In this document: positions 1-64,000 of the stretch, in pieces
How positions within the stretch are numbered: position 1 is the stretch's first letter
How the letters are laid out: each line of letters starts with the position of its first letter
Source of the DNA: an uncultured Bacilli bacterium
Lineage (GTDB): Bacteria; Bacillota_I; Bacilli_A; RF39; UBA660
NCBI GenBank assembly: GCA_944331915.1
Contig: CALVIR010000001.1
Location: 10,851-74,850 of the forward strand
Reading direction: 5' to 3'
DNA: 64,000 nucleotides
Notes under the pieces: model-generated
What the model saw: only the letters and a program-made list of their open reading frames with translations
What the model was told of the DNA's origin: nothing
Database searches by the model: none
Made by a program: the position numbers and the translations under genes

Positions 1-81
1 CTTTATATTATTATTACTATCTATATGTTCACTTATTAAGTCTGTTCTAAGCATGTATTTATTCAAGTCTATCTCATGCAT
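1..81 (-). CDS. First 27 codons of a germination-protease (Gpr)-like protein; the gene continues past the window edge
   Basis: A minus-strand ATG at 79-81 opens MHEIDLNKYMLRTDLISEHI. This resembles the conserved N-terminus of spore GPR endopeptidases. It is divergent from rpsT, as in Bacillus. Only 27 aa are visible. Confidence 0.35.
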   Translation of the reverse strand, partial: MHEIDLNKYMLRTDLISEHIDSNNNIK

Positions 82-124
82 ATTAATCACCAGTATTATT
101 ATTAACAAGTTTTAAGAAAAATAT

Positions 125-153
125 TTGCAAAAACACTAAATATTTGATAGAAT
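125..153 (+). promoter_or_regulatory. Sigma-A-type promoter candidate for rpsT
   Basis: TTGCAA (125-130), 17-nt spacer, TAGAAT (148-153), about 30 nt upstream of the rpsT start. Confidence 0.45.
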
Positions 154-184
154 TAGTATGTTTAACAAAAGAGAGGTGAAAAAC

Positions 185-448
185 ATGCCAAATATTACAA
201 GTGCTAAAAAAAGAGTACGTAGTAATGCAAGAAAAGCTGATGTTAATACTTTAGTTAGATCAAGTATGAGAACAGCTGTTAAAAATGTTGAAAAAACAGT
301 TACTGCTGGTACTAAAGAAGAAGCTAGCAACAAATTAAATATTGCATTACAAAGAATTGATAAAGCTTGTAACAGTGGACTTGTTCATAAGAACAAAGCT
401 GCTAGATTAAAATCAAGACTTACAAAAGCCGTAAATAGCATGGAATAA
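185..448 (+). CDS. rpsT: 30S ribosomal protein S20
   Basis: MPNITSAKKRVRSNARKA... is the canonical S20 N-terminus. A GAGAGGTG RBS lies 5-6 nt upstream of the ATG at 185. The tracked ORF start at 158 is probably too early. Confidence 0.92.
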   Translation: MPNITSAKKRVRSNARKADVNTLVRSSMRTAVKNVEKTVTAGTKEEASNKLNIALQRIDKACNSGLVHKNKAARLKSRLTKAVNSME

Positions 449-452
449 GAAA

Positions 453-490
453 AAGAAATGTGGATAGTGTACACGCACATTTCTTTTTTT
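453..490 (+). terminator. Intrinsic terminator of rpsT
   Basis: Stem AGAAATGTG / CACATTTCT followed by a T7 run. Confidence 0.75.
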
Positions 491-572
491 ATACCAAATA
501 CATCATAGTCAAAAAAATCTAATAATTATACTTTATACTTTATACTATATTCTATAATTTTAACAAATAATA

Positions 573-2402
573 TTATTGAACAGATAATTCAAATGGATCA
601 TTTTTAGTACCAATACCACCTGTTATAATAACATCATCTTTTAAAGTTAAAACTGGTTTAACTTTATGTTTATAGTTTGCTGATTGTGAATTACCTAAAA
701 AGCCAACATAATCTAAATAAACCCAAAGTTCATTAGTTTGATATGGAGTTATAAGCCAAAAACTTTCATTAATGGTATTTTGTCCAGCCATCAATTCCCC
801 AAGTCTCAATAACCCTACATTAAATTTACCTAAATAAGCTTCAGTAGTCATACTTGTATCTTTATACTTGGCTAATAAATAACTTTCATTTACCCCAACT
901 GTTCCAATATAAAGTTCTGTTGGTTGTACCATATTTTTCTGATCAGCTGATAAATAAAGAGTGCTATTTTTATAAAAAGTATTATTCAAAAAATCATGAA
1001 TAGTATTGGAAATTCCATATGCATTAAAATAAAATTCAGAAGAATCACCGAACTCCATAAGTAAATCAGTGCCATTATTAATAAGAGGAACATCAGTAGT
1101 TATTTTTGTACCGCCATTTTCATGACTTACAATGCGATATAGGTTATTTTCTCCAATACCAAAACGAATATATTCACCGCTAAATCTTGTATTAAGTAAT
1201 GTACCTGATAAATTAGTGTCATTATCACCTTCAAGTCGATACGGATCATCATTTGTACCAGTGCCTGAACTTATAGTAATGGTGGGTTTTAAATTTATTG
1301 CTGGTCTTACTCCCATTGCATAAACATCATTACCTACAGAAACATTTAAAGCTACTGAAGACACCCCAGCATTGGTGAGACCATTTTCACTTAAAATCCA
1401 GGAATATAAACCATTATTTAAATAACATGCAGAACTATATTTACCACCACATCCTTTTGTATACTCATACGCTGTTAATAAACCTACTGGATTTACACTA
1501 ACAGAATCAGGATATGGTACAACACCTGTTTGTCTTTTAGAAAGCCACTCACTATCCATTTTAAGAAATTTTTCAGGTGAACGAAGATTAGCAAGAAAAC
1601 CTGATTCTGTAGTATCATTTAACCACATTTCAATATAACTTCCAACAAATGTACCATCACCATTTTGATTATAACTAAGAGTTGAAATATTATTCTGACT
1701 TACTAGCTTTACACTATTATCACTAGTATCTATTGATACTGCTCTCCATAATTTACCACTATACCAAATATAGTTATTTGGATCTGTTCCTGTTATAAAC
1801 GTCTGATCTTTATCACTTGTATCTATCGCTCCATTTTCTCCTACTCCTGCTAATAATACTTCAGCTACTGTAGGATCACTTATTTCTTCAAATAAATGCC
1901 CATTACTAGGTAAAGTTAAATCATTATAATCTAGACCTACTTGTACTCCTAAGGTAATAGTTATATTACTAGCAGAATTATTAGTCACCTTTATCTTATA
2001 AACATTACTAGCTCCAACACTACCGTCTGCTTCCAAATTAACTCCTGTTGCTAGAGGTGGTATACTTAATCCATCTCCTGTTACATATCCAGCACTTACT
2101 CCATCAGGTAACGCTCCAACATAATAGAAATTAAATCTTGCTATTCTACTATTAGGATTACTTAAAGTAACTGTAAACTCTTTAGTCTCTCCACTATTAA
2201 CACTAAGCGTATTTCCAACAGCTCCATCAATACTTAAATCATATGATAGTGTTCCCGTTACAATACTAATAGCATTACTCTTTTCTTTATTAACTGTAAA
2301 CATCGCATAAGAAAAATATCCACCTACTATCAGTAATGTTAATATAATCACTACTAACATATAAATCTTACTAAATTTTGTTTCTAACAGCATTTTTTTC
2401 AT
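573..2402 (-). CDS. Secreted or membrane-anchored protein, paralog A: SipW-type-like signal and TasA/camelysin-like N-terminal module, followed by two DUF6273-like domains
   Basis: The N-terminal TM ends in VGGYFSYAMFTVNKEKSNAISIVTGTLSYDL (compare GGGTFAYFSD..NN.F.AGTLDL of TasA/CalY). Two modules show the pattern W..V.....VKLV..., WLN..., LL..EY..., W(L/I)xxP..., GVRP..NLK. The ORF is an intact 609 aa with an AAAGGAG RBS. Confidence 0.6.
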   Translation of the reverse strand: MKKMLLETKFSKIYMLVVIILTLLIVGGYFSYAMFTVNKEKSNAISIVTGTLSYDLSIDGAVGNTLSVNSGETKEFTVTLSNPNSRIARFNFYYVGALPDGVSAGYVTGDGLSIPPLATGVNLEADGSVGASNVYKIKVTNNSASNITITLGVQVGLDYNDLTLPSNGHLFEEISDPTVAEVLLAGVGENGAIDTSDKDQTFITGTDPNNYIWYSGKLWRAVSIDTSDNSVKLVSQNNISTLSYNQNGDGTFVGSYIEMWLNDTTESGFLANLRSPEKFLKMDSEWLSKRQTGVVPYPDSVSVNPVGLLTAYEYTKGCGGKYSSACYLNNGLYSWILSENGLTNAGVSSVALNVSVGNDVYAMGVRPAINLKPTITISSGTGTNDDPYRLEGDNDTNLSGTLLNTRFSGEYIRFGIGENNLYRIVSHENGGTKITTDVPLINNGTDLLMEFGDSSEFYFNAYGISNTIHDFLNNTFYKNSTLYLSADQKNMVQPTELYIGTVGVNESYLLAKYKDTSMTTEAYLGKFNVGLLRLGELMAGQNTINESFWLITPYQTNELWVYLDYVGFLGNSQSANYKHKVKPVLTLKDDVIITGGIGTKNDPFELSVQ

Positions 2403-2504
2403 TTTCTACTCCTTTTGAATATAGATATTTTTGACATTAATTATATTATACCCCGTTTTTTATGTTCTATACATCCAGTTATATAACCAGTTTACAAAGC
2501 ACAC

Positions 2505-2536
2505 TAAAAAGAACAGAATCCTTCTATCCTGTTCTT
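2505..2536 (-). terminator. Intrinsic-terminator-like hairpin inside the conserved leader of paralog A
   Basis: Minus-strand RNA AAGAACAG-12 nt loop-CUGUUCUU followed by UUU. The element is conserved upstream of paralog B, where a G-U wobble is compatible only with the minus strand. Confidence 0.6.
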
Positions 2537-2575
2537 ATTCTATAATTAAAGAAAGTACTTATTTGTTTAAAACTA

Positions 2576-2584
2576 CCCCCCCCC
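2576..2584. repeat. C9/G9 homopolymer tract in the leader of paralog A
   Basis: Nine consecutive C on the plus strand (G9 in the minus-strand leader). The paralogous position reads GGGGAGGGG. Confidence 0.9.
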
Positions 2585-2798
2585 AGTTAACAAATTGTGA
2601 ACTAGATATTCTTGACATTTTCATACCCTCTTCCTATAGATTGACGAATTAATTTACTCTAGAAATTTAAATAAGTCTATCTACTATTCTTTTCTTACCT
2701 TGATATCTTTTAGCTAATTATACATTATAAATAACTAAGTCAGCAATAGAAAATATTAAACTAGACAAAGTTTTTACACTTATCTAGTTAACATGATA

Positions 2799-4100
2799 CT
2801 AAACATCTTTAGTTTTAAAAGCTTTAAAGAATTTAGACCAAACCTTTTCATTTGAATAGTTTAATATACCTACTTTATATACTTTTAAACCATATTTTAA
2901 AATTATATAGATGAAAATAATTAGAATGACTATTGATATTATAATATCAATAATACTTATTTGTCCCATAATATAAAGACTTGGACTAACAAAGGAAGAA
3001 AGAAATGGAACATAAGATAAAATTCTAATTAAGGTTGAACCTTCAAACATTCCTGCCATCATGGCAAGATAATAACCTGCTAAAGAAATAAGCATGATTG
3101 GTGTTTGTAATTGACTAAAGTCTTCCATATTTACAGTCATAGAAGCTAAAATACCTGCAACAACAGCATAAGCTATGAAAGATAAAACAATTAAAACTAG
3201 TGTTAACGGAATAACATAGATTAATTTATCTAAGAAGCCACTTGCTACTAAACTATCAAAAATAGAGGTAAATTCACTTGGCATTGCTAAACCACTACTT
3301 AACATATTAGTACTTAATAAAAAGCCAACTACTGCATAAACAATAAGTAATACTCCTTGAATAATAACAAAAATATTACTAGCTAAAACTTTAGATAGAA
3401 GATGCATCTTTGGTGAAACATTAGAGATAATTATTTCCATACTCCTAGTTGTCTTCTCTTCACATATTTCTCCACCTACCATTTGTACTAAGAAAATCGT
3501 CAACATGAAGAAAGGTAAAATAATTGTTGGAAAAACACTACTCATAATAAGATTCATATTTTCATCAACATCAGTTTCTTCATTAAGAACAACTCTATTA
3601 ATAGTTATGGGACTAGAAATACTATTTAAAATATCATAATCGATATTATTAACAGCCATACCTATTGTTGTTTTCGTACTATTTAAAGCTTGTGATAATA
3701 ATTGATAAGTTAAGTTATCAATCTTATCATTACTTATAATACTAGCTTTTAAGTACTCATCATCACTATTTTCTAAAGCGATAATAATATCATCATCTTT
3801 AATATCTTCTTGCTCTTCCTCAACTGTTTTATCACTTTCTAAAATCTTAAATCTCTCTTCATCTTCAGTATTAGAAGCTTCTAAATTTTCTTTTAATAAT
3901 GATGAAGCATTAGTATTATTATCTACTATTATAATATTAGTTCTACTATCGAAATCTCCTCCAAAGAAAGTAATAACTGAATTAATATTTAAAAGTAAAA
4001 TGATAACAATAGCTAAGATAACATTAGTAATAATAAACCATTTAGATTTTATTTTTTTATTTAAACTTACTTTTGTTAAATACCAAAATTTCTTATTCAT
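2799..4100 (-). CDS. ABC-2 type transporter permease (NatB/YhaP-like) with a large acidic extracytoplasmic loop
   Basis: One N-terminal TM, an acidic loop of about 140 aa, then five or six C-terminal TMs. The ATG at 4100 follows a GGTGG RBS and overlaps the upstream ATPase stop. Confidence 0.7.
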   Translation of the reverse strand: MNKKFWYLTKVSLNKKIKSKWFIITNVILAIVIILLLNINSVITFFGGDFDSRTNIIIVDNNTNASSLLKENLEASNTEDEERFKILESDKTVEEEQEDIKDDDIIIALENSDDEYLKASIISNDKIDNLTYQLLSQALNSTKTTIGMAVNNIDYDILNSISSPITINRVVLNEETDVDENMNLIMSSVFPTIILPFFMLTIFLVQMVGGEICEEKTTRSMEIIISNVSPKMHLLSKVLASNIFVIIQGVLLIVYAVVGFLLSTNMLSSGLAMPSEFTSIFDSLVASGFLDKLIYVIPLTLVLIVLSFIAYAVVAGILASMTVNMEDFSQLQTPIMLISLAGYYLAMMAGMFEGSTLIRILSYVPFLSSFVSPSLYIMGQISIIDIIISIVILIIFIYIILKYGLKVYKVGILNYSNEKVWSKFFKAFKTKDV

Positions 4101-4989
4101 GGATACCACCTACTTTCGCAATAAAGATCTCATTCAAACTAGGCTCTACTAAATCATACTTAGTTATATTTTTATTCTTAACAAGATTAAACACTTTCGG
4201 TGCTACCTCTTTACTTTCTATTTTTACCTCAAGCTCTCCTCTTACTTTATTAACACTAATAACTCCTTTTATCTTCTTAATCTCATCTATTGGTAACTCT
4301 TCTCCTCGTAACATAATATTCTTAATACCATAGTCTTCTTTAATTTGTTTTAAAGAACCACTAACAACCGGAGTTCCTTTAACAAGGATAATTAATTTCT
4401 CACAAAAGTCTTCAATATGTTCCATCTGATGAGATGAAAAGATAATAGAACATCCTTCTTTTTGCAACTCATAAATTGCATCTTTCATCATTTTAACATT
4501 AATAGGATCAAGGCCTGTAAAAGGTTCATCAAGGATTAAGAGTTTAGGACGATTAATTACTGCTGATATAAACTGAATCTTCTGCTGGTTACCTTTAGAT
4601 AATTCTTTAATCTTCCTATTTTTATAGCTTTTGATATTAAAATGCTCTAACCATTTATCTAATTCTTTTTCAATTTTATTTTCATCAAGTCCTTTTAAGA
4701 CTCCATAAAACTTTATCTGCTCTAAAACCGTTAATTTAGTAAGCAAACTTCGCTCTTCTGTTACAAAGCCAATTTTATCAGTCTCATTATAATCTATTTT
4801 TTTACCATCTAATAAGACTGTCCCTTCATTCGCTTCAATTAACCCCATAATAATTCTAAAAGTTGTTGTTTTCCCTGCTCCATTTTCACCTAATAAGCCA
4901 AAGATTTCTCCATCTTTAACCGTAAAAGATAGATTATTAACCGCTTTATTTTTTCCATAATATTTTGTTATATTTTTAATCTCAAGCAT
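4093..4989 (-). CDS. ABC transporter ATP-binding protein (NatA-like)
   Basis: Walker A GENGAGKTT, signature LSKGNQQK, Walker B LLILDEP, and a C-terminal extension typical of the NatA/YhaQ group. Confidence 0.88.
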   Translation of the reverse strand: MLEIKNITKYYGKNKAVNNLSFTVKDGEIFGLLGENGAGKTTTFRIIMGLIEANEGTVLLDGKKIDYNETDKIGFVTEERSLLTKLTVLEQIKFYGVLKGLDENKIEKELDKWLEHFNIKSYKNRKIKELSKGNQQKIQFISAVINRPKLLILDEPFTGLDPINVKMMKDAIYELQKEGCSIIFSSHQMEHIEDFCEKLIILVKGTPVVSGSLKQIKEDYGIKNIMLRGEELPIDEIKKIKGVISVNKVRGELEVKIESKEVAPKVFNLVKNKNITKYDLVEPSLNEIFIAKVGGIHE

Positions 4990-4990
4990 C

Positions 4991-5572
4991 TTATTTTCTC
5001 TCCTTCAAATCTTTAATTTTTGTTATTTTATTTTTATCAACTAAATAAGCTTTAGAAGCCAAATCTATAAGTGGTTGATCACTATAACTATCAGTATATA
5101 CCTCTAATACTTTAATATCTATATATTTTTCTTTTAAATAAGTAACTTTCACCTCACCTTTGCAGTTAGCTTTAGTAAATTTACCATTTTTCTTATTAAC
5201 ATCACTAGCAATTAAATCTTTAACTTTTAACTCTTTAGTAATAGGTTTTAATAAAAAATAAGGTGAAGCGGAAATAATAATATCATTACGATGATCTTTT
5301 TCTAAATAAAACTGTTTTACCTTTTTCTTATTAACTTGCCAAAACTCCTTAACAACTTTATCTATATCTTTAAAAGCTTTTAAAAAGGAAAAGAAGACCT
5401 CTTTTACATAAGTTTTATTCTTTATCTTTAGAAAATAAAGAAAATAAGCCCCTATTACTTTTACGATATTAAAGATAAGATACTTTTTTCTTTTAACACA
5501 GAAAAAATAAAAGTCTAAAGATGAATCTCCATCATAGATTGTTTTATCAAAATCATAAATATTACATTTCAT
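4991..5572 (-). CDS. HAD-IB family phosphatase
   Basis: Motif I DFDKTI, motif II IISASP, and motif III/IV K...YTDSYSDQPL. Confidence 0.75.
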   Translation of the reverse strand: MKCNIYDFDKTIYDGDSSLDFYFFCVKRKKYLIFNIVKVIGAYFLYFLKIKNKTYVKEVFFSFLKAFKDIDKVVKEFWQVNKKKVKQFYLEKDHRNDIIISASPYFLLKPITKELKVKDLIASDVNKKNGKFTKANCKGEVKVTYLKEKYIDIKVLEVYTDSYSDQPLIDLASKAYLVDKNKITKIKDLKERK

Positions 5573-5580
5573 AACTGCTC

Positions 5581-7185
5581 CTAATAATATTTAATAGCAA
5601 AGTTAAAGATATTAATTACCTCTTTCATATTAAATACAAACACTCCTATAATTAATATAACCATTAATGCTACAAACACTTTCCTATTTTTAAATATTTT
5701 TTTAAGTAATAAGTAATATAAAGCTAAGTAAGCGAAAGAGAAATATAAACTATAGAGAATTAAACCATTCTCGGTTGTTCCCCAACCTACTATTAGTAAT
5801 AAAAGGATTGAAAAGATAACCCAAAGAAATGAGAATTTAGCAAAGTTATTTTTGCGATTTAGAATAAAGCTAACCACAACTGCTATTAATAAGATGATAC
5901 CAATAATACTAAAGGTAGTTACCTCCTGTAATTGATAAGTAGGAAAACCCTCAATCATTACTAAATGTCCTTTAGGAGCCAAAAGCGTCGTTTGAACAAA
6001 GTTTAAGAATTGATAAAGTTTATCCGTAAATGAGAGCTTTAAAGCAAAACTAGAGGTAAGTTCCCCAAATCTTGTTACAAATAAAAGTAACTGTGGTAGT
6101 TGTCCACTTATAACAAATATAGATATAAAAGCTAAGAAACATTTAAAGACATCACTAAGCCATTTCTTTAAGGTTTTACCTTTACTAATTAAAGGAAAAA
6201 TAATTCCTGATGTTAACATCGTTCCCACCGCTCCAATATATGGATAGTTAATTTTATCTTTTGTTGTAAAATAATAGTAAAGAGCTAAAATTAAGTAAAA
6301 TAACCCAATAACATACTGTTCTAAGATTATACTAAAAATCAAGGTAGGAAAACTAACACTAAATAATAAATAGAAATACTTTTTATCTTTTTCTTGAACA
6401 TGTAACATTCTTGCTATTAAAATAACTGTAACCACAAGTAAAATAAACTGGATAAAACACATCATTGTTGGATAAGCAAAACCAGTTGGTAAAAAGAATA
6501 GTAATTCTCCTAAAATTTTAGCTGCAACAGAAAAAGGAATCGCAAAAACACCAAATAACGGTTGTCTTATATCATTCTCCGCAAAACTTACATTAAAGTA
6601 AGTATCTTCATAAACTAAAGAACCAGAATCAGTCGTATATAAGACATCATATATCTTCAAATTACCTTCATGATACGGAATAGAAAACGCCGTTGTAACC
6701 GTATTAGCATAAAAAGCAATGATAAAGCCTAAAATACTAATAACTACTAAATATCGCTTTTCTATTTTTGATAATCCTAAAATAAATTTCTTAATCTTAG
6801 GGATAACTTTATCAATAAATAGATAAATAAAACAAGTTAAAGCCGGTATTGCTAACAAAGCTACAAGTTTATATAGCCCATCTTCTAAATAAATACCAAA
6901 AATATCATTAATTTTCGCTCCTAAACTATTAATCGCTAAATTATTTATCTTACTAAATAACCCTAACATATATAAACTAATCGCTAGGGATGCTAACAAC
7001 TTTTTACTATTTATCTTCCTAAACTGGCTAGAAAACTTACGCACTAAAATAAAGGCAATTATTAAAGAAATAAAAGCCCCAATACAAACAAATAAAGTCT
7101 CATATCTATTTGACAATAATAAAGTTAAAAAAGGACATGACAAAGCAAGAATAATCCTCATTATAATACTTAACTTATTTTTCAT
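5581..7185 (-). CDS. Polytopic membrane protein, putative GT-C-type glycosyltransferase
   Basis: 534 aa with at least 12 hydrophobic segments, and an extracytoplasmic-looking loop carrying acidic motifs (YEDTYF, AENDIRQP). It sits between the HAD phosphatase and the UbiA homolog. The fold assignment is an inference. Confidence 0.4.
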   Translation of the reverse strand: MKNKLSIIMRIILALSCPFLTLLLSNRYETLFVCIGAFISLIIAFILVRKFSSQFRKINSKKLLASLAISLYMLGLFSKINNLAINSLGAKINDIFGIYLEDGLYKLVALLAIPALTCFIYLFIDKVIPKIKKFILGLSKIEKRYLVVISILGFIIAFYANTVTTAFSIPYHEGNLKIYDVLYTTDSGSLVYEDTYFNVSFAENDIRQPLFGVFAIPFSVAAKILGELLFFLPTGFAYPTMMCFIQFILLVVTVILIARMLHVQEKDKKYFYLLFSVSFPTLIFSIILEQYVIGLFYLILALYYYFTTKDKINYPYIGAVGTMLTSGIIFPLISKGKTLKKWLSDVFKCFLAFISIFVISGQLPQLLLFVTRFGELTSSFALKLSFTDKLYQFLNFVQTTLLAPKGHLVMIEGFPTYQLQEVTTFSIIGIILLIAVVVSFILNRKNNFAKFSFLWVIFSILLLLIVGWGTTENGLILYSLYFSFAYLALYYLLLKKIFKNRKVFVALMVILIIGVFVFNMKEVINIFNFAIKYY

Positions 7186-7193
7186 AACATCAC

Positions 7194-8051
7194 CTATAAA
7201 ACATATAAAATCATTATTAAAAATAAAACATAAACTAAACCTAAAGCCATTATAGCTTTATCATGAACAATAACCTCAACCGGATCACCATCACTTTCTC
7301 CTTCAATATCCATACTATATTTCATACAGATAATTATCACTAAAGGAACAGTCCAAATAAGCAAATTATTACTTTTAGAAACAATAGATAAATCTGTTGT
7401 CCATAAAGAATAGAAAATAATAGTCATCGTTAAAAACATATACATATTTTTATCTAAAAAGTCTTTACTATAATACTTTAAAACATTTCTAGTTTTACTA
7501 CCATTTTTAACAATTTCATTTCTTCTTTTTCCTAATCCTAAATAGAAAGAAATAGCAATCACAGTTAAATATAACCAATTAGAAACTGTAATTGCAAGAA
7601 GAGAGGCTCCAAATAAGACTCTAATAACAAAACCAGAAACTAAAATAACAATATCAACCAAGGGAACATTTTTTAATCCTAAACTATAAAGTAAATTTAA
7701 AAGAAAATAAAGTCCTAAATAACCTATTGATAAAAGACTAAAATTAAGAATGATAACTAATAAAGCAACAATAATTAAGAGGCAAACCATAAAGATAAGT
7801 GCATTCCTAACACTGATTTTTCCTGCTGCAATCGGTCGTTTACACTTGGTTTTATGCTTCTTATCTTTTTCTTTATCTTTAATATCATTAATTATATAAA
7901 TAGAACTAGCAACCAGTGAAAAACAAAGAACACCCCCTAATGTTATTAATAAATTAGAAAGTGAGAAAAATTTACCACTAAAAAGCAGTGGTAAAAAAAT
8001 AAGAAAGTTTTTAATATAATGCTTTGGTCGCATTAATTTTAAATATTCCAT
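7194..8051 (-). CDS. UbiA-family polyprenyl-phosphate 5-phosphoribosyltransferase (DPPR-synthase-like, Rv3806c type)
   Basis: Collinear with the mycobacterial enzyme as I recall it: MRPKHYIKNF, YIINDIKDKEKDKKH.TK..RPIAAG, GLK..P.VDI, GKRRNE, and C-terminal GDPVE. Confidence 0.7.
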   Translation of the reverse strand: MEYLKLMRPKHYIKNFLIFLPLLFSGKFFSLSNLLITLGGVLCFSLVASSIYIINDIKDKEKDKKHKTKCKRPIAAGKISVRNALIFMVCLLIIVALLVIILNFSLLSIGYLGLYFLLNLLYSLGLKNVPLVDIVILVSGFVIRVLFGASLLAITVSNWLYLTVIAISFYLGLGKRRNEIVKNGSKTRNVLKYYSKDFLDKNMYMFLTMTIIFYSLWTTDLSIVSKSNNLLIWTVPLVIIICMKYSMDIEGESDGDPVEVIVHDKAIMALGLVYVLFLIMILYVL

Positions 8052-8052
8052 A

Positions 8053-8991
8053 CTAATTGCCTTTCTCTTTTTTTGTTCTAATTAAAATTAATTCAAATAA
8101 CTGCCGATGTTTTTTCACTAATACCTCAAGAATAATTCCACAAACAAATAGTAAAATGGCAATAATTAACATAAAACCAGCAAAGATTAAAGTCGGAATT
8201 CTTGGAACTAAACCTGTTTCAAAATATTCAACAAAGACAGGAATACCAAAAATTAAAGAAATTATTAAAAAGATTAAACTAACTAAAGAAAAGAATAAAG
8301 TTGGTTTATATTCCTTAAATAATCTAGCAATAGTCTTTAAGACTTTAAAGCCATCACTATAAGTATTTAACTTTGATACGCTTCCCTTTGGTCGATCTCG
8401 ATAAGAAACTGGTATTTCTTTTAATAAGAAATTTTTATCAAGCGCATGAATCGTCATTTCTGTTTCTATTTCAAACCCTTTAGATAAAACTGGAAATGTC
8501 TTAACAAATTCATAACTAAAAGCCCTATATCCTGTCATAATATCTCTAATATTACTGTGAAATAAGGTATTAATTAATCCTCTTACTAATTTATTACCAA
8601 AGTTATGAAATGGTCTTTTATTTTCTGTAAAATATGTTGATGATAATCTATCCCCTATTACCATATCAGCTTTACCTTCTAAAACAAGATTACACATTTC
8701 TTTCGCATTCTCTTTAGGATATGTATCATCACCATCAATCATCAAATAACAATCAGCATCAATGTCCTTAAACATTGTTCTAATCACGTTACCTTTACCT
8801 TGCCGATATTCATATTTAACAATTGCCCCCGCCTTTTTAGCAATTTTATCAGTCCCATCTGTAGAATTGTTATCATAAACATAAATATCTGCCTCTGGTA
8901 AAACCTCTTTATAGTCTTTAACTACCTTCGCAATTGTTTTACTTTCATTATAGCAGGGAATTAAAACTGCAATTTTCTTATCTTTACTCAT
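8053..8991 (-). CDS. GT2 glycosyltransferase with two C-terminal TMs (polyprenyl-phosphate glycosyltransferase-like)
   Basis: IAVLIPCYNE, DNNSTDGT, IDGDDTY, and C-terminal hydrophobic helices as in GtrB/CsbB-type enzymes. Confidence 0.75.
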   Translation of the reverse strand: MSKDKKIAVLIPCYNESKTIAKVVKDYKEVLPEADIYVYDNNSTDGTDKIAKKAGAIVKYEYRQGKGNVIRTMFKDIDADCYLMIDGDDTYPKENAKEMCNLVLEGKADMVIGDRLSSTYFTENKRPFHNFGNKLVRGLINTLFHSNIRDIMTGYRAFSYEFVKTFPVLSKGFEIETEMTIHALDKNFLLKEIPVSYRDRPKGSVSKLNTYSDGFKVLKTIARLFKEYKPTLFFSLVSLIFLIISLIFGIPVFVEYFETGLVPRIPTLIFAGFMLIIAILLFVCGIILEVLVKKHRQLFELILIRTKKEKGN

Positions 8992-8993
8992 TT

Positions 8994-10142
8994 CTACACC
9001 TCTTCCTTAACATCTATTTTAACAAAATGAATACTATTTATAAAGTCATAATATTTTTCTCTTATCTTAGCTGCTATTTTTAAATTGTAAATTACTCTAA
9101 ACAATACTTGTCTTAACCATTCTATTATTAAACAAGTAATATAGATAAATAAGGCAATTACAATAACATAAATTATAAATCTATATGAATATATTGGCCC
9201 ATTATTTATTTTTAAAGCTTCATATAGTAAAGCTCTAGCAAAATTATTATCATGGATTAAGTAAACTCCAATCGTAAGAAGAGATAATCTATTAATTAGT
9301 TTGCTTTTAATTGATAAAGTTCCAAAGAAAGCGAAATAGGCAATCGTTTGAATAACTACTAATGGATTATTATAAAGAATAGCAATACTTGTAATATAAG
9401 AACTTAACTCATCAATGATAGAATTAATACCAGTCAAAGAAGAAGCATATTTATAAAATACATAGTTTAAGGTAAGAGCTAAGAAAAAGACAAAGATTAA
9501 AACTACTTGATACATTCTCTTAGACATAACTTTAAATATATAACTTTTATCTAATGGATACCTTCTTAAATAAGCTCCAATTAAGTACATATAAATAAAT
9601 TGATATAAAGAGAAACCATTATTCTCAAAGAATTGTCTTCCTGTTATAACCGGAATAATAGAAAAGATTATAAACATCACTAACAAAAGTTTTTGAAAGC
9701 TTTTCTTATCAAAGTTCTTTAACCCTCTATTTATAAAAGGACTTAAACAGTATAATAAGATATAACATTTAATAAACCAATATTCATTTATGTTTATAGG
9801 AAATACTTCTTTAAAGATTGTAACTTTATCTAAAGTAATAATACCTAAAACAAGTAATATCACCATAATAACAATTCGATAAAATAAGCTGGCATTAATA
9901 ATTGACCACAATTTTGATTGTTTAAAATTACTTGTTGACTGATAATAACCAGATAGTAAGACAAACGAATTAACATGAACTAAAGTAAAGAATTCTAAAA
10001 CCTCTAAAATTATCTTTGCTCCTTCATTATAACAGTTTTGTAAAACTAATCCATGATAAATAACATGATACAAGATAATTAAAAACATTGATGTAATACG
10101 CATTAATTCATAGTTAGAGTTTCTCATCTTTACTTTATCCAT
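8994..10142 (-). CDS. Acyltransferase family 3 membrane protein (O-acyltransferase)
   Basis: RNSNYELMRITSMFLIILYHV start, about 10 TMs, and the size typical of Acyl_transf_3. Confidence 0.78.
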   Translation of the reverse strand: MDKVKMRNSNYELMRITSMFLIILYHVIYHGLVLQNCYNEGAKIILEVLEFFTLVHVNSFVLLSGYYQSTSNFKQSKLWSIINASLFYRIVIMVILLVLGIITLDKVTIFKEVFPININEYWFIKCYILLYCLSPFINRGLKNFDKKSFQKLLLVMFIIFSIIPVITGRQFFENNGFSLYQFIYMYLIGAYLRRYPLDKSYIFKVMSKRMYQVVLIFVFFLALTLNYVFYKYASSLTGINSIIDELSSYITSIAILYNNPLVVIQTIAYFAFFGTLSIKSKLINRLSLLTIGVYLIHDNNFARALLYEALKINNGPIYSYRFIIYVIVIALFIYITCLIIEWLRQVLFRVIYNLKIAAKIREKYYDFINSIHFVKIDVKEEV

Positions 10143-10217
10143 ATTCCGTATCCCCCATATCCATACCTTATAAGAATGATATAATATTTTTTGCTATTTG
10201 TAAAGTATTGTAAACAA

Positions 10218-11951
10218 TTATTTAGATTTAACAATATAACTAGCCAATAGTAAAAGTGGTAAACATGCAAAAGCACTATAAATATATCTAAATTCGGCAA
10301 AGACAGGTGTTGCAACCATCATCGTTAACCAAATACCAATAACTGGAACAAAGACATAAAGTGATCTATAATTTTTACGTTTAATCGCTACCATAAAGGC
10401 AATAAAGATTAACCAAATGCCTAAACCAATACTCCAAGAAAAGTTAAGAATAGGAATTTCTTTAGTTGTTAAATGATTAGTTACCTCTTTAACTTTAGCA
10501 GGTAATAAACTACTATCTATCAAACCAAGATCATTTTTATCTATTTTAGTTACTACTGTCCAATAATCAATAGTTGGATACCAATAACCTAAAGTAGATA
10601 TTAAATAAGCTTCACTAGCTACACTAAAATGTTTAAAACATAAACTTGCCCATAATTTTAAATATGTAAGTTTATTCTCTTCAAAAACCTCTTTATTATA
10701 TTCATCATTAAATTTAATACTATCAACAATCTCTGGATTATAAGAATTCCTCAAAGTCTCTAAAGGTATTAATTCATTAATAAGCTCTTCCTCTTCTTCT
10801 GTAAACTCTACTCCTTTATAAGCCATTCTACCTAACTGCTGTAAAGGAATCGCTAAATACTCCGTAGAACTAGAACTTTTAACATTAAAATAACTGTAAA
10901 TTGGTCCTTTAACACCAAAATAAACTACAAAAACAATTAAAAGCATCAAACCAATCGTCTTTATCTGCTTTCTAAAGACTATTAAAGTAATAATTGCCAA
11001 AATAATATACATATAAATAGCATTATTTCTAAAGAAGACGGTTAAAATAGAAATTATAATAAAAGTATAAGAATTTCTAAACGTAATCGTTTTCTTTTCT
11101 AAAAGTTTAACTAATTCCATCGTTAATAATAAAACTAAACCACAAAATATAACATCTTTCCAATTAGAGATACTATAAAAAGCATGAACTGGTAAAATGG
11201 CAAAATATAAAAGAACAAAAAGTAAAATATATTTATTTACTCCTCTTTTATAAAGGAATGATATAAACTTACCAAAGATTAAAGACATAATAATCATCTG
11301 GGTAAGAGTAATTAATGAACAAGCGATAACAGTATTATCAAATAAAGCCATTCCTAATTTATAAGGAATTGTCATAAATAACAAATGAATAACTGTATGA
11401 TGATCACTAATTGTACTAAAATTACTAGCAATCATATTTAACTCAGAAATAGAATCATTTGTAAATAATCCTGGATAATAAATTAAAAAGTATGGTAAGA
11501 AACATAAGAAGATAATTAAACTTGCTCCTAAGAAGACATTAATTTTTCTTTTAAAAGTAAACTTTTTAATAACTTTCGCTTCACATACTACTGGTAAAAC
11601 ATTAATTAGTAACAGGTAAAAAATTGCGGTATAGCCACTAATATAAATAAGGGACTTTAATTTAAATAATTCTCTAAAGACACTATAAGTATCATTATAT
11701 CTAAAGCTATAACAAATCATACCTAATAGATATATAAGAGCAAGAAAAACAGAAAGTAAAAAGGTAAAACGGCCATACTTTTTATTAAATAAATCACTTT
11801 TATAAGCTGCAATAACAAAGATAACAAACACTACTAATAGTAAGACATTAAAGTTAGCGATATAATCTTGATAGATTAAAGTTACATAACTTAATACTCC
11901 CATTAATATAGATATGATGATTTTTTTATTATTTTTTATTAGTTCTTTCAT
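10218..11951 (-). CDS. Polytopic membrane protein, putative GT-C-like glycosyltransferase or polymerase
   Basis: 577 aa, many TMs, and a soluble loop of about 110 aa near the C-terminus. The family was not recognised with certainty. Confidence 0.35.
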   Translation of the reverse strand: MKELIKNNKKIIISILMGVLSYVTLIYQDYIANFNVLLLVVFVIFVIAAYKSDLFNKKYGRFTFLLSVFLALIYLLGMICYSFRYNDTYSVFRELFKLKSLIYISGYTAIFYLLLINVLPVVCEAKVIKKFTFKRKINVFLGASLIIFLCFLPYFLIYYPGLFTNDSISELNMIASNFSTISDHHTVIHLLFMTIPYKLGMALFDNTVIACSLITLTQMIIMSLIFGKFISFLYKRGVNKYILLFVLLYFAILPVHAFYSISNWKDVIFCGLVLLLTMELVKLLEKKTITFRNSYTFIIISILTVFFRNNAIYMYIILAIITLIVFRKQIKTIGLMLLIVFVVYFGVKGPIYSYFNVKSSSSTEYLAIPLQQLGRMAYKGVEFTEEEEELINELIPLETLRNSYNPEIVDSIKFNDEYNKEVFEENKLTYLKLWASLCFKHFSVASEAYLISTLGYWYPTIDYWTVVTKIDKNDLGLIDSSLLPAKVKEVTNHLTTKEIPILNFSWSIGLGIWLIFIAFMVAIKRKNYRSLYVFVPVIGIWLTMMVATPVFAEFRYIYSAFACLPLLLLASYIVKSK

Positions 11952-13110
11952 CTTTATTCATTCCCAAAACTTTTCTAATATTTTCAACATATCTATATCT
12001 CTTAGAATTATATATAGCCGTTAAGTTATCTTTTAATTCTTTCGCTTCATGTTTATATTTATCACAAAGTATATTTGTCTTTTCATATTCCTCTTTATAG
12101 TAATTACGTTGATATTGTAATTCTTCTACTGTAAAGTACAAACTTTCCGCTTGTCTTTTTAAGTCTTTAACTTTATCTTCTTTATATTTCTCAAACTCTA
12201 TATCTTTAACTTTTAAAGATTCAGCATTATTAACAAAGTCCTGACATTTTTTAATTAAGTCTTCTCGATATTTTAAGTAATGAGTAGGATTACTTAATGG
12301 TTTATCTATATATTCTAGTAATTTAGAGTCTTTCAAGCATTCACTTTTCGTAATAGAGTTACACATTTTAGAATACAAATTCATTCTATTAACAACATCT
12401 TGATTATTATCATCATAGATTAAAAGAACAGGCTCTTCTATAGCAAGACAAGGTAGGCATGAATGTAATCTGCTTGTAATAACACATCTAGCTTGTTGAT
12501 ATTTTCTAAGAAGTTTATGTACATTTTCCAGTCTCTCTTCTAAACTAAGCTTAGAGTTTTTCTTGCCATCAAGATCATGACAAATCTCTACTACTTTTAA
12601 ATTAGTATGTTCTTTTATTCTCTTTACAATTTTCTCATCCAAATCAACGACACAAATATAATTTTGTTTTTTAACATTCTCTTCTTTAGGAATTGTTAAA
12701 GTCATACAACCAGAAAAATAATTTTTAACCTCATCTTCATCTAAATATTTTTTTACAAGATCATCTCTCAATCCAATTGGTTCATATTTTTTTAACCAAG
12801 AAGTTGCTAAACCTTTTAGATAAGTTGGTCCATTAATCTCCGTATTCCGAAAATGCATAGAAACAGGTAAAGGATTAATATAAGGTGAAGGTGGAAAACA
12901 AGATCTATTACTTAACCACCAACCATTCATAATACAGTTAACAGTTTCTTTATCATCTGAAACAAAAGAATCTACCTCTTCTCTATCTATAATGTAATCA
13001 ATATGAGGTAAAAAACGACTAGCCGCATAACTTTGGACATCATCACCAATATTATCTGTATTTTTAAAAACAATCAAGCCAAATTTAGGTTCATTCTTCT
13101 TCATCTTCAT
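11929..13110 (-). CDS. Polysaccharide pyruvyl transferase family protein with a C-terminal coiled coil of about 100 aa
   Basis: NTDNIGDDVQ near the N-terminus and ITSRLHSCLPCLAIEEPVLLI resemble PS_pyruv_trans motifs. The C-terminus is rich in heptad-like K/E repeats. Confidence 0.6.
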   Translation of the reverse strand: MKMKKNEPKFGLIVFKNTDNIGDDVQSYAASRFLPHIDYIIDREEVDSFVSDDKETVNCIMNGWWLSNRSCFPPSPYINPLPVSMHFRNTEINGPTYLKGLATSWLKKYEPIGLRDDLVKKYLDEDEVKNYFSGCMTLTIPKEENVKKQNYICVVDLDEKIVKRIKEHTNLKVVEICHDLDGKKNSKLSLEERLENVHKLLRKYQQARCVITSRLHSCLPCLAIEEPVLLIYDDNNQDVVNRMNLYSKMCNSITKSECLKDSKLLEYIDKPLSNPTHYLKYREDLIKKCQDFVNNAESLKVKDIEFEKYKEDKVKDLKRQAESLYFTVEELQYQRNYYKEEYEKTNILCDKYKHEAKELKDNLTAIYNSKRYRYVENIRKVLGMNKDERTNKK

Positions 13111-13115
13111 TCTCC

Positions 13116-15119
13116 TTAATCACCATAATAAATAATAGGTGGTGTTAACTTATGATAATTATCACTCTTCCTAGCCTTCTTAATAAATTTAACTAAATCC
13201 CCTTTTTCAAAAGCTTTATTACGTTTTATAATATAATTTTTTAAATCTTGATCATGTAAAGACTCTATTCTTTGTTTATAAAGATCATTATTAAAAATAT
13301 CAAGAACTATATCTTTTAAGTTTTTATAAATATAATTAACATATTCATCAATAAATTCATCACTAACTGTATATAGTTGATTGATAATATAATCTTCAAT
13401 TCGCCAAGAATATGTATAATATTTAAATTTATCTTTTGAAACATTTAAATAGTCTTCATATTTTTCTAATCTCTCACTCACTTTTTTCAAGATATCAATC
13501 ATACTAAAACCAGGTTTAGTTCTATTAATAGAATTACTTCTAATATAGTATTCGTAATAAGGCTTATTAATATACTTAATAGTTTCTGCTTTTAACATAA
13601 TAAATGGATTTGTACTTAAGTCTTCAAATTTATCTTCTATATAAGTAATAGCTAAATCTTGATATAAAGATTTTTTAATAATCTTATTACAAGTTGAAGG
13701 CATAATCGTTGTATATAACAGTCCTTCATAACGGTTTATATCATTGAAGACATAATCTATTGCTGCTGTTTCATATTTATTATCATCAGTTACTGTTAAC
13801 CAATCACACATAACTATATCAACATCTTTTTCTAAATAAGGTAAAGCCTTAGTAAAGAAATCTATATTAATCGTATCATCTGAATCAATTGACGCAATAT
13901 ATTTACCCTTCGCTTCTTTTAAACCTACATTTCTAACATTACCGAGCCCATGATTTTCTTGTTTAATATATCTAATCAAGTCTTTATATTTTTCAAGGTA
14001 TTCTAAAATAATTTTTTCACTATTATCAGTAGAACCATCATTAATAACGAGTATTTCCATATCTTTAACAGAAGCATTAATAATAGAGTCAAGCGACTTA
14101 GCTAAATATTTTTCAGTATTATAAACAGGTACAACTACTGTCATTAGTAATTCATCTTTATTATCGCTTTTTTTAGTTTCTTCTCTAAGTCCTAAAAACT
14201 CTTCTACACTCTCTTTACTTTTCTTAACATAATCTTTTCTAAACTTTAAATACTCTTTAAGTATTTTATCTCTATTTTTAAGGGCTTCTTTTATTTTCAA
14301 AGCAATATAATCAATACTATCATCACTTTTAACTACTAGCATCTCTTTTAAGCACTTATAATCATCTAGTATTTCCATATTTCCAATAAGACAAGGAATA
14401 CCTTTATCCATACTTTTAAGGAAAACAGTCTTATTATTAGCAGCAAAGTTAATATAAAGATTTATTTTATTATCATATAAATCATTACTATTACTAACTG
14501 TTTCATAGTTAACATTAAAAGTTCTTAAGAATTTTTTTGTTGTCTTTGAAGGATTATATATTTTAGCTTTAATTTCATCATCTAGTAATTTTATGGCGCT
14601 AAGTTCATTATAAAAACTATGCTTCGGATCTTCTTGATTATTTAATAGTCCAACAGTCTTCTCTTCTACCTCTAATTTAGCATTTTCTTCTTTTTCTACA
14701 TCAAGAAGAAGGTATTTAACCTTATCTTTTTTCTTTAAAGTCTCATACAAACCTCTATCTAATAAACCAATAGTTCCTTCATATTTCTTAGCTAACTCTC
14801 TAATCTGTAAAAAAATATCATAAATAAATCTATCAGTCAAAGATCCAAGTGACTTAGTAAAAATAAAGTCCATCTCCGGTTCTTTTTGCAAGCTATCAAT
14901 AAGTTGAACATATTCTACTTGATAATCAACAAAAATTAATTTCTTAAAGTTATTTCTATTAATGAACTCCCTCATGAAATCTACATCATCTAAGTTATTA
15001 TTCATGAGTATAACATTTTTAAAAGTATAGTTAAATGCCTCCAACAACTCCTTACTCATAAAAGGAACTATAACTAAATATTTTTTATTATATATTAAAT
15101 CTAAACTCTTCTCTATCAT
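13116..15119 (-). CDS. Two-domain glycosyltransferase (N-terminal GT-B-like domain, C-terminal GT2)
   Basis: The C-terminal half carries VVVPVYNTEKYL, VINDGSTDNS and IDSDDT. The N-terminal half has GIPCLIGN, resembling the GT4 E-x7-E region. Confidence 0.75.
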   Translation of the reverse strand: MIEKSLDLIYNKKYLVIVPFMSKELLEAFNYTFKNVILMNNNLDDVDFMREFINRNNFKKLIFVDYQVEYVQLIDSLQKEPEMDFIFTKSLGSLTDRFIYDIFLQIRELAKKYEGTIGLLDRGLYETLKKKDKVKYLLLDVEKEENAKLEVEEKTVGLLNNQEDPKHSFYNELSAIKLLDDEIKAKIYNPSKTTKKFLRTFNVNYETVSNSNDLYDNKINLYINFAANNKTVFLKSMDKGIPCLIGNMEILDDYKCLKEMLVVKSDDSIDYIALKIKEALKNRDKILKEYLKFRKDYVKKSKESVEEFLGLREETKKSDNKDELLMTVVVPVYNTEKYLAKSLDSIINASVKDMEILVINDGSTDNSEKIILEYLEKYKDLIRYIKQENHGLGNVRNVGLKEAKGKYIASIDSDDTINIDFFTKALPYLEKDVDIVMCDWLTVTDDNKYETAAIDYVFNDINRYEGLLYTTIMPSTCNKIIKKSLYQDLAITYIEDKFEDLSTNPFIMLKAETIKYINKPYYEYYIRSNSINRTKPGFSMIDILKKVSERLEKYEDYLNVSKDKFKYYTYSWRIEDYIINQLYTVSDEFIDEYVNYIYKNLKDIVLDIFNNDLYKQRIESLHDQDLKNYIIKRNKAFEKGDLVKFIKKARKSDNYHKLTPPIIYYGD

Positions 15120-15127
15120 ACATTCAC

Positions 15128-16942
15128 CTACATTCTAAGAAAGTCATCTATATCTTTTTTCGCTTGTTCTAAATTATCTTTAGAAAACTTTTTATATAAT
15201 TTAAGCACCTCATCTTGAAAAGCAAGAGATTTATCAATCTTCTCTTTTATCTCAAGAGGATTCTCTTCATTATTAACAACTAAATACTCTTCTAATGGTC
15301 CATCTTTAAAGTAATGATGATTATTACCAGTAATACAAGGAACACCCATTTCTAAGCTTTCTAATGGTAACATAGGAGCACATTCTGAAAAAGTAACATA
15401 CAAGTTAATATCGTTTAAAGACATTCTTTCTATTAACTCTTCTCTTTTTAAGGAATTATTAACTCCCTCTATTTTTACTCCTACAATATTGGCAAACTCT
15501 ATCGCTTCCTCATTTAAAGGTACCATATCAATAACAGCATTATCAATCAAGGAAGCTGCTGCAATTTGGGTAAACATATTCTTCCGCCAATCATCACACT
15601 TTGCCGCATATAAACCAATTCTAATTTCTTTACTATTTTTCTTCTTCAATGGTTTAATCTCTGTAGTAACTTTATTAGTAATAAATTTAGCTTTATAACC
15701 TTCTTTTAAATAAAAGTTTAACAAACTCTCTTTACAAGTTGCCATAACACTAATAATTCCTTTTTTATGAAGATTAATTATCTCTAAATTACGTTCAAAA
15801 CCATATGAATCTAATATTTGTGAATGACTTCCATGCCAATAAGTTTTTAATTTTAAACTAGGATCTTCTTCTTTTAAATATTTAGCTAAATCTTTATACC
15901 CTTTAGCAAAAGAACTAAAAACTACTTGTTTAATACTCGTATTAGTAATCGCATCCCCTATTCTCTTAATATCTTGTTTACGATATATTTCTCCACAATC
16001 TACTGTATTTTCAAACAATTCTTTAGTTGCACTCGTAACTCCTAACCAATCTTTATTATGGAAAACAATATAAGGAGCATTTTTCGCCGCTAAAACATTT
16101 ATTGCTTTAATAGTATTATCAATTCTCTCTAAATATTTATCATCTATTAACAATTTCTTTCTTTTATTATTTCTATATATAACAACCGGAAACAAAACTA
16201 CTTTCGCACCTTTTCTTATTATATCTTTAGTTTTTCTATAGTAATGAAGAATAGCAAAAGTCTTCTTACGTCCTATCTTTCTTACCATATTAGTTTCAAT
16301 TCTCTCTTTTAAAGGAATCCAACTAGCATCATAATAGTGAATCATACATGTATTATCTGTAAAGATATTATTAGTCCTATCATATGAATATGGATAGAAA
16401 TAATCTCTTGGATAAATATATATTCCATCTCCTAAGATTTGAATTTCTTTACTGCCTTTTTTTAGTCCTAATGGATCTAAGATAGAACTTAATAGTTTAG
16501 GAATTGCATAGTTAGATATATTCTCAACATCAAAATGGGGAATAGCTTGATAAGTTTCTAGTAATTTCGTTGGTAACAAGGCATTTTCTTTATTTTCATA
16601 CCAAACTCCAACAGCAACATAACCTGTATCTTCTATTCCTAAAAAGGTATTACCTGTCTCTAATAATTTAGTAATATCTTTAATTACCTCCATATCAGTA
16701 TCAAAGTAGATACCCCCATACTCTTTTAAAGCTTTCGCTCTAGCATAGTCAGCCACAAAAGCCCATTTCTTATTTTCATAAGCTTCCTTTACAAATGGAC
16801 ACTCATCTAAATCAACATTTTCTTCTGACCATTTCATAATAGTAAAATCAGGCAAATATTTCTGCCAACTCTTTAAGCATTTTTCTGCTAACTTTGGAAA
16901 AGGTTTATCACCAAACCAACAATAATGAATATATTTCTTCAT
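15128..16942 (-). CDS. Two-domain glycosyltransferase (N-terminal GT32/Gly_transf_sug-like, C-terminal GT-B/GT4-like)
   Basis: IHYCWFGDKP...SW.KYLPD, YARAKALKEYGGIYFDTDMEV (DXD), and C-terminal LESLEMGVPCITGN. Confidence 0.75.
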   Translation of the reverse strand: MKKYIHYCWFGDKPFPKLAEKCLKSWQKYLPDFTIMKWSEENVDLDECPFVKEAYENKKWAFVADYARAKALKEYGGIYFDTDMEVIKDITKLLETGNTFLGIEDTGYVAVGVWYENKENALLPTKLLETYQAIPHFDVENISNYAIPKLLSSILDPLGLKKGSKEIQILGDGIYIYPRDYFYPYSYDRTNNIFTDNTCMIHYYDASWIPLKERIETNMVRKIGRKKTFAILHYYRKTKDIIRKGAKVVLFPVVIYRNNKRKKLLIDDKYLERIDNTIKAINVLAAKNAPYIVFHNKDWLGVTSATKELFENTVDCGEIYRKQDIKRIGDAITNTSIKQVVFSSFAKGYKDLAKYLKEEDPSLKLKTYWHGSHSQILDSYGFERNLEIINLHKKGIISVMATCKESLLNFYLKEGYKAKFITNKVTTEIKPLKKKNSKEIRIGLYAAKCDDWRKNMFTQIAAASLIDNAVIDMVPLNEEAIEFANIVGVKIEGVNNSLKREELIERMSLNDINLYVTFSECAPMLPLESLEMGVPCITGNNHHYFKDGPLEEYLVVNNEENPLEIKEKIDKSLAFQDEVLKLYKKFSKDNLEQAKKDIDDFLRM

Positions 16943-17032
16943 ATAAATACCTCGTACTTTCTTCCTGTTCTAAACATTTCCATTATAACAAAGATAAAAT
17001 TCTTTTACAACAAAAGAGAAAAATAAGAAAAG

Positions 17033-17062
17033 AAAAAACACCTGTTCTCAAAAGAACAAGTG
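17033..17062 (-). terminator. Intrinsic terminator of the 142-aa gene
   Basis: Minus-strand CACUUGUUCU-UUUG-AGAACAGGUG (one G-U pair) followed by U6. It separates this gene from the 14-kb operon starting at 16942. Confidence 0.7.
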
Positions 17063-17081
17063 CAAGCCAAATATTTAAAGA

Positions 17082-17510
17082 CTAGTCACAATAGTCATCT
17101 ATAGTAATATCTTTATTACCAATAACGATAAAGTTACAATCTTTATCATAAAGTCGTTGATAATCTATTATAGTAAAATCTTTATATTGATATAAAACAC
17201 TACCACCATCCCAATATTCTGTCTTTTTATCAGCATTGTTTAATATTTCCTCAAAATCAACAACGTTCTCCTTAATCGCATCATCTAATTTATATACTTT
17301 TCCATTTTTCTTTATTGAAATATCATTAATACAATCAATATAAACATCTTTACCATCATAATTAAAAGAATATTCTTTTCCATCACAGTTATTATTACTT
17401 TCTACTAAAATCTCATATAATGATCTATCAAAAAAGTAAAAACCTATAACACCTACTACAACCAAAACAATAATTATTACCATAATTTTACATACTAAAC
17501 TTTTTTTCAT
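17082..17510 (-). CDS. Hypothetical membrane-anchored, Cys-containing small protein
   Basis: N-terminal TM followed by an extracytoplasmic domain of about 110 aa. No family was recognised. Confidence 0.5.
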   Translation of the reverse strand: MKKSLVCKIMVIIIVLVVVGVIGFYFFDRSLYEILVESNNNCDGKEYSFNYDGKDVYIDCINDISIKKNGKVYKLDDAIKENVVDFEEILNNADKKTEYWDGGSVLYQYKDFTIIDYQRLYDKDCNFIVIGNKDITIDDYCD

Positions 17511-17656
17511 TCTAAATATTACCCTTCATATATTAATATAATTATAAAGATTTATAATATAAGATATCAGTAAATTAACTATTTTAAGAAAAACATTCTT
17601 CTACTTATACTCTTATTATTTAAATGATAATGAATAATGAATCATAAATAGAATAG

Positions 17657-17724
17657 GCACTCAATCTCAAAGATTAAGTGCTTCCACAAAACGGTGAGTA
17701 CTCAACCTACGATGTTAAGTATTC
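17657..17724 (-). terminator. Two tandem, sequence-related hairpins downstream of tagH
   Basis: Hairpins at 17696-17724 and 17657-17681 pair perfectly only as minus-strand RNA (U-G wobbles). Each is followed by U-rich sequence. Confidence 0.55.
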
Positions 17725-17822
17725 CATTTTTTATTTTATGTAAATTTTCTTTACATATTCATAGTAACATAATAAAAGAATTTTGACAAGATATTGTCAC
17801 TATCTCTATCCCAATACCCTCT

Positions 17823-18581
17823 TTAATCCTTTAAATCTTTTCCCATTTGTTTTTTATAATATTCTTTACAAATTTTATCAGTTTCTCCAATTTTAACAAC
17901 TTTACCATGTTCAAGCCAAACAACTCTATTACATAATTCCATAATTGATGATAAGTCATGAGAAACATAAAGAACTGTTGTTCCTCCTTTAATCATTTCC
18001 ATCATTTTATTTTTACTTTTCTCTTGGAACTTAATATCCCCAACTGATAAAATTTCATCAACAATTAAAATCTCAGGATTAACAACTGTCGCGATAGAAA
18101 AGGCAAGTTTAGCAACCATACCAGAAGAAAAGTTTCTAACTGGTGCATCCAAGAAATCTTTTAACTCAGAAAACTCTACAATTTCATCAAATTTCTCATC
18201 TAAAAACTCTTTAGAATATCCTAAAATTGAACCATTAAGATAAATGTTTTCTCTTGCTGTTAATTCCGCATCAAAACCAGCTCCAAGCTCAATCATAGGA
18301 GAAATAACTCCATTAACTGTAACTTTACCTTTTGTAGGTTTTAATACTCCACTAACTACTTTTAATAAGGTACTCTTACCAGCTCCATTGCTCCCAATCA
18401 AACCAATAACCTCACCTTTTTTAACCTCAAAAGAAACATCACTAAGGGCCCAAAAAACATCTTTTTTATTTTTCTTTTTTCTCTTCTTAGGACTAAAGAA
18501 ATTAATAAAAGCTTGTTTAATCGAAAACTCTTTTTCTATCCCTAAATTAAATTTCATCGAAACATGCTCTAATTTAATCAT
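17823..18581 (-). CDS. tagH: Teichoic-acid/polysaccharide export ABC transporter ATP-binding protein (TagH/Wzt type, no C-terminal carbohydrate-binding module)
   Basis: The KEFSIKQAF..FF leader is typical of TagH/Wzt. Walker A GSNGAGKST, signature FSSGM, Walker B ILIVDE. Confidence 0.85.
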   Translation of the reverse strand: MIKLEHVSMKFNLGIEKEFSIKQAFINFFSPKKRKKKNKKDVFWALSDVSFEVKKGEVIGLIGSNGAGKSTLLKVVSGVLKPTKGKVTVNGVISPMIELGAGFDAELTARENIYLNGSILGYSKEFLDEKFDEIVEFSELKDFLDAPVRNFSSGMVAKLAFSIATVVNPEILIVDEILSVGDIKFQEKSKNKMMEMIKGGTTVLYVSHDLSSIMELCNRVVWLEHGKVVKIGETDKICKEYYKKQMGKDLKD

Positions 18582-18593
18582 CTAAAAAACCTC

Positions 18594-19406
18594 CTAAATA
18601 TAATATATAAACTTATCTTGATTCTTCTTAAAGATAATCGCTCCAATTAGTAATGTACCCACTCCTAAAAGTCCTACAACAGCAAGGGTAAGAAGAGACG
18701 GACAATTACCATAAAGAACAATTTCTCTTACGGCCGTTATAAATTGATATAAAGGATTAAATTTAAATAAAGTTTGCAGAGAAGCTGGTAATATTTCAAT
18801 ACTATAGAATACTGGTGTAAAGTAATTCCAAATTGTTAAGATAATACCATATATATAGAAAACATCTCTTAAGAATACAGAAATACATGAAAGAAACATC
18901 CCAATACCAACGGTAAATAAGAAGAAACATAAGAAGATATATGGTATTAGTAAGTAATACCAGTTAATAGAAGCTGGGTAAGTTCCAAGACCAAACTGGG
19001 TTAATATTATTAAAATAGCCCAAGGTATTAAAGTCATAACAAAGTTAATCCCCACAAAGATACATTTAGCGATAGGAAAAATGTATTTAGGAATATAAAC
19101 TTTACTGATTAAAGCAAAGTTACTAACTACTGAGGTCATGGCATTATTAGTCGCTTCACTAAAGTATTGAAACATAATAGTACCTGTCATCAAATAAACA
19201 AGATAATTAACCCCTTCAACACTAAATCTAAACATCTGTGAAAAGACCATTGCCATAACTGCAACCATTAATACGGGATATAATAAACTCCAAACAACAC
19301 CTAAGACTGATCTTTTATATTTTACTTTAAAGTCTCTAGTTATTAACTGTTGCATTAAAAACTGATATTTTTTAAAATTGTACCAAATATTTTTTAAACT
19401 TGTCAT
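18594..19406 (-). CDS. tagG: ABC-2 type polysaccharide/teichoic-acid export permease (TagG/Wzm type)
   Basis: LITRDFKVKYKRSVLGVVWSLL signature, six TMs, adjacent to tagH. Confidence 0.85.
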   Translation of the reverse strand: MTSLKNIWYNFKKYQFLMQQLITRDFKVKYKRSVLGVVWSLLYPVLMVAVMAMVFSQMFRFSVEGVNYLVYLMTGTIMFQYFSEATNNAMTSVVSNFALISKVYIPKYIFPIAKCIFVGINFVMTLIPWAILIILTQFGLGTYPASINWYYLLIPYIFLCFFLFTVGIGMFLSCISVFLRDVFYIYGIILTIWNYFTPVFYSIEILPASLQTLFKFNPLYQFITAVREIVLYGNCPSLLTLAVVGLLGVGTLLIGAIIFKKNQDKFIYYI

Positions 19407-19670
19407 TTTCTACTCCTTCTTTAATTATCATTATCAAAACTATTAAAGCTATTACTAATTTTAGCAAATAATAAGTAAAAATTCAATTATTGGACAAGTA
19501 TTTTTATGATTTAGTACTACAAGTACCAAAAAAGTGCAGTTTTTTTACAAACCACACCCTTAGATATTTACTTTTAATACTCCAATCTTATTTAATGTTA
19601 TAGTTGCTGTTCACATGCCTCATTAATTCAGTCATCATTCTAGGTAATACATTCCCTAGCCTGATGACAT

Positions 19671-21504
19671 TTAACTTACTAACTGTAATTCAAACGGCGA
19701 ATTCAAAGTTCCATCTCCATTTACAATTTGTACGTTAGATTTTAGATTTAGAGAAGGGCGTACACCAATAACAGTATTAGATACTGTGTGTCCAGCTACC
19801 GCTTCAGGATATATATACCATAAATCAGAATTATTTTTATATGGTGTGACCAAATAGTATTGGATGTTATTATCATAGATATCAAATTGCCCTGCCATTA
19901 ATTCTCCTAGTCTTAATAGTCCAATCTTAACAGATGTACTTGTTACCATACTGGTCATATCAAGATTTTGATATTTTGTTAGTTTATAATTATCTACATA
20001 ATCAACACTGCCTAAATACCATAATGTATTATCTTCCACCATATTAATATAATCATCTCCTATATATTCTAATAAATATTCATTATTTAGAAAGTCTCCA
20101 ATAGTTGTATTAATAGAATAAAGAAAATTACTGTTGTTATCAAAAGCTGATAATTTAAATTGGTTCAGATTTTTCAATGGCTGTGCACTAACTATTTTAG
20201 TTAAATTACTGTTCATGACTAACAATGCGATATAAATTATTTTCTTCTGTTCCAAATCTTATATATTCACCACTATACCTTGCATTAAGAAAAGTTCCTG
20301 ATAAATTGGTATCATTATCTCCCTCTAAACGATATGGATCCTCCATTGTACCATTTCCATCTATAATCAAAACACTAGATTTAAGATTTACTACTGGTCT
20401 TACTCCAAAAGTATTATAAGAGAAATAATCACCAGATACTATTCCATCAGTATATATAAACCAAATATGCAAAGCATCATAAGGGGTAAGAGTCCACCAG
20501 TAAAGTCCATTATTTAAATAACCATTATTGTAAGTCGTTCCACTATAACTCATCGTATATTCATAAACATTAAGAAGACCAACTGAATCTATTACCATAG
20601 TAGTTTTTGCTGGCTTAGTAGTTTCTGTAGTCTCTGTTGCATTCCATACACTATCCATCTCAATAAACTTTTCCGGTTCCCTTAAATTTCCAAGAAACCC
20701 ATCGACACTGGTGTCATTTAGCCACTCTTCCATATAACTTCCTATAAAGGCAGTGTTGTTTTCCTCATTAAATGATATGGTACTTATATTCCACTGCGTA
20801 ACTAATTTAACGCTATTATCAACTGGATCTATTGATACTGCTCTCCATAACTTACCACTATACCAGATATAGTTATTTGGATCTGTTCCTGTTATAAAGG
20901 TCTGATCTGGATCTGTTGTATTTATCGCCCCATTTTCTCCTATGTTCATCTTTATAACATCAGCTACAGGTCCTTCTAATTTAGCTTCTTCAAACAAATG
21001 CCCATTACTAGGTAAAGCTAAATCATTATAATCTAGTCCTACTTGTACTCCTAAAGTAACTGTTGCACTACTACCAGAATTATTCGTTACCCTTATCTTA
21101 TAAACATTACTAGCTCCTACACTACCATCTGCTTCCAAATTAATTCCTATGGCAACAGATGGTGTACTTAATCCATCTCCTGTTACATATCCAGCAGTTA
21201 CTCCATCAGGTAATGCTCCTACGTAATAGAAATTAAATCTTGCTATTCTACTATTAGGATTACTTAGAGTAACTGTAAACTCTTTAGTCTCTCCACTATT
21301 AACACTAAGTATATTTCCACTAGCTCCATCAATACTTAAATCATATGACAATGTTCCTGTTACAATACTAATAGCATTACTCTTTTCTTTACTAACTGTA
21401 AACATCGCATATGAATAATATCCACCTACTATTAGTAATGTTAATATAATCACTACTAACATATAAATCTTACTAAATTTTGTTTCTAACAGTATTTTTT
21501 TCAT
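19671..21504 (-). pseudogene. Paralog B of the TasA-like/DUF6273-like secreted protein, interrupted by a frameshift near 20206-20225
   Basis: ORFs 20206..21504 and 19671..20255 align collinearly with paralog A. The reading frame switches right after NLYRIVSHE, and the downstream part has no signal peptide of its own. Confidence 0.7.
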
Positions 21505-21530
21505 TATTTTACTCCTTTCGATTTAACCAC

Positions 21531-21562
21531 AAAAAAGAACAGAATACTCCTATCCTGCTCTT
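21531..21562 (-). terminator. Intrinsic-terminator-like hairpin in the leader of paralog B, about 25 nt upstream of its RBS
   Basis: Minus-strand AAGAGCAG-12 nt-CUGUUCUU (G-U wobble) followed by U6. The AAAGGAG RBS and ATG follow directly. Confidence 0.6.
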
Positions 21563-21731
21563 ATTGCATAACGAAAGAAAGTAATTAGATTACTTGTAAA
21601 CTGCCCCTCCCCGGTTAACACAATGTAAACCAAATGTACATGCCGTCTTTTCCATTTTTTATACCTTCTTTCTATTTTATCTAATATAAAGATATCATAC
21701 TAATTAGAAAAAAGCTAGCTAAAAGATAACT

Positions 21732-22397
21732 TTAATCAATATGATCTAATATTTTAGCTTCCCTTCCTTCAAACCAACTTTTAACCTCTTCCATCTTTAC
21801 ATCCATTCCTTTAGCATCTTTAACAGTTCCTCCTGACTTACCTCCAAAGTGATAAATCATGTTCTCATAGTTTTTAACTGCTACAATATTATATCCTTCT
21901 TTTAAGATATATGCTTCTAATTTAGTAACAGCCCACCACCATTCAAAGTTTTCATCTAAAAGATATCTATCGTATAAATCTCTTTTAATTAAAATACAAA
22001 AACCATCAGCACCAGGAACTGGATTATTAGCAAATACTCCGTAACCAACCGCTCCACATTTTTCCTTCTCACATAATTCTATTAAATTAGTTAGCCATTT
22101 TTCATTTCTTATTTCAATATCGGAATTTAATAGTAAAACATAATCACTTTGAGGATTCGAAAGCTTAAAAACTCTATTATTTCCTTTTGCAAACAATAAA
22201 TTATCTTTACTAAATACTAATCTATTAATTATACCTCTATCATAATATTTAGATAATAGCTTTCTTGTTTTAAGCTCTGAAGCATTATCCCATACTATTA
22301 ATTCATAATCTACATCTTTCGTATTTTTTAATAATGTCTCCATCGTAATTTTTACATACTTTGGAGCATTATGTGTCAACATTATTATACTTACCAT
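21732..22397 (-). CDS. GT2-like glycosyltransferase
   Basis: IIMLTHNAPKY, VWDNAS and LLNSDIE motifs, 221 aa. Confidence 0.65.
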   Translation of the reverse strand: MVSIIMLTHNAPKYVKITMETLLKNTKDVDYELIVWDNASELKTRKLLSKYYDRGIINRLVFSKDNLLFAKGNNRVFKLSNPQSDYVLLLNSDIEIRNEKWLTNLIELCEKEKCGAVGYGVFANNPVPGADGFCILIKRDLYDRYLLDENFEWWWAVTKLEAYILKEGYNIVAVKNYENMIYHFGGKSGGTVKDAKGMDVKMEEVKSWFEGREAKILDHID

Positions 22398-22405
22398 TTT
22401 AACTC

Positions 22406-24727
22406 CTAACTAAACCATACACTAATATCAACATTACCAATGATACCAGGTATAGTTTCTGTTGATGAATATTGCCATCCAACATAGTTTCCAGTGTAAT
22501 AACAATAATGGTTATATTGGGCAATCCAAGTAATTAAATTACGTAAATAGTCTGTGTTTAATTTATTATCAGCCATTTCTTTATATGTATAAATCTTACT
22601 GATATCACCATAACCATTAGCAGTCATAACATCCATAAATCCTCTAACTATCTGCTCATAATCAGCAGTAGTTAAATCGTCAGTAATTGTATTTTCTTCT
22701 AAATCAAAGTAAATACCTAAAGTAGGATTCATATTATATTTTTCTATCATCTTTACAGTAAATTCAGCATAAAGTTTACCTTCATCATAATTTTCAGCAT
22801 AACTATAAATATAAATTCCATATGGTATACCTAATCTTTGGAGTTCTTTTATGTTAGCTTCAAGCATTATATCTTCTTCTTCACAGCCAGCAGCAATTCT
22901 AAGTATAACACCATCAATGTCTCCTTCTGCTTTAACTTTATCCCAATCAATATCACCTTGATGATAAGAAACATCTATTACTTTTTTAACATTTTCTCCA
23001 ATCATTACTCCTAATGAATTAAAGAAATATTTAACTCCTGCAATTGTTATCCAATCATTAGCATAACTACCATCTGGAAAATAATATCTCCTATTCCCAT
23101 CAGTATCAGTAACAAAACCATCTCTTAGTTTACCATCATCATAAAAAACATAATTAACTCCATCTATCGTTTTATCACCAACGGCCATCTCTCCTGTATC
23201 AGGATCAAAGTAATGCATATGTCCATCTATTAAAGTCCAACTAGTCCGCATATGTCCATCAACTCGACTAAAGAATCTTCTAATTCCATCAACTGTTTGA
23301 AAGCCTGTCTGCATAATTCCTTCTTCATTAAAATAGTAATATATACCATCTATTTGAAAGAACCCTGTCCTCATCGCATGATTTTCTACTCTACTAAAGA
23401 AATAAGTATTGCCATTTACCTCTTGGAAGCCCCATGCTTGAAAACCAAGACTATTAAAGTAATATTTTTGTCCATCAATTTCAACAATACCTAATTGCAT
23501 TTTACCGGTTGCATCAAAATATCTAACACCTCCAAGCATTTCTTGAAAGCCTGTCTGCATAACTCCATCATCGTTAAAATAGTAGTAAATACCATCTATC
23601 TGAAAGAATCCCGTTCGCATTCTTCCATTAACTCGACTAAAGAAATAAGTTGCTCCATCAATAACTTGAAGGCCTGTTTGCATTACTCCCTCATTATTAA
23701 AGTAATAATCATAACCACCTATCTCATTTAACCCTATTTTAGCAATATTTGTTTTCTTATCAAAGTAATAAGTCTTACCATTTATAGTTTGCCAACCATT
23801 CTTAGTATCACCATTAGAATTAAAATAGTAATAATCATTTCCTATTTTTACAAGACCAGTAGCCATACTACCATTATCTAAAAAGTATTTATCATCACCA
23901 TCAATAGTATGCCAACCTGTTTGCATTATACCACTATTATCAAAATAGTAATAAACTCCATCTATTTGAAAGAAACCTGTTCGCATCGGATTATCTTCCC
24001 ATCTACTAAAGAAATAAGTTTTACCATCTATATTAGTAAGTCCACTAGCTCTTCCTTTATCAGTAAAGTAATATTTATTACCTCTATTTTCATACCAGCC
24101 AACATACATTGAACCATCACTATTAAAAGCATAATAGGTACCATCTATTTGGAATATCCCTGTTCGCATTGGATTATCTTCCCAGCGACTAAAGAAATAA
24201 GTTTTACCATCTATATTAGTAAGCCCGCTAGCTCTTCCTTTATCAGTAAAGTAATATTTATTACCTCTATTTTCATACCAGCCAACATACATTGAACCAT
24301 CACTATTAAAAGCATAATAGGTGCCATCTATTTGAAATATCCCTGTTCGCATTGGATTATCGCCTACACGACTAAAGAAATAAGTTTTTCCATCTATATT
24401 AGTAAGTCCACTAGCTCTTCCTTTATCAGTAAAGTAATATTTATTACCCCCATTTTCATACCAGCCAACATACATGGTACCATCACTATTAAAAGCATAA
24501 TAAGTTCCATCTATTTGGAATATTCCTGTTCTCATCTTTTGATCAACGCGACTAAAGAAATAAGTTTTTCCTTCTATCACTTGAAAACCTGATTGTCTAA
24601 TCCCATTAACATAATAATAAGTATAGCCATCTTCTACTACTAATCCATTTAATGTCTCTTCTGCTTTAACCGTAAAAGGGCATAATAAAATAATAGCAAT
24701 TACCAAAGTCAATAATTGTTTTTTCAT
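22406..24727 (-). CDS. Secreted GH25 muramidase (lysozyme) with a long N-terminal array of cell-wall-binding repeats (LytC-like architecture)
   Basis: Signal peptide ending ..VKA-EE. About 550 aa of repeats of the type G.YYF...G.M.TGW. C-terminal VIDVSYHQGDIDWDKVKAEGDIDGVILRI is typical of GH25. Confidence 0.85.
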   Translation of the reverse strand: MKKQLLTLVIAIILLCPFTVKAEETLNGLVVEDGYTYYYVNGIRQSGFQVIEGKTYFFSRVDQKMRTGIFQIDGTYYAFNSDGTMYVGWYENGGNKYYFTDKGRASGLTNIDGKTYFFSRVGDNPMRTGIFQIDGTYYAFNSDGSMYVGWYENRGNKYYFTDKGRASGLTNIDGKTYFFSRWEDNPMRTGIFQIDGTYYAFNSDGSMYVGWYENRGNKYYFTDKGRASGLTNIDGKTYFFSRWEDNPMRTGFFQIDGVYYYFDNSGIMQTGWHTIDGDDKYFLDNGSMATGLVKIGNDYYYFNSNGDTKNGWQTINGKTYYFDKKTNIAKIGLNEIGGYDYYFNNEGVMQTGLQVIDGATYFFSRVNGRMRTGFFQIDGIYYYFNDDGVMQTGFQEMLGGVRYFDATGKMQLGIVEIDGQKYYFNSLGFQAWGFQEVNGNTYFFSRVENHAMRTGFFQIDGIYYYFNEEGIMQTGFQTVDGIRRFFSRVDGHMRTSWTLIDGHMHYFDPDTGEMAVGDKTIDGVNYVFYDDGKLRDGFVTDTDGNRRYYFPDGSYANDWITIAGVKYFFNSLGVMIGENVKKVIDVSYHQGDIDWDKVKAEGDIDGVILRIAAGCEEEDIMLEANIKELQRLGIPYGIYIYSYAENYDEGKLYAEFTVKMIEKYNMNPTLGIYFDLEENTITDDLTTADYEQIVRGFMDVMTANGYGDISKIYTYKEMADNKLNTDYLRNLITWIAQYNHYCYYTGNYVGWQYSSTETIPGIIGNVDISVWFS
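23987..24535 (-). repeat. Three near-identical tandem 183-bp (61-aa) repeats within the muramidase gene
   Basis: The unit MRTGIFQIDGTYYAFNSDG.MYVGWYEN.GNKYYFTDKGRASGLTNIDGKTYFFSR..DNP occurs three times. The 183-bp period was verified from recurring DNA strings. Confidence 0.9.
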
Positions 24728-24729
24728 CT

Positions 24730-25671
24730 TTATCTCCTCCTATATAAGTTACAATATAACTTACTCATCACTTTATTTTTTTCTATAAATGATTTTAACA
24801 TATTTCTCTTTTTAAAGTAACTATTTCTTCTATAATTAGGAATATTCTTCTTTAAATATAAAAAACTAGTGTCAATAAACCTATTTCTTAACTCTTTATC
24901 ATGTATCTTTCTCTGTTGAATATTATAGTTAACTAGTATTTTAATCGTTAAAGTATCCGTTATTTCTTGATTAAAGTTTTCTTTTTTTAAGTCATTTCTC
25001 ATAATATCAACTATTTTTATAATATCAAAGATTTTTTCATCTCTTTTTGTAGTCTCACTATTTTCATGAATAACATAATTAATAAGTGCTTTATCAATCT
25101 TTCCTATTTTTCTTGCTTTTAAAAGGGCTAAAGTAACAAAAGGTGCATCTTCATATTTTAAGTCTTCTATAAATTTTATATTATTGTTTTTAATTAACTC
25201 TGTTCTATAAATTTTATTCCAAGGTGCTAAGTTTATATCTAGTAACAAATTAGGATTATTTTTTAAAGAAGCGTTTTTAAAACTAGTAATTGTCTCTATA
25301 TTTTTATCTTTATTTACTCTATAAAAATCACATATTACTATATCTAAGTTTTCTCTTTCTACTTTCTTATATAAAGCTTCACAAGCATCTAATTCTAAGT
25401 AATCATCACTATCTAAGAACATAATATATTTACCACTAGCTTTACTAATACCAAAGTTTCTAGTTTTACCAATTCCCTTATTACTCCGTTTAAAGTATTT
25501 AATTCTTTCATCTTTATAACTTTTAATAATTTTTTCACTTTCATCAGTTGATCCATCATTAATTATAATAAATTCTAATTCTTGTTTTGTTTGTTTAATT
25601 AAAGACTCTAAACATTTATTTAAATACTTACTAGCATTATATACAGGAACAATTATACTAATATCAACCAT
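24730..25671 (-). CDS. GT2 glycosyltransferase
   Basis: ISIIVPVYNASKYL, IINDGSTDES, LDSDDY. Confidence 0.85.
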   Translation of the reverse strand: MVDISIIVPVYNASKYLNKCLESLIKQTKQELEFIIINDGSTDESEKIIKSYKDERIKYFKRSNKGIGKTRNFGISKASGKYIMFLDSDDYLELDACEALYKKVERENLDIVICDFYRVNKDKNIETITSFKNASLKNNPNLLLDINLAPWNKIYRTELIKNNNIKFIEDLKYEDAPFVTLALLKARKIGKIDKALINYVIHENSETTKRDEKIFDIIKIVDIMRNDLKKENFNQEITDTLTIKILVNYNIQQRKIHDKELRNRFIDTSFLYLKKNIPNYRRNSYFKKRNMLKSFIEKNKVMSKLYCNLYRRR

Positions 25672-25680
25672 AAAACACCT

Positions 25681-26172
25681 CTATTTCTTATATTTTGTAT
25701 AAGTCTTATAATCTTTATATTGATAATAATTTATCGCATTTTTTACTTTATCACAAGGATAATCTTTTAGTATTGTAGCAATTTCTTTATCAGTAAGTTT
25801 ATAATTTGCTACAAAACGTTCTATTTGCATAATACTAGTACCTTTTATATAATCTATTATCTCTTCTCTTGTTAAAACATGATCTATAAAGATATGATCT
25901 GTAACATATAAATCATAATAGCCATAATAATCATCAAATGACTCTTTAACATCCCCTAAAGCCACGACTTTAGCAATATCTACATCTTTATTAAAACTAT
26001 CAAAATATCTTAATCCATCTTCTAATCTTTTAACGAAGTGAAAACCATAACCATCAAGGCCATATTTTATTTCTTGTTTTCTCTTATCAACTTGATAATC
26101 CTGATGTTCTAAAAAATGCATTCCATAATTATTAACGAGGCCTTTATTAAAGACTTTATAACCTTCTATCAT
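25681..26172 (-). CDS. Hypothetical cytoplasmic protein embedded in the GT operon
   Basis: 163-aa ORF tightly packed between two GT2 genes. No family was recognised with confidence. Confidence 0.5.
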   Translation of the reverse strand: MIEGYKVFNKGLVNNYGMHFLEHQDYQVDKRKQEIKYGLDGYGFHFVKRLEDGLRYFDSFNKDVDIAKVVALGDVKESFDDYYGYYDLYVTDHIFIDHVLTREEIIDYIKGTSIMQIERFVANYKLTDKEIATILKDYPCDKVKNAINYYQYKDYKTYTKYKK

Positions 26173-27099
26173 CTAAATCCCCCCATGATATAGCTTTGGA
26201 CTAAATTTTAAGATAATCTTCTTTATCTTTCTTCCTAAACTGTTCGTAAGTATATAAGAAAATACTTTATCTTTTTTTATTTTTCTAAGCATTTCTTTAT
26301 AATCTTTTCCCTTTAATTCTGTTATTTTTAAAATTAAGCTGTTACTAATAAAACTCATAAAATAAGCTTTATCTAAAGATGTCTTTTCTATTTCTTTTTT
26401 TAAGTATAAGTAATGATTGTAAAAGTCTCTTACTTTCTTTTTTGTCTTAGTATAATCCCTATTATTCATAATACTACCTTCTCTTTGGTAATAACAATAA
26501 CCACAGTAATCTATACTATTTACTATTTTCGCTTTAATAATAACTAAGGGAATAAGTCCAAAATCTTCGTGATATGTATCTTTTTTAAAGCTAAATTTTT
26601 CTTTTAGATAGTATTCTCTTTTAATTGCATAAGCCCAAGCATTTTCAACAAAGTGATAAGTGGTAATTATTTTAAAGGCTTCTTCGCCTCTAAGGCCCTT
26701 AAAAGCTTTTTCCAAGTAAGAAACTGATTCTTTATCATCATAAGTTTCTTTTATTTGATATCTAACAAGATCAGGTTTATTATCTAAAACAGCATTTATT
26801 TTCTTTAACAAATTTTTTTCCAAATAATCATCACTATCTAAGAAAATAATGTATTCTCCCCTCGCTTCTTTAACACCATTATTACGAGCCATACTTAAAC
26901 CTTGATTCTTCTGGTTAATAACTTTATAAGGATATTTTTTTATAATATCTTTACTATTATCTGTAGAACCATCATTAACAACTATAACCTCATAATCAGA
27001 AATTGTTTGCTCCTTAATACTATCTAAACATCTTTCTAAGTATTTTTCTGTATTATAAACAGGAACAATAATACTAAATTTAGGTTTTTCTTTTTTCAT
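26173..27099 (-). CDS. GT2 glycosyltransferase
   Basis: FSIIVPVYNTEKYL, VVNDGSTDNS, LDSDDY. Confidence 0.85.
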   Translation of the reverse strand: MKKEKPKFSIIVPVYNTEKYLERCLDSIKEQTISDYEVIVVNDGSTDNSKDIIKKYPYKVINQKNQGLSMARNNGVKEARGEYIIFLDSDDYLEKNLLKKINAVLDNKPDLVRYQIKETYDDKESVSYLEKAFKGLRGEEAFKIITTYHFVENAWAYAIKREYYLKEKFSFKKDTYHEDFGLIPLVIIKAKIVNSIDYCGYCYYQREGSIMNNRDYTKTKKKVRDFYNHYLYLKKEIEKTSLDKAYFMSFISNSLILKITELKGKDYKEMLRKIKKDKVFSYILTNSLGRKIKKIILKFSPKLYHGGI

Positions 27100-29420
27100 T
27101 AGAATTCACCACCATCAAAGATTTTTTCTAATTTTTTCATTCTTCTCTCTTGAATTATCTCTAAATCTAAAGAAATATCTTCATCCTTTTTACTTTCTAG
27201 AATTTCTTTAACTTTCTCTATCATTTTCTCTTCTTTAAAAGGAATAATCTCTCCATAGTTTTTTCCTATTTTAATCGCTTCATCACTAACTTTAATCGTT
27301 GTAAGCAATTTCTTTTTAAGAGCTAAGCCTTCTAAATAAATCACTGGAAAGCCTTCATAATCAGAGGTTAAGATTAAATAATCTGCTTTTTTAATATATG
27401 GATATGGATTAACTTGACTACCCAAGAAAGTTACTTTACTAGTTAATTTTAACTTTTTAACCTCTTCTTCATAGTTATTTCTATCAACACCATCACCAAC
27501 AACCCAAAGAATTACATTATCTAACTGTGCCACTAATCTAAACGCTCGCCCTAATTTTTTTGATTTATCATCAAGTCTTCCAACAAAGACAAATAACGTT
27601 TTATGACGTGGTTTTACCATCTTAATCTTTTCATTACTTAAAGCCATAACCTCTTTAGTATCAATAAAATTATTAAAGACAAGACACTTTTCTTTTAAAG
27701 CTTTATATAGTTTTATAAATTTATGACATGCTTCATTAGAAACAAAGAAAATATATCTAAAGTCATAAACTCCTCTTGTATCAAAAAACTTTCTAAAGTC
27801 TTCTAAATCAGGATAAATATAACTGTAATCACTATGAACATATAAAGAACTATTTAAAGAAGAAAGTTTAGCTAACTTATTACCACTATAACTATAAGTC
27901 GCATAACAACAACTAAAGTCATAAGTATGATAATAGAAAACGGCATATACACCACGTCTAAGAAGATTAATAATCTTTCTAACTACTTTATTATTGTTAT
28001 TATTAACCCTAAATTCTTTAACAGCAATAGATTTATCTAATTTCTCTAAAAGTTGTCCTTCTTTTTTCTCTAGTATTATCTCCACTCTATATTTATTTTT
28101 ATCTATCTTATTAACTAATGTAACTAAAGCTTTCTCTATTCCTCCTATATTTAAATCGTAAGATGTAAATAATAAAGTCTTCTTCTCTTTTTTCATTAAA
28201 GATAAGATAAGGAAGCAAATTATTCCACTTACAGCAGGGGCAGTTATGACATGACCTGTAAATAGTGATAGAATGATTATTAAGAACAAACTTAAATATA
28301 ACATTAACTGATTAAATGAGAAAACATTACGTTTCTTTAAAACTGTCACTAAGATATAAATATATGGTAAGAAAAAGATAATAAAGCCAACTATTCCTTG
28401 ATTATAATAAATATCAAAGTAATCTATTTCAATACTTTTTAATTCTTTATTGCCATCATAGTATCCCAAGCCAAATATTTTTTGATAATTATTAGAATTA
28501 TCATAAAGTTTTTCTTTATTGTTTAAGAAAGTTAATCTTTGACTAAATATAAAATGATCAATCAGCTCTTTTTCTTTAAAGATATCAAAGATATTATCTA
28601 CCTCTAAATAATCAAGATGAACCTTAATATTTCGATAAAAACTAGTTTTAGGTGCAACAACAACAATCACCAAAATAAGGGCCACAATAATAGCTGTAAA
28701 ACTAGTAATTAATTTATATTTCTTAGAAATGAATGCTCTATATAATATATAGATAAAAACAACAAAAACACTTATCAAAAAAGCTAGCAGTGGTGTCTTT
28801 GTTCCAATACTAAGTATTACTACTAAGTAAATAAATGTTATAAATAACTTAAAAAAGATATTTTTACTTTCATAAAAAATAATAAATAAAATTGGAGTTA
28901 AGATAGCAATAATTGCACTTATCTCATTAGCAGAGTTATAAAAACCAAGTGTTCCTTCTTTTGTAATCGCATAGCTTTCAATTCCTACTCCCAAAACTAG
29001 AGGAATAAAAATTAAGATAAGATAAAAACTAAGCATAATAACAAAACTTAAATTAGTAATTTTAATATGCTCTTTAATACTAAATAAAGAAATTAATAAC
29101 AATGGAAAATAAAATAATCGCAACGTATTTTGAATCTCCTGAAAATAATTAGGATTTTCTTTAAAAAGGAATAACCCTAAAATAAAGAATAAAAAGTAAC
29201 AGCCAAAAATACCTAAGTACCATAAATTTTTCTTTTTCTTATATATAAATATGGTTGTATAGAAAATAAAAAACAAGAATAACATTCTTAAAACTACACC
29301 TAAAGTTAAGTTATAATTAAAGAAATGTAACATAATTCCCGTAACAAAATCAATTATAGGTCCACTTAAAAGAAATATGATACAGATTATACTTATATTT
29401 TTTTTAATAAAAGCCGTCAT
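27099..29420 (-). CDS. Fusion protein: N-terminal O-antigen-polymerase/ligase-like polytopic domain and C-terminal GT4-type glycosyltransferase domain
   Basis: About 400 aa with around 11 TMs and a loop reading NSANEIS...DYFDIYYNQGIVGF. This is followed by LLFTSYDLNIGGIEKAL and SDYEGFPVIYLEGLA (GT-B). Confidence 0.6.
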   Translation of the reverse strand: MTAFIKKNISIICIIFLLSGPIIDFVTGIMLHFFNYNLTLGVVLRMLFLFFIFYTTIFIYKKKKNLWYLGIFGCYFLFFILGLFLFKENPNYFQEIQNTLRLFYFPLLLISLFSIKEHIKITNLSFVIMLSFYLILIFIPLVLGVGIESYAITKEGTLGFYNSANEISAIIAILTPILFIIFYESKNIFFKLFITFIYLVVILSIGTKTPLLAFLISVFVVFIYILYRAFISKKYKLITSFTAIIVALILVIVVVAPKTSFYRNIKVHLDYLEVDNIFDIFKEKELIDHFIFSQRLTFLNNKEKLYDNSNNYQKIFGLGYYDGNKELKSIEIDYFDIYYNQGIVGFIIFFLPYIYILVTVLKKRNVFSFNQLMLYLSLFLIIILSLFTGHVITAPAVSGIICFLILSLMKKEKKTLLFTSYDLNIGGIEKALVTLVNKIDKNKYRVEIILEKKEGQLLEKLDKSIAVKEFRVNNNNNKVVRKIINLLRRGVYAVFYYHTYDFSCCYATYSYSGNKLAKLSSLNSSLYVHSDYSYIYPDLEDFRKFFDTRGVYDFRYIFFVSNEACHKFIKLYKALKEKCLVFNNFIDTKEVMALSNEKIKMVKPRHKTLFVFVGRLDDKSKKLGRAFRLVAQLDNVILWVVGDGVDRNNYEEEVKKLKLTSKVTFLGSQVNPYPYIKKADYLILTSDYEGFPVIYLEGLALKKKLLTTIKVSDEAIKIGKNYGEIIPFKEEKMIEKVKEILESKKDEDISLDLEIIQERRMKKLEKIFDGGEF

Positions 29421-29424
29421 TTAA

Positions 29425-30372
29425 TCACTTCCTGTTCTTATCATCAGTTTCCCTAATTATATAAATTGGTCTATTCTTAATCTCTGTATAAGTTTTAGAA
29501 ATATAAGCTCCACTAATACCCGTACAAAATAATTGCACTCCACTTAGGAAGAACATAATACATACTAAAGAAGGCCAACCTGCCACAGGATCACCAAAGA
29601 TTAATGTTCTAATAATAATTACAATTACTGAAATTAAAGAAATTAAGCAAAAAAGAACTCCTATAATTACAGATATTGTTAAAGGTACTGTTGAAAACCC
29701 TATAATAGCATCAATCGCATAAGTAAATAACTTAAAAAAACTCCACTTACTTTTACCTGCTACTCTTTGAGGAACTTTATAAGTTAACCATTTCGTTTTA
29801 AAACCTACAAAACTAAAAATACCTTTACTATAACGATTATATTCTTTTAACTCTAAAACAGCATTAACCATTTGTCTTGTCATTAATCGAAAATCCCTTG
29901 CTCCTGGTACCATTTCTACTTTTGAAAGTTTAGCAATTAATTTATAGTAACATCTTGTAAAAAATCTTCTTACAAACCCATATTCTTTATGTTCATCAGT
30001 CTTTAATCCTACACAATCAACATCTTCTGTTGTAATAATTTTATACATCTTCTCTATAAGTTCAGGAGGTTCTTGTAAATCAGCATCAAGCAAAGTAACA
30101 TAATCTCCACTACTATATTCTAACCCTGCATATATAGCTGCTTCTTTCCCAAAGTTACGAGAAAAAGAAATATATTTAACTTGGTTATCATCTTTCGCTA
30201 AATCTTTAATAATTGTAAATGTCTTATCTTTACTACCATCATCAACCAAAATAAGTTCAAATGATACCTCTTTCATCTTCGTTATTACCTTTTTTATCTC
30301 TTTATAAAATAAAGGTAAAGACTCTTCTTCATTATAACAAGGTACAATAACTGATATTTTATCCATACACAT
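29425..30372 (-). CDS. GT2 polyprenyl-phosphate glycosyltransferase (GtrB/CsbB/ArnC-like)
   Basis: ISVIVPCYNEEESL, LVDDGSKDKT, LDADLQ, and two C-terminal TMs. The stop codon is TGA. Confidence 0.85.
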   Translation of the reverse strand: MCMDKISVIVPCYNEEESLPLFYKEIKKVITKMKEVSFELILVDDGSKDKTFTIIKDLAKDDNQVKYISFSRNFGKEAAIYAGLEYSSGDYVTLLDADLQEPPELIEKMYKIITTEDVDCVGLKTDEHKEYGFVRRFFTRCYYKLIAKLSKVEMVPGARDFRLMTRQMVNAVLELKEYNRYSKGIFSFVGFKTKWLTYKVPQRVAGKSKWSFFKLFTYAIDAIIGFSTVPLTISVIIGVLFCLISLISVIVIIIRTLIFGDPVAGWPSLVCIMFFLSGVQLFCTGISGAYISKTYTEIKNRPIYIIRETDDKNRK

Positions 30373-30375
30373 CCC

Positions 30376-30828
30376 TCATTCTAAAAAGATTTTTCTTGTT
30401 ATGAAATTAAAGACCATAACAATAGCAGTTGAAACAATTTTCATTAACATAGCATTAATACTTAGAATATCAACCCCTATTTTCATAATAATTAAAGTTA
30501 AAATAAGACCTACAACACTAAGAACAATAAAAAGAATAAAATTTTTCCTAGGATCTTTATTTTTATTAACCTCAAATACCCATTTAATACTTGCTGCATA
30601 ATTATATATAACTGATATTGTAAAGGATAGAATAGCACTAATTATATAGTAAATACCTAAAATATCATGAGCTAGATAGAAGAAAGCCCAATCAATTATT
30701 GTAGCAATAACCCCAACAATACCAAACTTAAAGATTTGGATTAATAGTTTTCTTGTTTTCGCTTTAAATTTTAAATGAAAAATTTTACATACTTTATCAA
30801 ACAATATTGCAATATTATCCTTCTTCAT
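30376..30828 (-). CDS. GtrA family membrane protein (putative lipid-linked sugar flippase component)
   Basis: FKFGIVGVIATIIDWAFFYL, four TMs, 150 aa, immediately upstream of the GtrB-like GT2. The stop codon is TGA. Confidence 0.85.
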   Translation of the reverse strand: MKKDNIAILFDKVCKIFHLKFKAKTRKLLIQIFKFGIVGVIATIIDWAFFYLAHDILGIYYIISAILSFTISVIYNYAASIKWVFEVNKNKDPRKNFILFIVLSVVGLILTLIIMKIGVDILSINAMLMKIVSTAIVMVFNFITRKIFLE

Positions 30829-30868
30829 ACTTCTCTCCTTAATTAGTTCTAGTATAGCATATATTAAG

Positions 30869-31657
30869 TTATGCGTCTAAATATTTTTTCAACTCCTTAG
30901 TTATAACCTCATAACCTTTATCATTAGGATGTAATCCATCTTCTGTATACTCTTCATTAAAATTACCATCTTTATCTGTTAAAAAGTCATACATATTGAT
31001 ATAAGTATAGTCATTATCTTGACAATATTTTTCAATCCTAGTATTTATTTTCATAATATCTTCATTATCTCTAACACTAACCATTTCTTCATCTAAATTA
31101 TTATTAACAGGATAAATACTTTGTACATAAATCTCAACTTTAGAATCATTTTCTTTAATCTCTTTAATAATTTCTTCTACATTAGCAATAATCTCTTCAA
31201 CCCCAATATTATGAATCAAGTCATTGGTACCAATCAATAAAATAACTTTAGTAGGTTTATAATCATAAACTCTTTCTTTCATATTATCTAAAATATCTAA
31301 AGTTGTATCTCCAGAAATTCCACTATTAACAACTGGCATTCCCTTGAAATATTTATCTAAATCATAAAAATCTGTAATTGAATCTCCTAAAAATAAATAA
31401 GTTGTATAATAATCAGTTAACTCTTGTAACTGTTTTTCATAACTATCTTTTTGTTTTATTAAAGAATTATTTAAATCACTATTTTTTAATAGGAAGCTAA
31501 CATTAAAGATAAGACTAATTCCTAACATAACTAAAAATATTTTATTAATTTTCCTCTTTTTAGCTATAGTATAGTTTTTATTATATTTTCTTTTATTTTT
31601 CTCAATTCTAGTCTTATATTTTTTCTTTTTTATATTTTTACTCATGACAAACACCAA
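30869..31657 (-). CDS. Membrane-anchored SGNH/GDSL hydrolase
   Basis: FLGDSITD (block I), GTNDL (block III), DGLHPN (block V), and an N-terminal basic region plus TM. The start is uncertain (TTG at 31657 or ATG at 31645). Confidence 0.8.
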   Translation of the reverse strand: MVFVMSKNIKKKKYKTRIEKNKRKYNKNYTIAKKRKINKIFLVMLGISLIFNVSFLLKNSDLNNSLIKQKDSYEKQLQELTDYYTTYLFLGDSITDFYDLDKYFKGMPVVNSGISGDTTLDILDNMKERVYDYKPTKVILLIGTNDLIHNIGVEEIIANVEEIIKEIKENDSKVEIYVQSIYPVNNNLDEEMVSVRDNEDIMKINTRIEKYCQDNDYTYINMYDFLTDKDGNFNEEYTEDGLHPNDKGYEVITKELKKYLDA

Positions 31658-31694
31658 TAAGAGTATATCACAAATATTAAAATGTTAATATTAA

Positions 31695-31726
31695 AAGAAA
31701 AAAGCTTGACATTATTTGCCAAGCTT
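31695..31726 (-). terminator. Intrinsic terminator ending the ppdK transcription unit
   Basis: Minus-strand AAGCUUG-loop-CAAGCUU followed by U6. It overlaps the last codons of the 147-aa ORF. Confidence 0.7.
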
Positions 31727-32155
31727 ATGATTAAAATTTAGAATACTGTTTTCTAAAGTAATATGATCATTTTTTTCTCTTGTTACTTTATTAAGGTAAT
31801 ATTTATATCTATCATTATCTATTTTTTGGTAACCATCAGTAACTAACTTTGTTAAGACCTTATCTTCATCTTTAATAAATTGTTGATAGGTTAAATCTAA
31901 AAGATAAGTCGTATCATTATTAGGTACAAGAATAAAGCGATGCAGGTAATTAAAACCTAACTCAGTTGTATCAATAATGTATGCTAAAATAGACAAATCT
32001 TTTAAATTATTATAAAGATAACTACTATAAACCATGCACATTTGTTCTTTATTAAGTCCTCTTAACTCATTCTTAGTCTTATCTATAGCTAACTTAAACA
32101 TTGCTTCTTGATCTTTGTTAGCAATATTAAGCATTTTATCATATAAGTTCATCAT
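31712..32155 (-). CDS. Hypothetical protein
   Basis: 147-aa ORF overlapping the ppdK stop by 17 nt. A spaced Cys/His/Asp arrangement (QMCMVY, YLHRF, LLDLTY) is vaguely transglutaminase-like, which is weak evidence. Confidence 0.45.
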   Translation of the reverse strand: MMNLYDKMLNIANKDQEAMFKLAIDKTKNELRGLNKEQMCMVYSSYLYNNLKDLSILAYIIDTTELGFNYLHRFILVPNNDTTYLLDLTYQQFIKDEDKVLTKLVTDGYQKIDNDRYKYYLNKVTREKNDHITLENSILNFNHKLGK

Positions 32156-34772
32156 TATCTAACCTTGCTCTAGCTGCGGCTAGTCTTGCAATAGGAACTC
32201 TAAATGGACTACATGAAACATAAGTTAAACCAATCTTGTCACAAAAAGCAATAGTCTCTTTATCTCCTCCATGTTCTCCACAAATACCAAGAGAAATATC
32301 AGGACGCACTTTTTTACCAAGGCTAACAGCTAAAGCCACTAAAGTTCCTACTCCATCTTGGTCTAATGTTTTAAACGGATCTTTTGTAAAGATGTTATTA
32401 GCATAATAATCTTTTAAGAATTTAGAAGCATCATCACGAGAAAAACCATAAGTTAATTGCGTTAAATCATTAGTACCAAAAGAGAAAAACTCCGCTTCTT
32501 TAGCAATAAAATCAGCTCTTATTGCCGCTCTTGGTATTTCAATCATAGTTCCTACTTTATATTTTAAACTACTATTATTTTCTCTTATAATCTTATTTGC
32601 TTCTTCATCAATAATATTTTTAACAAAATGTAATTCCCTTTCATCACCAACAAGAGGAACCATAATCTCTGGACTAACTTTTATCCCTTCCTGTTCAACC
32701 TCCAAAGCTGCTGTTATTACTGCCCTTGTTTGCATAATAGCAATCTCAGGATAAGTAACCGCTAATCTACAACCTCTATGTCCCATCATTGGATTAAACT
32801 CTTTTAAACTCTCTACTTTATTCTTTAACTCTTCAAAAGACATCTCTAAACTTACTGCTAATTCCCTTATCTCTTCATCAGTATGAGGTAAAAATTCATG
32901 TAAAGGTGGATCTAAGAATCTAATCGTTACCTCATATCCATCCATTACCCTAAATAAGCCCTTAAAATCTTCTTTTTGATATGGTAAGATTGCATTTAAA
33001 GCCTCAATTCTCTTTTCTTTATTAGGAGCAACAATCATCTTTCGAAAATTAAAGATACGCATCTTATCAAAGAACATATGCTCTGTCCGACATAAACCAA
33101 TTCCTTTCGCACCAAAGTCTCTAGCAACTTTAGCGTCTTTTGGATTATCAGCATTGCATCTAACCTCTAATCTAGCAATATCATCTGCCCAAGTCATAAA
33201 GGTAGCAAAACTACCACTAATACTAGCAGGAACAGTTTTAATCTCTTCCCCATAAACATTACCTGTCGCTCCATCTAAACTTAAAAAATCTCCTTCATGA
33301 AAGACTTGACCATTACTAGTAGTTAAAGTCTTCGCTTCTTGATTAACGACAACGCCACTACAACCAGAGACACAACAAGTTCCCATTCCTCTTGCTACCA
33401 CTGCCGCATGTGATGTCATTCCTCCTCTAACTGTTAAAACTCCTTCGGCAATATTCATTCCTTCAATATCTTCAGGTGATGTCTCTTCCCGTGCTAATAT
33501 TATTTTAGCAACTCCATTTTTATGAGCATTAAGAGCATCTTCAGCAGTAAAATATAAGTGTCCTGTCGCTGCCCCAGGGGATGCTGCCAAACCTTTAGCA
33601 ATAACTGTAGCACTTTCTAAACTTTCTTTATCAAAAGCCGGATGCAATAACTGTTCTAATTGCTCTGGTTCTACTCTTCTTAAAGCTTCTTCTTTCGTTA
33701 TTTTTCCTTCTAAAACAAAGTCAACTGCAATATGTAAAGCCGCTGCTGCCGTTCTTTTTCCATTTCTTGTCTGCAACATATATAATTTACCATTCTCAAT
33801 CGTAAACTCCATATCTTGCATATCTTTATAATGGTCTTCTAAAATATCACAAATTTTCATAAATTCTTCATAACAACTAGGCATTATATCTTTTAAGGTT
33901 TCAATATTTTGTGGTGTCCTAATCCCTGCTACTACATCCTCACCTTGAGCATTTATCAAATATTCCCCAAATAATTTTTTCTCACCCGTTGCCGGATTAC
34001 GCGTAAAAGCAACCCCTGTTCCACTATTATCTCCACTATTACCATAAACCATCTCTTGAACATTAACAGCCGTTCCCCAAGAATCAGGAATATTATTAAG
34101 ACGACGATAAGTCTTAGCACGCTCATTATTCCAGCTTCTAAAAACGGCCTTAACCGCTTCTAATAATTGCACTTTACCATCTTGAGGAAATTCTTCTTTC
34201 GCAAGACGAAGGTATTCCGCTTTATATCTATTTACAACCTCTACTAAATCATCTGCTGTTAAATCTGTATCTAACGTAACATTTTTCTCTTTTTTTATGT
34301 CTTCAAATAAGTATTCAAAAGAACTCTTAGGAAACCCTCTAACAACATCAGCATACATTTGAATTAACCGTCTATAACAATCATAAGCAAATCTTTTATT
34401 GTTTGTATTTCTAGCAAGTGTTTCTACTACTTGATCATTAATACCAAGATTTAAAATTGTATCCATCATTCCTGGCATTGAACTTCTAGCCCCACTACGA
34501 ACTGAAACAAGTAAAGGATTTACATCATCATTTAACTTTTTACCTGTTACATTTTCAAGTTTACTAATATTTTCAAAGATTTCTAAAGCTATATTTTCAT
34601 CTAAAGTCATTCCTTTATTATAATAATCTAAACAAGCTTCAGTACTAACTGTAAAACCTTTAGGAACAGGTAACCCTATTTTCGTCATCTCCGCAAGATT
34701 AGCCCCTTTTCCTCCTAATATATTCTTCATATCTTTATTGCCTTCACTAAAGGCATATACATATTTCACCAA
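32139..34772 (-). CDS. ppdK: Pyruvate, phosphate dikinase
   Basis: 877 aa. N-terminal GGKGANLAEM, phospho-His region GGMTSHAAVVARG, and C-terminal PEP-utilising region CGEHGGD. Confidence 0.95.
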   Translation of the reverse strand: MVKYVYAFSEGNKDMKNILGGKGANLAEMTKIGLPVPKGFTVSTEACLDYYNKGMTLDENIALEIFENISKLENVTGKKLNDDVNPLLVSVRSGARSSMPGMMDTILNLGINDQVVETLARNTNNKRFAYDCYRRLIQMYADVVRGFPKSSFEYLFEDIKKEKNVTLDTDLTADDLVEVVNRYKAEYLRLAKEEFPQDGKVQLLEAVKAVFRSWNNERAKTYRRLNNIPDSWGTAVNVQEMVYGNSGDNSGTGVAFTRNPATGEKKLFGEYLINAQGEDVVAGIRTPQNIETLKDIMPSCYEEFMKICDILEDHYKDMQDMEFTIENGKLYMLQTRNGKRTAAAALHIAVDFVLEGKITKEEALRRVEPEQLEQLLHPAFDKESLESATVIAKGLAASPGAATGHLYFTAEDALNAHKNGVAKIILAREETSPEDIEGMNIAEGVLTVRGGMTSHAAVVARGMGTCCVSGCSGVVVNQEAKTLTTSNGQVFHEGDFLSLDGATGNVYGEEIKTVPASISGSFATFMTWADDIARLEVRCNADNPKDAKVARDFGAKGIGLCRTEHMFFDKMRIFNFRKMIVAPNKEKRIEALNAILPYQKEDFKGLFRVMDGYEVTIRFLDPPLHEFLPHTDEEIRELAVSLEMSFEELKNKVESLKEFNPMMGHRGCRLAVTYPEIAIMQTRAVITAALEVEQEGIKVSPEIMVPLVGDERELHFVKNIIDEEANKIIRENNSSLKYKVGTMIEIPRAAIRADFIAKEAEFFSFGTNDLTQLTYGFSRDDASKFLKDYYANNIFTKDPFKTLDQDGVGTLVALAVSLGKKVRPDISLGICGEHGGDKETIAFCDKIGLTYVSCSPFRVPIARLAAARARLDNDELI

Positions 34773-34887
34773 ATCACTATCCTTTCACTATGTAAAAGTA
34801 TAACAAAATTATAATATTTTTTAAAGAGTTCTTTTATTAATATAGACATTGTGCTAAAATAACTAATGCAGAAAGGAAGCCCTATTT

Positions 34888-35421
34888 ATGGATAACAATA
34901 TCTTAGTTTATACATTACCAAAACAACTAGAACCATTTTCTAGTACCAAAGAAATTAGAATTATGCTTTTTCTTCCTAAAGTTCTTGATTCTTCCTATGA
35001 TACCGCTATTTTATACTACCCTAATATTAATTTTGAACATCCTAAATTAATTAAGCCTTTTTTAAAAGAAAAAAATTTAATTAGAAAACTAGATAAAGAT
35101 TTAATGAAAGGTGATATTTATTCTATCGCTTGGGCTCTTGCGAAAATAAACATTGCTACATTTGTTAACGTTACTCCAAGTACTCTTTATGTAACAGATA
35201 GTTTTATAGTATTACCACGAACACTAAATGAAAGACAGATAAATTCTCTTAATAATGTCGAAAGCATCTTTAGAGAATATCAAACTATTGAAGCTGGTAA
35301 AATCTTAGCAAGTGGTGATATCATACCAATTCAAGAAATAAATAATGGTGATACCCTCTTAAAATATATAAATAAGGAAAAAGAAAAAGTATATACCAAG
35401 CGAAAGGATAATTATGTATAA
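34888..35421 (+). CDS. Hypothetical protein
   Basis: 177-aa ORF with a GAAAGGAAG RBS. It overlaps the next gene by 8 nt. Confidence 0.5.
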   Translation: MDNNILVYTLPKQLEPFSSTKEIRIMLFLPKVLDSSYDTAILYYPNINFEHPKLIKPFLKEKNLIRKLDKDLMKGDIYSIAWALAKINIATFVNVTPSTLYVTDSFIVLPRTLNERQINSLNNVESIFREYQTIEAGKILASGDIIPIQEINNGDTLLKYINKEKEKVYTKRKDNYV

Positions 35422-36097
35422 TATTAAGAAAAATATTGATAGACTAAGACATGGTGAACCAACTTTTTTTCTTGATCCTAGTGAAGAAAAAGCAGTCAGT
35501 TCCAAGTTTAAGAAACAAGAATATAATGTATTTAAGCCCTATCCTGATTGTGAAAAAGTAATTCTCTATAAAGATAAACTACCTGAGGTTATACTTTTAA
35601 AAATCGTTTCTAATCAAGACTTTAGACACCAAGATATTTTAGGAAGCATTTTTAGTTTAAATGTAGACAAAGAAATATTTGGTGATATCATCTATTATAA
35701 TAACTGTTACTACTTTTATCTGTTAAAGACAATGAAAGATTATTTCCTTACTAACCTTATTAAAATTAAAAACAGTTATATATCTTTAGAAGAGGTAGAT
35801 ATTAATTATCTTGCTAACTACCAAAAAAACTATCAAACTATTGAACTAATCGTAAAAAGTGAAAGAATTGATCTTATAATATCAAACCTCACCTCTCTTT
35901 CTCGTAGTAAAATAAAAGAAAAGCTTCAAAATAAAGAGATAATATTAAATTATAACATTTTAACTAACCCCTCATATCTTTTAAAAGAAAATGATATTTT
36001 TAGCATTAGAAAATATGGCAAATTTAAATATTTAGGGAAAGTAAACAAGACCAAAAAAGATAATTACCTCATAAAAATCAACAAATATTGCAATTAG
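35414..36097 (+). CDS. YlmH-like RNA-binding protein with a C-terminal S4 domain
   Basis: The FLDP.E start region and the C-terminal ..SRSK.KE.IQ...I.LN......S..LKE.D..S.R..GKF pattern match the YlmH/S4 fold. Confidence 0.55.
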   Translation: MYNIKKNIDRLRHGEPTFFLDPSEEKAVSSKFKKQEYNVFKPYPDCEKVILYKDKLPEVILLKIVSNQDFRHQDILGSIFSLNVDKEIFGDIIYYNNCYYFYLLKTMKDYFLTNLIKIKNSYISLEEVDINYLANYQKNYQTIELIVKSERIDLIISNLTSLSRSKIKEKLQNKEIILNYNILTNPSYLLKENDIFSIRKYGKFKYLGKVNKTKKDNYLIKINKYCN

Positions 36098-36161
36098 AAT
36101 TTGCATGTTTTTCTTTTTTGCCTTATAATAAAGCTTAATTGTTTAGAAAGGACCTGATATT

Positions 36162-36536
36162 ATGTTTTTTATATGTATGTTAATGCCTGCTAGTATCTCT
36201 ATATTTACTGAGCGAAAAATAAACAAAAAAAAAGAAGAAAAAAATAGTGATTTAATCTTAAAATATCTATTTTATACTTTCTTAATAACAACTATTATGA
36301 ATACTTTTATTTATATTTTTAGCAATGAGAAATTAAATTTCTATAACTATGAAACCTTTACCTATGACTTTTGTCTAAAATATATGTGGTTAAGTATTAT
36401 AATCGCTTTAATACTACCCTATATAGTAAAAGTAATAAGTGCTAATATTAATATTGAATTAGAGCTAAAAGAGAAAAAAAAGAATGAAAAAGCAGTTAAA
36501 AAAACTAAAAAAAGAAAAAGTAATAAAACTAATTAA
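36162..36536 (+). CDS. Small three-TM membrane ORF, possibly the detached N-terminus of the following LtaS-like gene
   Basis: Three hydrophobic segments. The 3' end overlaps the next ORF across an A8 run (36474-36481). Confidence 0.45.
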   Translation: MFFICMLMPASISIFTERKINKKKEEKNSDLILKYLFYTFLITTIMNTFIYIFSNEKLNFYNYETFTYDFCLKYMWLSIIIALILPYIVKVISANINIELELKEKKKNEKAVKKTKKRKSNKTN

Positions 36537-38043
36537 ATGGTTCTTTGCTTTTATTCTTATATTTTTAGCACTTATTATAATATTTAGTACTAACTGGACT
36601 TTAGAAAATTACAGTATTGAGAACTTTGATCAAATCCTTTTTACTTTATTTAGTGATGTTGGTACAGGTAGTAGTGATTTAATTATTGATTTTATTAAAG
36701 AAAATATCTTAATACCTTTAGGAATAACTATTGTTATTATAATTATAGTTTTATTTATTAAACATCTCTTTAAAAATTTAGAAGCTTCTTTAAATATTAA
36801 AATAAGGAAGAAAACTTTAAAGATTAATTTTTATAAGTTAATAAGTTATATCTCCGTTATATCGATATTTCTCTATGCTATTTACTATGCAATGGATAAC
36901 TTATATATCTTCAACTATATTAAATACAGTTATATAGAATCTAATTTCTTAGAGGTATCCTATGTTGATCCTGAAGATGTAAAATTAGAATTTCCTGATA
37001 AGAAAAGAAACTTAATCTATATTTTTGCTGAATCAATGGAATCAACCTATGCTGACAAAGAACATGGTGGTGCTTATTATACTAACTATATTAAAGAATT
37101 AGTAGATCTTGCTAATGATAAAGATAATATAAATTTCTCAATGACTAATTTAGTCGGTGGAGCTCGTACTGCCTTTAATGCTACTTGGACAATGGCGGCA
37201 ATGATTTCTCAAACAACAGGTTTACCTTTGAAAACAAGCTTCGCTCCTAATGCTGTAGAAAGTTATGCAGATGGAACCCTTGTTCCTGGCGCTTATTCTT
37301 TGGGACAAATATTAAAAGATGCTGGTTATAGAAGATATATAATGGTAGGATCTGATTTAACTTTCGGTGGTAGAAGAACTTATTTTGAAACTCATGGTGA
37401 TTATAATGTCTTTGATTATTATACTGCTATCGATAAAGGCCTAATTGATGAAGACTATTTTGTTCACTGGGGTTATGAAGACGAAAAATTATTCGCTTAC
37501 GCTAAAGATGAACTAAAAGAAATCGCTAAAGATGACAAACCATTTATCTTTACGATGTTAACGACCAATACACACTCTCCTGATGGTTATGTTGATGAAA
37601 GTTGTGATACTAGCTATGATAGTCCTTACTTAAATGCTGTCGCTTGTGCTAGTAAAGAATTAAGTGAGTTTATTGATTGGATTCAAGATCAAGACTTTTA
37701 TGAAAATACAACGATAATACTAGTAGGTGATCATTTAAGTATGAATACCTATGCTTTTGAAGATATTGATGAAAACTATGTAAGAGGTGTTTATAACGTT
37801 TATATAAACTCTTTAGCTGATACTGATTGTAACAAGAATAGAAAGTTTAACACCTTCGATTATTTTCCTACCACTTTAGCTGCTATAGGTGTTAAAATTG
37901 AAGGAAACCGTCTTGGATTAGGTACTAATTTATTTAGTTGTAAAGAAACCCTATCAGAAGAATATGACTACAAATATATTAATGAAAGATTAAGAGAAAA
38001 ATCTTTATTCTATGATGAATGTATTAATAATATTTGCAAATAG
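36484..38043 (+). CDS. LtaS/MdoB-like sulfatase-family (alkaline phosphatase superfamily) membrane protein
   Basis: Three TMs followed by an extracytoplasmic domain with IFAESMEST, NTHSPDGY and VGDHL motifs. Confidence 0.75.
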   Translation: MKKQLKKLKKEKVIKLIKWFFAFILIFLALIIIFSTNWTLENYSIENFDQILFTLFSDVGTGSSDLIIDFIKENILIPLGITIVIIIIVLFIKHLFKNLEASLNIKIRKKTLKINFYKLISYISVISIFLYAIYYAMDNLYIFNYIKYSYIESNFLEVSYVDPEDVKLEFPDKKRNLIYIFAESMESTYADKEHGGAYYTNYIKELVDLANDKDNINFSMTNLVGGARTAFNATWTMAAMISQTTGLPLKTSFAPNAVESYADGTLVPGAYSLGQILKDAGYRRYIMVGSDLTFGGRRTYFETHGDYNVFDYYTAIDKGLIDEDYFVHWGYEDEKLFAYAKDELKEIAKDDKPFIFTMLTTNTHSPDGYVDESCDTSYDSPYLNAVACASKELSEFIDWIQDQDFYENTTIILVGDHLSMNTYAFEDIDENYVRGVYNVYINSLADTDCNKNRKFNTFDYFPTTLAAIGVKIEGNRLGLGTNLFSCKETLSEEYDYKYINERLREKSLFYDECINNICK

Positions 38044-38044
38044 G

Positions 38045-38080
38045 AAAAGGATAAGTAACAACTGTTACCTACCCTTTTTA
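38045..38080. terminator. Shared convergent terminator hairpin between the LtaS-like gene and htpG
   Basis: Long imperfect palindrome AAAAGGATAAGTAACA..TGTTACCTACCCTTTT followed by T-rich sequence. Confidence 0.5.
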
Positions 38081-39964
38081 TTTAGCTAAAATATCACAAA
38101 CTAAATTACTAATTTCTGTTGGATTATCTAGACTCATTCCTTCAATAAGACGAGCTTCTGCGTATAAGATTTTACTATATTTTTCTAGTGTTTCATAATC
38201 TTTTTGTTCATATAAACTTTTTATCTTAGCAGCAATAGGATGATTTTCATTTATCTCCATAATAGTATTAGCTTTAACTCCCATATTATTAGGCATAGCA
38301 TCCATTACTTTTTGCATTTCAATTGAAACATCACCTTTGGTTGTTAAACAAACAGGATGATTATTCAACCGATGGGTAAATTCTACCTCATTAACACTTT
38401 CACCTAAAGCTTCATGCATCTTTGTAAACATATCTTTATATTCTTCATTAGTCTTCTTTAACTCTTCTTGTTCTTCTTCTGTTTCTAAGTTAGCTTCACT
38501 ACTTGCAACATTAACAAAGTTCTTCTCTTTATAATTCATCATAACTTTAAGAACAAACTCATCAATATAATCTATTAAATAAAGAATATCTATATCTTTT
38601 GCTTTCGCACTTTCTACTTGTGGTAATAAATCAATCTTATCAATAGATTCTCCACAAGCATAATAAATTGTCTTATCTTCATCTTTTAGATTAGAAACAT
38701 ATTCATCTAAAGTAATTAATTTCTTCTCTTTAGCTGAATAGAATAGCAACAAATCTTGAAGAGTCTCTTTCGCCATACCATAAGACTCATAAATGCCAAC
38801 TTTTAACTGCATTCCAAAGGCTTTAAAGAATTTTTCATAATCTTCACGATTATTTTTAAGCATATTTTCAAGTTCTTTTTTAATCTTTGATTCAAGAGAC
38901 TTAGCAATCGCTTTTATTTGATAGTTCTCTTGTAATGTCTCTCTTGAAATATTTAAAGAAATATCTTCACTATCAACAATACCTTTAACAAAGCTAAAAT
39001 AATCAGGTAAAAGATCAGCACATTTTTCCATAATTAATACGCCTTTAGAATATAATTGAAGCCCTTTTTCATAATCTTTAGAATAATAATTATATGGTGC
39101 ATGACTAGGAATGAATAATAATGTTTGATAAGAACATCTTCCTTCTACCTCACTACGAATTATTTTTAAAGGTTTCTCATAATCATAGAATTTATCAGTA
39201 TAAAAATCATTATACTCTTCATCTTTAACACTATTTTTAGCTTTCTTCCAAATTGGTGTCATACTATTTAAAGTCTTATCTTCAACACTTTTCTTTTCTT
39301 TATCATCTTTTTTAGTAACTTTTTCTTCTTCCATTTTAATAGGATAAGAAATATAATCTGAGTATTTTTTAACAAGACGCTCTAATGTATAATCCTCTAG
39401 GAATTCATCATAATTATTATCTTCATTATTTTCTTTTAAGTGAAGAATTACTTTTGTTCCTGTTTTATCATAAGTAGTCTCTTCAATAGAGTAACCATCA
39501 GCACCTGTACTTACCCAACGATAAGCTTTGTCACTATTATAAGCCTTACTAATTACCTCTACCTCATCACTTACCATAAAACTAGAGTAAAAACCAACTC
39601 CAAATTGTCCAATAATAGCTTTACTTTTATCATCAGACATTTTTTCTTTAAATAATTCAGAACCACTCTTTGCAATAGTACCAAGATTATTTTCAAGTTC
39701 TTCTTCAGTCATACCAATACCATTATCAATAATAGTTAAAGTTCTTTCTTCTTTATTAGGAACTAGTCTTATTTCTAAGTCTTTCTTCTTAATCTTTATC
39801 TCTTTATTAGTTAATGATTCATAATATAGCTTATCTATCGCATCACTAGCATTAGAAATTAACTCTCTTAAAAATATTTCTTTATTAGTATAGATAGAAT
39901 TAATCATCATATCTAGTAATTTTTTAGATTCAGCTTTAAATTGTTTTTTCTTCAAATTAATCAC
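38078..39964 (-). CDS. htpG: Molecular chaperone HtpG (Hsp90)
   Basis: F.AE.K.LLDMMINSIY.NKEIFLRELISNASDA, plus GQFGVGFYS. The start may be the TTG at 39956 rather than the GTG at 39964. Confidence 0.95.
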   Translation of the reverse strand: MINLKKKQFKAESKKLLDMMINSIYTNKEIFLRELISNASDAIDKLYYESLTNKEIKIKKKDLEIRLVPNKEERTLTIIDNGIGMTEEELENNLGTIAKSGSELFKEKMSDDKSKAIIGQFGVGFYSSFMVSDEVEVISKAYNSDKAYRWVSTGADGYSIEETTYDKTGTKVILHLKENNEDNNYDEFLEDYTLERLVKKYSDYISYPIKMEEEKVTKKDDKEKKSVEDKTLNSMTPIWKKAKNSVKDEEYNDFYTDKFYDYEKPLKIIRSEVEGRCSYQTLLFIPSHAPYNYYSKDYEKGLQLYSKGVLIMEKCADLLPDYFSFVKGIVDSEDISLNISRETLQENYQIKAIAKSLESKIKKELENMLKNNREDYEKFFKAFGMQLKVGIYESYGMAKETLQDLLLFYSAKEKKLITLDEYVSNLKDEDKTIYYACGESIDKIDLLPQVESAKAKDIDILYLIDYIDEFVLKVMMNYKEKNFVNVASSEANLETEEEQEELKKTNEEYKDMFTKMHEALGESVNEVEFTHRLNNHPVCLTTKGDVSIEMQKVMDAMPNNMGVKANTIMEINENHPIAAKIKSLYEQKDYETLEKYSKILYAEARLIEGMSLDNPTEISNLVCDILAK

Positions 39965-39997
39965 TCTCTTTCTTACAAGTATAGAATAACACCACTT

Positions 39998-40024
39998 TTA
40001 GCAGTTGTCAACAAAGAGTGCTAA
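39998..40024. promoter_or_regulatory. CIRCE-like inverted repeat (HrcA operator) overlapping the htpG promoter
   Basis: TTAGCAGTT-N9-GAGTGCTAA compared with consensus TTAGCACTC-N9-GAGTGCTAA (16 of 18 positions). On the minus strand it embeds a TTGACA -35 hexamer. Confidence 0.65.
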
Positions 40025-40060
40025 CTTTTTTGTAAAAAAAAGAAACATATCTGTTCCTCT

Positions 40061-41086
40061 TTATTTTTCAGGATCAACTAAAATCTTAACTGCACTATCA
40101 CTACCACTAGTTAATCTTTCATAAGCTTTTTGAACCTCGTTATAGCCAACAATATCATCAACAAATTGTTTAACCTCTATTTGTCCATTTGCAATTAAAT
40201 CAATACAAGTCTTAAATTCTTCTTTAGTATAAGCGATTGCTCCTTGTAATTTAATCTCTCTCATTACTGCTACAACCGTTGGGGTTGGAATTGCTGCGGT
40301 TGCTACTCCTACTAAAACAACTAGACCACCTGGTTTTACAGCCATAATAGCACTTGAAACAGCTGGAGCATTACCACAACATTCAATTACAACATCAAAA
40401 CCACCTTGAGTATCAGTATTAATCTCAGTTAACATATCTTTCTTAGTAGCATCATAATATTTATCACAAGAAGCTAAAGTAAGTGCTTTTTTACCTCTAT
40501 TAGGATTAGTCTCACTCAAAGCCACAAAACTAGCTCCTTCTTTCTTTGCAAGCATCGCACTTAAAAGTCCAATAATTCCCCCACCTACAACTAATACTTT
40601 CGCCCCTACTTTAATATCAGCTAAATGAATGGCATGTAAAGCTACCGCTGTAGGTTCTACCATGGCCATTTCTACATCTGAAACATTATCAGGAACTTTA
40701 TAAACCATATCGCTTCTAACACTTATCTTTTCTCCTAAAGCTCCTGGATTAGTTAAAGCAAGTCCTAAAGCATCACTCCAAGTATGAGGACAATACTGAA
40801 CCTCCCCTTTTAAACATGCTTCACATTTACCACATGGTGATATTGGTAAAGCCGTAACACGATCTCCTTTTTTTAAATCTAAGCGATCACCATTATCTAA
40901 AACCTCACCACAAAATTCATGTCCCATAACTAATCCAACTGGTCCTCCAAGCTCAAAGTTATGTAAATCAGATCCACAAATACCAGCTTTTAGAACTTTT
41001 ATTAAAACTCGATCCTTTGCTTTCTTAGCATCTTCTATCTCTTTTAATTCAAATTCTCTTTTACCTTTTAATGCAACTGCACGCAT
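40061..41086 (-). CDS. Zinc-dependent alcohol/polyol dehydrogenase (MDR family)
   Basis: GICGSDLH, GHEF.GEV, structural-zinc cysteines C.KC.AC....YC, and Rossmann motif VVGGGIIG. Confidence 0.85.
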   Translation of the reverse strand: MRAVALKGKREFELKEIEDAKKAKDRVLIKVLKAGICGSDLHNFELGGPVGLVMGHEFCGEVLDNGDRLDLKKGDRVTALPISPCGKCEACLKGEVQYCPHTWSDALGLALTNPGALGEKISVRSDMVYKVPDNVSDVEMAMVEPTAVALHAIHLADIKVGAKVLVVGGGIIGLLSAMLAKKEGASFVALSETNPNRGKKALTLASCDKYYDATKKDMLTEINTDTQGGFDVVIECCGNAPAVSSAIMAVKPGGLVVLVGVATAAIPTPTVVAVMREIKLQGAIAYTKEEFKTCIDLIANGQIEVKQFVDDIVGYNEVQKAYERLTSGSDSAVKILVDPEK

Positions 41087-41151
41087 TTTATTATCACCTC
41101 ATATTAATTTTAACACAAGAAGAAATATTTAAAGTCTTTTTTTCTATTACT

Positions 41152-42035
41152 TTACTTTCTTTTACAGGCTTTAAGCTTTTTTCTAGCTTTAACAATCATA
41201 TAAATAGCCATAATAGAATTTATAAGGCAAATAACAAAACAAACACTACCAGTCATTATTAATTTAAAGTAAGCATCATTATCTCCAAATCTATTTAACA
41301 TTGCAACCTCAAGAGACAACATGGAAATCATCGCTACCGTTAAATTAATAAACTTACTTGCAAATAAAATTGGACTATCACTTTTTCTATATTTTAAGGC
41401 ATTAATAATAGCATTAATTATTAAAATAAAATCATAAAGAGCAACTATATAGATAATTAACCCCGCATAACTTATATCTTGATTAGTACTAAGTATTAAG
41501 ACCGTTAATCCCACTAAAACAATATTTAATAGCATTAAAACTATTCCACAGCGTTTTAACTTTTTATATTCCTTTACTCCATAAGAATTAAAATCTTTTA
41601 CTTTATATAGTAAAGAAAATCTCATTAACCACAATAGAAAATAATAAGCTGCAAAGGTTATAAACCTAAATGATTTATAGTAAATTCCAACTAAAAGATT
41701 GAACAAGGCATAAGAAATATTTAATATGGTTGATACTACAAGTTTTGTCTTTGTTACAAGAAAAAAATTTTCTTGATAAGTATAAAGATTTTACTTTTCT
41801 TTATAAAAGAATTACTAAATTTACACACCTTTATAAACCAACAGATAAAAATGATTAAAGCATAAGTTGATAAAAGATAAGAAATATATGCTAAAGGCGT
41901 ATCTTCTAAAGCATTAAGAAAAACATATATAAGAAGACCAAATCCTATATTAAATAAAAGAAAGCCAACTATTTTATTAGGAAAAAATATTTTCTTCACA
42001 ATATTTTTCATATGCGTCACCTTATCTAAAAGCAA
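41152..42035 (-). pseudogene. Polytopic membrane protein split into two frames at an A7/T7 run (41761-41767); either a frameshifted gene or an assembly indel
   Basis: The 93-aa ORF ends 5 nt after the T7 run. The downstream frame is open from 41790 and continues as hydrophobic sequence into the 184-aa ORF. Adding one T joins them. Confidence 0.45.
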
Positions 42036-42057
42036 AAAGAGACCTTAATCTCCTTTT

Positions 42058-42453
42058 CTAATCTTTATTACTTTTCAAATATGAATATATTGGATAATTA
42101 AGAACACAGATTAATAATCCTATTACCCCTACTACTATACCAATTAACATATCAGTTTGTCCAGGATTATCTACCATAACTTTACTCATACCAAAGCCCA
42201 TAATTAAAGCTCCTATAACACCAATTACCCAAGTAAAAACAATTCCCCAGTTTATCTTTCCACGTTCTTTTTTAGGATGAGAATTTCTATAAACAGGTAT
42301 TATACAAAGTAAAACAATAAAACCTACAATACTAATTACAATCCCTGCTTTAAATAAATTCCATTCTGGTATTAAACACATACACATACCTACTGCAAAG
42401 ATCAAACCACCAATAGTACCTAGAATAATTTCTAATAATGTGTCTTTTTTCAT
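42058..42453 (-). CDS. Small four-TM membrane protein
   Basis: 131 aa with four hydrophobic helices, in an operon with 42469..42735. Confidence 0.6.
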   Translation of the reverse strand: MKKDTLLEIILGTIGGLIFAVGMCMCLIPEWNLFKAGIVISIVGFIVLLCIIPVYRNSHPKKERGKINWGIVFTWVIGVIGALIMGFGMSKVMVDNPGQTDMLIGIVVGVIGLLICVLNYPIYSYLKSNKD

Positions 42454-42468
42454 AAACTACCTACCTCA

Positions 42469-42735
42469 CTATTTCTTAGAATTTATTTTCTCATCTTGCA
42501 AAGCTTTTCTTTGTTCTTCCTCTTCTTTTAATCTAGCTTTCGCCTCACTAACTGTCTCTCCATCATGAGTTAGGAACTCTTCTACAAATTTATCTTCTAT
42601 TTTTGTATATCCTCCTACCACAGTATCACTCATCTTTTTAAACCCTGTAGTAACACCATCACTCATTTTCTTAAATCCCGTTGTAACTCCTTCTGCAATT
42701 TTTTCATTCGCTTTAACTAATTTTGATTTAGCCAT
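42469..42735 (-). CDS. Small soluble protein with tandem 11-aa repeats (GVTTGFKKMSD)
   Basis: EGVTTGFKKMSDGVTTGFKKMSDTVVGGYTKIED followed by a charged helical tail. AAAGGAGA RBS. Confidence 0.6.
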   Translation of the reverse strand: MAKSKLVKANEKIAEGVTTGFKKMSDGVTTGFKKMSDTVVGGYTKIEDKFVEEFLTHDGETVSEAKARLKEEEEQRKALQDEKINSKK

Positions 42736-42764
42736 AAATTTATCTCCTTTCTTTTAAACAACAC

Positions 42765-42793
42765 TTGTTTGTTTAATACATTTTAAGTATAAT
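42765..42793 (+). promoter_or_regulatory. Sigma-A promoter of the TetR gene
   Basis: TTGTTT (42765-42770), 17-nt spacer, TATAAT (42788-42793). Confidence 0.6.
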
Positions 42794-42826
42794 ATTTATA
42801 AACGTTAAAAACAATCATCAATTTAA

Positions 42827-42838
42827 CAACAATTGTTG
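42827..42838. promoter_or_regulatory. Perfect 12-bp palindrome CAACAATTGTTG, a candidate TetR operator
   Basis: It lies between the -10 box and the RBS of the TetR gene. A second dyad, AAACAA-N3-TTGTTT, at 42756-42770 overlaps the -35. Confidence 0.5.
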
Positions 42839-42854
42839 GAATAAAGGAGAAAAT

Positions 42855-43379
42855 ATGAATAAACCTAATAATAAAAGAAAAAAAGAATCGCAAGATAAAA
42901 TAGAAAAAGTGTTTTTAAATCTTATTCAAGCGAAAGAAATCAATGAAATAACAGTTACAGAAATTTGTAAACTTGCTAAAATAAATCGCTCAACTTTCTA
43001 TGCTAACTATTTAGACGTTTATGATCTAAGCGATAAAATCATCGAAAAAATTGTAAACAATGTTTATCATCTATACGATGAAGAGCGAGAAACTAAAAAC
43101 AATACAAATGACTACTTAAAGCTTTTTAAACATATAAAAGATAATCAAATATTTTATAAGACCTACTTTAAACTAGGTAGAGATAAACACTTTGTAATTA
43201 CAGAATATGATACTAATCTTGCCAAAAAATTTTATGATGATAAATATATAGATTATCATATTGAGTTTTTTATGAGTGGATTAAATGCTATTGTAAAGAA
43301 ATGGTTAGATGGTGGTTGTAAAGAAAGTCCTGAAGAAATAAATAAGATTTTAATAGATGAATATAAAAATAAGCATTAA
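42855..43379 (+). CDS. TetR/AcrR family transcriptional regulator
   Basis: HTH region ITVTEICKLAKINRSTFYANY, 174 aa. Confidence 0.88.
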   Translation: MNKPNNKRKKESQDKIEKVFLNLIQAKEINEITVTEICKLAKINRSTFYANYLDVYDLSDKIIEKIVNNVYHLYDEERETKNNTNDYLKLFKHIKDNQIFYKTYFKLGRDKHFVITEYDTNLAKKFYDDKYIDYHIEFFMSGLNAIVKKWLDGGCKESPEEINKILIDEYKNKH

Positions 43380-43392
43380 ACGTATTAAACAC

Positions 43393-43435
43393 ATAAAACG
43401 CCATAACATTTAAATTGTATGACGTTTTATTTTTT
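43393..43435 (+). terminator. Intrinsic terminator after the TetR gene
   Basis: 12-bp stem ATAAAACGCCAT / ATGACGTTTTAT (one mismatch) followed by T5. It overlaps the stop of the convergent 96-aa ORF. Confidence 0.55.
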
Positions 43436-43717
43436 ATAAAGTTTATCTAACTCTTCTTCCATTCGTTTTATCGTTTCCTTTAATGTTTCAATATCAGAAC
43501 TATTTTTATCTTTAGAATCATTACTAGTACTATCCCTACTAACTGCTAAAGTAACATTTTGTGATGCATAAGTTTGCATTGTTAATCCAATTAATTGTAA
43601 CCAGTTACCAATACTATCCTGTTCTTCAATTGATAATTCCTTAGCTAAAATAAGTCCTATTATAAAAGCTGATGTTGTAAAACTATAAGGATCAATATTA
43701 AATACTGCTCTTTGCAT
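43427..43717 (-). CDS. Small hypothetical protein
   Basis: 96 aa. An N-terminal hydrophobic/amphipathic segment (SAFIIGLILAKELSIEEQDSIGNWLQLIGLTMQTYASQ) is followed by an S/D/K-rich tail. It resembles small clostridial proteins of unknown function. Confidence 0.5.
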   Translation of the reverse strand: MQRAVFNIDPYSFTTSAFIIGLILAKELSIEEQDSIGNWLQLIGLTMQTYASQNVTLAVSRDSTSNDSKDKNSSDIETLKETIKRMEEELDKLYKK

Positions 43718-43767
43718 ATAATCACCTTTTTATAATATATGCAACTTTTTAATACCGGTTAGATTAC

Positions 43768-46700
43768 TTATTCATTATTATATCGTAACAATTCTCTAAT
43801 ATCTTCAACTGATAAATTTTGAAAACTTTTATATTCATCCCCATCTTTTTCAATTAATTTATCACTTAGTATTTTCTTTTTATTTTGTAAATCAAGAATC
43901 TTTTCTTCAATTGTTCCTTTAGTAATTAATTTAATAACCTCAACTGTATTCTTTTGACCAATTCGATGTGCTCTATCAGTCGCTTGATTTTCCGCTTGTG
44001 GATTCCACCATAAATCTAAGTGAATAACAATATCAGCACTAGTAAGATTAAGACCAGTTCCTCCACTCTTTAACATAATTAAGAATATATTCGTATCATC
44101 ATTATTAAAGTTATCAACTAACTCTTGTCTTTTCTTACTACTAACCGAACCATCTATAACATAACTAGTAATTCCTTCTTTAGTTAAATTATCTCTAACG
44201 ATATTTAAAGCGGTTTTAAAACTTGTAAATAATAATATTTTATGACCATTACCTACCGCTTCTTTAACTATTTTTACTAAGTTCTCAATCTTAGATGATG
44301 GTTTATCATAGTTTTCAAAGATAATTTTTGGATCAATACATACTTGTCTAAGTCTAGTTAACAAAGTAAGTATTAACATTTTATTTTTAGTAAAGCCATC
44401 ACTTACTAATTCTTCCATTTTATCTTTAGCATCTTTAACACAAGAAGCATATATTTTCTTTTCATCATCACTTAAATCGATATAAATATTATTTTCTAAC
44501 TTATCTGGTAAATCTTTTAAGACCTCCCCTTTCTTTCTTCTTAGAATAAAAGGCTTAACTTGTGTTCTTAATTTATCAAGAGTAAGATTTGTATTATCAT
44601 CAAAGTCATTATTAATTTTATATTTCTCACTAAATTTACTTTTACTAGCTAAAAATCCTGGCATAATATAATCAAAGATACTCCAAAGCTCTAAAACTGA
44701 GTTTTCTACTGGCGTTCCTGTTAAAGCAAGTTTAACCTCACTTTTTATACTCTTAACCGCTTTTGTTAACATAGCCGTTGGATTTTTAATATTTTGTGCT
44801 TCATCAATAACCATTACTTTAAAGTTCATCTCTTGATAAATTTCAAGATCTTCTCTTAATAGTCCATAGCTAGTAATATAAACATTGCCATCATACTCAC
44901 TTAATTTTTTATGTCGCTCTTTTTTCACTCCAACAAAAATATTTCTTTTAATATCATCACTAAACTTTCTAAACTCATTATCCCAGTTATAAACTAAGGC
45001 AGTAGGTGTTACTATTAATATTTTCGCCTTACTATCTTCTTCTAAAACTCTTCTAATAAATATAATAGTCTGTAAGCTCTTACCAAGTCCCATCTCATCA
45101 GCAAGAATTCCTCCTAAGCCACATTTATAAAGATTATAAAGCCATTTAACACCTTCTTGTTGATATGGTCTAAGAAGCTCTTTTTCTTCTTTCGTAAATT
45201 TAACCGCTATATTTTGATATTCTTTAAAGTTTTTAATAAATTGATCAAACAATGAGTTAGTTTTAATAAAGCTATTTTTACTTTTTAAGCTATCAAGATA
45301 TATCGCTCTAAATTTAGGTATTTCCCCTTTCTCTTCTTCTAAATCTAAATCTTCTTTTAACTCTTCTAATTCTCTAATAGAAGGATCTAATAAGTCTAAG
45401 ATATCTCCACTTTTTAGTTTATAATAGTGTTTCTTACTTTTTAAGCTTAAGAATATATCATCCAACTCACTAGGGTTAACATTATCTAATTTAAATTCAT
45501 AATTTAAGATATTATCTTTGCCAATACTAAAACTTGTTGTTCCTGATACTTTCTTTACAAGCATGGTATTTTTAATTTTTTCACTTGTAAAAACATCATA
45601 ATCTTCAGCAAGCTTATCTAGCCCTTCTTCAAAGAATATTCCTATCTCATCAATATCGTATAATCTTAACGCTTCATCAAATCCATACCTTTGTAGTTCT
45701 TTAACTATTTTCTCCTCAAACTCTTGATCTCTAATAACATTTTTATTTTTCTTATCAAAATAATTTATCTCTAAATTATCATATATGAAAAGCAACTTAC
45801 ATTCAATATAGAGTTCTGTGATATCAAAGTATAATTTTACTTTAGGTGTTTTTACAATCACTAAGTCATCAACTGATGAATCTAATGTCACATTATCTTT
45901 AATAGATGGTATTAAATATTTTTTCAAATCTTTAAAAGTATCTTTATCAAAAGTAAGACTAGTAACCTCTTCTTCTAGTAAATTACGAACAATAATTCTT
46001 TCTGTTTCTGTAAGTTTATAAATACCGTTCTTATCGATTAAATAGCTATAATCATCAGTAAGTTCTTTAAGATTTTTCAAATCATAGTCAATATCTAAGA
46101 TATGATTATCATCTTTATCTTTAGTTAATTTAAAGGTAAATGGTAGATGTTCAATCAAAGGTAATTCTCTATTTATCCCCACTGCTTCAACATAAATAGA
46201 ATCAACAAGGTAAAATAGTTCATCTAAAAGTCGTTTATTGAGATCTAAATAATTATCATAACGATAACTCTTAGCATAGGCATGATCAATAAAGGTTATC
46301 ATCTTTTTACTGTCTTCATCAAAATAGTAGTTTTTGTTATTATAGATAAAGTCTTTACCAAATTTAAGTTCTCCTCCATAGTAGTATTTATCAATGAAGG
46401 AACTAACTTTATTACCCAAAGCATATAATTTACTTGCCCCTATTTTAAACCTAAGCGAATAAAAGTATTTGTATTCATTATTATAATAGCCATAGTAGTT
46501 TCTTTGGCTTTCTAACTTTAAAAACGGAATAATCTTTGCTTCTTGTTTAACAACTTTACCATTATTACTAACTTTCTTAACCTCTTTTATTAAATTAGAA
46601 ATAACTAATTTAGACATATCTTGACTACTAAGTTTAAAGTAATCATTTTTATATTTAACTAATACGGCTGCTAAATGTTTACATGAACCAGTTAGAATAA

Positions 46701-46938
46701 ACTGTGGACAATTACAAGAATACGCCTCTAATTCATTATCTTTATTAATATCAAGACTAACAATATATGATCTATCCATATGTTCAGAGTAAACTACATA
46801 ACTTTGCTCTCTTAATTTACCACTAGGACTTTCTCCAACATATCGCACTTTTCGAGAGTCATAGTTCATTCCTTTTTCTAAGTCACTATCTCTTACAATA
46901 TCTAATATTTCATCTGTCATAATACAAACCACTTCCAA
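43768..46938 (-). CDS. SNF2-family helicase/ATPase with an N-terminal SWIM zinc finger (YwqA-like)
   Basis: SWIM motif CNCPQF..GSCKHLAAV. SNF2 motifs LADEMGLGKS, DEAQNIKN, LTGTPVEN. Helicase-C motifs GGTGLNLT.AD, QA.DRAHRIGQ. TTG start preceded by an AGGAG RBS. Confidence 0.9.
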   Translation of the reverse strand: MEVVCIMTDEILDIVRDSDLEKGMNYDSRKVRYVGESPSGKLREQSYVVYSEHMDRSYIVSLDINKDNELEAYSCNCPQFILTGSCKHLAAVLVKYKNDYFKLSSQDMSKLVISNLIKEVKKVSNNGKVVKQEAKIIPFLKLESQRNYYGYYNNEYKYFYSLRFKIGASKLYALGNKVSSFIDKYYYGGELKFGKDFIYNNKNYYFDEDSKKMITFIDHAYAKSYRYDNYLDLNKRLLDELFYLVDSIYVEAVGINRELPLIEHLPFTFKLTKDKDDNHILDIDYDLKNLKELTDDYSYLIDKNGIYKLTETERIIVRNLLEEEVTSLTFDKDTFKDLKKYLIPSIKDNVTLDSSVDDLVIVKTPKVKLYFDITELYIECKLLFIYDNLEINYFDKKNKNVIRDQEFEEKIVKELQRYGFDEALRLYDIDEIGIFFEEGLDKLAEDYDVFTSEKIKNTMLVKKVSGTTSFSIGKDNILNYEFKLDNVNPSELDDIFLSLKSKKHYYKLKSGDILDLLDPSIRELEELKEDLDLEEEKGEIPKFRAIYLDSLKSKNSFIKTNSLFDQFIKNFKEYQNIAVKFTKEEKELLRPYQQEGVKWLYNLYKCGLGGILADEMGLGKSLQTIIFIRRVLEEDSKAKILIVTPTALVYNWDNEFRKFSDDIKRNIFVGVKKERHKKLSEYDGNVYITSYGLLREDLEIYQEMNFKVMVIDEAQNIKNPTAMLTKAVKSIKSEVKLALTGTPVENSVLELWSIFDYIMPGFLASKSKFSEKYKINNDFDDNTNLTLDKLRTQVKPFILRRKKGEVLKDLPDKLENNIYIDLSDDEKKIYASCVKDAKDKMEELVSDGFTKNKMLILTLLTRLRQVCIDPKIIFENYDKPSSKIENLVKIVKEAVGNGHKILLFTSFKTALNIVRDNLTKEGITSYVIDGSVSSKKRQELVDNFNNDDTNIFLIMLKSGGTGLNLTSADIVIHLDLWWNPQAENQATDRAHRIGQKNTVEVIKLITKGTIEEKILDLQNKKKILSDKLIEKDGDEYKSFQNLSVEDIRELLRYNNE

Positions 46939-46988
46939 AATTAATAATCTCCTAGCTTACTATATCATAACAAAAGAAAAAAAGCTAT

Positions 46989-47381
46989 TTAAAGCTTAAT
47001 ATTTAACATAGTTTTATAAGTTTTTTTTAACCTTTCTTTTTTATCATGATTCATATCAATAAAGTTAATATGTAATTGATATCCACTATCGAAACTAAAT
47101 AGTAATTCTACTTTACCTGGTTTAAAGTTAATCGCTCCAGATGAAATAGAAACATAAGGAAAAATATGAATTTTCTTATAATAAACAGCTAGAGTATCAC
47201 GATCAAACAAAATCATTTTTTTGTCAGTAAAAACAGCATAGTCCTTACTATTTTTATAACTACCTAAAATAGTTTCTTGACTACTAACATACTCTTTAGC
47301 ATAATCAGGTAACTTATCTACTGCAATCTCTTCCTTAAAATCAAAATACTTAGATAACTCTTTAAACTTAATATACGACAT
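46989..47381 (-). CDS. Bacterial PH-domain (YokE-like) protein
   Basis: E.ILGSYK...DYAVFTDKKMILFD......KKIHIFPY..I pattern of bPH domains. The ATG at 47381 follows a GGTGAGG RBS. Confidence 0.55.
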   Translation of the reverse strand: MSYIKFKELSKYFDFKEEIAVDKLPDYAKEYVSSQETILGSYKNSKDYAVFTDKKMILFDRDTLAVYYKKIHIFPYVSISSGAINFKPGKVELLFSFDSGYQLHINFIDMNHDKKERLKKTYKTMLNIKL

Positions 47382-47435
47382 AAACCTCACCTACTATCTT
47401 TATTTAAAAGATATCATCAGTAATAATAATAGTCA

Positions 47436-47709
47436 AGTATCTTGTCATAATTTGTTAATCCTTTTTTAAAATGTCACCATATCATTAGTTAAAATGTCAC
47501 CACTAAGTTTTATAATTTCTTTATAAGCAAATCATTGATAATAGGCAGTAATAACTCGTCATACTTGCTGTAATATCTTATTTTTAAGATATTACGCACT
47601 TCAAAAGAGTTTTTACTGGGTCCCTGTTGTCAATGAGGAATTATAAAGAAATTATACTATAAAATCGGTGACATTTTAACTAATGTTTAACAGTATCTTG
47701 TCATAATTT
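47436..47709. repeat. Nested direct/inverted repeat element in an ORF-free gap
   Basis: 18-nt direct repeat AGTATCTTGTCATAATTT (47436-47453, 47692-47709). 19-bp perfect inverted repeat CATTAGTTAAAATGTCACC (47483-47501 / 47667-47685). 16-bp perfect inverted repeat TATAATTTCTTTATAA (47511-47526 / 47641-47656). Central 11-bp-stem hairpin at 47570-47595. Confidence 0.85.
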
Positions 47710-48175
47710 TACAGAATTTGTGTAACTATTCAGACTATTAATTTAATTGCATAATCTTTATTTTAAAACTTTCCTCTTTTCAAATTTAAGTCTAGCAGAC
47801 TATTCTTCTAATATTAATATACTTTTTATATCTAGTATAAGCAAAATTATAGTCACCTTTCTTGTCTTGGTACATACGTTTGCAACATTATCATAAATAT
47901 AATCGTATATTTCTTCATCTTAATGATTTCTTTTCAATATAACTTTTATATCATATTTCTATTTTTTCTTTTAACATCATTAAAATTCTCTTTTTGTTTA
48001 AAAATTGTTTTTTAGTACAATATCTAACACAACCAAAAGTTTTATGAATTAATCATTTTGATTGTCTGTTGGATATAGTCTAGACTTATAGATACCTCCC
48101 TGATGTAGTCAGTTTAGTATTCAGAATAATTGTTTAATAATAACTTTTTTGATTTTTTAAACGCACTTTCCTTAT

Positions 48176-48205
48176 AAATAAAAAAGAAGCATAAAATTAT
48201 GCTTC
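48176..48205 (-). terminator. Intrinsic terminator of the large surface-protein gene
   Basis: Minus-strand GAAGCAU-AAUUUU-AUGCUUC followed by U6. Confidence 0.8.
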
Positions 48206-48222
48206 AATCAATTATTTTATTA

Positions 48223-51200
48223 TTATTTAGCTACATTAAAAGTATAAGTAACACTATTACCTAAATTATCTGTAACTACAACAGAATTTTCTCCATTTTG
48301 GAATGTATAAGCATGACCATCATTAATATCTACATAAGTACCTGTATGTGGTAACTGTGTTCCATTAATAACAACACTTGCTATTCCATTTTCATCATAT
48401 AATTTTAAGTTTAATGTTTGATAAACACCATCGTTTACAACAGTACCAGCATTAAAACTATATGTAGGAACAGTTTTATCAACATTGAATGTATAAGTTG
48501 CAGTATTTCCTAAATTATCTGTAACTACAACAGTATTTAAACCATTTTGAAAAGTATAAGCATGTCCATCATTAATATCTACATAAGTACCTGTATGTGA
48601 CAATTGCGTTCCATTAATAACTACACTTGCTATTCCGTTTTCATCGTGTAATTTCAAATTTAAAGTTCCATAAACGCCATTGCTTTCAGTAGTACCACCA
48701 TTGAAACTATAAGTAGGAGCTGCTTTATCAACATTGAATGTATAAGTTGCAGTATTTCCTAAATTATCTGTAACTACAACAGTATTTAAACCATTTCGGA
48801 ATGTATAAGCATGTCCATCATTAATATCTACATAATAACCTGTATGTGGTAATTGTGTTCCATTAATAACTACACTTGCTATTCCATTTTCGTCATGTAA
48901 TTTTAAATTTAGAGTTCCATATACCCCATTATGCTCAACTGTTCCATCATTAAATGTATAAGTTGGAGCCTTTTTATCAACAACGAAAGTATATGTTGCT
49001 GTATTTCCTAAATTATCTGTAACAACCACTGTATTTGTTCCATTTTGGAATGTATAAGCATCTCCATCATTAATATCTACGTAAGTACCTGTATGTGGTA
49101 ATTTGGTTCCATTAATTACTATACTTGCTATTCCATTTTCATCATGTAACTTTAAATTTAATGTTTTATATACATCATTATAGTCAACTACATCACCATT
49201 AAATGTATAAGTTGGAGCCTTTTTATCAACAACGAAAGTATATGTTGCTGTGTTTCCAGCGTTATCTGTAACAACTACTGTATTTGTTCCATTTTGGAAT
49301 GTATAAGCATCTCCATCATTAATATCTACGTAAGTACCTGTATGTGGTAATTGGGTTCCATTAATTACTACACTTGCTATTCTATTTTCATCATGTAATT
49401 TTAAATTTAATATTCCATATACCCCATTGTATTCAATAGTTCCATCGTTGAATGTATAAGTTGGCACTTGAGTGTCTACTTTAATATTGATAGTAGTTTC
49501 ACGGCCCATCTCATCAACAGCAGTAATTTTGTATTTACCAGTTTCTTCAATTACATAACCATTTTCTACCTCATAGCTTTCATCTTCATGATAAACTGTT
49601 ATTGTTTTTAAAGAAGTATCATCAACTTGAATTACAGCAGGATTGTAAACTCCTCCTTCTTCTAATCCAACAAATACAGGATTACTATTATCAAGTATTA
49701 CTTTATCAAATCTCTTCTCATACTCTTGTTTTTCACTATAAGTAATATCTGCATTAGTATAGGCTCTACCTTCATTATCTGCTAAATCTCTAATGCCATA
49801 TACACTGAATTGAATTTCTCCTTCACTCAATCCTAATTCTTCAGTAATAGCAACATCTAGATAGTAAGCATAACTATTGTTCTCTAAATCAGAACTTTCT
49901 TCTGTATAATATGTTTCAAATTCTTTATTACCTATTTTAACAATAGGATTAGTTGCTAATTTTTCATCAAAGTAAGTTAATACTCTTACTTTTTTACCAT
50001 AAGTAATATAATGAGCATCTTCATTTTCACTTATAAATCCAGTAATACCTAAAATTTTAATGCTAGGTACAGTTGTATCTAAATATACAACATGCTTATT
50101 AGTAGGTTTTTCAACATCATCTGTTGTATTTCCTGCTAAATCTTGAATGCTAGTTACTAACATTGTGATTTTTCCATCACTCATCTTAGTATCTTCATCA
50201 ATTGTATATCTGATTGAATATGTATATTCACCAGCATCATTAGGACCAGTTTCAACTACATCTTCAACTACATATTCATTACCATCATTTATTAATGTAA
50301 ATGTAGGTAATTCTTTTAATTTTTCACTAAATCTAACATAAGAGTAGATTGTATCTCCTACTTTAGCATAAAATTCTTTTTGCTCGTTAATATCACCATC
50401 TACTAAAATATTAGCAGCTTTAACTACAGCTTTTGTATTATCTATAGTTACACTTGGATATGTTTCTTCATTAATATCATCTTGAGTTAGATTAACTCCA
50501 ACATTACCAATAGCATCAGCATATCCATAAACCTCAAATGATAATATACCATCACTTAAATTCATATCTTCTGTTAGTTTAATGTCTGCATAATATGCAT
50601 ATTTTGGACTATTTTCACGATATGTAGCAATAAATTCAGTACCGCCTAATCTAACTGTAGGTTCTGTGCCTAATTCTTCATCAAAGTAAAGTCTTACACG
50701 AACAGTATCACCATATTTAGCATATAGTCTTCCTGTTTCATCAGTAAATTGATCAAGATTAACAATACCTAGCGATCTAATTACTGGTGCAGTACCATCA
50801 TAAGTAACTTGTCCATAATTTTTGGTATTCGTAACATCACTATTATCTAAGGTAATAGTATTACCAGCTTTATCATATATATTTGTGATAGTAAATGGAA
50901 TCTCTTTTCCATCTTCTAAATCAGCAACTGTATTATCAATAGTAAGATCAGCTATACATACATACTTACCATAATCTGTTTCGTTACATTTTCTAAATGT
51001 TACACTTTGTGAATTACCTATAGTTAATACAGGTAGTTCTGTTAATTCTTCATCAAAATTAACCTCAACTCTTAATGTTTGACCATTTCTAATAGTCTTA
51101 CGATTATTTTCATCACTAACATTAAGAATATAAACCCATTTTTGTTCTTCAACATGTTTATCAATTACAAATGTTATTGTCTTTGATTTATTTCCAGCTT

Positions 51201-52323
51201 TATCAGATACATAAACAGTATAAGTACCTTCTTCAGTTATTGGATCACCTGGTTTATATGGTTTAACTGTTTCTTCACCTCTTTTAAGATGTACAGTACC
51301 AGGATTAGTATCATCAATAGTAACTGCAACAGTAGTATTATAGTATTTACCATCTTCTACACCACCAACTACTGGATTAGTTCTATCGATTGTAAATGTT
51401 AATGTTGCTTCATTAAAAGCTTCATCAACAACTGTTACAACATAAGTACCTTCTTCAGTAAATGAATCAGTAAAATCTATTGGATTACCATTTAATGTTA
51501 CTGTTGTTGTAACATCAGTAGTATCACTTATAGTTAAAGTAACACTATCTTCATCAGTGAAACTATTATCAACAATACCACTAATAACCGGACGAGCGTT
51601 ATCGTTTAGTATCTTATTAACAGTTTCAAGACGATTTGCTAAATTATCTTTAGCAGAACCATCGATTAAGTTGTTAACTAACTCTTCTATTTTTTCTTCA
51701 TCACGGTAATCTATTGAATCTAGAATACCATCTCTATTAGTAGAATTAGCAACCTTTTCTTCTAATCTTTCAATTAAAGCTGTAACATCAATAATATCTT
51801 GTACTGCTTCAAGACGATTATTTAATTCATCTTTTTGTGATTGATTAGTTACTTTGCCCACAAGGTCAGCTGCATAGTCAACATCTCCTTGTGTAAGAGA
51901 AGACTCAGCATTTTCAACGGCTTTTAAAGCTTCAGCATAATAATCATCAGTAATAACTGGTACTGTAGGTGTAGTTCCAGTATCACTACCATTACCAGAT
52001 CCAGTACCATTGTTATTTGTATTATTACCAGTTCCAATAATGCCATCACCACTAGGACCAGTTGTATAACCAGTCTCACCATTATAAGTAGTGATATCTT
52101 GTTCATCAACTGCTGTTAATGTATTACCATCTTCTTCATCTGATGATTCATCATCTGAAGATTCAACGTCATCACTTTCTTGATCAGAGCCTTGTCCTTC
52201 TCTTTCTTCAATATCTCCTTCCTCAAAATTTTCTTGATTATCAGGATTTGCGAATACAAAAGATCCTAAACCAATAATCAAGAATAAAACTATGGCAATA
52301 AGTCCTATTTTTTTCTTATCCAT
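48223..52323 (-). CDS. Large secreted repeat-rich surface protein (adhesin-like, multiple Ig-like modules; no LPXTG, SLH or CWB anchor seen)
   Basis: The ATG at 52323 follows an AAGGAGAGG RBS. Signal peptide MDKKKIGLIAIVLFLIIGLGSFVFA-NP. Then an acidic S/D/E-rich and G/N/T-rich linker, several modules of about 100 aa, and five C-terminal 83-aa repeats. Confidence 0.8.
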   Translation of the reverse strand: MDKKKIGLIAIVLFLIIGLGSFVFANPDNQENFEEGDIEEREGQGSDQESDDVESSDDESSDEEDGNTLTAVDEQDITTYNGETGYTTGPSGDGIIGTGNNTNNNGTGSGNGSDTGTTPTVPVITDDYYAEALKAVENAESSLTQGDVDYAADLVGKVTNQSQKDELNNRLEAVQDIIDVTALIERLEEKVANSTNRDGILDSIDYRDEEKIEELVNNLIDGSAKDNLANRLETVNKILNDNARPVISGIVDNSFTDEDSVTLTISDTTDVTTTVTLNGNPIDFTDSFTEEGTYVVTVVDEAFNEATLTFTIDRTNPVVGGVEDGKYYNTTVAVTIDDTNPGTVHLKRGEETVKPYKPGDPITEEGTYTVYVSDKAGNKSKTITFVIDKHVEEQKWVYILNVSDENNRKTIRNGQTLRVEVNFDEELTELPVLTIGNSQSVTFRKCNETDYGKYVCIADLTIDNTVADLEDGKEIPFTITNIYDKAGNTITLDNSDVTNTKNYGQVTYDGTAPVIRSLGIVNLDQFTDETGRLYAKYGDTVRVRLYFDEELGTEPTVRLGGTEFIATYRENSPKYAYYADIKLTEDMNLSDGILSFEVYGYADAIGNVGVNLTQDDINEETYPSVTIDNTKAVVKAANILVDGDINEQKEFYAKVGDTIYSYVRFSEKLKELPTFTLINDGNEYVVEDVVETGPNDAGEYTYSIRYTIDEDTKMSDGKITMLVTSIQDLAGNTTDDVEKPTNKHVVYLDTTVPSIKILGITGFISENEDAHYITYGKKVRVLTYFDEKLATNPIVKIGNKEFETYYTEESSDLENNSYAYYLDVAITEELGLSEGEIQFSVYGIRDLADNEGRAYTNADITYSEKQEYEKRFDKVILDNSNPVFVGLEEGGVYNPAVIQVDDTSLKTITVYHEDESYEVENGYVIEETGKYKITAVDEMGRETTINIKVDTQVPTYTFNDGTIEYNGVYGILNLKLHDENRIASVVINGTQLPHTGTYVDINDGDAYTFQNGTNTVVVTDNAGNTATYTFVVDKKAPTYTFNGDVVDYNDVYKTLNLKLHDENGIASIVINGTKLPHTGTYVDINDGDAYTFQNGTNTVVVTDNLGNTATYTFVVDKKAPTYTFNDGTVEHNGVYGTLNLKLHDENGIASVVINGTQLPHTGYYVDINDGHAYTFRNGLNTVVVTDNLGNTATYTFNVDKAAPTYSFNGGTTESNGVYGTLNLKLHDENGIASVVINGTQLSHTGTYVDINDGHAYTFQNGLNTVVVTDNLGNTATYTFNVDKTVPTYSFNAGTVVNDGVYQTLNLKLYDENGIASVVINGTQLPHTGTYVDINDGHAYTFQNGENSVVVTDNLGNSVTYTFNVAK
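48235..49479 (-). repeat. Five tandem 249-bp (83-aa) coding repeats
   Basis: The unit VDK.APTY.FN.G......VY.TLNLKLHDENGIASVVINGT.LPHTGTYVDINDG.AYTF.NG.NTVVVTDNLGNTATYTF is repeated five times with few substitutions. Confidence 0.9.
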
Positions 52324-52425
52324 AAAATCCTCTCCTTGCAATTATATTCTATCATTTAATTAACAAAATGCAACTAAATTTTACATTTTTAGATAAAAAA
52401 AGTACCAAATTTTAACTTTTGGTAC

Positions 52426-52950
52426 TTAAAAAAGCCTGATTTTTGTAATTGGCCACATTCTTAGAGCAATTTCTCCAATTATATCTTCTTTAGAAACTAG
52501 GCCTATTTTCCTGCTATCAAGGGAATTATCTCTATTATCACCTAATACAAAATACATACCTTCTGGTACCTCATTATAACCTAAATCTTGTAAATCAAAG
52601 TCGGGTGTATCCACATCTTTCAAATAATCTTCTGCATAATAGCGACCATTTATATAGACTTTATTATCTATTATAGAAATATGATCTCCAGGAAGTCCTA
52701 TAACTCTTTTAATTAAGTACTTTGTATCTTCATAAGTAAAAGCGATTATATCTCCTCTTTTAACATCTGTAAATCTATACTTAGCTTTATTTAATATTAA
52801 CACCTCTTGATTATCTAAGGTAGGACTCATCGAATCACCTACAACTTGTGTAATTGATACTACATATACCATTAAAAATAGTAAAACAAATATGATTATA
52901 AAAAACTTTATTGCATCTTTTAAAAACTCTTTAATAGTTAACCAGTCCAT
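52426..52950 (-). CDS. lepB: Signal peptidase I (P-type, Ser-Lys dyad)
   Basis: GDSMSPT, IKRVIGLPGD and GDNRDNSLDSR boxes, plus an N-terminal TM. Confidence 0.9.
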   Translation of the reverse strand: MDWLTIKEFLKDAIKFFIIIFVLLFLMVYVVSITQVVGDSMSPTLDNQEVLILNKAKYRFTDVKRGDIIAFTYEDTKYLIKRVIGLPGDHISIIDNKVYINGRYYAEDYLKDVDTPDFDLQDLGYNEVPEGMYFVLGDNRDNSLDSRKIGLVSKEDIIGEIALRMWPITKIRLF

Positions 52951-53023
52951 AATATTACCCTTTTCTATTTCTATTTTAGTCTCATCGAATTAAAATATAG
53001 CACATATATGGGGTAAAAGCAAA

Positions 53024-55414
53024 TTAAATTATTTCAATTAGATCTTCAGAATACTTTTCTACTACATTATCATACATAGTAATTTCTTTTATAAAGATAG
53101 ATCTTTCTTTATATGAATAAGGACAAAGAATATATACTCTATTTTTTGTTCTTGTTAAAGCTACATAGAAAAGTCTCCTCTCTTCTGGAAATAATATTGG
53201 TTCTTCTTTTTTATTTGATAATAACGCAATAACAGGTTCATCTTTAATAATACTAGGAAATCCCCTCTTAGCATTAATAGTATTAAGTAAAATTACCTGG
53301 TCAAACCCTAATCCCTTAGCTTTATGAATCGTCAAATAAGTAATATCAATATTTTTGTTATCAAGTAAAACAACATGATCACCATCACCCTTTTTTAATA
53401 ATGATATATCATAAAAATAATTAATATCATTATTATATCTACCTAATAAAAGTATTTTATCTTTAGGATTCTCTTTATAAATATCCAAAATAATTCTCTT
53501 TAAAACCACCCCAATTTGAGCGTTTTCCATATTATTGTCATAATAATTTATAATTATAGGATTTTTTATATGCTTTTTAGTAATTAATCTTTTATCTATT
53601 TGCAAAGGATTTTTAGAAATAAATTTATAAGCAACATCAACAAGCTCTTGACTATTTCTATAAGTATTAATAATTTTTAATATATCAGCATAACCATTAT
53701 ATCCCATAAGTTCATAGAAATTTGTAAACAGTGATACATCTGCTAAAGAAAAGGAAAAAATTGATTGGTAATCATCTCCTACCGCTACTATTTTAGCATT
53801 AAATAAAGTTGATAATTCTTTAATAAAGTTATACCTTTGATAAGAAATATCTTGATATTCATCTATAAATATATAATCAAATTCCAGTCTTTTATTTTTC
53901 AATAAAGCTAGTTTTTTATAAGCATAATTAATCATATCTTGAAAATCAATCTGATAATTACTATGAATAACATGATTATAATAATTATAGGCTTTTCTAA
54001 TAAATTTTAATTGTTTTACTATTGTCTCATCACTAGTAGAGTTTATTAAGTAATCAAAATCTTTTAAAGTTAAATTACTAGCTTTAAATCTATTTATGAA
54101 CAGCCTAATTATTTTAGTAGCTTTTAAAAAACTAGCATCAGTAGATGTTTCTAATATTCTAAAATAAACTTTTTCTAGACTTTTTTCTACTAATGGTATA
54201 TTTCTTTTTTCCAATTCTTCTTTCAATTTTTTAATATAATCACTACCATCATCATATTCACTATATAATTCTATCAAATCAGTGTTATATTTACTATGTA
54301 ATTCTCTTTTCTTTTCAACTAATCTATTATAATAGTTAATGTCATCTAACGTATAATTACCATCTTTATTATATTTAGTTAATCCATAAAATTCTACATA
54401 TATTTTCTTACCATTATAATTAATTGTAAAATCAGGAGAATAGCTAGCTTTAGAAAAAAGACTATAAGGATATACCTCCTCATAATGATAGTTTATATTG
54501 TTACGATATAAAAAATTAGCAATACGCACCTCACCTAATGATTTAACATATTCTCCATTTATAGTCCTATTATATCGAAGACGATTTTCTATTTTATTTT
54601 TAACTATTTCCAAAAGATTATCTTTATCTTGCCAATATTTTTTTTGCATATAAAAATTATAATATTCTTTAAAACTACGATAAGTAAAAACCTCATCATG
54701 AAAGTTAACTTTTCCTTTAAAAGCATCCACAAACTCTTTTAAAAGAATTTTATCTTCAAATACAACATCTTTAATATATTTATTAAGTATTGCTATCATT
54801 TTATTATTGTCTATTATTTGTAAAGGCTTATCTGTTAACTCCCTTAATATATTCATACCAAGTTTATGAAAAGTTAGTACCTCTATATTAAGATTAAAAT
54901 CATCATTAATTCGAAACGACAGTTCATCTCTTGCTTTATTAGTATAAGCTAAAACTATTATTTTACGCGGATTAACACCGAGTTTTTCTACTAAGTATTT
55001 AGCTTTTGCAGTAATAACTGTAGTTTTACCACTACCAGCACCTGCCACTACTAATGAATAATCTTCATCAGTTACAATAGCACATTTCTGGTATTCATCT
55101 AATATTATATTAGAATCTACATTTTTAAACATATTATCAAAATATTCTCTATAAGTACTTAATGTATTATTTATAAAGTTGTTATTGTGACTTTTAATAA
55201 GACTATAACCATTGCTAGTTATCTCTTTAAGTTTATCTTTATTAACAGAATCTAAAAGATCTTCATTACACTTATAAAAAGCAAATATATCTTTGTATTT
55301 ATCTAAAAAACAATCGAATTCTTTTTTAGAAATAAATTTATTATTAGTAAACATATGCTCAAAATCACTTATACACTTATTTACCGCTACATTATGGTAA
55401 CTATCATAATTCAT
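53024..55414 (-). CDS. UvrD/Rep-superfamily (helicase IV/HelD-like) DNA helicase with an inserted nuclease-like segment
   Basis: Walker A AGAGSGKTT, motif II IFIDEYQD, TIHKAKGL, and RRLFYVALTRTK. An insert at about residues 290-400 contains ..SPDFTI...KKIYVEFYG... Confidence 0.8.
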   Translation of the reverse strand: MNYDSYHNVAVNKCISDFEHMFTNNKFISKKEFDCFLDKYKDIFAFYKCNEDLLDSVNKDKLKEITSNGYSLIKSHNNNFINNTLSTYREYFDNMFKNVDSNIILDEYQKCAIVTDEDYSLVVAGAGSGKTTVITAKAKYLVEKLGVNPRKIIVLAYTNKARDELSFRINDDFNLNIEVLTFHKLGMNILRELTDKPLQIIDNNKMIAILNKYIKDVVFEDKILLKEFVDAFKGKVNFHDEVFTYRSFKEYYNFYMQKKYWQDKDNLLEIVKNKIENRLRYNRTINGEYVKSLGEVRIANFLYRNNINYHYEEVYPYSLFSKASYSPDFTINYNGKKIYVEFYGLTKYNKDGNYTLDDINYYNRLVEKKRELHSKYNTDLIELYSEYDDGSDYIKKLKEELEKRNIPLVEKSLEKVYFRILETSTDASFLKATKIIRLFINRFKASNLTLKDFDYLINSTSDETIVKQLKFIRKAYNYYNHVIHSNYQIDFQDMINYAYKKLALLKNKRLEFDYIFIDEYQDISYQRYNFIKELSTLFNAKIVAVGDDYQSIFSFSLADVSLFTNFYELMGYNGYADILKIINTYRNSQELVDVAYKFISKNPLQIDKRLITKKHIKNPIIINYYDNNMENAQIGVVLKRIILDIYKENPKDKILLLGRYNNDINYFYDISLLKKGDGDHVVLLDNKNIDITYLTIHKAKGLGFDQVILLNTINAKRGFPSIIKDEPVIALLSNKKEEPILFPEERRLFYVALTRTKNRVYILCPYSYKERSIFIKEITMYDNVVEKYSEDLIEII

Positions 55415-55461
55415 AAACTCACCTACTATAACAATAGTACCATAAAATTATCTATAATGCA

Positions 55462-55488
55462 TTTAAAAACATCTCTATTTGAGATGTT
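55462..55488 (-). terminator. Intrinsic terminator after the DUF362-like gene
   Basis: Minus-strand AACAUCUC-AAAUA-GAGAUGUU followed by UUU. Confidence 0.6.
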
Positions 55489-55495
55489 AATGTTT

Positions 55496-56377
55496 TTATA
55501 GTTCGATTAGTTCATATTCTCTATTTCCTACACCAAGATCATAAGCTGCTTCAACAGTATGAACACCATGACGCGATTCAATTCTCTCTATTAATTTATC
55601 TCTACCTGGATCAGTAGAATTATATACTAAGTCAAGGCAAGCTTGATCTACTGCTACTGGATCTGTTGATGCTAAAATACCAATATCTTGCATACAAGGA
55701 GCTGAAGCATTACCATCACAGTCACAGTCAACTGATATATTTTTCATAACGTTAATATAAACAGCATTTCCTTTAAAATAATCAACTACACTACTAGCAG
55801 CATCGGCCATAGCTTCTAAGAATCTATCTTGCTCTGGTAAATTATCCCATAATTTTGTCTGGTCAGCAACAGCACCTGCAGTATGAATTAAGGTCTTACC
55901 AGCAGAACTTGCACAACCAATAGATAATTGTTTTAAAGCTCCACCATATCCCCCCATTGCATGTCCTTTAAAATGAGATAGAACAAGTAAAGAATTATAC
56001 TTTGCTAAATCTTTTCCAACATAGTTTTTCTTTAAGACTTTACCATTAGGAATATCTAATTCCATATCAGGTCCTTCTGCATCCATTAAGTCAAATGGAA
56101 AATATTTATCCCATTCATGTTCTTTAATTAATTCCCGATGTTTTTCTGTAGAGTTTCTTGCTCCTTCATAGGCTGTATTACATTCTACAACTGTACCATT
56201 AACATAATTAATTACATCTTTTACAAATTCTGGTCTTAAATAGTTTTGATTTCCTTTCTCACCAGAATGCATTTTAACTGCAACATTACCTTCTAATTTC
56301 TTTCCTACTGCTTCATATGCTTTAATTATGTTTTCTGGAGTTATCTCCTCAATAAAATATACTTTTGATTTTTCCAT
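55496..56377 (-). CDS. DUF362-like protein
   Basis: 293 aa. KVYFIEEITPE...VAVKMHSGE.GN start and a C-terminal Cys cluster (DCDCDGN..PC). The family name is recalled, not searched. Confidence 0.55.
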   Translation of the reverse strand: MEKSKVYFIEEITPENIIKAYEAVGKKLEGNVAVKMHSGEKGNQNYLRPEFVKDVINYVNGTVVECNTAYEGARNSTEKHRELIKEHEWDKYFPFDLMDAEGPDMELDIPNGKVLKKNYVGKDLAKYNSLLVLSHFKGHAMGGYGGALKQLSIGCASSAGKTLIHTAGAVADQTKLWDNLPEQDRFLEAMADAASSVVDYFKGNAVYINVMKNISVDCDCDGNASAPCMQDIGILASTDPVAVDQACLDLVYNSTDPGRDKLIERIESRHGVHTVEAAYDLGVGNREYELIEL

Positions 56378-56419
56378 AATCTTTTCCTCCTCTAATTATT
56401 ATACACTTTTTTTGCTTTT

Positions 56420-56839
56420 TTAATCTAATTTATTATACTCATCATCACTAACCGGTTCACACCACTCATTAGATGTCTCAACTCCAGGTACCTCTATTGC
56501 TAAATGACTAAACCAAGAATCTTTTTTAGCACCATGCCAATGTTTAACATTAGCAGGAATTGTAATAACCATGCCTGGTTTTAAACTAACAGCATCCTTC
56601 CCTTCTTCTTGGTACCATCCTTCGCCTGCTACACAAATAAGAATTTGGCCGCCACCACTTTTAGCATGATGAATATGCCAATTATTCCGACAAGCCGGCT
56701 CAAAGGTAACATTAGCGATAAAAAGATTAGTTTTATTAGGATCAGTTAAAGGATTTAAATAACTTTTACCTATAAAGTACTTAGCAAAAGCTGTATTCTC
56801 CTCTCCTAACCCAAAGTCACCGCCACGTTTTTCCGTCAT
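56420..56839 (-). CDS. Cupin domain protein
   Basis: NNWHIHHA....GGQILIC..G.G.Y...G and P..VKHWHGA motifs. Confidence 0.75.
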   Translation of the reverse strand: MTEKRGGDFGLGEENTAFAKYFIGKSYLNPLTDPNKTNLFIANVTFEPACRNNWHIHHAKSGGGQILICVAGEGWYQEEGKDAVSLKPGMVITIPANVKHWHGAKKDSWFSHLAIEVPGVETSNEWCEPVSDDEYNKLD

Positions 56840-57501
56840 TACTCTTCATCTCCTTTCCTTGTTATCTTCTTAACTAGATTAATAGTATTTAAGCTTCTAG
56901 GAAAACCTAGATATGGGACTAAACTTTTTATTATTTCTATTAGTAACTCTTTACTATTTCCTAACGCTAAATTAGCATTTATATGTGAGGTAAGTTGAGG
57001 TGTCACATCATAGTAAGAGGCTAAAGTAGCAAAAGTAATTAATTCTCTTTCTTTATTACTTAAATATTTTCTCGTATAAAAGTCTCCAAAACAATAACTT
57101 GCTAAATAATCCCAAATAAATTTAAAGTCTTCCCTTTCACCAGTTCTTGATTTCTCTATATTTTCTTTACCAAAAAGGTTATATTGCATTTCTAAACCTT
57201 TAGCATATCTATTATCATTACTAGTAATAGCAGCACTAACTATTTCTCCTAGAACCTCATCCATTATTTTTAGAAATGGATAAACTTTACCATAACCCAA
57301 ATAAGGAACTGTTTTATATATCGCTTCTTTTAAAGACTCCTTATCTACTTTTGTAGATGCTTCAACTAATTTATCTTTAAATATTTCTTTACTTTCAGTC
57401 GCAATTAAAGCGGGAAGCAAAGTTAAATATTTATTTCTATCATCTAGATTAGTTTTAATATCATTTTTAATAAAATTATTAACAATATTATCTATTTCCA
57501 T
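56839..57501 (-). CDS. Carboxymuconolactone decarboxylase (AhpD-like) family protein
   Basis: LSNKERELITFATLASYYDVTPQLTSHINANLALGNSKELLIEIIKSLVPYLGFPRSLN matches the CMD repeat pattern. Confidence 0.75.
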   Translation of the reverse strand: MEIDNIVNNFIKNDIKTNLDDRNKYLTLLPALIATESKEIFKDKLVEASTKVDKESLKEAIYKTVPYLGYGKVYPFLKIMDEVLGEIVSAAITSNDNRYAKGLEMQYNLFGKENIEKSRTGEREDFKFIWDYLASYCFGDFYTRKYLSNKERELITFATLASYYDVTPQLTSHINANLALGNSKELLIEIIKSLVPYLGFPRSLNTINLVKKITRKGDEE

Positions 57502-57962
57502 TATTTATTAACCTCCTTTATGAATTCATCAATAGTACTCTTACCAGTTACTAAATCATTACCTTGAAATTTGATAATTAATGAATGTGTAACATTAGGA
57601 CAATACTTTTTAATATCTTGGGCAGTATGTCCAAACTAGCCACTATTAGTAATTACTGGCATAACTTTCTTATTTGTTAAATCATACTTAGTTAAAAACG
57701 TATGAACAATAGGAGCAAATGTATATCACCAAACAGGTGTTTCTAAAATAATGGTATCATAATCATCCGAAGAAAGATTAAGATCTTCTATTTCTCTTAA
57801 AATATTATTATTAACCTTATCTTGACCAACACTAACAACCTCACCGTAATCTAACCCATATTCTACTTTGGTCTCAATTTCATAAATATCAATATCATTA
57901 ATTTTAGCTTTTATTAAATTAATTATAGTATGTCCTAATAAATAATCGCTTTTTTTCAGCAT
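57501..57962 (-). pseudogene. Flavodoxin-family gene with two in-frame stop codons and an eroded FMN-phosphate loop
   Basis: A single frame of 153 codons carries TGA at 57723-57725 (replacing the second W of the P.WWY motif) and TAG at 57636-57638. The N-terminus lacks the usual ..YFS.SGNT strand and loop. The stop overlaps the CMD gene start (TAATG). Confidence 0.7.
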
Positions 57963-57985
57963 TTCACCTTCTTTCTTATAATCTC

Positions 57986-58016
57986 ATTTTACAACTTAGA
58001 CTGTACTCTAGGTCAA
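57986..58016 (-). promoter_or_regulatory. Promoter of the flavodoxin-CMD-cupin-DUF362 operon, with a 19-nt spacer
   Basis: Minus-strand TTGACC (58011-58016), 19-nt spacer containing the imperfect dyad TAGAGTACAGTCTA, then TAAAAT (57986-57991). Confidence 0.4.
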
Positions 58017-58209
58017 GAAATTTATTTTATCTATGTTAAGTTCTAGTTATTTTAGTCTATTTCTGCTATAATCAAAATATAATATTGTAAAAAAAGGAAG
58101 AGCTAATTTTGCAGTATTTAAAAATGGAGGTGGAAAAATGGATGAGGGCTGAATCTTAATTATAGGCTGGATAATTAAAAAATATTAGTAATAAAGGAGT
58201 GAAAAAGAA

Positions 58210-59466
58210 GTGTTTTGTGGTGAATGTGGAGCTAAAAACGAAAAAGGAGCTTCATTCTGTGCTGAATGTGGTGCTAAATTAGAAAATAATGAAGAAAAAG
58301 AAACAAAATCTTCTAGTAGTAAAAAAACTAGTCAAAAAAAAGTTACTAGAAAGAAAATGTCTAAAAAACAAAAAATTATCATTATTATTTGTATTGTCGT
58401 AGTTGTAGTATTATTTAGCTTATATCAAATTGGAGCTTATCTTACTAATCCAAAACAAATAGTTAAAGAATATATTGAGGCAGTTGAAAGTAAGGATTAT
58501 GATAAGATATATGACTATGAGAACTTTACAGGAGATACTACTTTTGTCAGTAAAGATTTATATGAAACAAAAGTAAAAGGAACTTTAGAAGAGATTGAAA
58601 TTACCAACTATAGTGTTGGAGAAACTACTTATGAAAATGAAGGTTTAACTGCTAATGTTAAAGTCAGTATGACTGTTACAAATGGTGAGGAAACTGAAAC
58701 TGGTGATATTACCTTTGAATTAACCAAGGAAAAAGACAAAAAATATCTTATTTACAATAATTGGTCTTTAGATACCAAAGAGATGTTTAATGTAAGTCTA
58801 ATTGAAGATTATGAAATAAGTGTACCTAAAGGCACAGAGGTTACTTATAATGATATTAAAGTTAGTGATAAATACTTACTTGATACATCAACAGATAGTA
58901 CAGATATCTATTCCCTACCTCAAGTTTTAGGAGTAGATACTAAGGTTAATTTCAAATTAGCAAATGGGATGGAACTAAATGATAATGTAAGTCCATCATC
59001 TTATTATGACAGTTATGATTTGGAAATATCAAAAAATGACTTTAGTGCTGAAGAACAAGAAAAAATATCAACAACAATAACCAATAGTATTAGTAGTGCT
59101 ATGGAAGGATTAAGTACTAACAAATCTTTTAATGAAATTAAAAATAATTTTGCAACAACCCAAAATTTAGATGATTTAGAAGAAGAATATAATGACTCGC
59201 TTGATACCTTCAATGATAAAAATTATACAATCAGTAACTTTGAAATAACTAAACTTAATATTTCCGCCATATCTTTTGATGATAATTATAACATTCGTGT
59301 AAATACAAGAATTAATTACAAATACACAGCTACATCAAAAGAAGATGGAGAAACTGATGATAATACTGATTATGACTACTTTTATTGTTATTTAGCATAT
59401 GAAGATGGAGAATATAAATTAGTAGATATTGATAGTTTTCCAAGCGTATATGCATACTTTTTTTAG
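58210..59466 (+). CDS. Zinc-ribbon membrane protein with a large extracytoplasmic domain (TcaA-like architecture)
   Basis: GTG start 10 nt after GGAG. FCGECGAKNEKGASFCAECGAKL, a K/S-rich linker, one TM, then about 340 aa outside the membrane. Confidence 0.6.
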   Translation: MFCGECGAKNEKGASFCAECGAKLENNEEKETKSSSSKKTSQKKVTRKKMSKKQKIIIIICIVVVVVLFSLYQIGAYLTNPKQIVKEYIEAVESKDYDKIYDYENFTGDTTFVSKDLYETKVKGTLEEIEITNYSVGETTYENEGLTANVKVSMTVTNGEETETGDITFELTKEKDKKYLIYNNWSLDTKEMFNVSLIEDYEISVPKGTEVTYNDIKVSDKYLLDTSTDSTDIYSLPQVLGVDTKVNFKLANGMELNDNVSPSSYYDSYDLEISKNDFSAEEQEKISTTITNSISSAMEGLSTNKSFNEIKNNFATTQNLDDLEEEYNDSLDTFNDKNYTISNFEITKLNISAISFDDNYNIRVNTRINYKYTATSKEDGETDDNTDYDYFYCYLAYEDGEYKLVDIDSFPSVYAYFF

Positions 59467-59486
59467 ATAGAAAGGAAAGATAAATT

Positions 59487-60263
59487 ATGGCAAAGTTTTG
59501 TACTAAATGTGGTAAACCTCTAAAAGATGGAAAACCATGTGATTGTGAAAAAGAAAATAAAAAAGAAGAAATAAAAGAAAAAATTGAAAATGATAATGAT
59601 GAAAGTTCTGTTGATGTAGGAGCTGCAGTAAATAATTGTGTTAATATTTTATTAGGGATGATTAAAAAACCAAGTAATACATTGGCCAAAAAAGCTAATA
59701 AAAATAATTTTACTTTAGCAATTGTCTCTATTATTGTAAACGCCATTGTGTTTGGCTTAACTGTTCATTTTCTTTATAGTAATATTTTTGGCCATGAAGG
59801 ATATGATCTTAGTTTTGTCTCATCACAATTAGAGATATTTACAAAATTATTTGGACTTGGTAGTATTACCTCTAACCAAGGTCTTAATGCCGGTATATTT
59901 ATGATAATTATGTCTTTTATTATTATTGGAATATTATATTTAATGCATACAGGAATTTATAAAAAAGCAATTGATAGCAAAAAAATTGTTGGTTTAGTAG
60001 GAATTAGTGAACTATTCTTTACATTAGGACTTATTGTAACTATTATCGTTTCATTTATTAGTCCTATTGTTGCATTAATAGTATTCCTTCTAGTAGCATT
60101 ATGCTTCTGTGTTCATATTCATCAAGGAATGCTAGAAGTAAGTGACATAAGTTCTGATAAAATTGTTTATACCGTTTCTATTAGTTTAGCAATCCCTGTT
60201 CTTGCATTTTTAACAACATTTGCAACAATGTTGATTATTGAATTAGGATTTTTATTAGGATAA
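59487..60263 (+). CDS. Zinc-ribbon polytopic membrane protein (paralog 1)
   Basis: MAKFCTKCGKPLKDGKPCDCEKE followed by about five TMs. Confidence 0.6.
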   Translation: MAKFCTKCGKPLKDGKPCDCEKENKKEEIKEKIENDNDESSVDVGAAVNNCVNILLGMIKKPSNTLAKKANKNNFTLAIVSIIVNAIVFGLTVHFLYSNIFGHEGYDLSFVSSQLEIFTKLFGLGSITSNQGLNAGIFMIIMSFIIIGILYLMHTGIYKKAIDSKKIVGLVGISELFFTLGLIVTIIVSFISPIVALIVFLLVALCFCVHIHQGMLEVSDISSDKIVYTVSISLAIPVLAFLTTFATMLIIELGFLLG

Positions 60264-60281
60264 TATTAAGGAGGAATATAA

Positions 60282-60989
60282 ATGGCAAAATTTTGTACAA
60301 AGTGTGGAAAACCACTTGAAGATGGAAAAAAATGTGATTGTGAAAAAGAAACTAAAAACGAAGAACAAAGTGTTGAAAATAATTTAGTTGATGGATCTTT
60401 AGATATCTTTAAAAATATTTTTGTTAATCCTTTAAAAACAGTAAAGAAATATGTTCATACTGAAAACTTAACTTTATCTTTAATACTTTCTTTAATTAAT
60501 GTAATTGTATTTGGATTATTTTTCTATTTCTTATTAAATAGTTTTGTTAAAGGAGCTGTAAGTAGTATTATTGGTATTAGTTTATCTTCAAGTACTAATA
60601 TTGATTTTATGAAAACATTCTTTGCAGGTATCGTAGGAATGGCTTTAGGATTATTACTTATTGCTGCAATAACTACTCTCTTTGCTTCTGTAATTTTTAA
60701 AGGTAAAGGATCATTTAAAGATTATTTAACTTTAACTGGAGTTATTACTCCAATCTCAACTGGAGCTTTAATTGTAGCAATTATATGTAGCTTTATTTCT
60801 TACAAATTAGCTTTAGCTGTTGCCTTTATTGGTGCCATTATCTATTTTGTTACATTTGTACAAAGTATGATTGATATTTATAAAGTTAACAAAGAAAGAA
60901 TTTCTTATATTGTTGCTATTACAATTGCCAGTACTTATATTATTGCAATCTTTGCTACTTACAAATTATTAGAAGCTATATATTTATAA
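60282..60989 (+). CDS. Zinc-ribbon polytopic membrane protein (paralog 2)
   Basis: MAKFCTKCGKPLEDGKKCDCEKE followed by about five TMs. The N-terminus is nearly identical to the preceding gene. Confidence 0.6.
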   Translation: MAKFCTKCGKPLEDGKKCDCEKETKNEEQSVENNLVDGSLDIFKNIFVNPLKTVKKYVHTENLTLSLILSLINVIVFGLFFYFLLNSFVKGAVSSIIGISLSSSTNIDFMKTFFAGIVGMALGLLLIAAITTLFASVIFKGKGSFKDYLTLTGVITPISTGALIVAIICSFISYKLALAVAFIGAIIYFVTFVQSMIDIYKVNKERISYIVAITIASTYIIAIFATYKLLEAIYL

Positions 60990-60997
60990 TAACAATT

Positions 60998-61026
60998 AAA
61001 GAGTGCTTTGATTGCACTCTTTTTTC
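60998..61026 (+). terminator. Intrinsic terminator of the zinc-ribbon operon
   Basis: AAAGAGTGC-TTTGATT-GCACTCTTT followed by T-rich sequence. Confidence 0.8.
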
Positions 61027-61030
61027 ATAC

Positions 61031-61068
61031 AAAAAACTGAACACTGGTCACCCTATTTATGTTCAGTT
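61031..61068 (-). terminator. Minus-strand intrinsic terminator about 270 nt downstream of the ABC exporter stop
   Basis: Minus-strand AACUGAACA-16 nt-UGUUCAGUU followed by UUUU. Confidence 0.55.
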
Positions 61069-61340
61069 CTATCTATGGCTTATGCCTTTAGATAAATTAG
61101 AATCACTTAGATCCTAATATAATGCTAGCTTACCGCCCAATTATAAGCTAACTATAAACACTATTACTTTGTTCAAAGAACTATGATGAATAAACACCCA
61201 AAATTTCTTTTCACATACTATTTAATTAATAATGTTTACATTTCTATATTACTATATTTTTAGTATAAATTCCACTATTTACGAAAATATTTTTAATTTT
61301 ATTTAGAAAGAAAGATAATCTATCTACCTTATAACTTATA

Positions 61341-63218
61341 TTATTCTAATTCAAAAGCACCTGTATATAATTGATAATATTGACCTTTTAATTCTATTAA
61401 CTGTTCATGATTACCACGTTCAATAATTTTACCTTGTTCAAGTACCATAATAGCTTTGGAATTTCTAACAGTTGATAATCGATGAGCAATTACAAAAACT
61501 GTTCGGCCATCCATTAATTTATCCATTCCATCCTGTACGATTTTTTCTGTTCTTGTATCAATTGATGAGGTTGCTTCATCTAAAATCATAACAGGAGGAT
61601 TATTAATAGCACATCTTGCAATAGAAATTAATTGGCGTTGTCCTTGTGAAAGTTGAGCTCCATTTCCCGTAATTACTGTATCATAACCATTTGGAAGAAG
61701 CCTAATAAACTCATCAGCATTGGCTAACTTAGCAGCCGCAATAACCTCTTCATCAGTCGCATTGCTTTTTCCATATTTTATATTTGATTTAATAGTTCCA
61801 GAAAATAAATTTGTATCTTGCAATACCATTCCAAGAGATTTTCTTAAATCATCTTTCTTAATTTTTTCAATGTTAATCCCATCATATCTAATCTTACCAC
61901 TATCAATATCATAGAAACGATTTAATAAGTTTGTAATAGTCGTTTTACCTGCTCCAGTCGCTCCAACAAAAGCAATCTTTTGACCAGGTTTCGCATAAAG
62001 AGTTATATCATGTAAAACTGTTTTTTCTTTCGTATATCCAAATGTAACATTTTCCATTTCAATATAACCTTTTAATTCAATGTATTCTAATCTTCCATCA
62101 TGATATGGATATTTCCAAGCCCAAGAAGAAGTTTCATCTTTAGTTTCTTCAATCTTACCATCTTTATCTTTTTTGATATTCACAAGTGTAACATACCCTT
62201 CATCTACCTCAGGTTTTTCATCCATCATATTAAAAATACGACTAGCCCCTGCTAAAGCCATAACCACAGAATTTAGTTGGTTCATTACCTGGTTAATTGG
62301 TTGAGAGAAATTTCTTGTCAATTGTAAGAAAGAAACGATGGTTCCAATTGTCAATGTTAAAGTTCCATTTAAAGTTAAGATAGTTCCAATAATAGCAATA
62401 CTTACATATTGTAAATTTCCTAAGTTATTAGCTATAGGCATTAAAATATTTACAAATTTATTAGCTTTATACATATCATTATTTAATTTATTGTTTAATC
62501 TTTGAAAATCCTTTTTCGCTTCCTCTTCATGAGTAAATACTTTTATTACTTTTTGCCCATTTAACATTTCTTCAATATAACCATTTACTCTTCCTAGCGA
62601 ATTCTGTTGACTTAAGAAATATTTTGAACTTTTAGAGGTGATTTTCTTAGTAATTAATACCGTAATAGTAGTAAATATAACTACAAAACAAGTTAAAGGA
62701 AGACTTAAATAAAGCATTGAACAAAAGATAGTAATAATACTAAAGGCAGCAGATATCATTTGTGGCAAACTTTGTGATAACAATTGTCTTAGTGTATCAG
62801 CATCATTTGTATAATGACTCATAATATCACCATGCGTATTAGTATCAAAATAACTAATTGGTAATCTTTCCATCTTTGCAAACATTTCATCTCTTATATC
62901 TTTTAAGATTCCTTGGGCAATTACTACCATCATTCTATTATATATAAATCCCGTAATTATACCTACAATATAAATTAAAGCCATAATTCCAATAGCATGT
63001 AATAAACCTGTAAAAACAGGATTATCTACCTCTAGTAAAGGCGTTATATAGTCATCAATTAATTTTTGAAGGAATAAAGATCCTGCCACAGTAGAAATAG
63101 AGTTAATTACAATACATATAAATACAACTATAAAAGATATCTTGTAATTTTTCTTAATATAACTTAATAATCTTAGTAAAGTTCCTCTTTTAATTTTTCT
63201 ACTCCTCATTAGTATCAC
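61341..63218 (-). CDS. ABC exporter, fused permease-ATPase subunit (heterodimeric multidrug/lipid exporter type)
   Basis: Six-TM domain, Walker A GATGAGKTT, signature LSQGQRQ, Walker B ILDEATS. Confidence 0.88.
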   Translation of the reverse strand: MILMRSRKIKRGTLLRLLSYIKKNYKISFIVVFICIVINSISTVAGSLFLQKLIDDYITPLLEVDNPVFTGLLHAIGIMALIYIVGIITGFIYNRMMVVIAQGILKDIRDEMFAKMERLPISYFDTNTHGDIMSHYTNDADTLRQLLSQSLPQMISAAFSIITIFCSMLYLSLPLTCFVVIFTTITVLITKKITSKSSKYFLSQQNSLGRVNGYIEEMLNGQKVIKVFTHEEEAKKDFQRLNNKLNNDMYKANKFVNILMPIANNLGNLQYVSIAIIGTILTLNGTLTLTIGTIVSFLQLTRNFSQPINQVMNQLNSVVMALAGASRIFNMMDEKPEVDEGYVTLVNIKKDKDGKIEETKDETSSWAWKYPYHDGRLEYIELKGYIEMENVTFGYTKEKTVLHDITLYAKPGQKIAFVGATGAGKTTITNLLNRFYDIDSGKIRYDGINIEKIKKDDLRKSLGMVLQDTNLFSGTIKSNIKYGKSNATDEEVIAAAKLANADEFIRLLPNGYDTVITGNGAQLSQGQRQLISIARCAINNPPVMILDEATSSIDTRTEKIVQDGMDKLMDGRTVFVIAHRLSTVRNSKAIMVLEQGKIIERGNHEQLIELKGQYYQLYTGAFELE

Positions 63219-64000
63219 TTCCTTTCATCTGTGATGTATATACCTCTTTATAAATCTTATTTGTTTTAAGTAACTCTTGATGAGTACCAATTCCATTAAT
63301 TTTTCCTTTATCCATAACAATGATTTTATCACAATTTTCAACTGAAGAAATTCTTTGAGCAATAATAATCTTAGTAGTATTTGGTATTTCTTCTTTGAAA
63401 GCTTTTTGAATTAAACTATCTGTTTTCGTATCAACAGCAGACGTAGAGTCATCTAATATTAAGATCTTAGGTTTACGGAGTAGTGCTCTAGCAATACATA
63501 ATCTTTGTTTTTGCCCACCAGATACATTGGTTCCACCTTCTTCAATATAAGTATCATAACCATCTGGAAATCTTGAGATAAACTCATCAGCTTGGGCAAG
63601 TTCACATACTCGTCTTACCTCTTCATTTGTTGCATTTTCATCACCCCAACGCACATTATCACTAATAGTACCAGTAAATAAGATATTTTTTTGAAGAACA
63701 CAGGCAACCTCTTTTCTTAATGCTTCTAAATCATAATCTTTTACATTTTCACCACCGACTTTTAATTCTCCTTCAGTGACATCATAAAGTCTTGGTATTA
63801 AATTTACTAAACTAGATTTACCTGCTCCGGTTCCTCCAATAATTCCCACTGTTTCTCCAGACTTAATTTTTAAGTTTATATTTTTTAAGCATTCTTTCTT
63901 TTTATTATTAACATAACTAAAGCTTACATTTTTAAACTCAATTGAACCATCTTTTACAGCAGGAATTGGATTGTCTTTTATTTTTATAGTAGGTTCTTCA
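63199..64000 (-). CDS. ABC exporter partner subunit; 5' part lies outside the window
   Basis: The frame is open to the window edge (..FKNVSFSYVNNKKKECLKNINLKIKSGETVGIIGGTGAGKSS). Signature VSGGQKQR, Walker B ILDDSTS. It overlaps the downstream subunit by 20 nt. Confidence 0.85.
   Translation of the reverse strand, partial: EEPTIKIKDNPIPAVKDGSIEFKNVSFSYVNNKKKECLKNINLKIKSGETVGIIGGTGAGKSSLVNLIPRLYDVTEGELKVGGENVKDYDLEALRKEVACVLQKNILFTGTISDNVRWGDENATNEEVRRVCELAQADEFISRFPDGYDTYIEEGGTNVSGGQKQRLCIARALLRKPKILILDDSTSAVDTKTDSLIQKAFKEEIPNTTKIIIAQRISSVENCDKIIVMDKGKINGIGTHQELLKTNKIYKEVYTSQMKGSDTNEE

Follow-up and report, generated by a model that had tools for sequence, protein, structure and literature searches.

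A candidate module for extracytoplasmic pentofuranose decoration in a Firmicute cell-wall glycopolymer operon

Introduction

The locus described here raises the question of what a UbiA-type protein, a HAD phosphatase and a large membrane protein might achieve together when they are encoded side by side in a cell-wall operon of an uncultured Bacilli bacterium. A sequence-only reading of the window, i.e., the whole stretch of 64,000 nucleotides that was analysed, had proposed that they make and use a lipid-linked ribofuranose donor. A precedent exists in the Citrobacter youngae O1/O2 system, in which an extracytoplasmic alpha-pentofuranose side chain is added by three components: ORF15, a polyprenyl-phosphate 5-phosphoribosyltransferase (PPPRS) with a phosphoribose phosphatase (PPPRS-PRP), ORF14, a MATE flippase, and ORF12, a GT-C enzyme of family GT136 (PMC11127046). 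Biochemical work showed that the PPPRS and the HAD make undP-Ribf and that the GT-C adds its sugar to an O antigen exported in an ABC-transporter-dependent manner (Kelly et al., PNAS 2024, PMC11127046).

We consider it reasonably probable that the module of the window carries out the kind of extracytoplasmic pentofuranose decoration proven in C. youngae, most likely with ribofuranose, within a Firmicute glycopolymer operon. The functions of all its parts were inferred from sequences and models.

Results

Organization of the locus

The four closely spaced ORFs of interest have the coordinates reported by the sequence-only reading, are all on the minus strand, and are separated by 8, 8, and 1 nt.

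4991-5572, minus strand: HAD protein (193 aa)
5581-7185, minus strand: membrane protein (534 aa)
7194-8051, minus strand: UbiA-type protein (285 aa)
8053-8991, minus strand: GT2 protein (312 aa)

The first three constitute the module (4991-8051), which lies within a cell-wall glycopolymer operon of the Firmicute. The surrounding features are as follows.

2509..17010, minus strand: putative 11-gene transcription unit, bounded by a promoter-like site (17010-16982) and a terminator-like hairpin (2536-2509)
2799..4989, minus strand: DrrA-like ABC ATPase (4093-4989) and ABC2_membrane_3 permease (2799-4109), both by Pfam
8994..10142, minus strand: Acyl_transf_3 membrane O-acyltransferase (PF01757, 1.9e-17), same operon
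10218..11951, minus strand: DUF6020 polytopic membrane protein (Pfam DUF6020, 1e-29; about 14 hydrophobic segments)
17823..19406, minus strand: TagG/TagH-like (Wzm/Wzt-type) ABC-2 polymer exporter (Pfam ABC2_membrane and ABC_tran)
30376..30828, minus strand: GtrA-family flippase candidate, the only one in the window (Pfam GtrA_DPMS_TM, 1.1e-24; four TM segments)

The limits of the 11-gene unit come from consensus scans and represent consensus matches only; its intergenic gaps range from -23 to 75 nt. The TagG/TagH homologues (18594-19406 and 17823-18581) appear to form their own transcription unit upstream of it, and TagGH is presumed to export the acceptor polymer of the module. Downstream of the HAD gene, after a gap of 1 nt, lies the gene of the DrrA-like ATPase, which overlaps the permease gene by 17 nt. 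This ABC pair, probably co-transcribed with the HAD gene, is kept beside it in no relatives other than the closest two, L001 and L002, and could possibly serve as a substitute flippase.

The UbiA-type protein

The UbiA protein (Pfam PF01040, 3.3e-24) obtained its highest NCBIfam scores with decaprenyl-phosphate phosphoribosyltransferase models (195 and 188 bits), which are just under the equivalog cut-offs (195 against 207 bits), while all the UbiA, CyoE, and ChlG models for quinone, heme, and chlorophyll enzymes remained below 47 bits. It aligns over its full length (residues 4-275) with Rv3806c of Mycobacterium tuberculosis (PDB 8j8j; E 2e-31, about 30% identity) and carries an N55-D56-x2-D59-x3-D63 motif. 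Nine of the 12 PRPP contacts of Rv3806c are identical (R22, K28, Y70, N73, D77, K87, R90, Y138, and K143), including the 5'-phosphate binders K28 and Y70; among the others, Q135 is replaced by N, Y157 by F, and K208 is not conserved. According to the paper describing these contacts, the UbiA enzymes that transfer prenyl groups do not share the phosphoribose-binding sites. The protein is thus predicted to be a PPPRS of the Rv3806c type, forming polyprenyl-P-ribose-5-P from PRPP. Both the assignment to this type and the exclusion of a quinone or heme enzyme, as made in the sequence-only reading, held up in this profile search among UbiA subfamilies and in the comparison of PRPP contacts.

The HAD phosphatase

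The HAD protein matches PF12710 (5.8e-19), and its best NCBIfam matches are HAD-IB models. The motifs D7xD9xT11, S101, and D161/D165 are invariant, and the AF2 model (pLDDT 96) has HAD-IB and phosphoserine-phosphatase-like structural neighbours. In profile comparisons, no specific similarity to the phosphoribose phosphatase domain of the ORF15 type was found, and the family profile gave no hit to the HAD domain of a HAD-UbiA fusion protein from Agrobacterium. The NF006088 model recognised the UbiA protein, by its UbiA portion, but not the HAD. Among the loci of the 534-aa family, 13 HAD-GtrA fusions and three fusions of the HAD with the membrane protein were found, and HAD-GtrA fusions make up about one third of the best 120 HAD homologues. 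With its catalytic motifs intact, its fold modelled and relatives fused to the 534-aa protein or to GtrA, the HAD-IB phosphatase initially proposed is a candidate stand-alone phosphoribose 5-phosphatase yielding polyprenyl-P-ribofuranose.

The 534-aa membrane protein

The 534-aa protein has no Pfam match and exhibits 13 hydrophobic segments, in line with the at least 12 TMs counted earlier. The GT-C fold suggested for it was examined by structure prediction, which gave a confident AF2 model (pLDDT 93, pTM 0.93). In a Foldseek search of this model against the PDB, eight matches reached a probability of 0.57 or higher, every one of them to a GT-C enzyme (Pmt4, ALG12, ALG9, Pmt1/2, PimE, and OST), with moderate TM-scores of 0.24-0.44 and weak E-values of 0.07-1.6; the MATE1 match has a probability of 0.07. 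Sequence and profile searches found no match to solved GT-C structures. The C-terminal part of 14 of 31 diverse family members matches DUF6080 (PF19558, a Pfam membrane family without assigned function; best 5.6e-9), over just about 100 residues, and the window protein itself has no such match.

D186, N204, and E289 are invariant in the family, and D180 and D205 are near-invariant. Based on the positive-inside rule and on the N-terminal HAD fusions, the acidic loop 163-213 is predicted to face the cell exterior. The protein is therefore, as judged from its model, a candidate extracytoplasmic ribofuranosyltransferase of a GT-C-like, DUF6080-related family.

Likely identity of the sugar

Pfam scans of essentially all window ORFs of at least 100 aa revealed no FAD_binding_4, adh_short, or Epimerase domain, and the single dehydrogenase is a Zn-ADH (40061-41086). 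Three phmmer queries taken from an Agrobacterium arabinose-type locus (DprE1-like, DprE2-like SDR, and NAD-epimerase) had no match in window ORFs of at least 60 aa, nor within 10 kb of the 534-aa family gene in 79 related loci. The sequence-only reading had noted that the window contains no FAD oxidoreductase or SDR epimerase, which these searches bear out, and had named adjacent dprE1/dprE2 in relatives as an argument against ribose; none was found within that distance. Since neither DprE1/DprE2 nor an SDR epimerase was detected in the 64-kb window or in these 79 loci, ribofuranose is likeliest to be the transferred sugar.

Conservation of the module and a probable neighbouring hexose system

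Neighbourhoods were counted in 77 loci with an intact 534-aa gene, i.e., 76 related loci and the window. Within three genes of the 534-aa family gene, a UbiA gene is present in 53 of these loci, a HAD gene in 32, and a GtrA gene in 20; about 30% of the loci have no UbiA nearby. We take the 53 loci as a genomic coupling of the 534-aa family to UbiA. A Lactococcus cremoris EPS plasmid bears a complete set (membrane protein, PPPRS, HAD-IB, and GtrA). Examples of carrier strains are L. cremoris F.2.7 and Paenibacillus glycanilyticus. The module is widely spread among gut Firmicutes, which we count as new.

The GT2 protein (PF00535, 1.2e-18) scores 238 bits with the NCBIfam AglJ model and 86 bits with a Dol-P-hexose transferase model, and has two TM helices at its C-terminus. 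In relatives, GT2 proteins of its type are found together with DUF6020 and GtrA, and one relative (L010) encodes a 714-aa DUF6020-GtrA fusion. The GT2 had been placed in the ribose module; its position and its GT2 family are as described, but its sequence marks it as a GtrB/AglJ-like polyprenyl-phosphate hexose(-NAc) synthase, which probably supplies the donor for a hexose decoration system running in parallel. The DUF6020 protein, a candidate second GT-C, would be the acceptor-side enzyme for the hexose, and the two proteins probably form this system. The module itself has no flippase gene, and the sequence-only reading had passed over the flipping step; the GtrA candidate lies 23 kb upstream, adjoining a second GtrB-like GT2 (29425-30372).

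Discussion

In the proposed mechanism, the UbiA protein would transfer ribose-5-phosphate from PRPP to undecaprenyl phosphate at the cytoplasmic face, and the HAD-IB would remove the 5-phosphate to give polyprenyl-P-ribofuranose. The lipid-linked sugar would then be flipped, in relatives by a GtrA domain that is often fused to the HAD, and in the window perhaps by the distant GtrA or another transporter. Finally, the 534-aa protein would place ribofuranose on the exported wall polymer, relying on acidic residues of its predicted extracytoplasmic loop 163-213 (D186; D180 and D205). The acceptor would probably be made by the GT32, GT2, and pyruvyltransferase genes and exported via TagGH.

As acceptor, the TagGH-exported polymer is plausible, yet there is some chance, though a minor one, that the same mechanism acts on another target such as peptidoglycan, lipoteichoic acid, or a glycoprotein: the trio lies outside glycan clusters in several related loci (L004, L007, and L042), it belongs in Lactococcus to a Wzx/Wzy EPS cluster that is not ABC-dependent, and TagGH is a separate transcription unit in the window. 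Against this, the trio of the window sits within a tight 11-gene glycopolymer operon immediately downstream of TagGH, and the polymer modified by the Citrobacter prototype is likewise ABC-transporter-dependent. The sugar could also be arabinofuranose or xylofuranose, made by the same lipid-linked pathway with one or more epimerases encoded elsewhere in the genome, of which 64 kb are visible; the GT-C can be donor-promiscuous and epimerases diversify the sugar, as shown by Kelly et al. (PMC11127046). We find this unlikely, as characterised and predicted systems, such as the Agrobacterium plasmid locus, keep their epimerases inside the locus, and none was detected in the window or within 10 kb of the family gene in any of the 79 related loci.

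It is rather improbable that the 534-aa protein is a flippase, polymerase, ligase, or scaffold, with the ribose donor left to a different GT-C, for example the DUF6020 protein. The weak Foldseek E-values, the uncharacterised status of the family, the missing flippase gene and the presence of a second polytopic protein in the operon speak for it; however, the credible structural neighbours are all GT-C and not MATE, MOP, or Wzy-type proteins, GtrA fills the flippase role in relatives, DUF6020 accompanies the family in just 10 of the 77 loci (compared with 53 for UbiA), and the loop bearing the invariant acidic residues is predicted to be extracellular. Very little weight can be given to a UbiA protein acting on another head group than PRPP, with the HAD and the membrane protein belonging to an unrelated lipid pathway: the scores under the equivalog cut-offs and the loss of K208 would fit, but the 5'-phosphate and pyrophosphate contacts specific to the phosphoribosyltransferase are kept and the other UbiA models score poorly.

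Comparison with known systems

The sequence-only reading regarded such a pathway as uncharacterised in Firmicutes, which appears to be correct; nevertheless, the pathway itself was proven in C. youngae in 2024, so the concept is not new, and Gram-positive candidates were already listed (Kelly et al. 2024, PMC11127046). What is new here is a GT-C family that is DUF6080-related and not GT136-like, a stand-alone HAD-IB, and a module without a flippase gene.

The window and the Citrobacter O1/O2 locus share a UbiA-type PPPRS, a HAD-superfamily phosphatase, and a GT-C-fold membrane protein, in an ABC-transporter-dependent surface glycan locus without an epimerase, which points to ribofuranose. In Citrobacter, however, the HAD is the N-terminal domain of the PPPRS, whereas in the window it is separate and of a different HAD-IB subfamily. 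ORF12 is EpsG-like by CDD, and the 534-aa protein is set apart from it, by description, in having no EpsG, PMT_2, or ArnT-type Pfam match and no C-terminal CBM. Furthermore, the host is Gram-positive and its module has no MATE or SMR gene; in relatives, GtrA takes over this role, often as part of a HAD fusion.

The mycobacterial decaprenyl-phospho-arabinose pathway (Rv3806c, Rv3807c, DprE1/DprE2, and Emb/Aft) starts with a homologous enzyme and likewise supplies GT-C enzymes with a lipid-linked pentofuranose donor on the outer side of the membrane. In contrast, the window lacks DprE1/DprE2, its phosphatase is a HAD and not a PAP2 protein, its membrane protein does not resemble Emb, AftA, or AftD in sequence, its carrier is presumably C55 instead of C50, and the outcome would be side-chain decoration and not arabinan polymerisation. 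With the Gtr hexose systems (GtrA/GtrB/GtrC; CsbB/YfhO; lactococcal CsdAB), the locus shares a polyprenyl-P-monosaccharide donor, a flippase of the GtrA family (in relatives), and a GT-C whose acceptor polymer has already been exported. Its GT2 (8053-8991) is a typical member of the GtrB-like enzymes; the donor of the ribose arm, however, would come from a UbiA-type PRPP-dependent enzyme and a phosphatase, and not from a nucleotide-sugar GT2.

Organization of the locus

The window has a G+C content of about 27%, and its UbiA homologue and 534-aa membrane protein are, respectively, 92% and 93% identical to proteins of a chicken-gut MAG, Candidatus Onthousia faecavium (Bacilli incertae sedis). 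Between approximately 2.8 and 31.7 kb, almost all genes lie on the minus strand and are related to surface glycans. The four genes of interest were found exactly as described in the sequence-only reading, which had grouped them into one phosphoribosyl module, and are separated by 1, 8 and 8 nt in the order in which they are listed here.

8053-8991, minus strand: GT2 glycosyltransferase (312 aa)
7194-8051, minus strand: UbiA homologue (285 aa)
5581-7185, minus strand: membrane protein (534 aa)
4991-5572, minus strand: HAD phosphatase (193 aa)
10218-11951, minus strand: DUF6020 polytopic membrane protein, in the same operon as the four genes
17823-19406, minus strand: TagG/TagH-like exporter genes, just upstream of the unit and followed by their own terminator-like site
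30376-30828, minus strand: the only GtrA gene of the window (Pfam), beside a second GtrB-like GT2 gene

The four genes appear to belong to a single 11-gene transcription unit, bounded by a promoter-like site (17010-16982) and a terminator-like hairpin (2536-2509), both of which are consensus matches only. The first half of the unit encodes a GT32-like enzyme, a 667-aa GT2, a pyruvyltransferase, the DUF6020 membrane protein and an acyltransferase (Acyl_transf_3), and the second half encodes the GT2, the UbiA homologue, the 534-aa protein, the HAD, a DrrA-like ABC ATPase and an ABC-2 permease.

Several other proteins of the region, all encoded on the minus strand, were noted. One of 773 aa (22406-24727), encoded inside the glycan region, combines choline-binding repeats with a GH25 muramidase domain and hints at a choline-bearing wall polymer. 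Another 773-aa protein (27099-29420) is a fusion of an O-antigen-ligase-like membrane domain and a GT4/GT1 glycosyltransferase domain, and its gene is bordered by three GT2 genes (soluble or GtrB-like) and by the GtrA gene. DUF6273-like C-terminal regions, weak in two cases, are present in three proteins encoded on either side of the glycan operon (573-2402, 19671-20255 and 20206-21504), each of which has a single N-terminal TM segment.

UbiA homologue

The UbiA homologue is most similar to decaprenyl-phosphate 5-phosphoribosyltransferases (DPPRS). The three DPPRS models of NCBIfam scored 195, 188 and 141 bits, below their equivalog cut-offs of 207, 234 and 474 bits, and the HAD-UbiA fusion model scored 164 bits, whereas the models for 4-hydroxybenzoate (UbiA), heme-o (CyoE), chlorophyll (ChlG) and GGGP prenyltransferases did not exceed 47 bits. 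This profile comparison of the subfamilies agrees with the proposed distance from quinone and heme enzymes. The proposed collinearity with Rv3806c, the Mycobacterium tuberculosis enzyme, was also borne out, as residues 4-275 align over the full length with residues 18-292 of the Rv3806c structure (8j8j; phmmer against the PDB, E 2e-31). The Mg-binding N-D-x2-D-x3-D motif is present (N55, D56, D59, D63).

The residues contacting PRPP were taken from the paper describing the Rv3806c structure (PMC10994848) and mapped through the 8j8j alignment and the translated protein.

PRPP-contacting residues of Rv3806c and their equivalents in the window UbiA homologue
Rv3806c; window UbiA; conservation
R22; R8; identical
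K28; K14; identical
Y70; Y52; identical
N73; N55; identical
D77; D59; identical
K87; K69; identical
R90; R72; identical
Y138; Y122; identical
K143; K127; identical
Q135; N119; conservative
Y157; F141; variant noted in some mycobacteria (PMC10994848)
K208; N189; not conserved

As the phosphoribose-binding sites are not conserved among prenyl-transferring UbiA enzymes (PMC10994848), their retention in the window protein specifically supports the use of PRPP. The UbiA homologue is thus of the phosphoribosyltransferase type, and we infer the corresponding enzyme activity.

HAD phosphatase

The motifs D7xD9xT11, S101 and D161/D165 of the HAD protein are invariant across 42 homologues, and its structural model (pLDDT 96) has HAD-IB proteins as Foldseek neighbours, namely 3fvv (E 5e-9), phosphoserine phosphatases and MtnX. 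The intact motifs and the HAD-IB-like model are in agreement with the earlier assignment as a HAD-IB phosphatase. Its candidate role in the pathway is based on its position, two genes from the polyprenyl-phosphate 5-phosphoribosyltransferase (PPPRS) gene in the window, and on the fusions that join HADs of relatives to partners in the pathway. A sequence search against the PDB gave no match, and the HAD family profile failed to match the HAD domain of a HAD-UbiA fusion from Agrobacterium. No specific similarity to the phosphoribose phosphatase domain of fusions of the type of ORF15, the HAD-PPPRS fusion of Citrobacter youngae O1, was found by NCBIfam, profile or PDB sequence searches, and the Foldseek neighbours are only generic HAD-IB proteins and phosphoserine phosphatases.

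Membrane protein of 534 residues

The 534-aa protein has 13 hydrophobic segments, in line with the prediction of at least 12 TMs. As a single sequence, it matched nothing in Pfam, NCBIfam or the PDB, and a 31-member family profile matched no PDB entry, ArnT included; neither search matched Emb or Aft sequences in the PDB. The AlphaFold2 model, built from a 50-sequence alignment, has a pLDDT of 93 and a pTM of 0.93. Foldseek gave no PDB match below an E-value of 0.001 and nothing credible among viral structures. The eight PDB matches with a probability of at least 0.57 (0.57-0.99) are all GT-C enzymes (Pmt4, ALG12, ALG9, Pmt1/Pmt2, PimE and OST-A), with TM-scores of 0.24-0.44 and E-values of only 0.07-1.6, whereas transporters matched poorly (MATE1, probability 0.07, TM-score 0.13). 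The fold comparison thus places only GT-C enzymes among the credible neighbours, as had been anticipated, and the model indicates a GT-C-like protein of an unnamed family.

The 31-member alignment takes in Bacilli, Clostridia, Paenibacillus, Lactococcus, Planctomycetaceae, Treponema and Muribaculaceae. D186, N204, P209, P217 and E289 are invariant in it, and D180, D205, Q208, Q290 and Y291 are nearly so. The D180-P209 block is contained in an acidic loop (residues 163-213; 7 D/E, 2 K/R), whereas loops 50-63 and 125-144 contain 5 and 7 K/R, respectively. In some homologues, the N terminus is extended by a HAD domain, which is necessarily cytoplasmic; together with the positive-inside rule, these fusions predict that loop 163-213 is located outside the membrane. 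The loop follows the first conserved TM of the family and, since the first ~105 residues are variable, or missing as in Lactococcus, it would be the first extracytoplasmic loop of the conserved core. The catalytic acid of GT-C enzymes is usually found in the first extracytoplasmic loop, which makes D186, D180 and D205 candidate catalytic residues.

Pfam DUF6080 is matched by 14 of the 31 members (best E-value 5.6e-9), and none of the 31 matches EpsG, PMT_2 or ArnT-type Pfam models at an E-value of 0.1 or better. A profile search of 1.84 billion representatives returned 905 clusters (E-value of 0.001 or better), which indicates a discrete, moderately sized family. Kinship with the DUF6020 protein was considered and dismissed, as none was detected by BLASTP. 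Among phages, no homologue was found by tblastn against INPHARED or in an IMG/VR scan; the phage-source searches gave one weak UbiA match, an unannotated fragment.

Conservation of the gene neighbourhood

A genome scan yielded 79 loci with relatives of the 534-aa protein, and the 76 intact copies and the window together made 77 loci for counting. The co-occurrence predicted for the module is apparent from these counts: a UbiA/PPPRS homologue lies within three genes of the 534-aa relative in 53 of the 77 loci, a HAD in 32 and a GtrA domain in 20, with DUF6020 encoded anywhere in the locus in 10. No further conserved neighbouring gene family was found across the 77 loci.

Gene fusions connect the same functions. 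HAD-GtrA fusions of ~320-350 aa, consisting of a HAD-IB and a C-terminal GtrA flippase domain, are very common beside UbiA/534-aa genes and were confirmed by Pfam in 13 of the related loci (L035, L048, L052, L054, L055, L061, L063, L067, L068, L070, L072, L075 and L076); they also occur in database proteins such as P0315. They represent about one third of the best 120 HAD homologues, and a single cluster of them comprises 743 sequences. Such fusions suggest a coupling between the dephosphorylation of the lipid-linked ribose and its flipping. Fusions of a HAD to a 534-aa-type protein were found in three loci and in further database proteins. An apparent 534-aa/UbiA fusion, an 836-aa 'UbiA' ORF (locus L071, 1381-3891), was discarded, since the membrane-protein match is in another frame and the length of the ORF is an artefact of upstream extension.

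Some genomes carry the pair or trio as free-standing genes outside glycan clusters. The mobilizable dairy plasmid pF27D of Lactococcus cremoris (NZ_CP068515.2; locus L081, 10584-13703) carries within a Wzx/Wzy EPS cluster, in this order, a 534-aa homologue, a "decaprenyl-phosphate phosphoribosyltransferase" (52% identical), a HAD-IB and a short, 83-aa GtrA. From this gene set, a lactococcal EPS would be predicted to bear a pentofuranose side chain, in a host that can be cultured and manipulated genetically. Three Paenibacillus loci (L036, L037 and L040; 9545-12920) exhibit two 534-aa paralogues, of 570 and 543 aa, in tandem downstream of UbiA, with neither HAD nor GtrA detected near them, which suggests two different acceptors or linkages and a phosphatase encoded elsewhere.

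GT2, flippase and epimerase

The sequence-only reading had included the GT2 in the phosphoribosyl module. The gene is present as described, but the protein, which is GtrB/AglJ-like, more likely belongs to a hexose system. It resembles GtrB/CsbB, with an N-terminal GT2 domain (Pfam, residues 9-163) and two C-terminal TM helices (236-254 and 274-292), and its best NCBIfam matches are AglJ (238 bits, below the cut-off of 325) and Dol-P-hexose transferases. Enzymes of the GtrB/CsbB design make polyprenyl-P-hexose from a nucleotide sugar. Based on this architecture, on the co-occurrence of the GT2 with DUF6020 in relatives and on a 714-aa DUF6020-GtrA fusion in one related locus (L010, 6462-8606), GT2 and DUF6020 are read as a putative additional decoration system of the hexose type, encoded by the same operon but outside the ribose arm, in which the DUF6020 protein is likely a second GT-C partnering the GT2.

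No MATE, SMR or GtrA gene is present in the operon (2.5-17 kb). The DrrA-like ABC ATPase and ABC2_membrane_3 permease genes (2799-4989, minus strand) directly follow the HAD gene after a 1-nt gap and are co-transcribed with it. This ABC pair may stand in for a flippase of the lipid-linked sugar, or may be unrelated; it is kept next to the HAD only in the two closest relatives, and in Paenibacillus loci an MsbA-like ABC half-transporter is encoded instead, immediately ahead of UbiA. A bolder proposal is that the 534-aa protein founds a new GT-C family, comprising DUF6080-related, polyprenyl-P-ribofuranose-dependent transferases (~900 clusters at 50% identity, mostly from gut Firmicutes), and that the ABC transporter replaced the usual GtrA flippase in this lineage, flipping the polyprenyl-P-monosaccharide with ATP; we consider this combination improbable.

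With regard to the identity of the pentose, we searched for epimerases with queries from an Agrobacterium plasmid locus, in which a HAD-UbiA fusion is accompanied by DprE1-like, SDR, NAD-epimerase and GtrA genes. The DprE1-like, DprE2-like and NAD-epimerase queries had no phmmer match (E-value of 0.001 or better) in the ORFs of at least 70 aa of the 79 loci, heavily overlapping ones removed, or in all window ORFs of at least 60 aa. When essentially all ORFs of 100 aa or more in the window were scanned with Pfam, no SDR, Epimerase or FAD_binding_4 family was detected, and the sole dehydrogenase is a Zn-ADH (40061-41086). The earlier statement that the window has no epimerase pair thus holds, and extends to the related loci. 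Rhodococcus PAP2 and AftA-like (annotated ZomB) queries were also without match in the same phmmer search. It is possible that one or more epimerases are encoded elsewhere in the genome, outside the 64-kb window, in which case the donor could be other than ribofuranose.

Proposed pathway and comparison with known systems

The proposed ribofuranose donor pathway matches a route that is now established, and is therefore not a new kind of system, having been published in 2024 for Citrobacter youngae O1 by Kelly, Duong, Nothof, Lowary and Whitfield in PNAS (PMC11127046). In that system, ORF15 makes the lipid-linked donor undP-Ribf from PRPP, ORF14, a MATE protein, is the proposed flippase, and ORF12, a GT-C and the founder of GT136, decorates an O antigen, itself dependent on an ABC transporter, with alpha-Ribf in the periplasm; epimerases, either ORF13 or DprE1/E2 homologues, turn the donor into Xylf or Araf (PMC11127046). 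The same study lists Gram-positive candidate loci, including Bacillus sp. NP157, and one phage locus in which the phosphatase is apart from the PPPRS (PMC11127046). Since both the logic of the pathway and its probable occurrence in Gram-positives had already been published, the conceptual advance is modest. Our literature searches found no characterised Firmicute example, consistent with what had been presumed, and no ribofuranose in lactococcal EPS.

The interpretation of the module is supported by every available computational test. We consider the full mechanism, in which UbiA and HAD would make polyprenyl-P-Ribf and the 534-aa GT-C would use this donor outside the cell, to be somewhat favoured, the first step (UbiA) being the most secure and the acceptor and flippase the least. 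If correct, many gut and dairy Firmicutes, including Ca. Onthousia relatives, Roseburia, Christensenellaceae, Oscillospiraceae, Paenibacillus and bearers of Lactococcus EPS plasmids, would put ribofuranose on surface glycans by a lipid-linked route proven only in a Gram-negative. An uncharacterised DUF6080-related membrane protein family would gain a function, and CAZy an additional GT-C family. The pentofuranose epitopes would be relevant to phage receptors, lactococcal EPS included, and to host recognition, and a UbiA gene beside a 534-aa gene would be a simple genomic marker of such glycans.

In contrast to the mycobacterial DPA pathway, the searches of the window and the 79 loci gave neither DprE1/DprE2 nor a Rv3807c-type PAP2, and those of the PDB gave no Emb/Aft match. 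The module also differs from that of C. youngae in several respects. The window HAD is a stand-alone HAD-IB, unlike the ORF15 fusion; instead of a MATE or SMR flippase, GtrA is found in relatives and no flippase gene in the window module; and, as far as can be judged from Pfam/CDD labels, the GT-C comes from a different family, as the 534-aa family gives no EpsG match, whereas ORF12/GT136 is EpsG-like by CDD, with ArnT as its nearest solved relative. Nevertheless, as in C. youngae, the GT-C-like gene adjoins the PPPRS gene, from which it is separated in the window by only 8 nt.

Follow-up and report, generated by a model that had tools for sequence, protein, structure and literature searches.

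The bPH/SNF2 intergenic gap

The window, by which we mean the whole 64-kb stretch of DNA that was analysed, has its longest ORF-free gap at positions 47382-48222. This gap reaches from the start of a bPH-domain gene to the stop codon (48223) of a gene for a 1372-aa surface protein. The bPH gene starts with the ATG at 47381 and not with the GTG at 47390. Both flanking genes lie on the minus strand, a point that was overlooked in the first-pass annotation. The genes and native features around the gap are as follows.

43768-46938: SNF2 helicase gene, after the bPH gene in the operon (Pfam SNF2)
46989-47381, minus strand: bPH-domain gene, 130 aa, ATG at 47381, RBS AGGTGAGG at 47392-47385 (Pfam bPH_1)
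47408-47436, minus strand: predicted native bPH/SNF2 promoter, with -35 TTGACT at 47436-47431, a 17-bp spacer, TGn at 47416-47414 and -10 TATCTT at 47413-47408
47709-48185, no strand: native intergenic spacer, outside the repeat element described below and present in all relatives with an empty site
48186-48205, minus strand: intrinsic terminator of the 1372-aa surface-protein gene
48223-52341, minus strand: surface-protein gene, 1372 aa

The repeats first described for this gap are all exact. They comprise an 18-nt direct repeat (47436-47453 and 47692-47709), a perfect 19-bp inverted repeat (47483-47501 / 47667-47685), a perfect 16-bp inverted repeat (47511-47526 / 47641-47656), an additional direct copy of TTAAAATGTCACC (47466-47478) and a hairpin with an 11-bp stem (47570-47595). 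TTAAAA-N16/17-TATAAT was likewise found on both arms. The exact 18-mer has no further copy within the window; at ≤3 mismatches, 0.46 matches are expected from shuffles. The 13-mer TTAAAATGTCACC occurs at three places only in the window, all of them inside the element. The 240-nt element folds into a single long hairpin of -51.6 kcal/mol (z = -11.1 compared to shuffles). The repeat pattern is non-random.

Two further features had escaped the first-pass annotation. One is an outer 26-nt imperfect inverted repeat (47453-47478 / 47667-47692) that abuts the direct repeats. The other is a near-palindromic body with the hairpin at its apex; compared with its own reverse complement, it is 73% identical over positions 31-233 of the element. 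The 26-nt repeats are 85% complementary and are flanked directly by a 16-bp duplication, and they are the true terminal repeats of the element.

The region of about 470 bp to the right of the element contains only tiny ORFs (≤49 aa), in agreement with its original description. A 24-bp deletion at 48099-48122 is tolerated in the spacer of one relative (L006), and the spacer 47709-48185 has no Rfam match. That this 476-bp spacer is another repeat was considered and rejected, as no copies of it were found in any locus. Rfam searches gave no match at gathering thresholds in the window and none at E up to 1 for positions 47300-48300. The 841-bp gap had no blastn match in plasmid and phage collections.

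The repeat element and its parent insertion sequence

Seven metagenome contigs (L001-L007), with flanks essentially identical to those of the window, lack exactly 256 bp, which corresponds to the element plus one repeat copy. The exact 130-aa bPH product is present on 20 public contigs. Copies of the element that are 79-100% identical to it were found at ≥12 distinct sites in other assemblies (gut Bacilli/Mollicutes), with differing flanks and duplications, and the limits of all matches at these other loci coincide with 47453 and 47692, give or take a few bases. The empty sites alone fit both insertion and precise loss; because the same element occupies unrelated sites, we read them as the state before insertion. 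The insertion is recent and strain-specific.

The nested repeats very probably represent a MITE of 240 bp that arose by internal deletion and palindromisation from a ~1.49-kb IS1202-family insertion sequence with ISTde1-type features. The first-pass annotation had offered an inverton, a MITE or an RNA locus; the MITE stands, and the inverton, which its text favoured, does not. The parts of the element and its duplication are listed here.

47437-47452, no strand: target-site duplication, left copy, 16 bp, GTATCTTGTCATAATT, single copy in empty sites
47453-47692, plus strand, written IRL to IRR: MITE, 240 bp, precisely absent in L001-L007, with matches elsewhere ending near both limits
47453-47501, plus strand: IRL end, with tip TGTTAA, outer predicted transposase-binding site TTAAAATGTCACC at 47466-47478 and inner predicted site at 47489-47501
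47489-47516, plus strand: left arm, TTAAAA-16-TATAAT, putative remnant of the parent transposase promoter, with the inner binding site overlapping the -35
47511-47656, no strand: near-palindromic body, with the 16-bp inverted repeat at its limits and, at the apex, the hairpin 47570-47595 (11-bp stem)
47651-47679, minus strand: right arm, TTAAAA-17-TATAAT, putative mirror copy from the palindromic body, reading through the MITE towards bPH
47667-47692, minus strand: IRR end, with tip TGTTAA and one predicted binding site at 47667-47679
47693-47708, no strand: target-site duplication, right copy, 16 bp

The longest ORF of the MITE encodes 29 aa, and the body is kept among 7 MITE copies. The 18-nt direct repeat had been described as an outer bracket. 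The repeat is real, but its actual nature is that of a 16-bp target-site duplication plus the T and A of the TGT/ACA tips. Perfect flanking repeats of complete family copies all start with A and end with T, and therefore we placed the tips at TGT/ACA. When read to GTTAA these perfect repeats are 17-19 nt long, which equals 15-17 bp with TGT/ACA tips; a few family copies have an imperfect flanking repeat or none.

The parent insertion sequence at locus L014 is ~1.49 kb in length, and its MITE-like ends bound a gene for a 430-aa DDE transposase (L014:6184-7476). The IRL of the MITE is 92% identical to the first 50 bp of this insertion sequence. At the other end, the last 31 bp of the MITE are 100% identical to the parental IRR, and 38 of the last 40 positions match. 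That the MITE body derives from the transposase gene by deletion was considered and rejected, there being no significant similarity to the parent beyond ~65 bp from the IRL and ~40 bp from the IRR. The full-length insertion sequence is absent from the 64-kb window. A search of public genomes for the terminal-repeat pattern returned 97 stretches, many of them at contig ends, and the paired matches are spaced either ~235-340 bp (MITEs) or ~1490-1520 bp (full insertion sequences). The metagenome-assembled genome E08__bin130 contains both a full insertion sequence (L099) and MITE copies 99-100% identical to that of the window. Because many loci come from metagenome-assembled genomes, in which binning may be wrong, copy numbers per genome are lower bounds.

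The parent transposase matches the NCBIfam profile ISNCY_2 with E = 1.6e-72 over profile positions 17-359 of 368, at 244.7 bits compared to a curated cut-off of 250. Its closest annotated relatives are named 'IS1202-like element ISEsa1 family transposase' (tblastn E = 3e-31), and a PDB sequence search with it gave no match. It shows the signatures of the IS1202 family, namely a Q at E+7 (VEKWNNTIQ) and a DD pair that falls between the first and the second catalytic D (10.1101/2022.12.17.520857, PMC10132070). Members of this family have TGT tips and, close to either end, one more binding site further inside; in the ISTde1 subgroup the duplication is 15-17 bp (10.1101/2022.12.17.520857, PMC10132070). 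The duplication is 16 bp here and 15-17 bp in complete copies with a perfect repeat. The D-to-E spacing of ~40 residues in the parent is compatible with the ISTde1 subgroup but not diagnostic. We predict two transposase-binding sites at the IRL and one at the IRR; a two-site layout has been described for IS1202-family ends (PMC10132070). Judged by these sequence features, the parent is a member of the IS1202 family, and it is of the ISTde1 type in the length of its duplication, in its tips and in the layout of its ends. The 18-nt repeat had also suggested a site-specific integration remnant (att-like core) or a casposon-derived MITE with a long Cas1-type duplication. Both readings were dropped because the parent is a DDE insertion sequence and the duplication of its family is 15-17 bp.

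In L014, the gene for the 430-aa transposase has TAGAAA-17-TATAAT close upstream of its RBS and ATG, and the left arm aligns with this sequence. The -10 of the right arm is not kept in the L031, L027 and L076 copies and matches at only 4/6 positions in L096. The inward-facing arms are, as far as this alignment indicates, the autoregulated transposase promoter of the parent and its mirror image. The right arm had been proposed as the bPH/SNF2 promoter, which it probably is not. A better candidate is TTGACT-17-TGaTATCTT, which lies outside the MITE and is shared, unchanged, with the empty sites, although its -10 (TATCTT) matches at 4/6 positions only, with the TG extension present. The possibility that this motif is part of the element was ruled out: the empty sites have it too, and the duplication separates it from the tip. 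All promoters discussed here are consensus predictions.

Insertion position relative to promoters

The candidate bPH/SNF2 promoter lies next to the IRL. In the flanks of the family copies, a promoter was scored when TTGACA-N16-18-TATAAT matched at ≥9/12 positions and its -35 began at a distance of 15-18 nt to the tip. Such a promoter was found at the set position, firing away from the element, in 35 of 47 non-redundant IRL flanks as compared to 5 of 60 IRR flanks (Fisher p = 7e-13). The distance from the IRL tip to the -35 hexamer of these 35 sigma-70-type promoters is 15-17 bp. At control offsets, 0-3 of the 47 IRL flanks were positive. The TG extension, which was not part of the score, is present in 21 of the 35 promoter-positive IRL flanks, and a -10 match alone was found in 38/47 IRL flanks vs. 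11/60 IRR flanks. Six more metagenome MITE sites fit the promoter rule. The predicted promoter of the window has the same distance and orientation to the IRL as at the 35/47 insertions, and the bPH gene is the first gene downstream of it.

Published flanks of related elements, an independent data set, show the same pattern. CAA stands immediately before the duplication in the left flanks of 22/36 ISTde1-group and 12/15 IS1202-group entries of the published flank table, and 6/15 IS1202-group left flanks contain a perfect TTGACA-16-18-TATAAT. About one quarter of the insertions have no recognisable promoter. Among the published exceptions, the promoter is on the IRR side in ISSmsp1, ISTna1 and ISUba1, and ISVbsp4 seems to use a different motif.

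Taken alone, the positional association of the IRL with promoters is almost certainly a real pattern. We infer promoter activity at the insertion sites from their sequences. The chances are about even that the pattern is true targeting that has not yet been described, with ISTde1 and IS1202 subgroup elements in many phyla homing to sigma-70/sigmaA promoters. The papers on the family state or imply that its long-duplication groups have no known target (PMC10132070, 10.1101/2022.12.17.520857). Our literature search found no paper that links IS1202-family elements to promoters; subscription journals were largely outside its reach, and an earlier description is possible.

The following mechanism is proposed. 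The MITE encodes nothing and would be moved in trans by the 430-aa DDE transposase of the parent. Of the TTAAAATGTCACC sites that the transposase would bind, two are at the IRL and one is at the IRR; cleavage would take place at the TGT/ACA tips. The ends would then be joined to the target at cuts staggered by 16 bp, which would give rise to the flanking duplication. The element landed 16 bp upstream of the bPH/SNF2 -35 hexamer, with the IRL adjoining the promoter and the promoter firing outward. Most copies of the family are placed likewise, with the proximal joint at the upstream edge of the sigma-70/sigmaA -35 box. Through the duplication, positions from about -37 to -52 thus retain their native sequence, which leaves the core promoter intact. 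In general, the elements would duplicate UP-element DNA, over 16-17 or ~27 bp. Promoter-bound RNA polymerase would be the likeliest docking partner, much as docking on XerC has been proposed for the ISAba32 group; whether targeting goes through the bound polymerase rather than bare DNA is, in our estimate, evenly balanced.

Other explanations of the locus were weighed against this one. In the inverton reading, the 19-bp inverted repeats would be sites of a serine or tyrosine invertase, and a flip of ~165 bp would point a promoter either at the bPH/SNF2 operon or in the antisense direction. Perfect 19-bp inverted repeats around ~165 bp with promoter-like hexamers do resemble gut invertons in geometry. 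However, the repeats are predicted transposase-binding sites that occupy the same places in the full-length parent, and the inverted repeats are accounted for as transposon ends plus a palindromic body. In seven relatives the whole element is missing and a single copy of the duplication is left, which makes these precise empty sites. In each of the 14 aligned copies of near-full length (seven in A2, and L105-L108, L110 and L111; assemblies only), the core is oriented in the same way with respect to the asymmetric ends. Both arms carry promoter-like sites, and therefore flipping this near-palindrome would change little. No recombinase was found among the ten neighbouring proteins scanned. The many copies elsewhere, in a count that covers related genomes, are what the first-pass annotation itself had named as speaking against an inverton, and we regard this reading as highly improbable. 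It is somewhat less improbable, but still unlikely, that the MITE, whatever its origin, now controls the bPH/SNF2 operon. Possible routes would be read-through from the minus-strand TTAAAA-17-TATAAT, an A-tract beside the IRL acting as a distal UP element, termination or destabilisation of transcripts by the hairpin, or antisense RNA from the plus-strand arm towards the surface-protein gene. The element does hold two 10/12 promoter-like sites, its very stable hairpin would be in the transcript, and the insertion replaces all DNA upstream of about -52 of the operon promoter. On the other hand, the insertion is absent in 7/7 related contigs and is therefore not a conserved part of operon control. 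The -10 of the right arm is not kept among MITE copies, and 10 promoter-like matches were found in this AT-rich region compared to 9.7 expected from shuffles.

The association itself might arise without guidance by RNA polymerase, if the transposase reads TTGACA directly or if selection for survival shapes the pattern; we consider this a plausible reading but one that we are inclined to doubt. TTGACA is similar to the tips with which the elements of the family themselves end (TGTCAA/TGTTAA), TGTCAA is the IRR tip in many family members, and the -35 hexamer abuts the duplication. Purging of insertions in coding DNA would also enrich for intergenic ones. Direct reading of the hexamer agrees poorly with the -10 being better kept (38/47 at ≥5/6) than the adjoining -35 (24/47 at ≥5/6), and with poor -35 sites still having a perfect -10 at the right distance. 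The TG extension is enriched too, as recognition of the whole promoter would predict, and the duplications beside the hexamer are unlike an insertion sequence end. A survival filter falls short because the fixed distance of 15-17 bp and the fixed orientation are beyond what selection can create. The authors of the ISAba32 study concluded that Xer-site recognition is not by sequence alone. 'Pseudo-end' targeting was rejected as a separate candidate: the TGTCAA target hexamer resembles a tip of the insertion sequence, but the adjoining duplications are unlike its end and the -10 is kept on the far side.

With the repeat cluster read as a MITE insertion, a puzzling locus becomes a dated event, which also indicates which promoter the bPH/SNF2 operon really has. 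The flank data give the long-duplication ISTde1 and IS1202 subgroups a fixed landing position at the -35 promoter edge. If the targeting is true, it would account for the ability of these elements to spread while leaving genes unharmed, and would also provide a testable case of a bacterial transposase reading the transcription machinery. DNA upstream of about -52 (about -63 in the IS1202 subgroup) would be displaced, and therefore upstream activator sites would be cut off. Insertions would mark promoters in uncultured organisms and offer free promoter annotation in metagenome-assembled genomes.

Comparison with known systems

The MITE and its parent are most similar to the ISTde1 subgroup (ISCpsp1 of Coprobacillus, ISHahy13, ISTde1). 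They share the TGT...ACA tips, the 15-17-bp duplication and a ~1.5-kb parent with a 430-aa DDE transposase that has Q at E+7. They also share TGTCACC at end positions 20-26 with a second copy ~23 bp inward, which matches the ISCpsp1 IRL TGTTAAGACCCAGCGATTTTGTCACC...AAAATGTCACC. In contrast to these elements, only a non-autonomous derivative of 240 bp is present in the window, and its palindromic body bears no relation to the inner part of the parent. In the literature, we found no report of MITEs for the IS1202 family. Within the same family, the ISAba32 / ISAjo2 subgroup is similarly orientation-specific, with its IRL at a fixed short distance from a protein-binding site. Its targets are XerC/D (dif, pdif) sites, and recognition of the bound protein, not of the sequence, has been proposed by the authors (PMC10132070). 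The two cases differ in that theirs is a Xer site with a 5-6-bp duplication, whereas here it is the -35 promoter edge with 16 bp. The IS1202 subgroup has a duplication of ~27 bp compared to the 16 bp of the window element.

Correia elements of Neisseria and RUP of Streptococcus pneumoniae are, like the MITE, short, non-coding, multicopy, hairpin-forming and intergenic, with terminal inverted repeats and a target duplication, and they can carry promoter-like hexamers. They differ from it in having 2-bp TA duplications and in being linked to other insertion sequence families. To our knowledge, they do not sit at a fixed distance from promoters. Gut invertons resemble the locus in having ~20-bp inverted repeats around a short promoter-bearing intergenic segment in a gut organism. 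The locus differs from them as a MITE with a target duplication, a precise empty site, a transposase-encoding parent and one orientation among the aligned copies.

The integration sites of the yeast elements Ty3 and Ty1 are at RNA polymerase III promoters or upstream of them, and the integrase is tethered to TFIIIB or Pol III. Similar to what we propose, an initiation site positions the integration, genes are spared and the element gains a safe landing place; Ty3 and Ty1 are eukaryotic retroelements, whereas the element here is a bacterial DDE element. If promoter targeting by the ISTde1 and IS1202 subgroups is true, these would form a class of bacterial insertion sequences that home to promoters, and would be a counterpart of Ty3 among prokaryotes.

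The insertion and its empty site

No ORF-free stretch in the window is larger than the one, already picked out in the first-pass annotation, between the stop codon of a surface-protein gene and the start of bPH. Both flanking genes lie on the minus strand, which had been missed, and the gap therefore separates a terminator from the 5' end of the bPH/SNF2 operon (assigned by Pfam). The features are as follows.

48223-52341, minus strand: gene of the 1372-aa surface protein
48186-48205: terminator, adjoining the gap on the surface-protein gene side
47453-47692: MITE of 240 bp, flanked by a 16-bp target-site duplication
47436-47408: predicted bPH/SNF2 promoter just beyond the duplication (-35 TTGACT, 47436-47431; 17-bp spacer; TGaTATCTT, -10 at 47413-47408)
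47381, minus strand: ATG start of bPH, behind AGGTGAGG; the GTG of the mechanical ORF is not the start

The repeats described earlier in the gap (18-nt direct, perfect 19-bp and 16-bp inverted) are exact as listed, as are the third copy of TTAAAATGTCACC and the hairpin with an 11-bp stem, and TTAAAA-N16/17-TATAAT is present on both arms. The 18-mer and 13-mer do not recur within the 64 kb. Two features had been overlooked: an outer imperfect 26-nt inverted repeat (47453-47478/47667-47692) that abuts the direct repeats, and a body between the arms that is 73% self-complementary and centred on the hairpin. The MITE is predicted to fold into a single long hairpin (-51.6 kcal/mol, z = -11.1).

Of 20 public contigs with an identical 130-aa bPH protein, seven (L001-L007) reach far enough upstream to be compared with the window. 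Their flanks match those of the window with essentially no difference, and exactly 256 bp, the repeat-bounded segment plus one direct-repeat copy, are absent in 7/7. What the window holds is therefore an insertion specific to the strain, with inverted repeats and a target-site duplication at its bounds. The native spacer of ~476 bp that separates the MITE from the terminator is common to the empty-site strains and unique in sequence, with no ORF longer than 49 aa. A putative 21-aa ORF (MKKYTIIFMIMLQTYVPRQER) lies at 47853-47918 on the minus strand. One relative (L006) tolerates a 24-bp deletion (window 48099-48122) that takes out part of an "orphan GGGAGG"; apart from this, the gap differs only by two single-base polymorphisms (47720 and 47792).

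Two neighbouring regions also vary. The surface-protein gene differs in length among near-identical strains (L001, L002, L004, L005, L006), its product having 1372 aa in the window (mechanical TTG start) vs. 1366, 1248 and 1200 aa, which suggests repeat-number variation. A different IS with a 252-aa DDE_Tnp_1/DDE_Tnp_4 transposase occupies L002 11014-11996 (~window 42.1-42.5 kb), among small ORFs downstream of the TetR gene, and L007 has a 78-aa ORF in place of that TetR gene.

Parent element, arms and competing readings

We searched one genome per species with a terminal-repeat pattern, GTTAANNNTTNNTTAAAATGTCACC, that fits both ends. Of the 97 stretches it matched, most come from gut MAGs of "uncultured Bacilli", Mollicutes and Erysipelotrichaceae, and many adjoin the end of a contig, as a multicopy repeat would. 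Paired ends are spaced ~235-340 bp (MITEs) or ~1490-1520 bp. The long form (e.g. L014, 6077-7569) encodes a 430-aa protein; the MITE shares with it 92% identity over the first 50 bp at the left end and 38/40 of the last positions at the right, the last 31 bp being 100% identical, and the interiors are unrelated. At all other loci, similarity to the window ends at 47453 and 47692 or a few bases off. MITE copies 79-100% identical occupy at least 12 unrelated sites with differing flanks, and one MAG (E08__bin130) holds a full-length copy (L099) together with several MITE copies 99-100% identical to that of the window.

The parent transposase matches NCBIfam ISNCY_2 with E = 1.6e-72 (244.7 bits, just below the curated cut-off of 250), and its closest annotated relatives are named "IS1202-like element ISEsa1 family transposase". 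Seven residues past its catalytic E stands the family's signature Q, and a DD pair lies between the first and second D. Perfect flanking repeats, when read to GTTAA, are all 17-19 nt long with A first and T last; this puts TGT...ACA at the tips and makes the true duplications 15-17 bp long, that of the window being 16 bp.

The full-length IS has TAGAAA-17-TATAAT immediately before its transposase RBS and ATG, with the -35 overlapped by the inner left binding site. Read from these sequences, the left arm in the window is the parent's putative transposase promoter, and the right arm is its mirror copy, made by the palindromic body. The right-arm -10 varies among MITE copies, and shuffled versions of this AT-rich region contain promoter-like matches about as often.

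The first-pass annotation favoured an invertible promoter segment on the strength of these repeats and arms, and listed a MITE and an RNA locus as alternatives. The inversion reading very probably fails: relatives have an empty site, a target-site duplication flanks the element, the parent encodes a transposase, and core orientation is constant in 14/14 near-full-length copies aligned from assemblies. The MITE alternative stands, and no RNA family in Rfam matches the locus. The right arm had also been proposed to drive bPH/SNF2; the predicted TTGACT-17-TGaTATCTT is also present in the empty sites and is therefore probably the native operon promoter, outside the MITE. Because the duplication copies 16 bp upstream of the -35, native sequence is kept to about -52. 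The MITE may possibly affect the operon as a side-effect, by right-arm read-through, an altered distal UP region or a transcript hairpin, although the insertion is missing from 7/7 relatives.

Placement at promoter edges

Family ends were oriented outward and duplicates removed, leaving 47 independent left-end (IRL) and 60 right-end (IRR) flanks. A promoter was called as TTGACA-N16-18-TATAAT with at least 9/12 matches, at least 4 per hexamer, and the -35 beginning 15-18 nt from the tip. A predicted promoter firing away from the element was found in 35/47 IRL flanks vs. 5/60 IRR flanks (Fisher p = 7e-13), and control offsets gave matches in 0-3/47. The TG extension, which was unscored, occurs in 21 of the 35 conforming promoters; the -10 alone (5/6 or better) occurs in 38/47 IRL and 11/60 IRR flanks. 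An ORF begins shortly downstream in most flanks. Six further metagenome MITE sites obey the same placement, and the window conforms to it exactly (duplication, -35, 17-bp spacer, -10, RBS, ATG 47381). L031 (76-345) is an atypical target: its IRL-side -35 is weak (TTGTTT), and on the IRR side the duplication has a further TTGACA at its outer edge, facing the element.

We transcribed the long-duplication entries from Supplementary Table 1 of the Siguier preprint, which gives the flanks of 229 insertions. Among ISTde1-group left flanks, 22/36 have CAA (the TTG of a -35) right before the duplication and 18/36 score at least 9/12. Among IS1202-subgroup left flanks (24-28-bp duplications) these counts are 12/15 and 11/15, with six perfect TTGACA-16-18-TATAAT. 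In a few published insertions the arrangement is reversed and the promoter adjoins IRR. Vibrio ISVbsp4 appears to use another motif: its three insertions lack a -35 beside the duplication and share GGGGCA ~13-15 nt off, which suggests a different target in this lineage.

The sequence comparisons show the identity, boundaries, duplication, polymorphism, parent, family and positional rule of the MITE. The MITE as such is an ordinary finding; where precisely it sits reveals that an entire clade of elements within the IS1202 family lands by rule at promoter edges. Harmer and Hall found no conserved target for the long-duplication groups, and the text of the Siguier preprint does not mention promoters as targets. 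Our full-text search, largely outside subscription journals, returned nothing on promoter targeting by the IS1202 family; an earlier description is possible. It is this landing rule, not found in the literature searched, that merits follow-up.

Proposed mechanism and related elements

The 430-aa transposase would mobilise the MITE in trans via the TTAAAATGTCACC sites, with staggered joints 16 bp apart, and the promoter would set the position of the proximal joint. Selection alone cannot account for the fixed distance and orientation. Recognition of promoter-bound RNA polymerase, whose chances we put at about even, is favoured over direct read-out of the hexamer, because conservation is higher in the -10 and TG extension than in the -35 next to the duplication, because sites with a poor -35 still carry a perfect -10, and because the sister ISAba32 group has been proposed to read bound XerC and not a sequence. 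Such a site could plausibly benefit the element: genes are spared, and a transposase gene divergent from the host promoter would avoid read-through.

The family's three duplication classes of 5-6, 15-17 and 27-28 bp (10.1101/2022.12.17.520857) differ by ~11 bp, about one turn of the helix. In both long-duplication classes the promoter-side joint is fixed at the -35 edge and the distal joint shifts. In the published IRL/IRR columns, the IRR tip of many members is TGTCAA, an outward-facing TTGACA, and their IRLs have TGATAAT or TAAAAT ~14-15 bp from the tip. With 2-4 bp between abutting ends, a circle junction would make a strong TTGACA-~17-(G/T)ATAAT promoter; such a hypothetical promoter would resemble those of copy-out/paste-in elements.

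The ISTde1 subgroup of the IS1202 family has TGT tips, 15-17-bp duplications and an extra internal end binding site (10.1101/2022.12.17.520857; PMC10132070). The window element and its parent are like this subgroup in all three of these features, and ISCpsp1 of Coprobacillus has the end layout of the window element, position for position.
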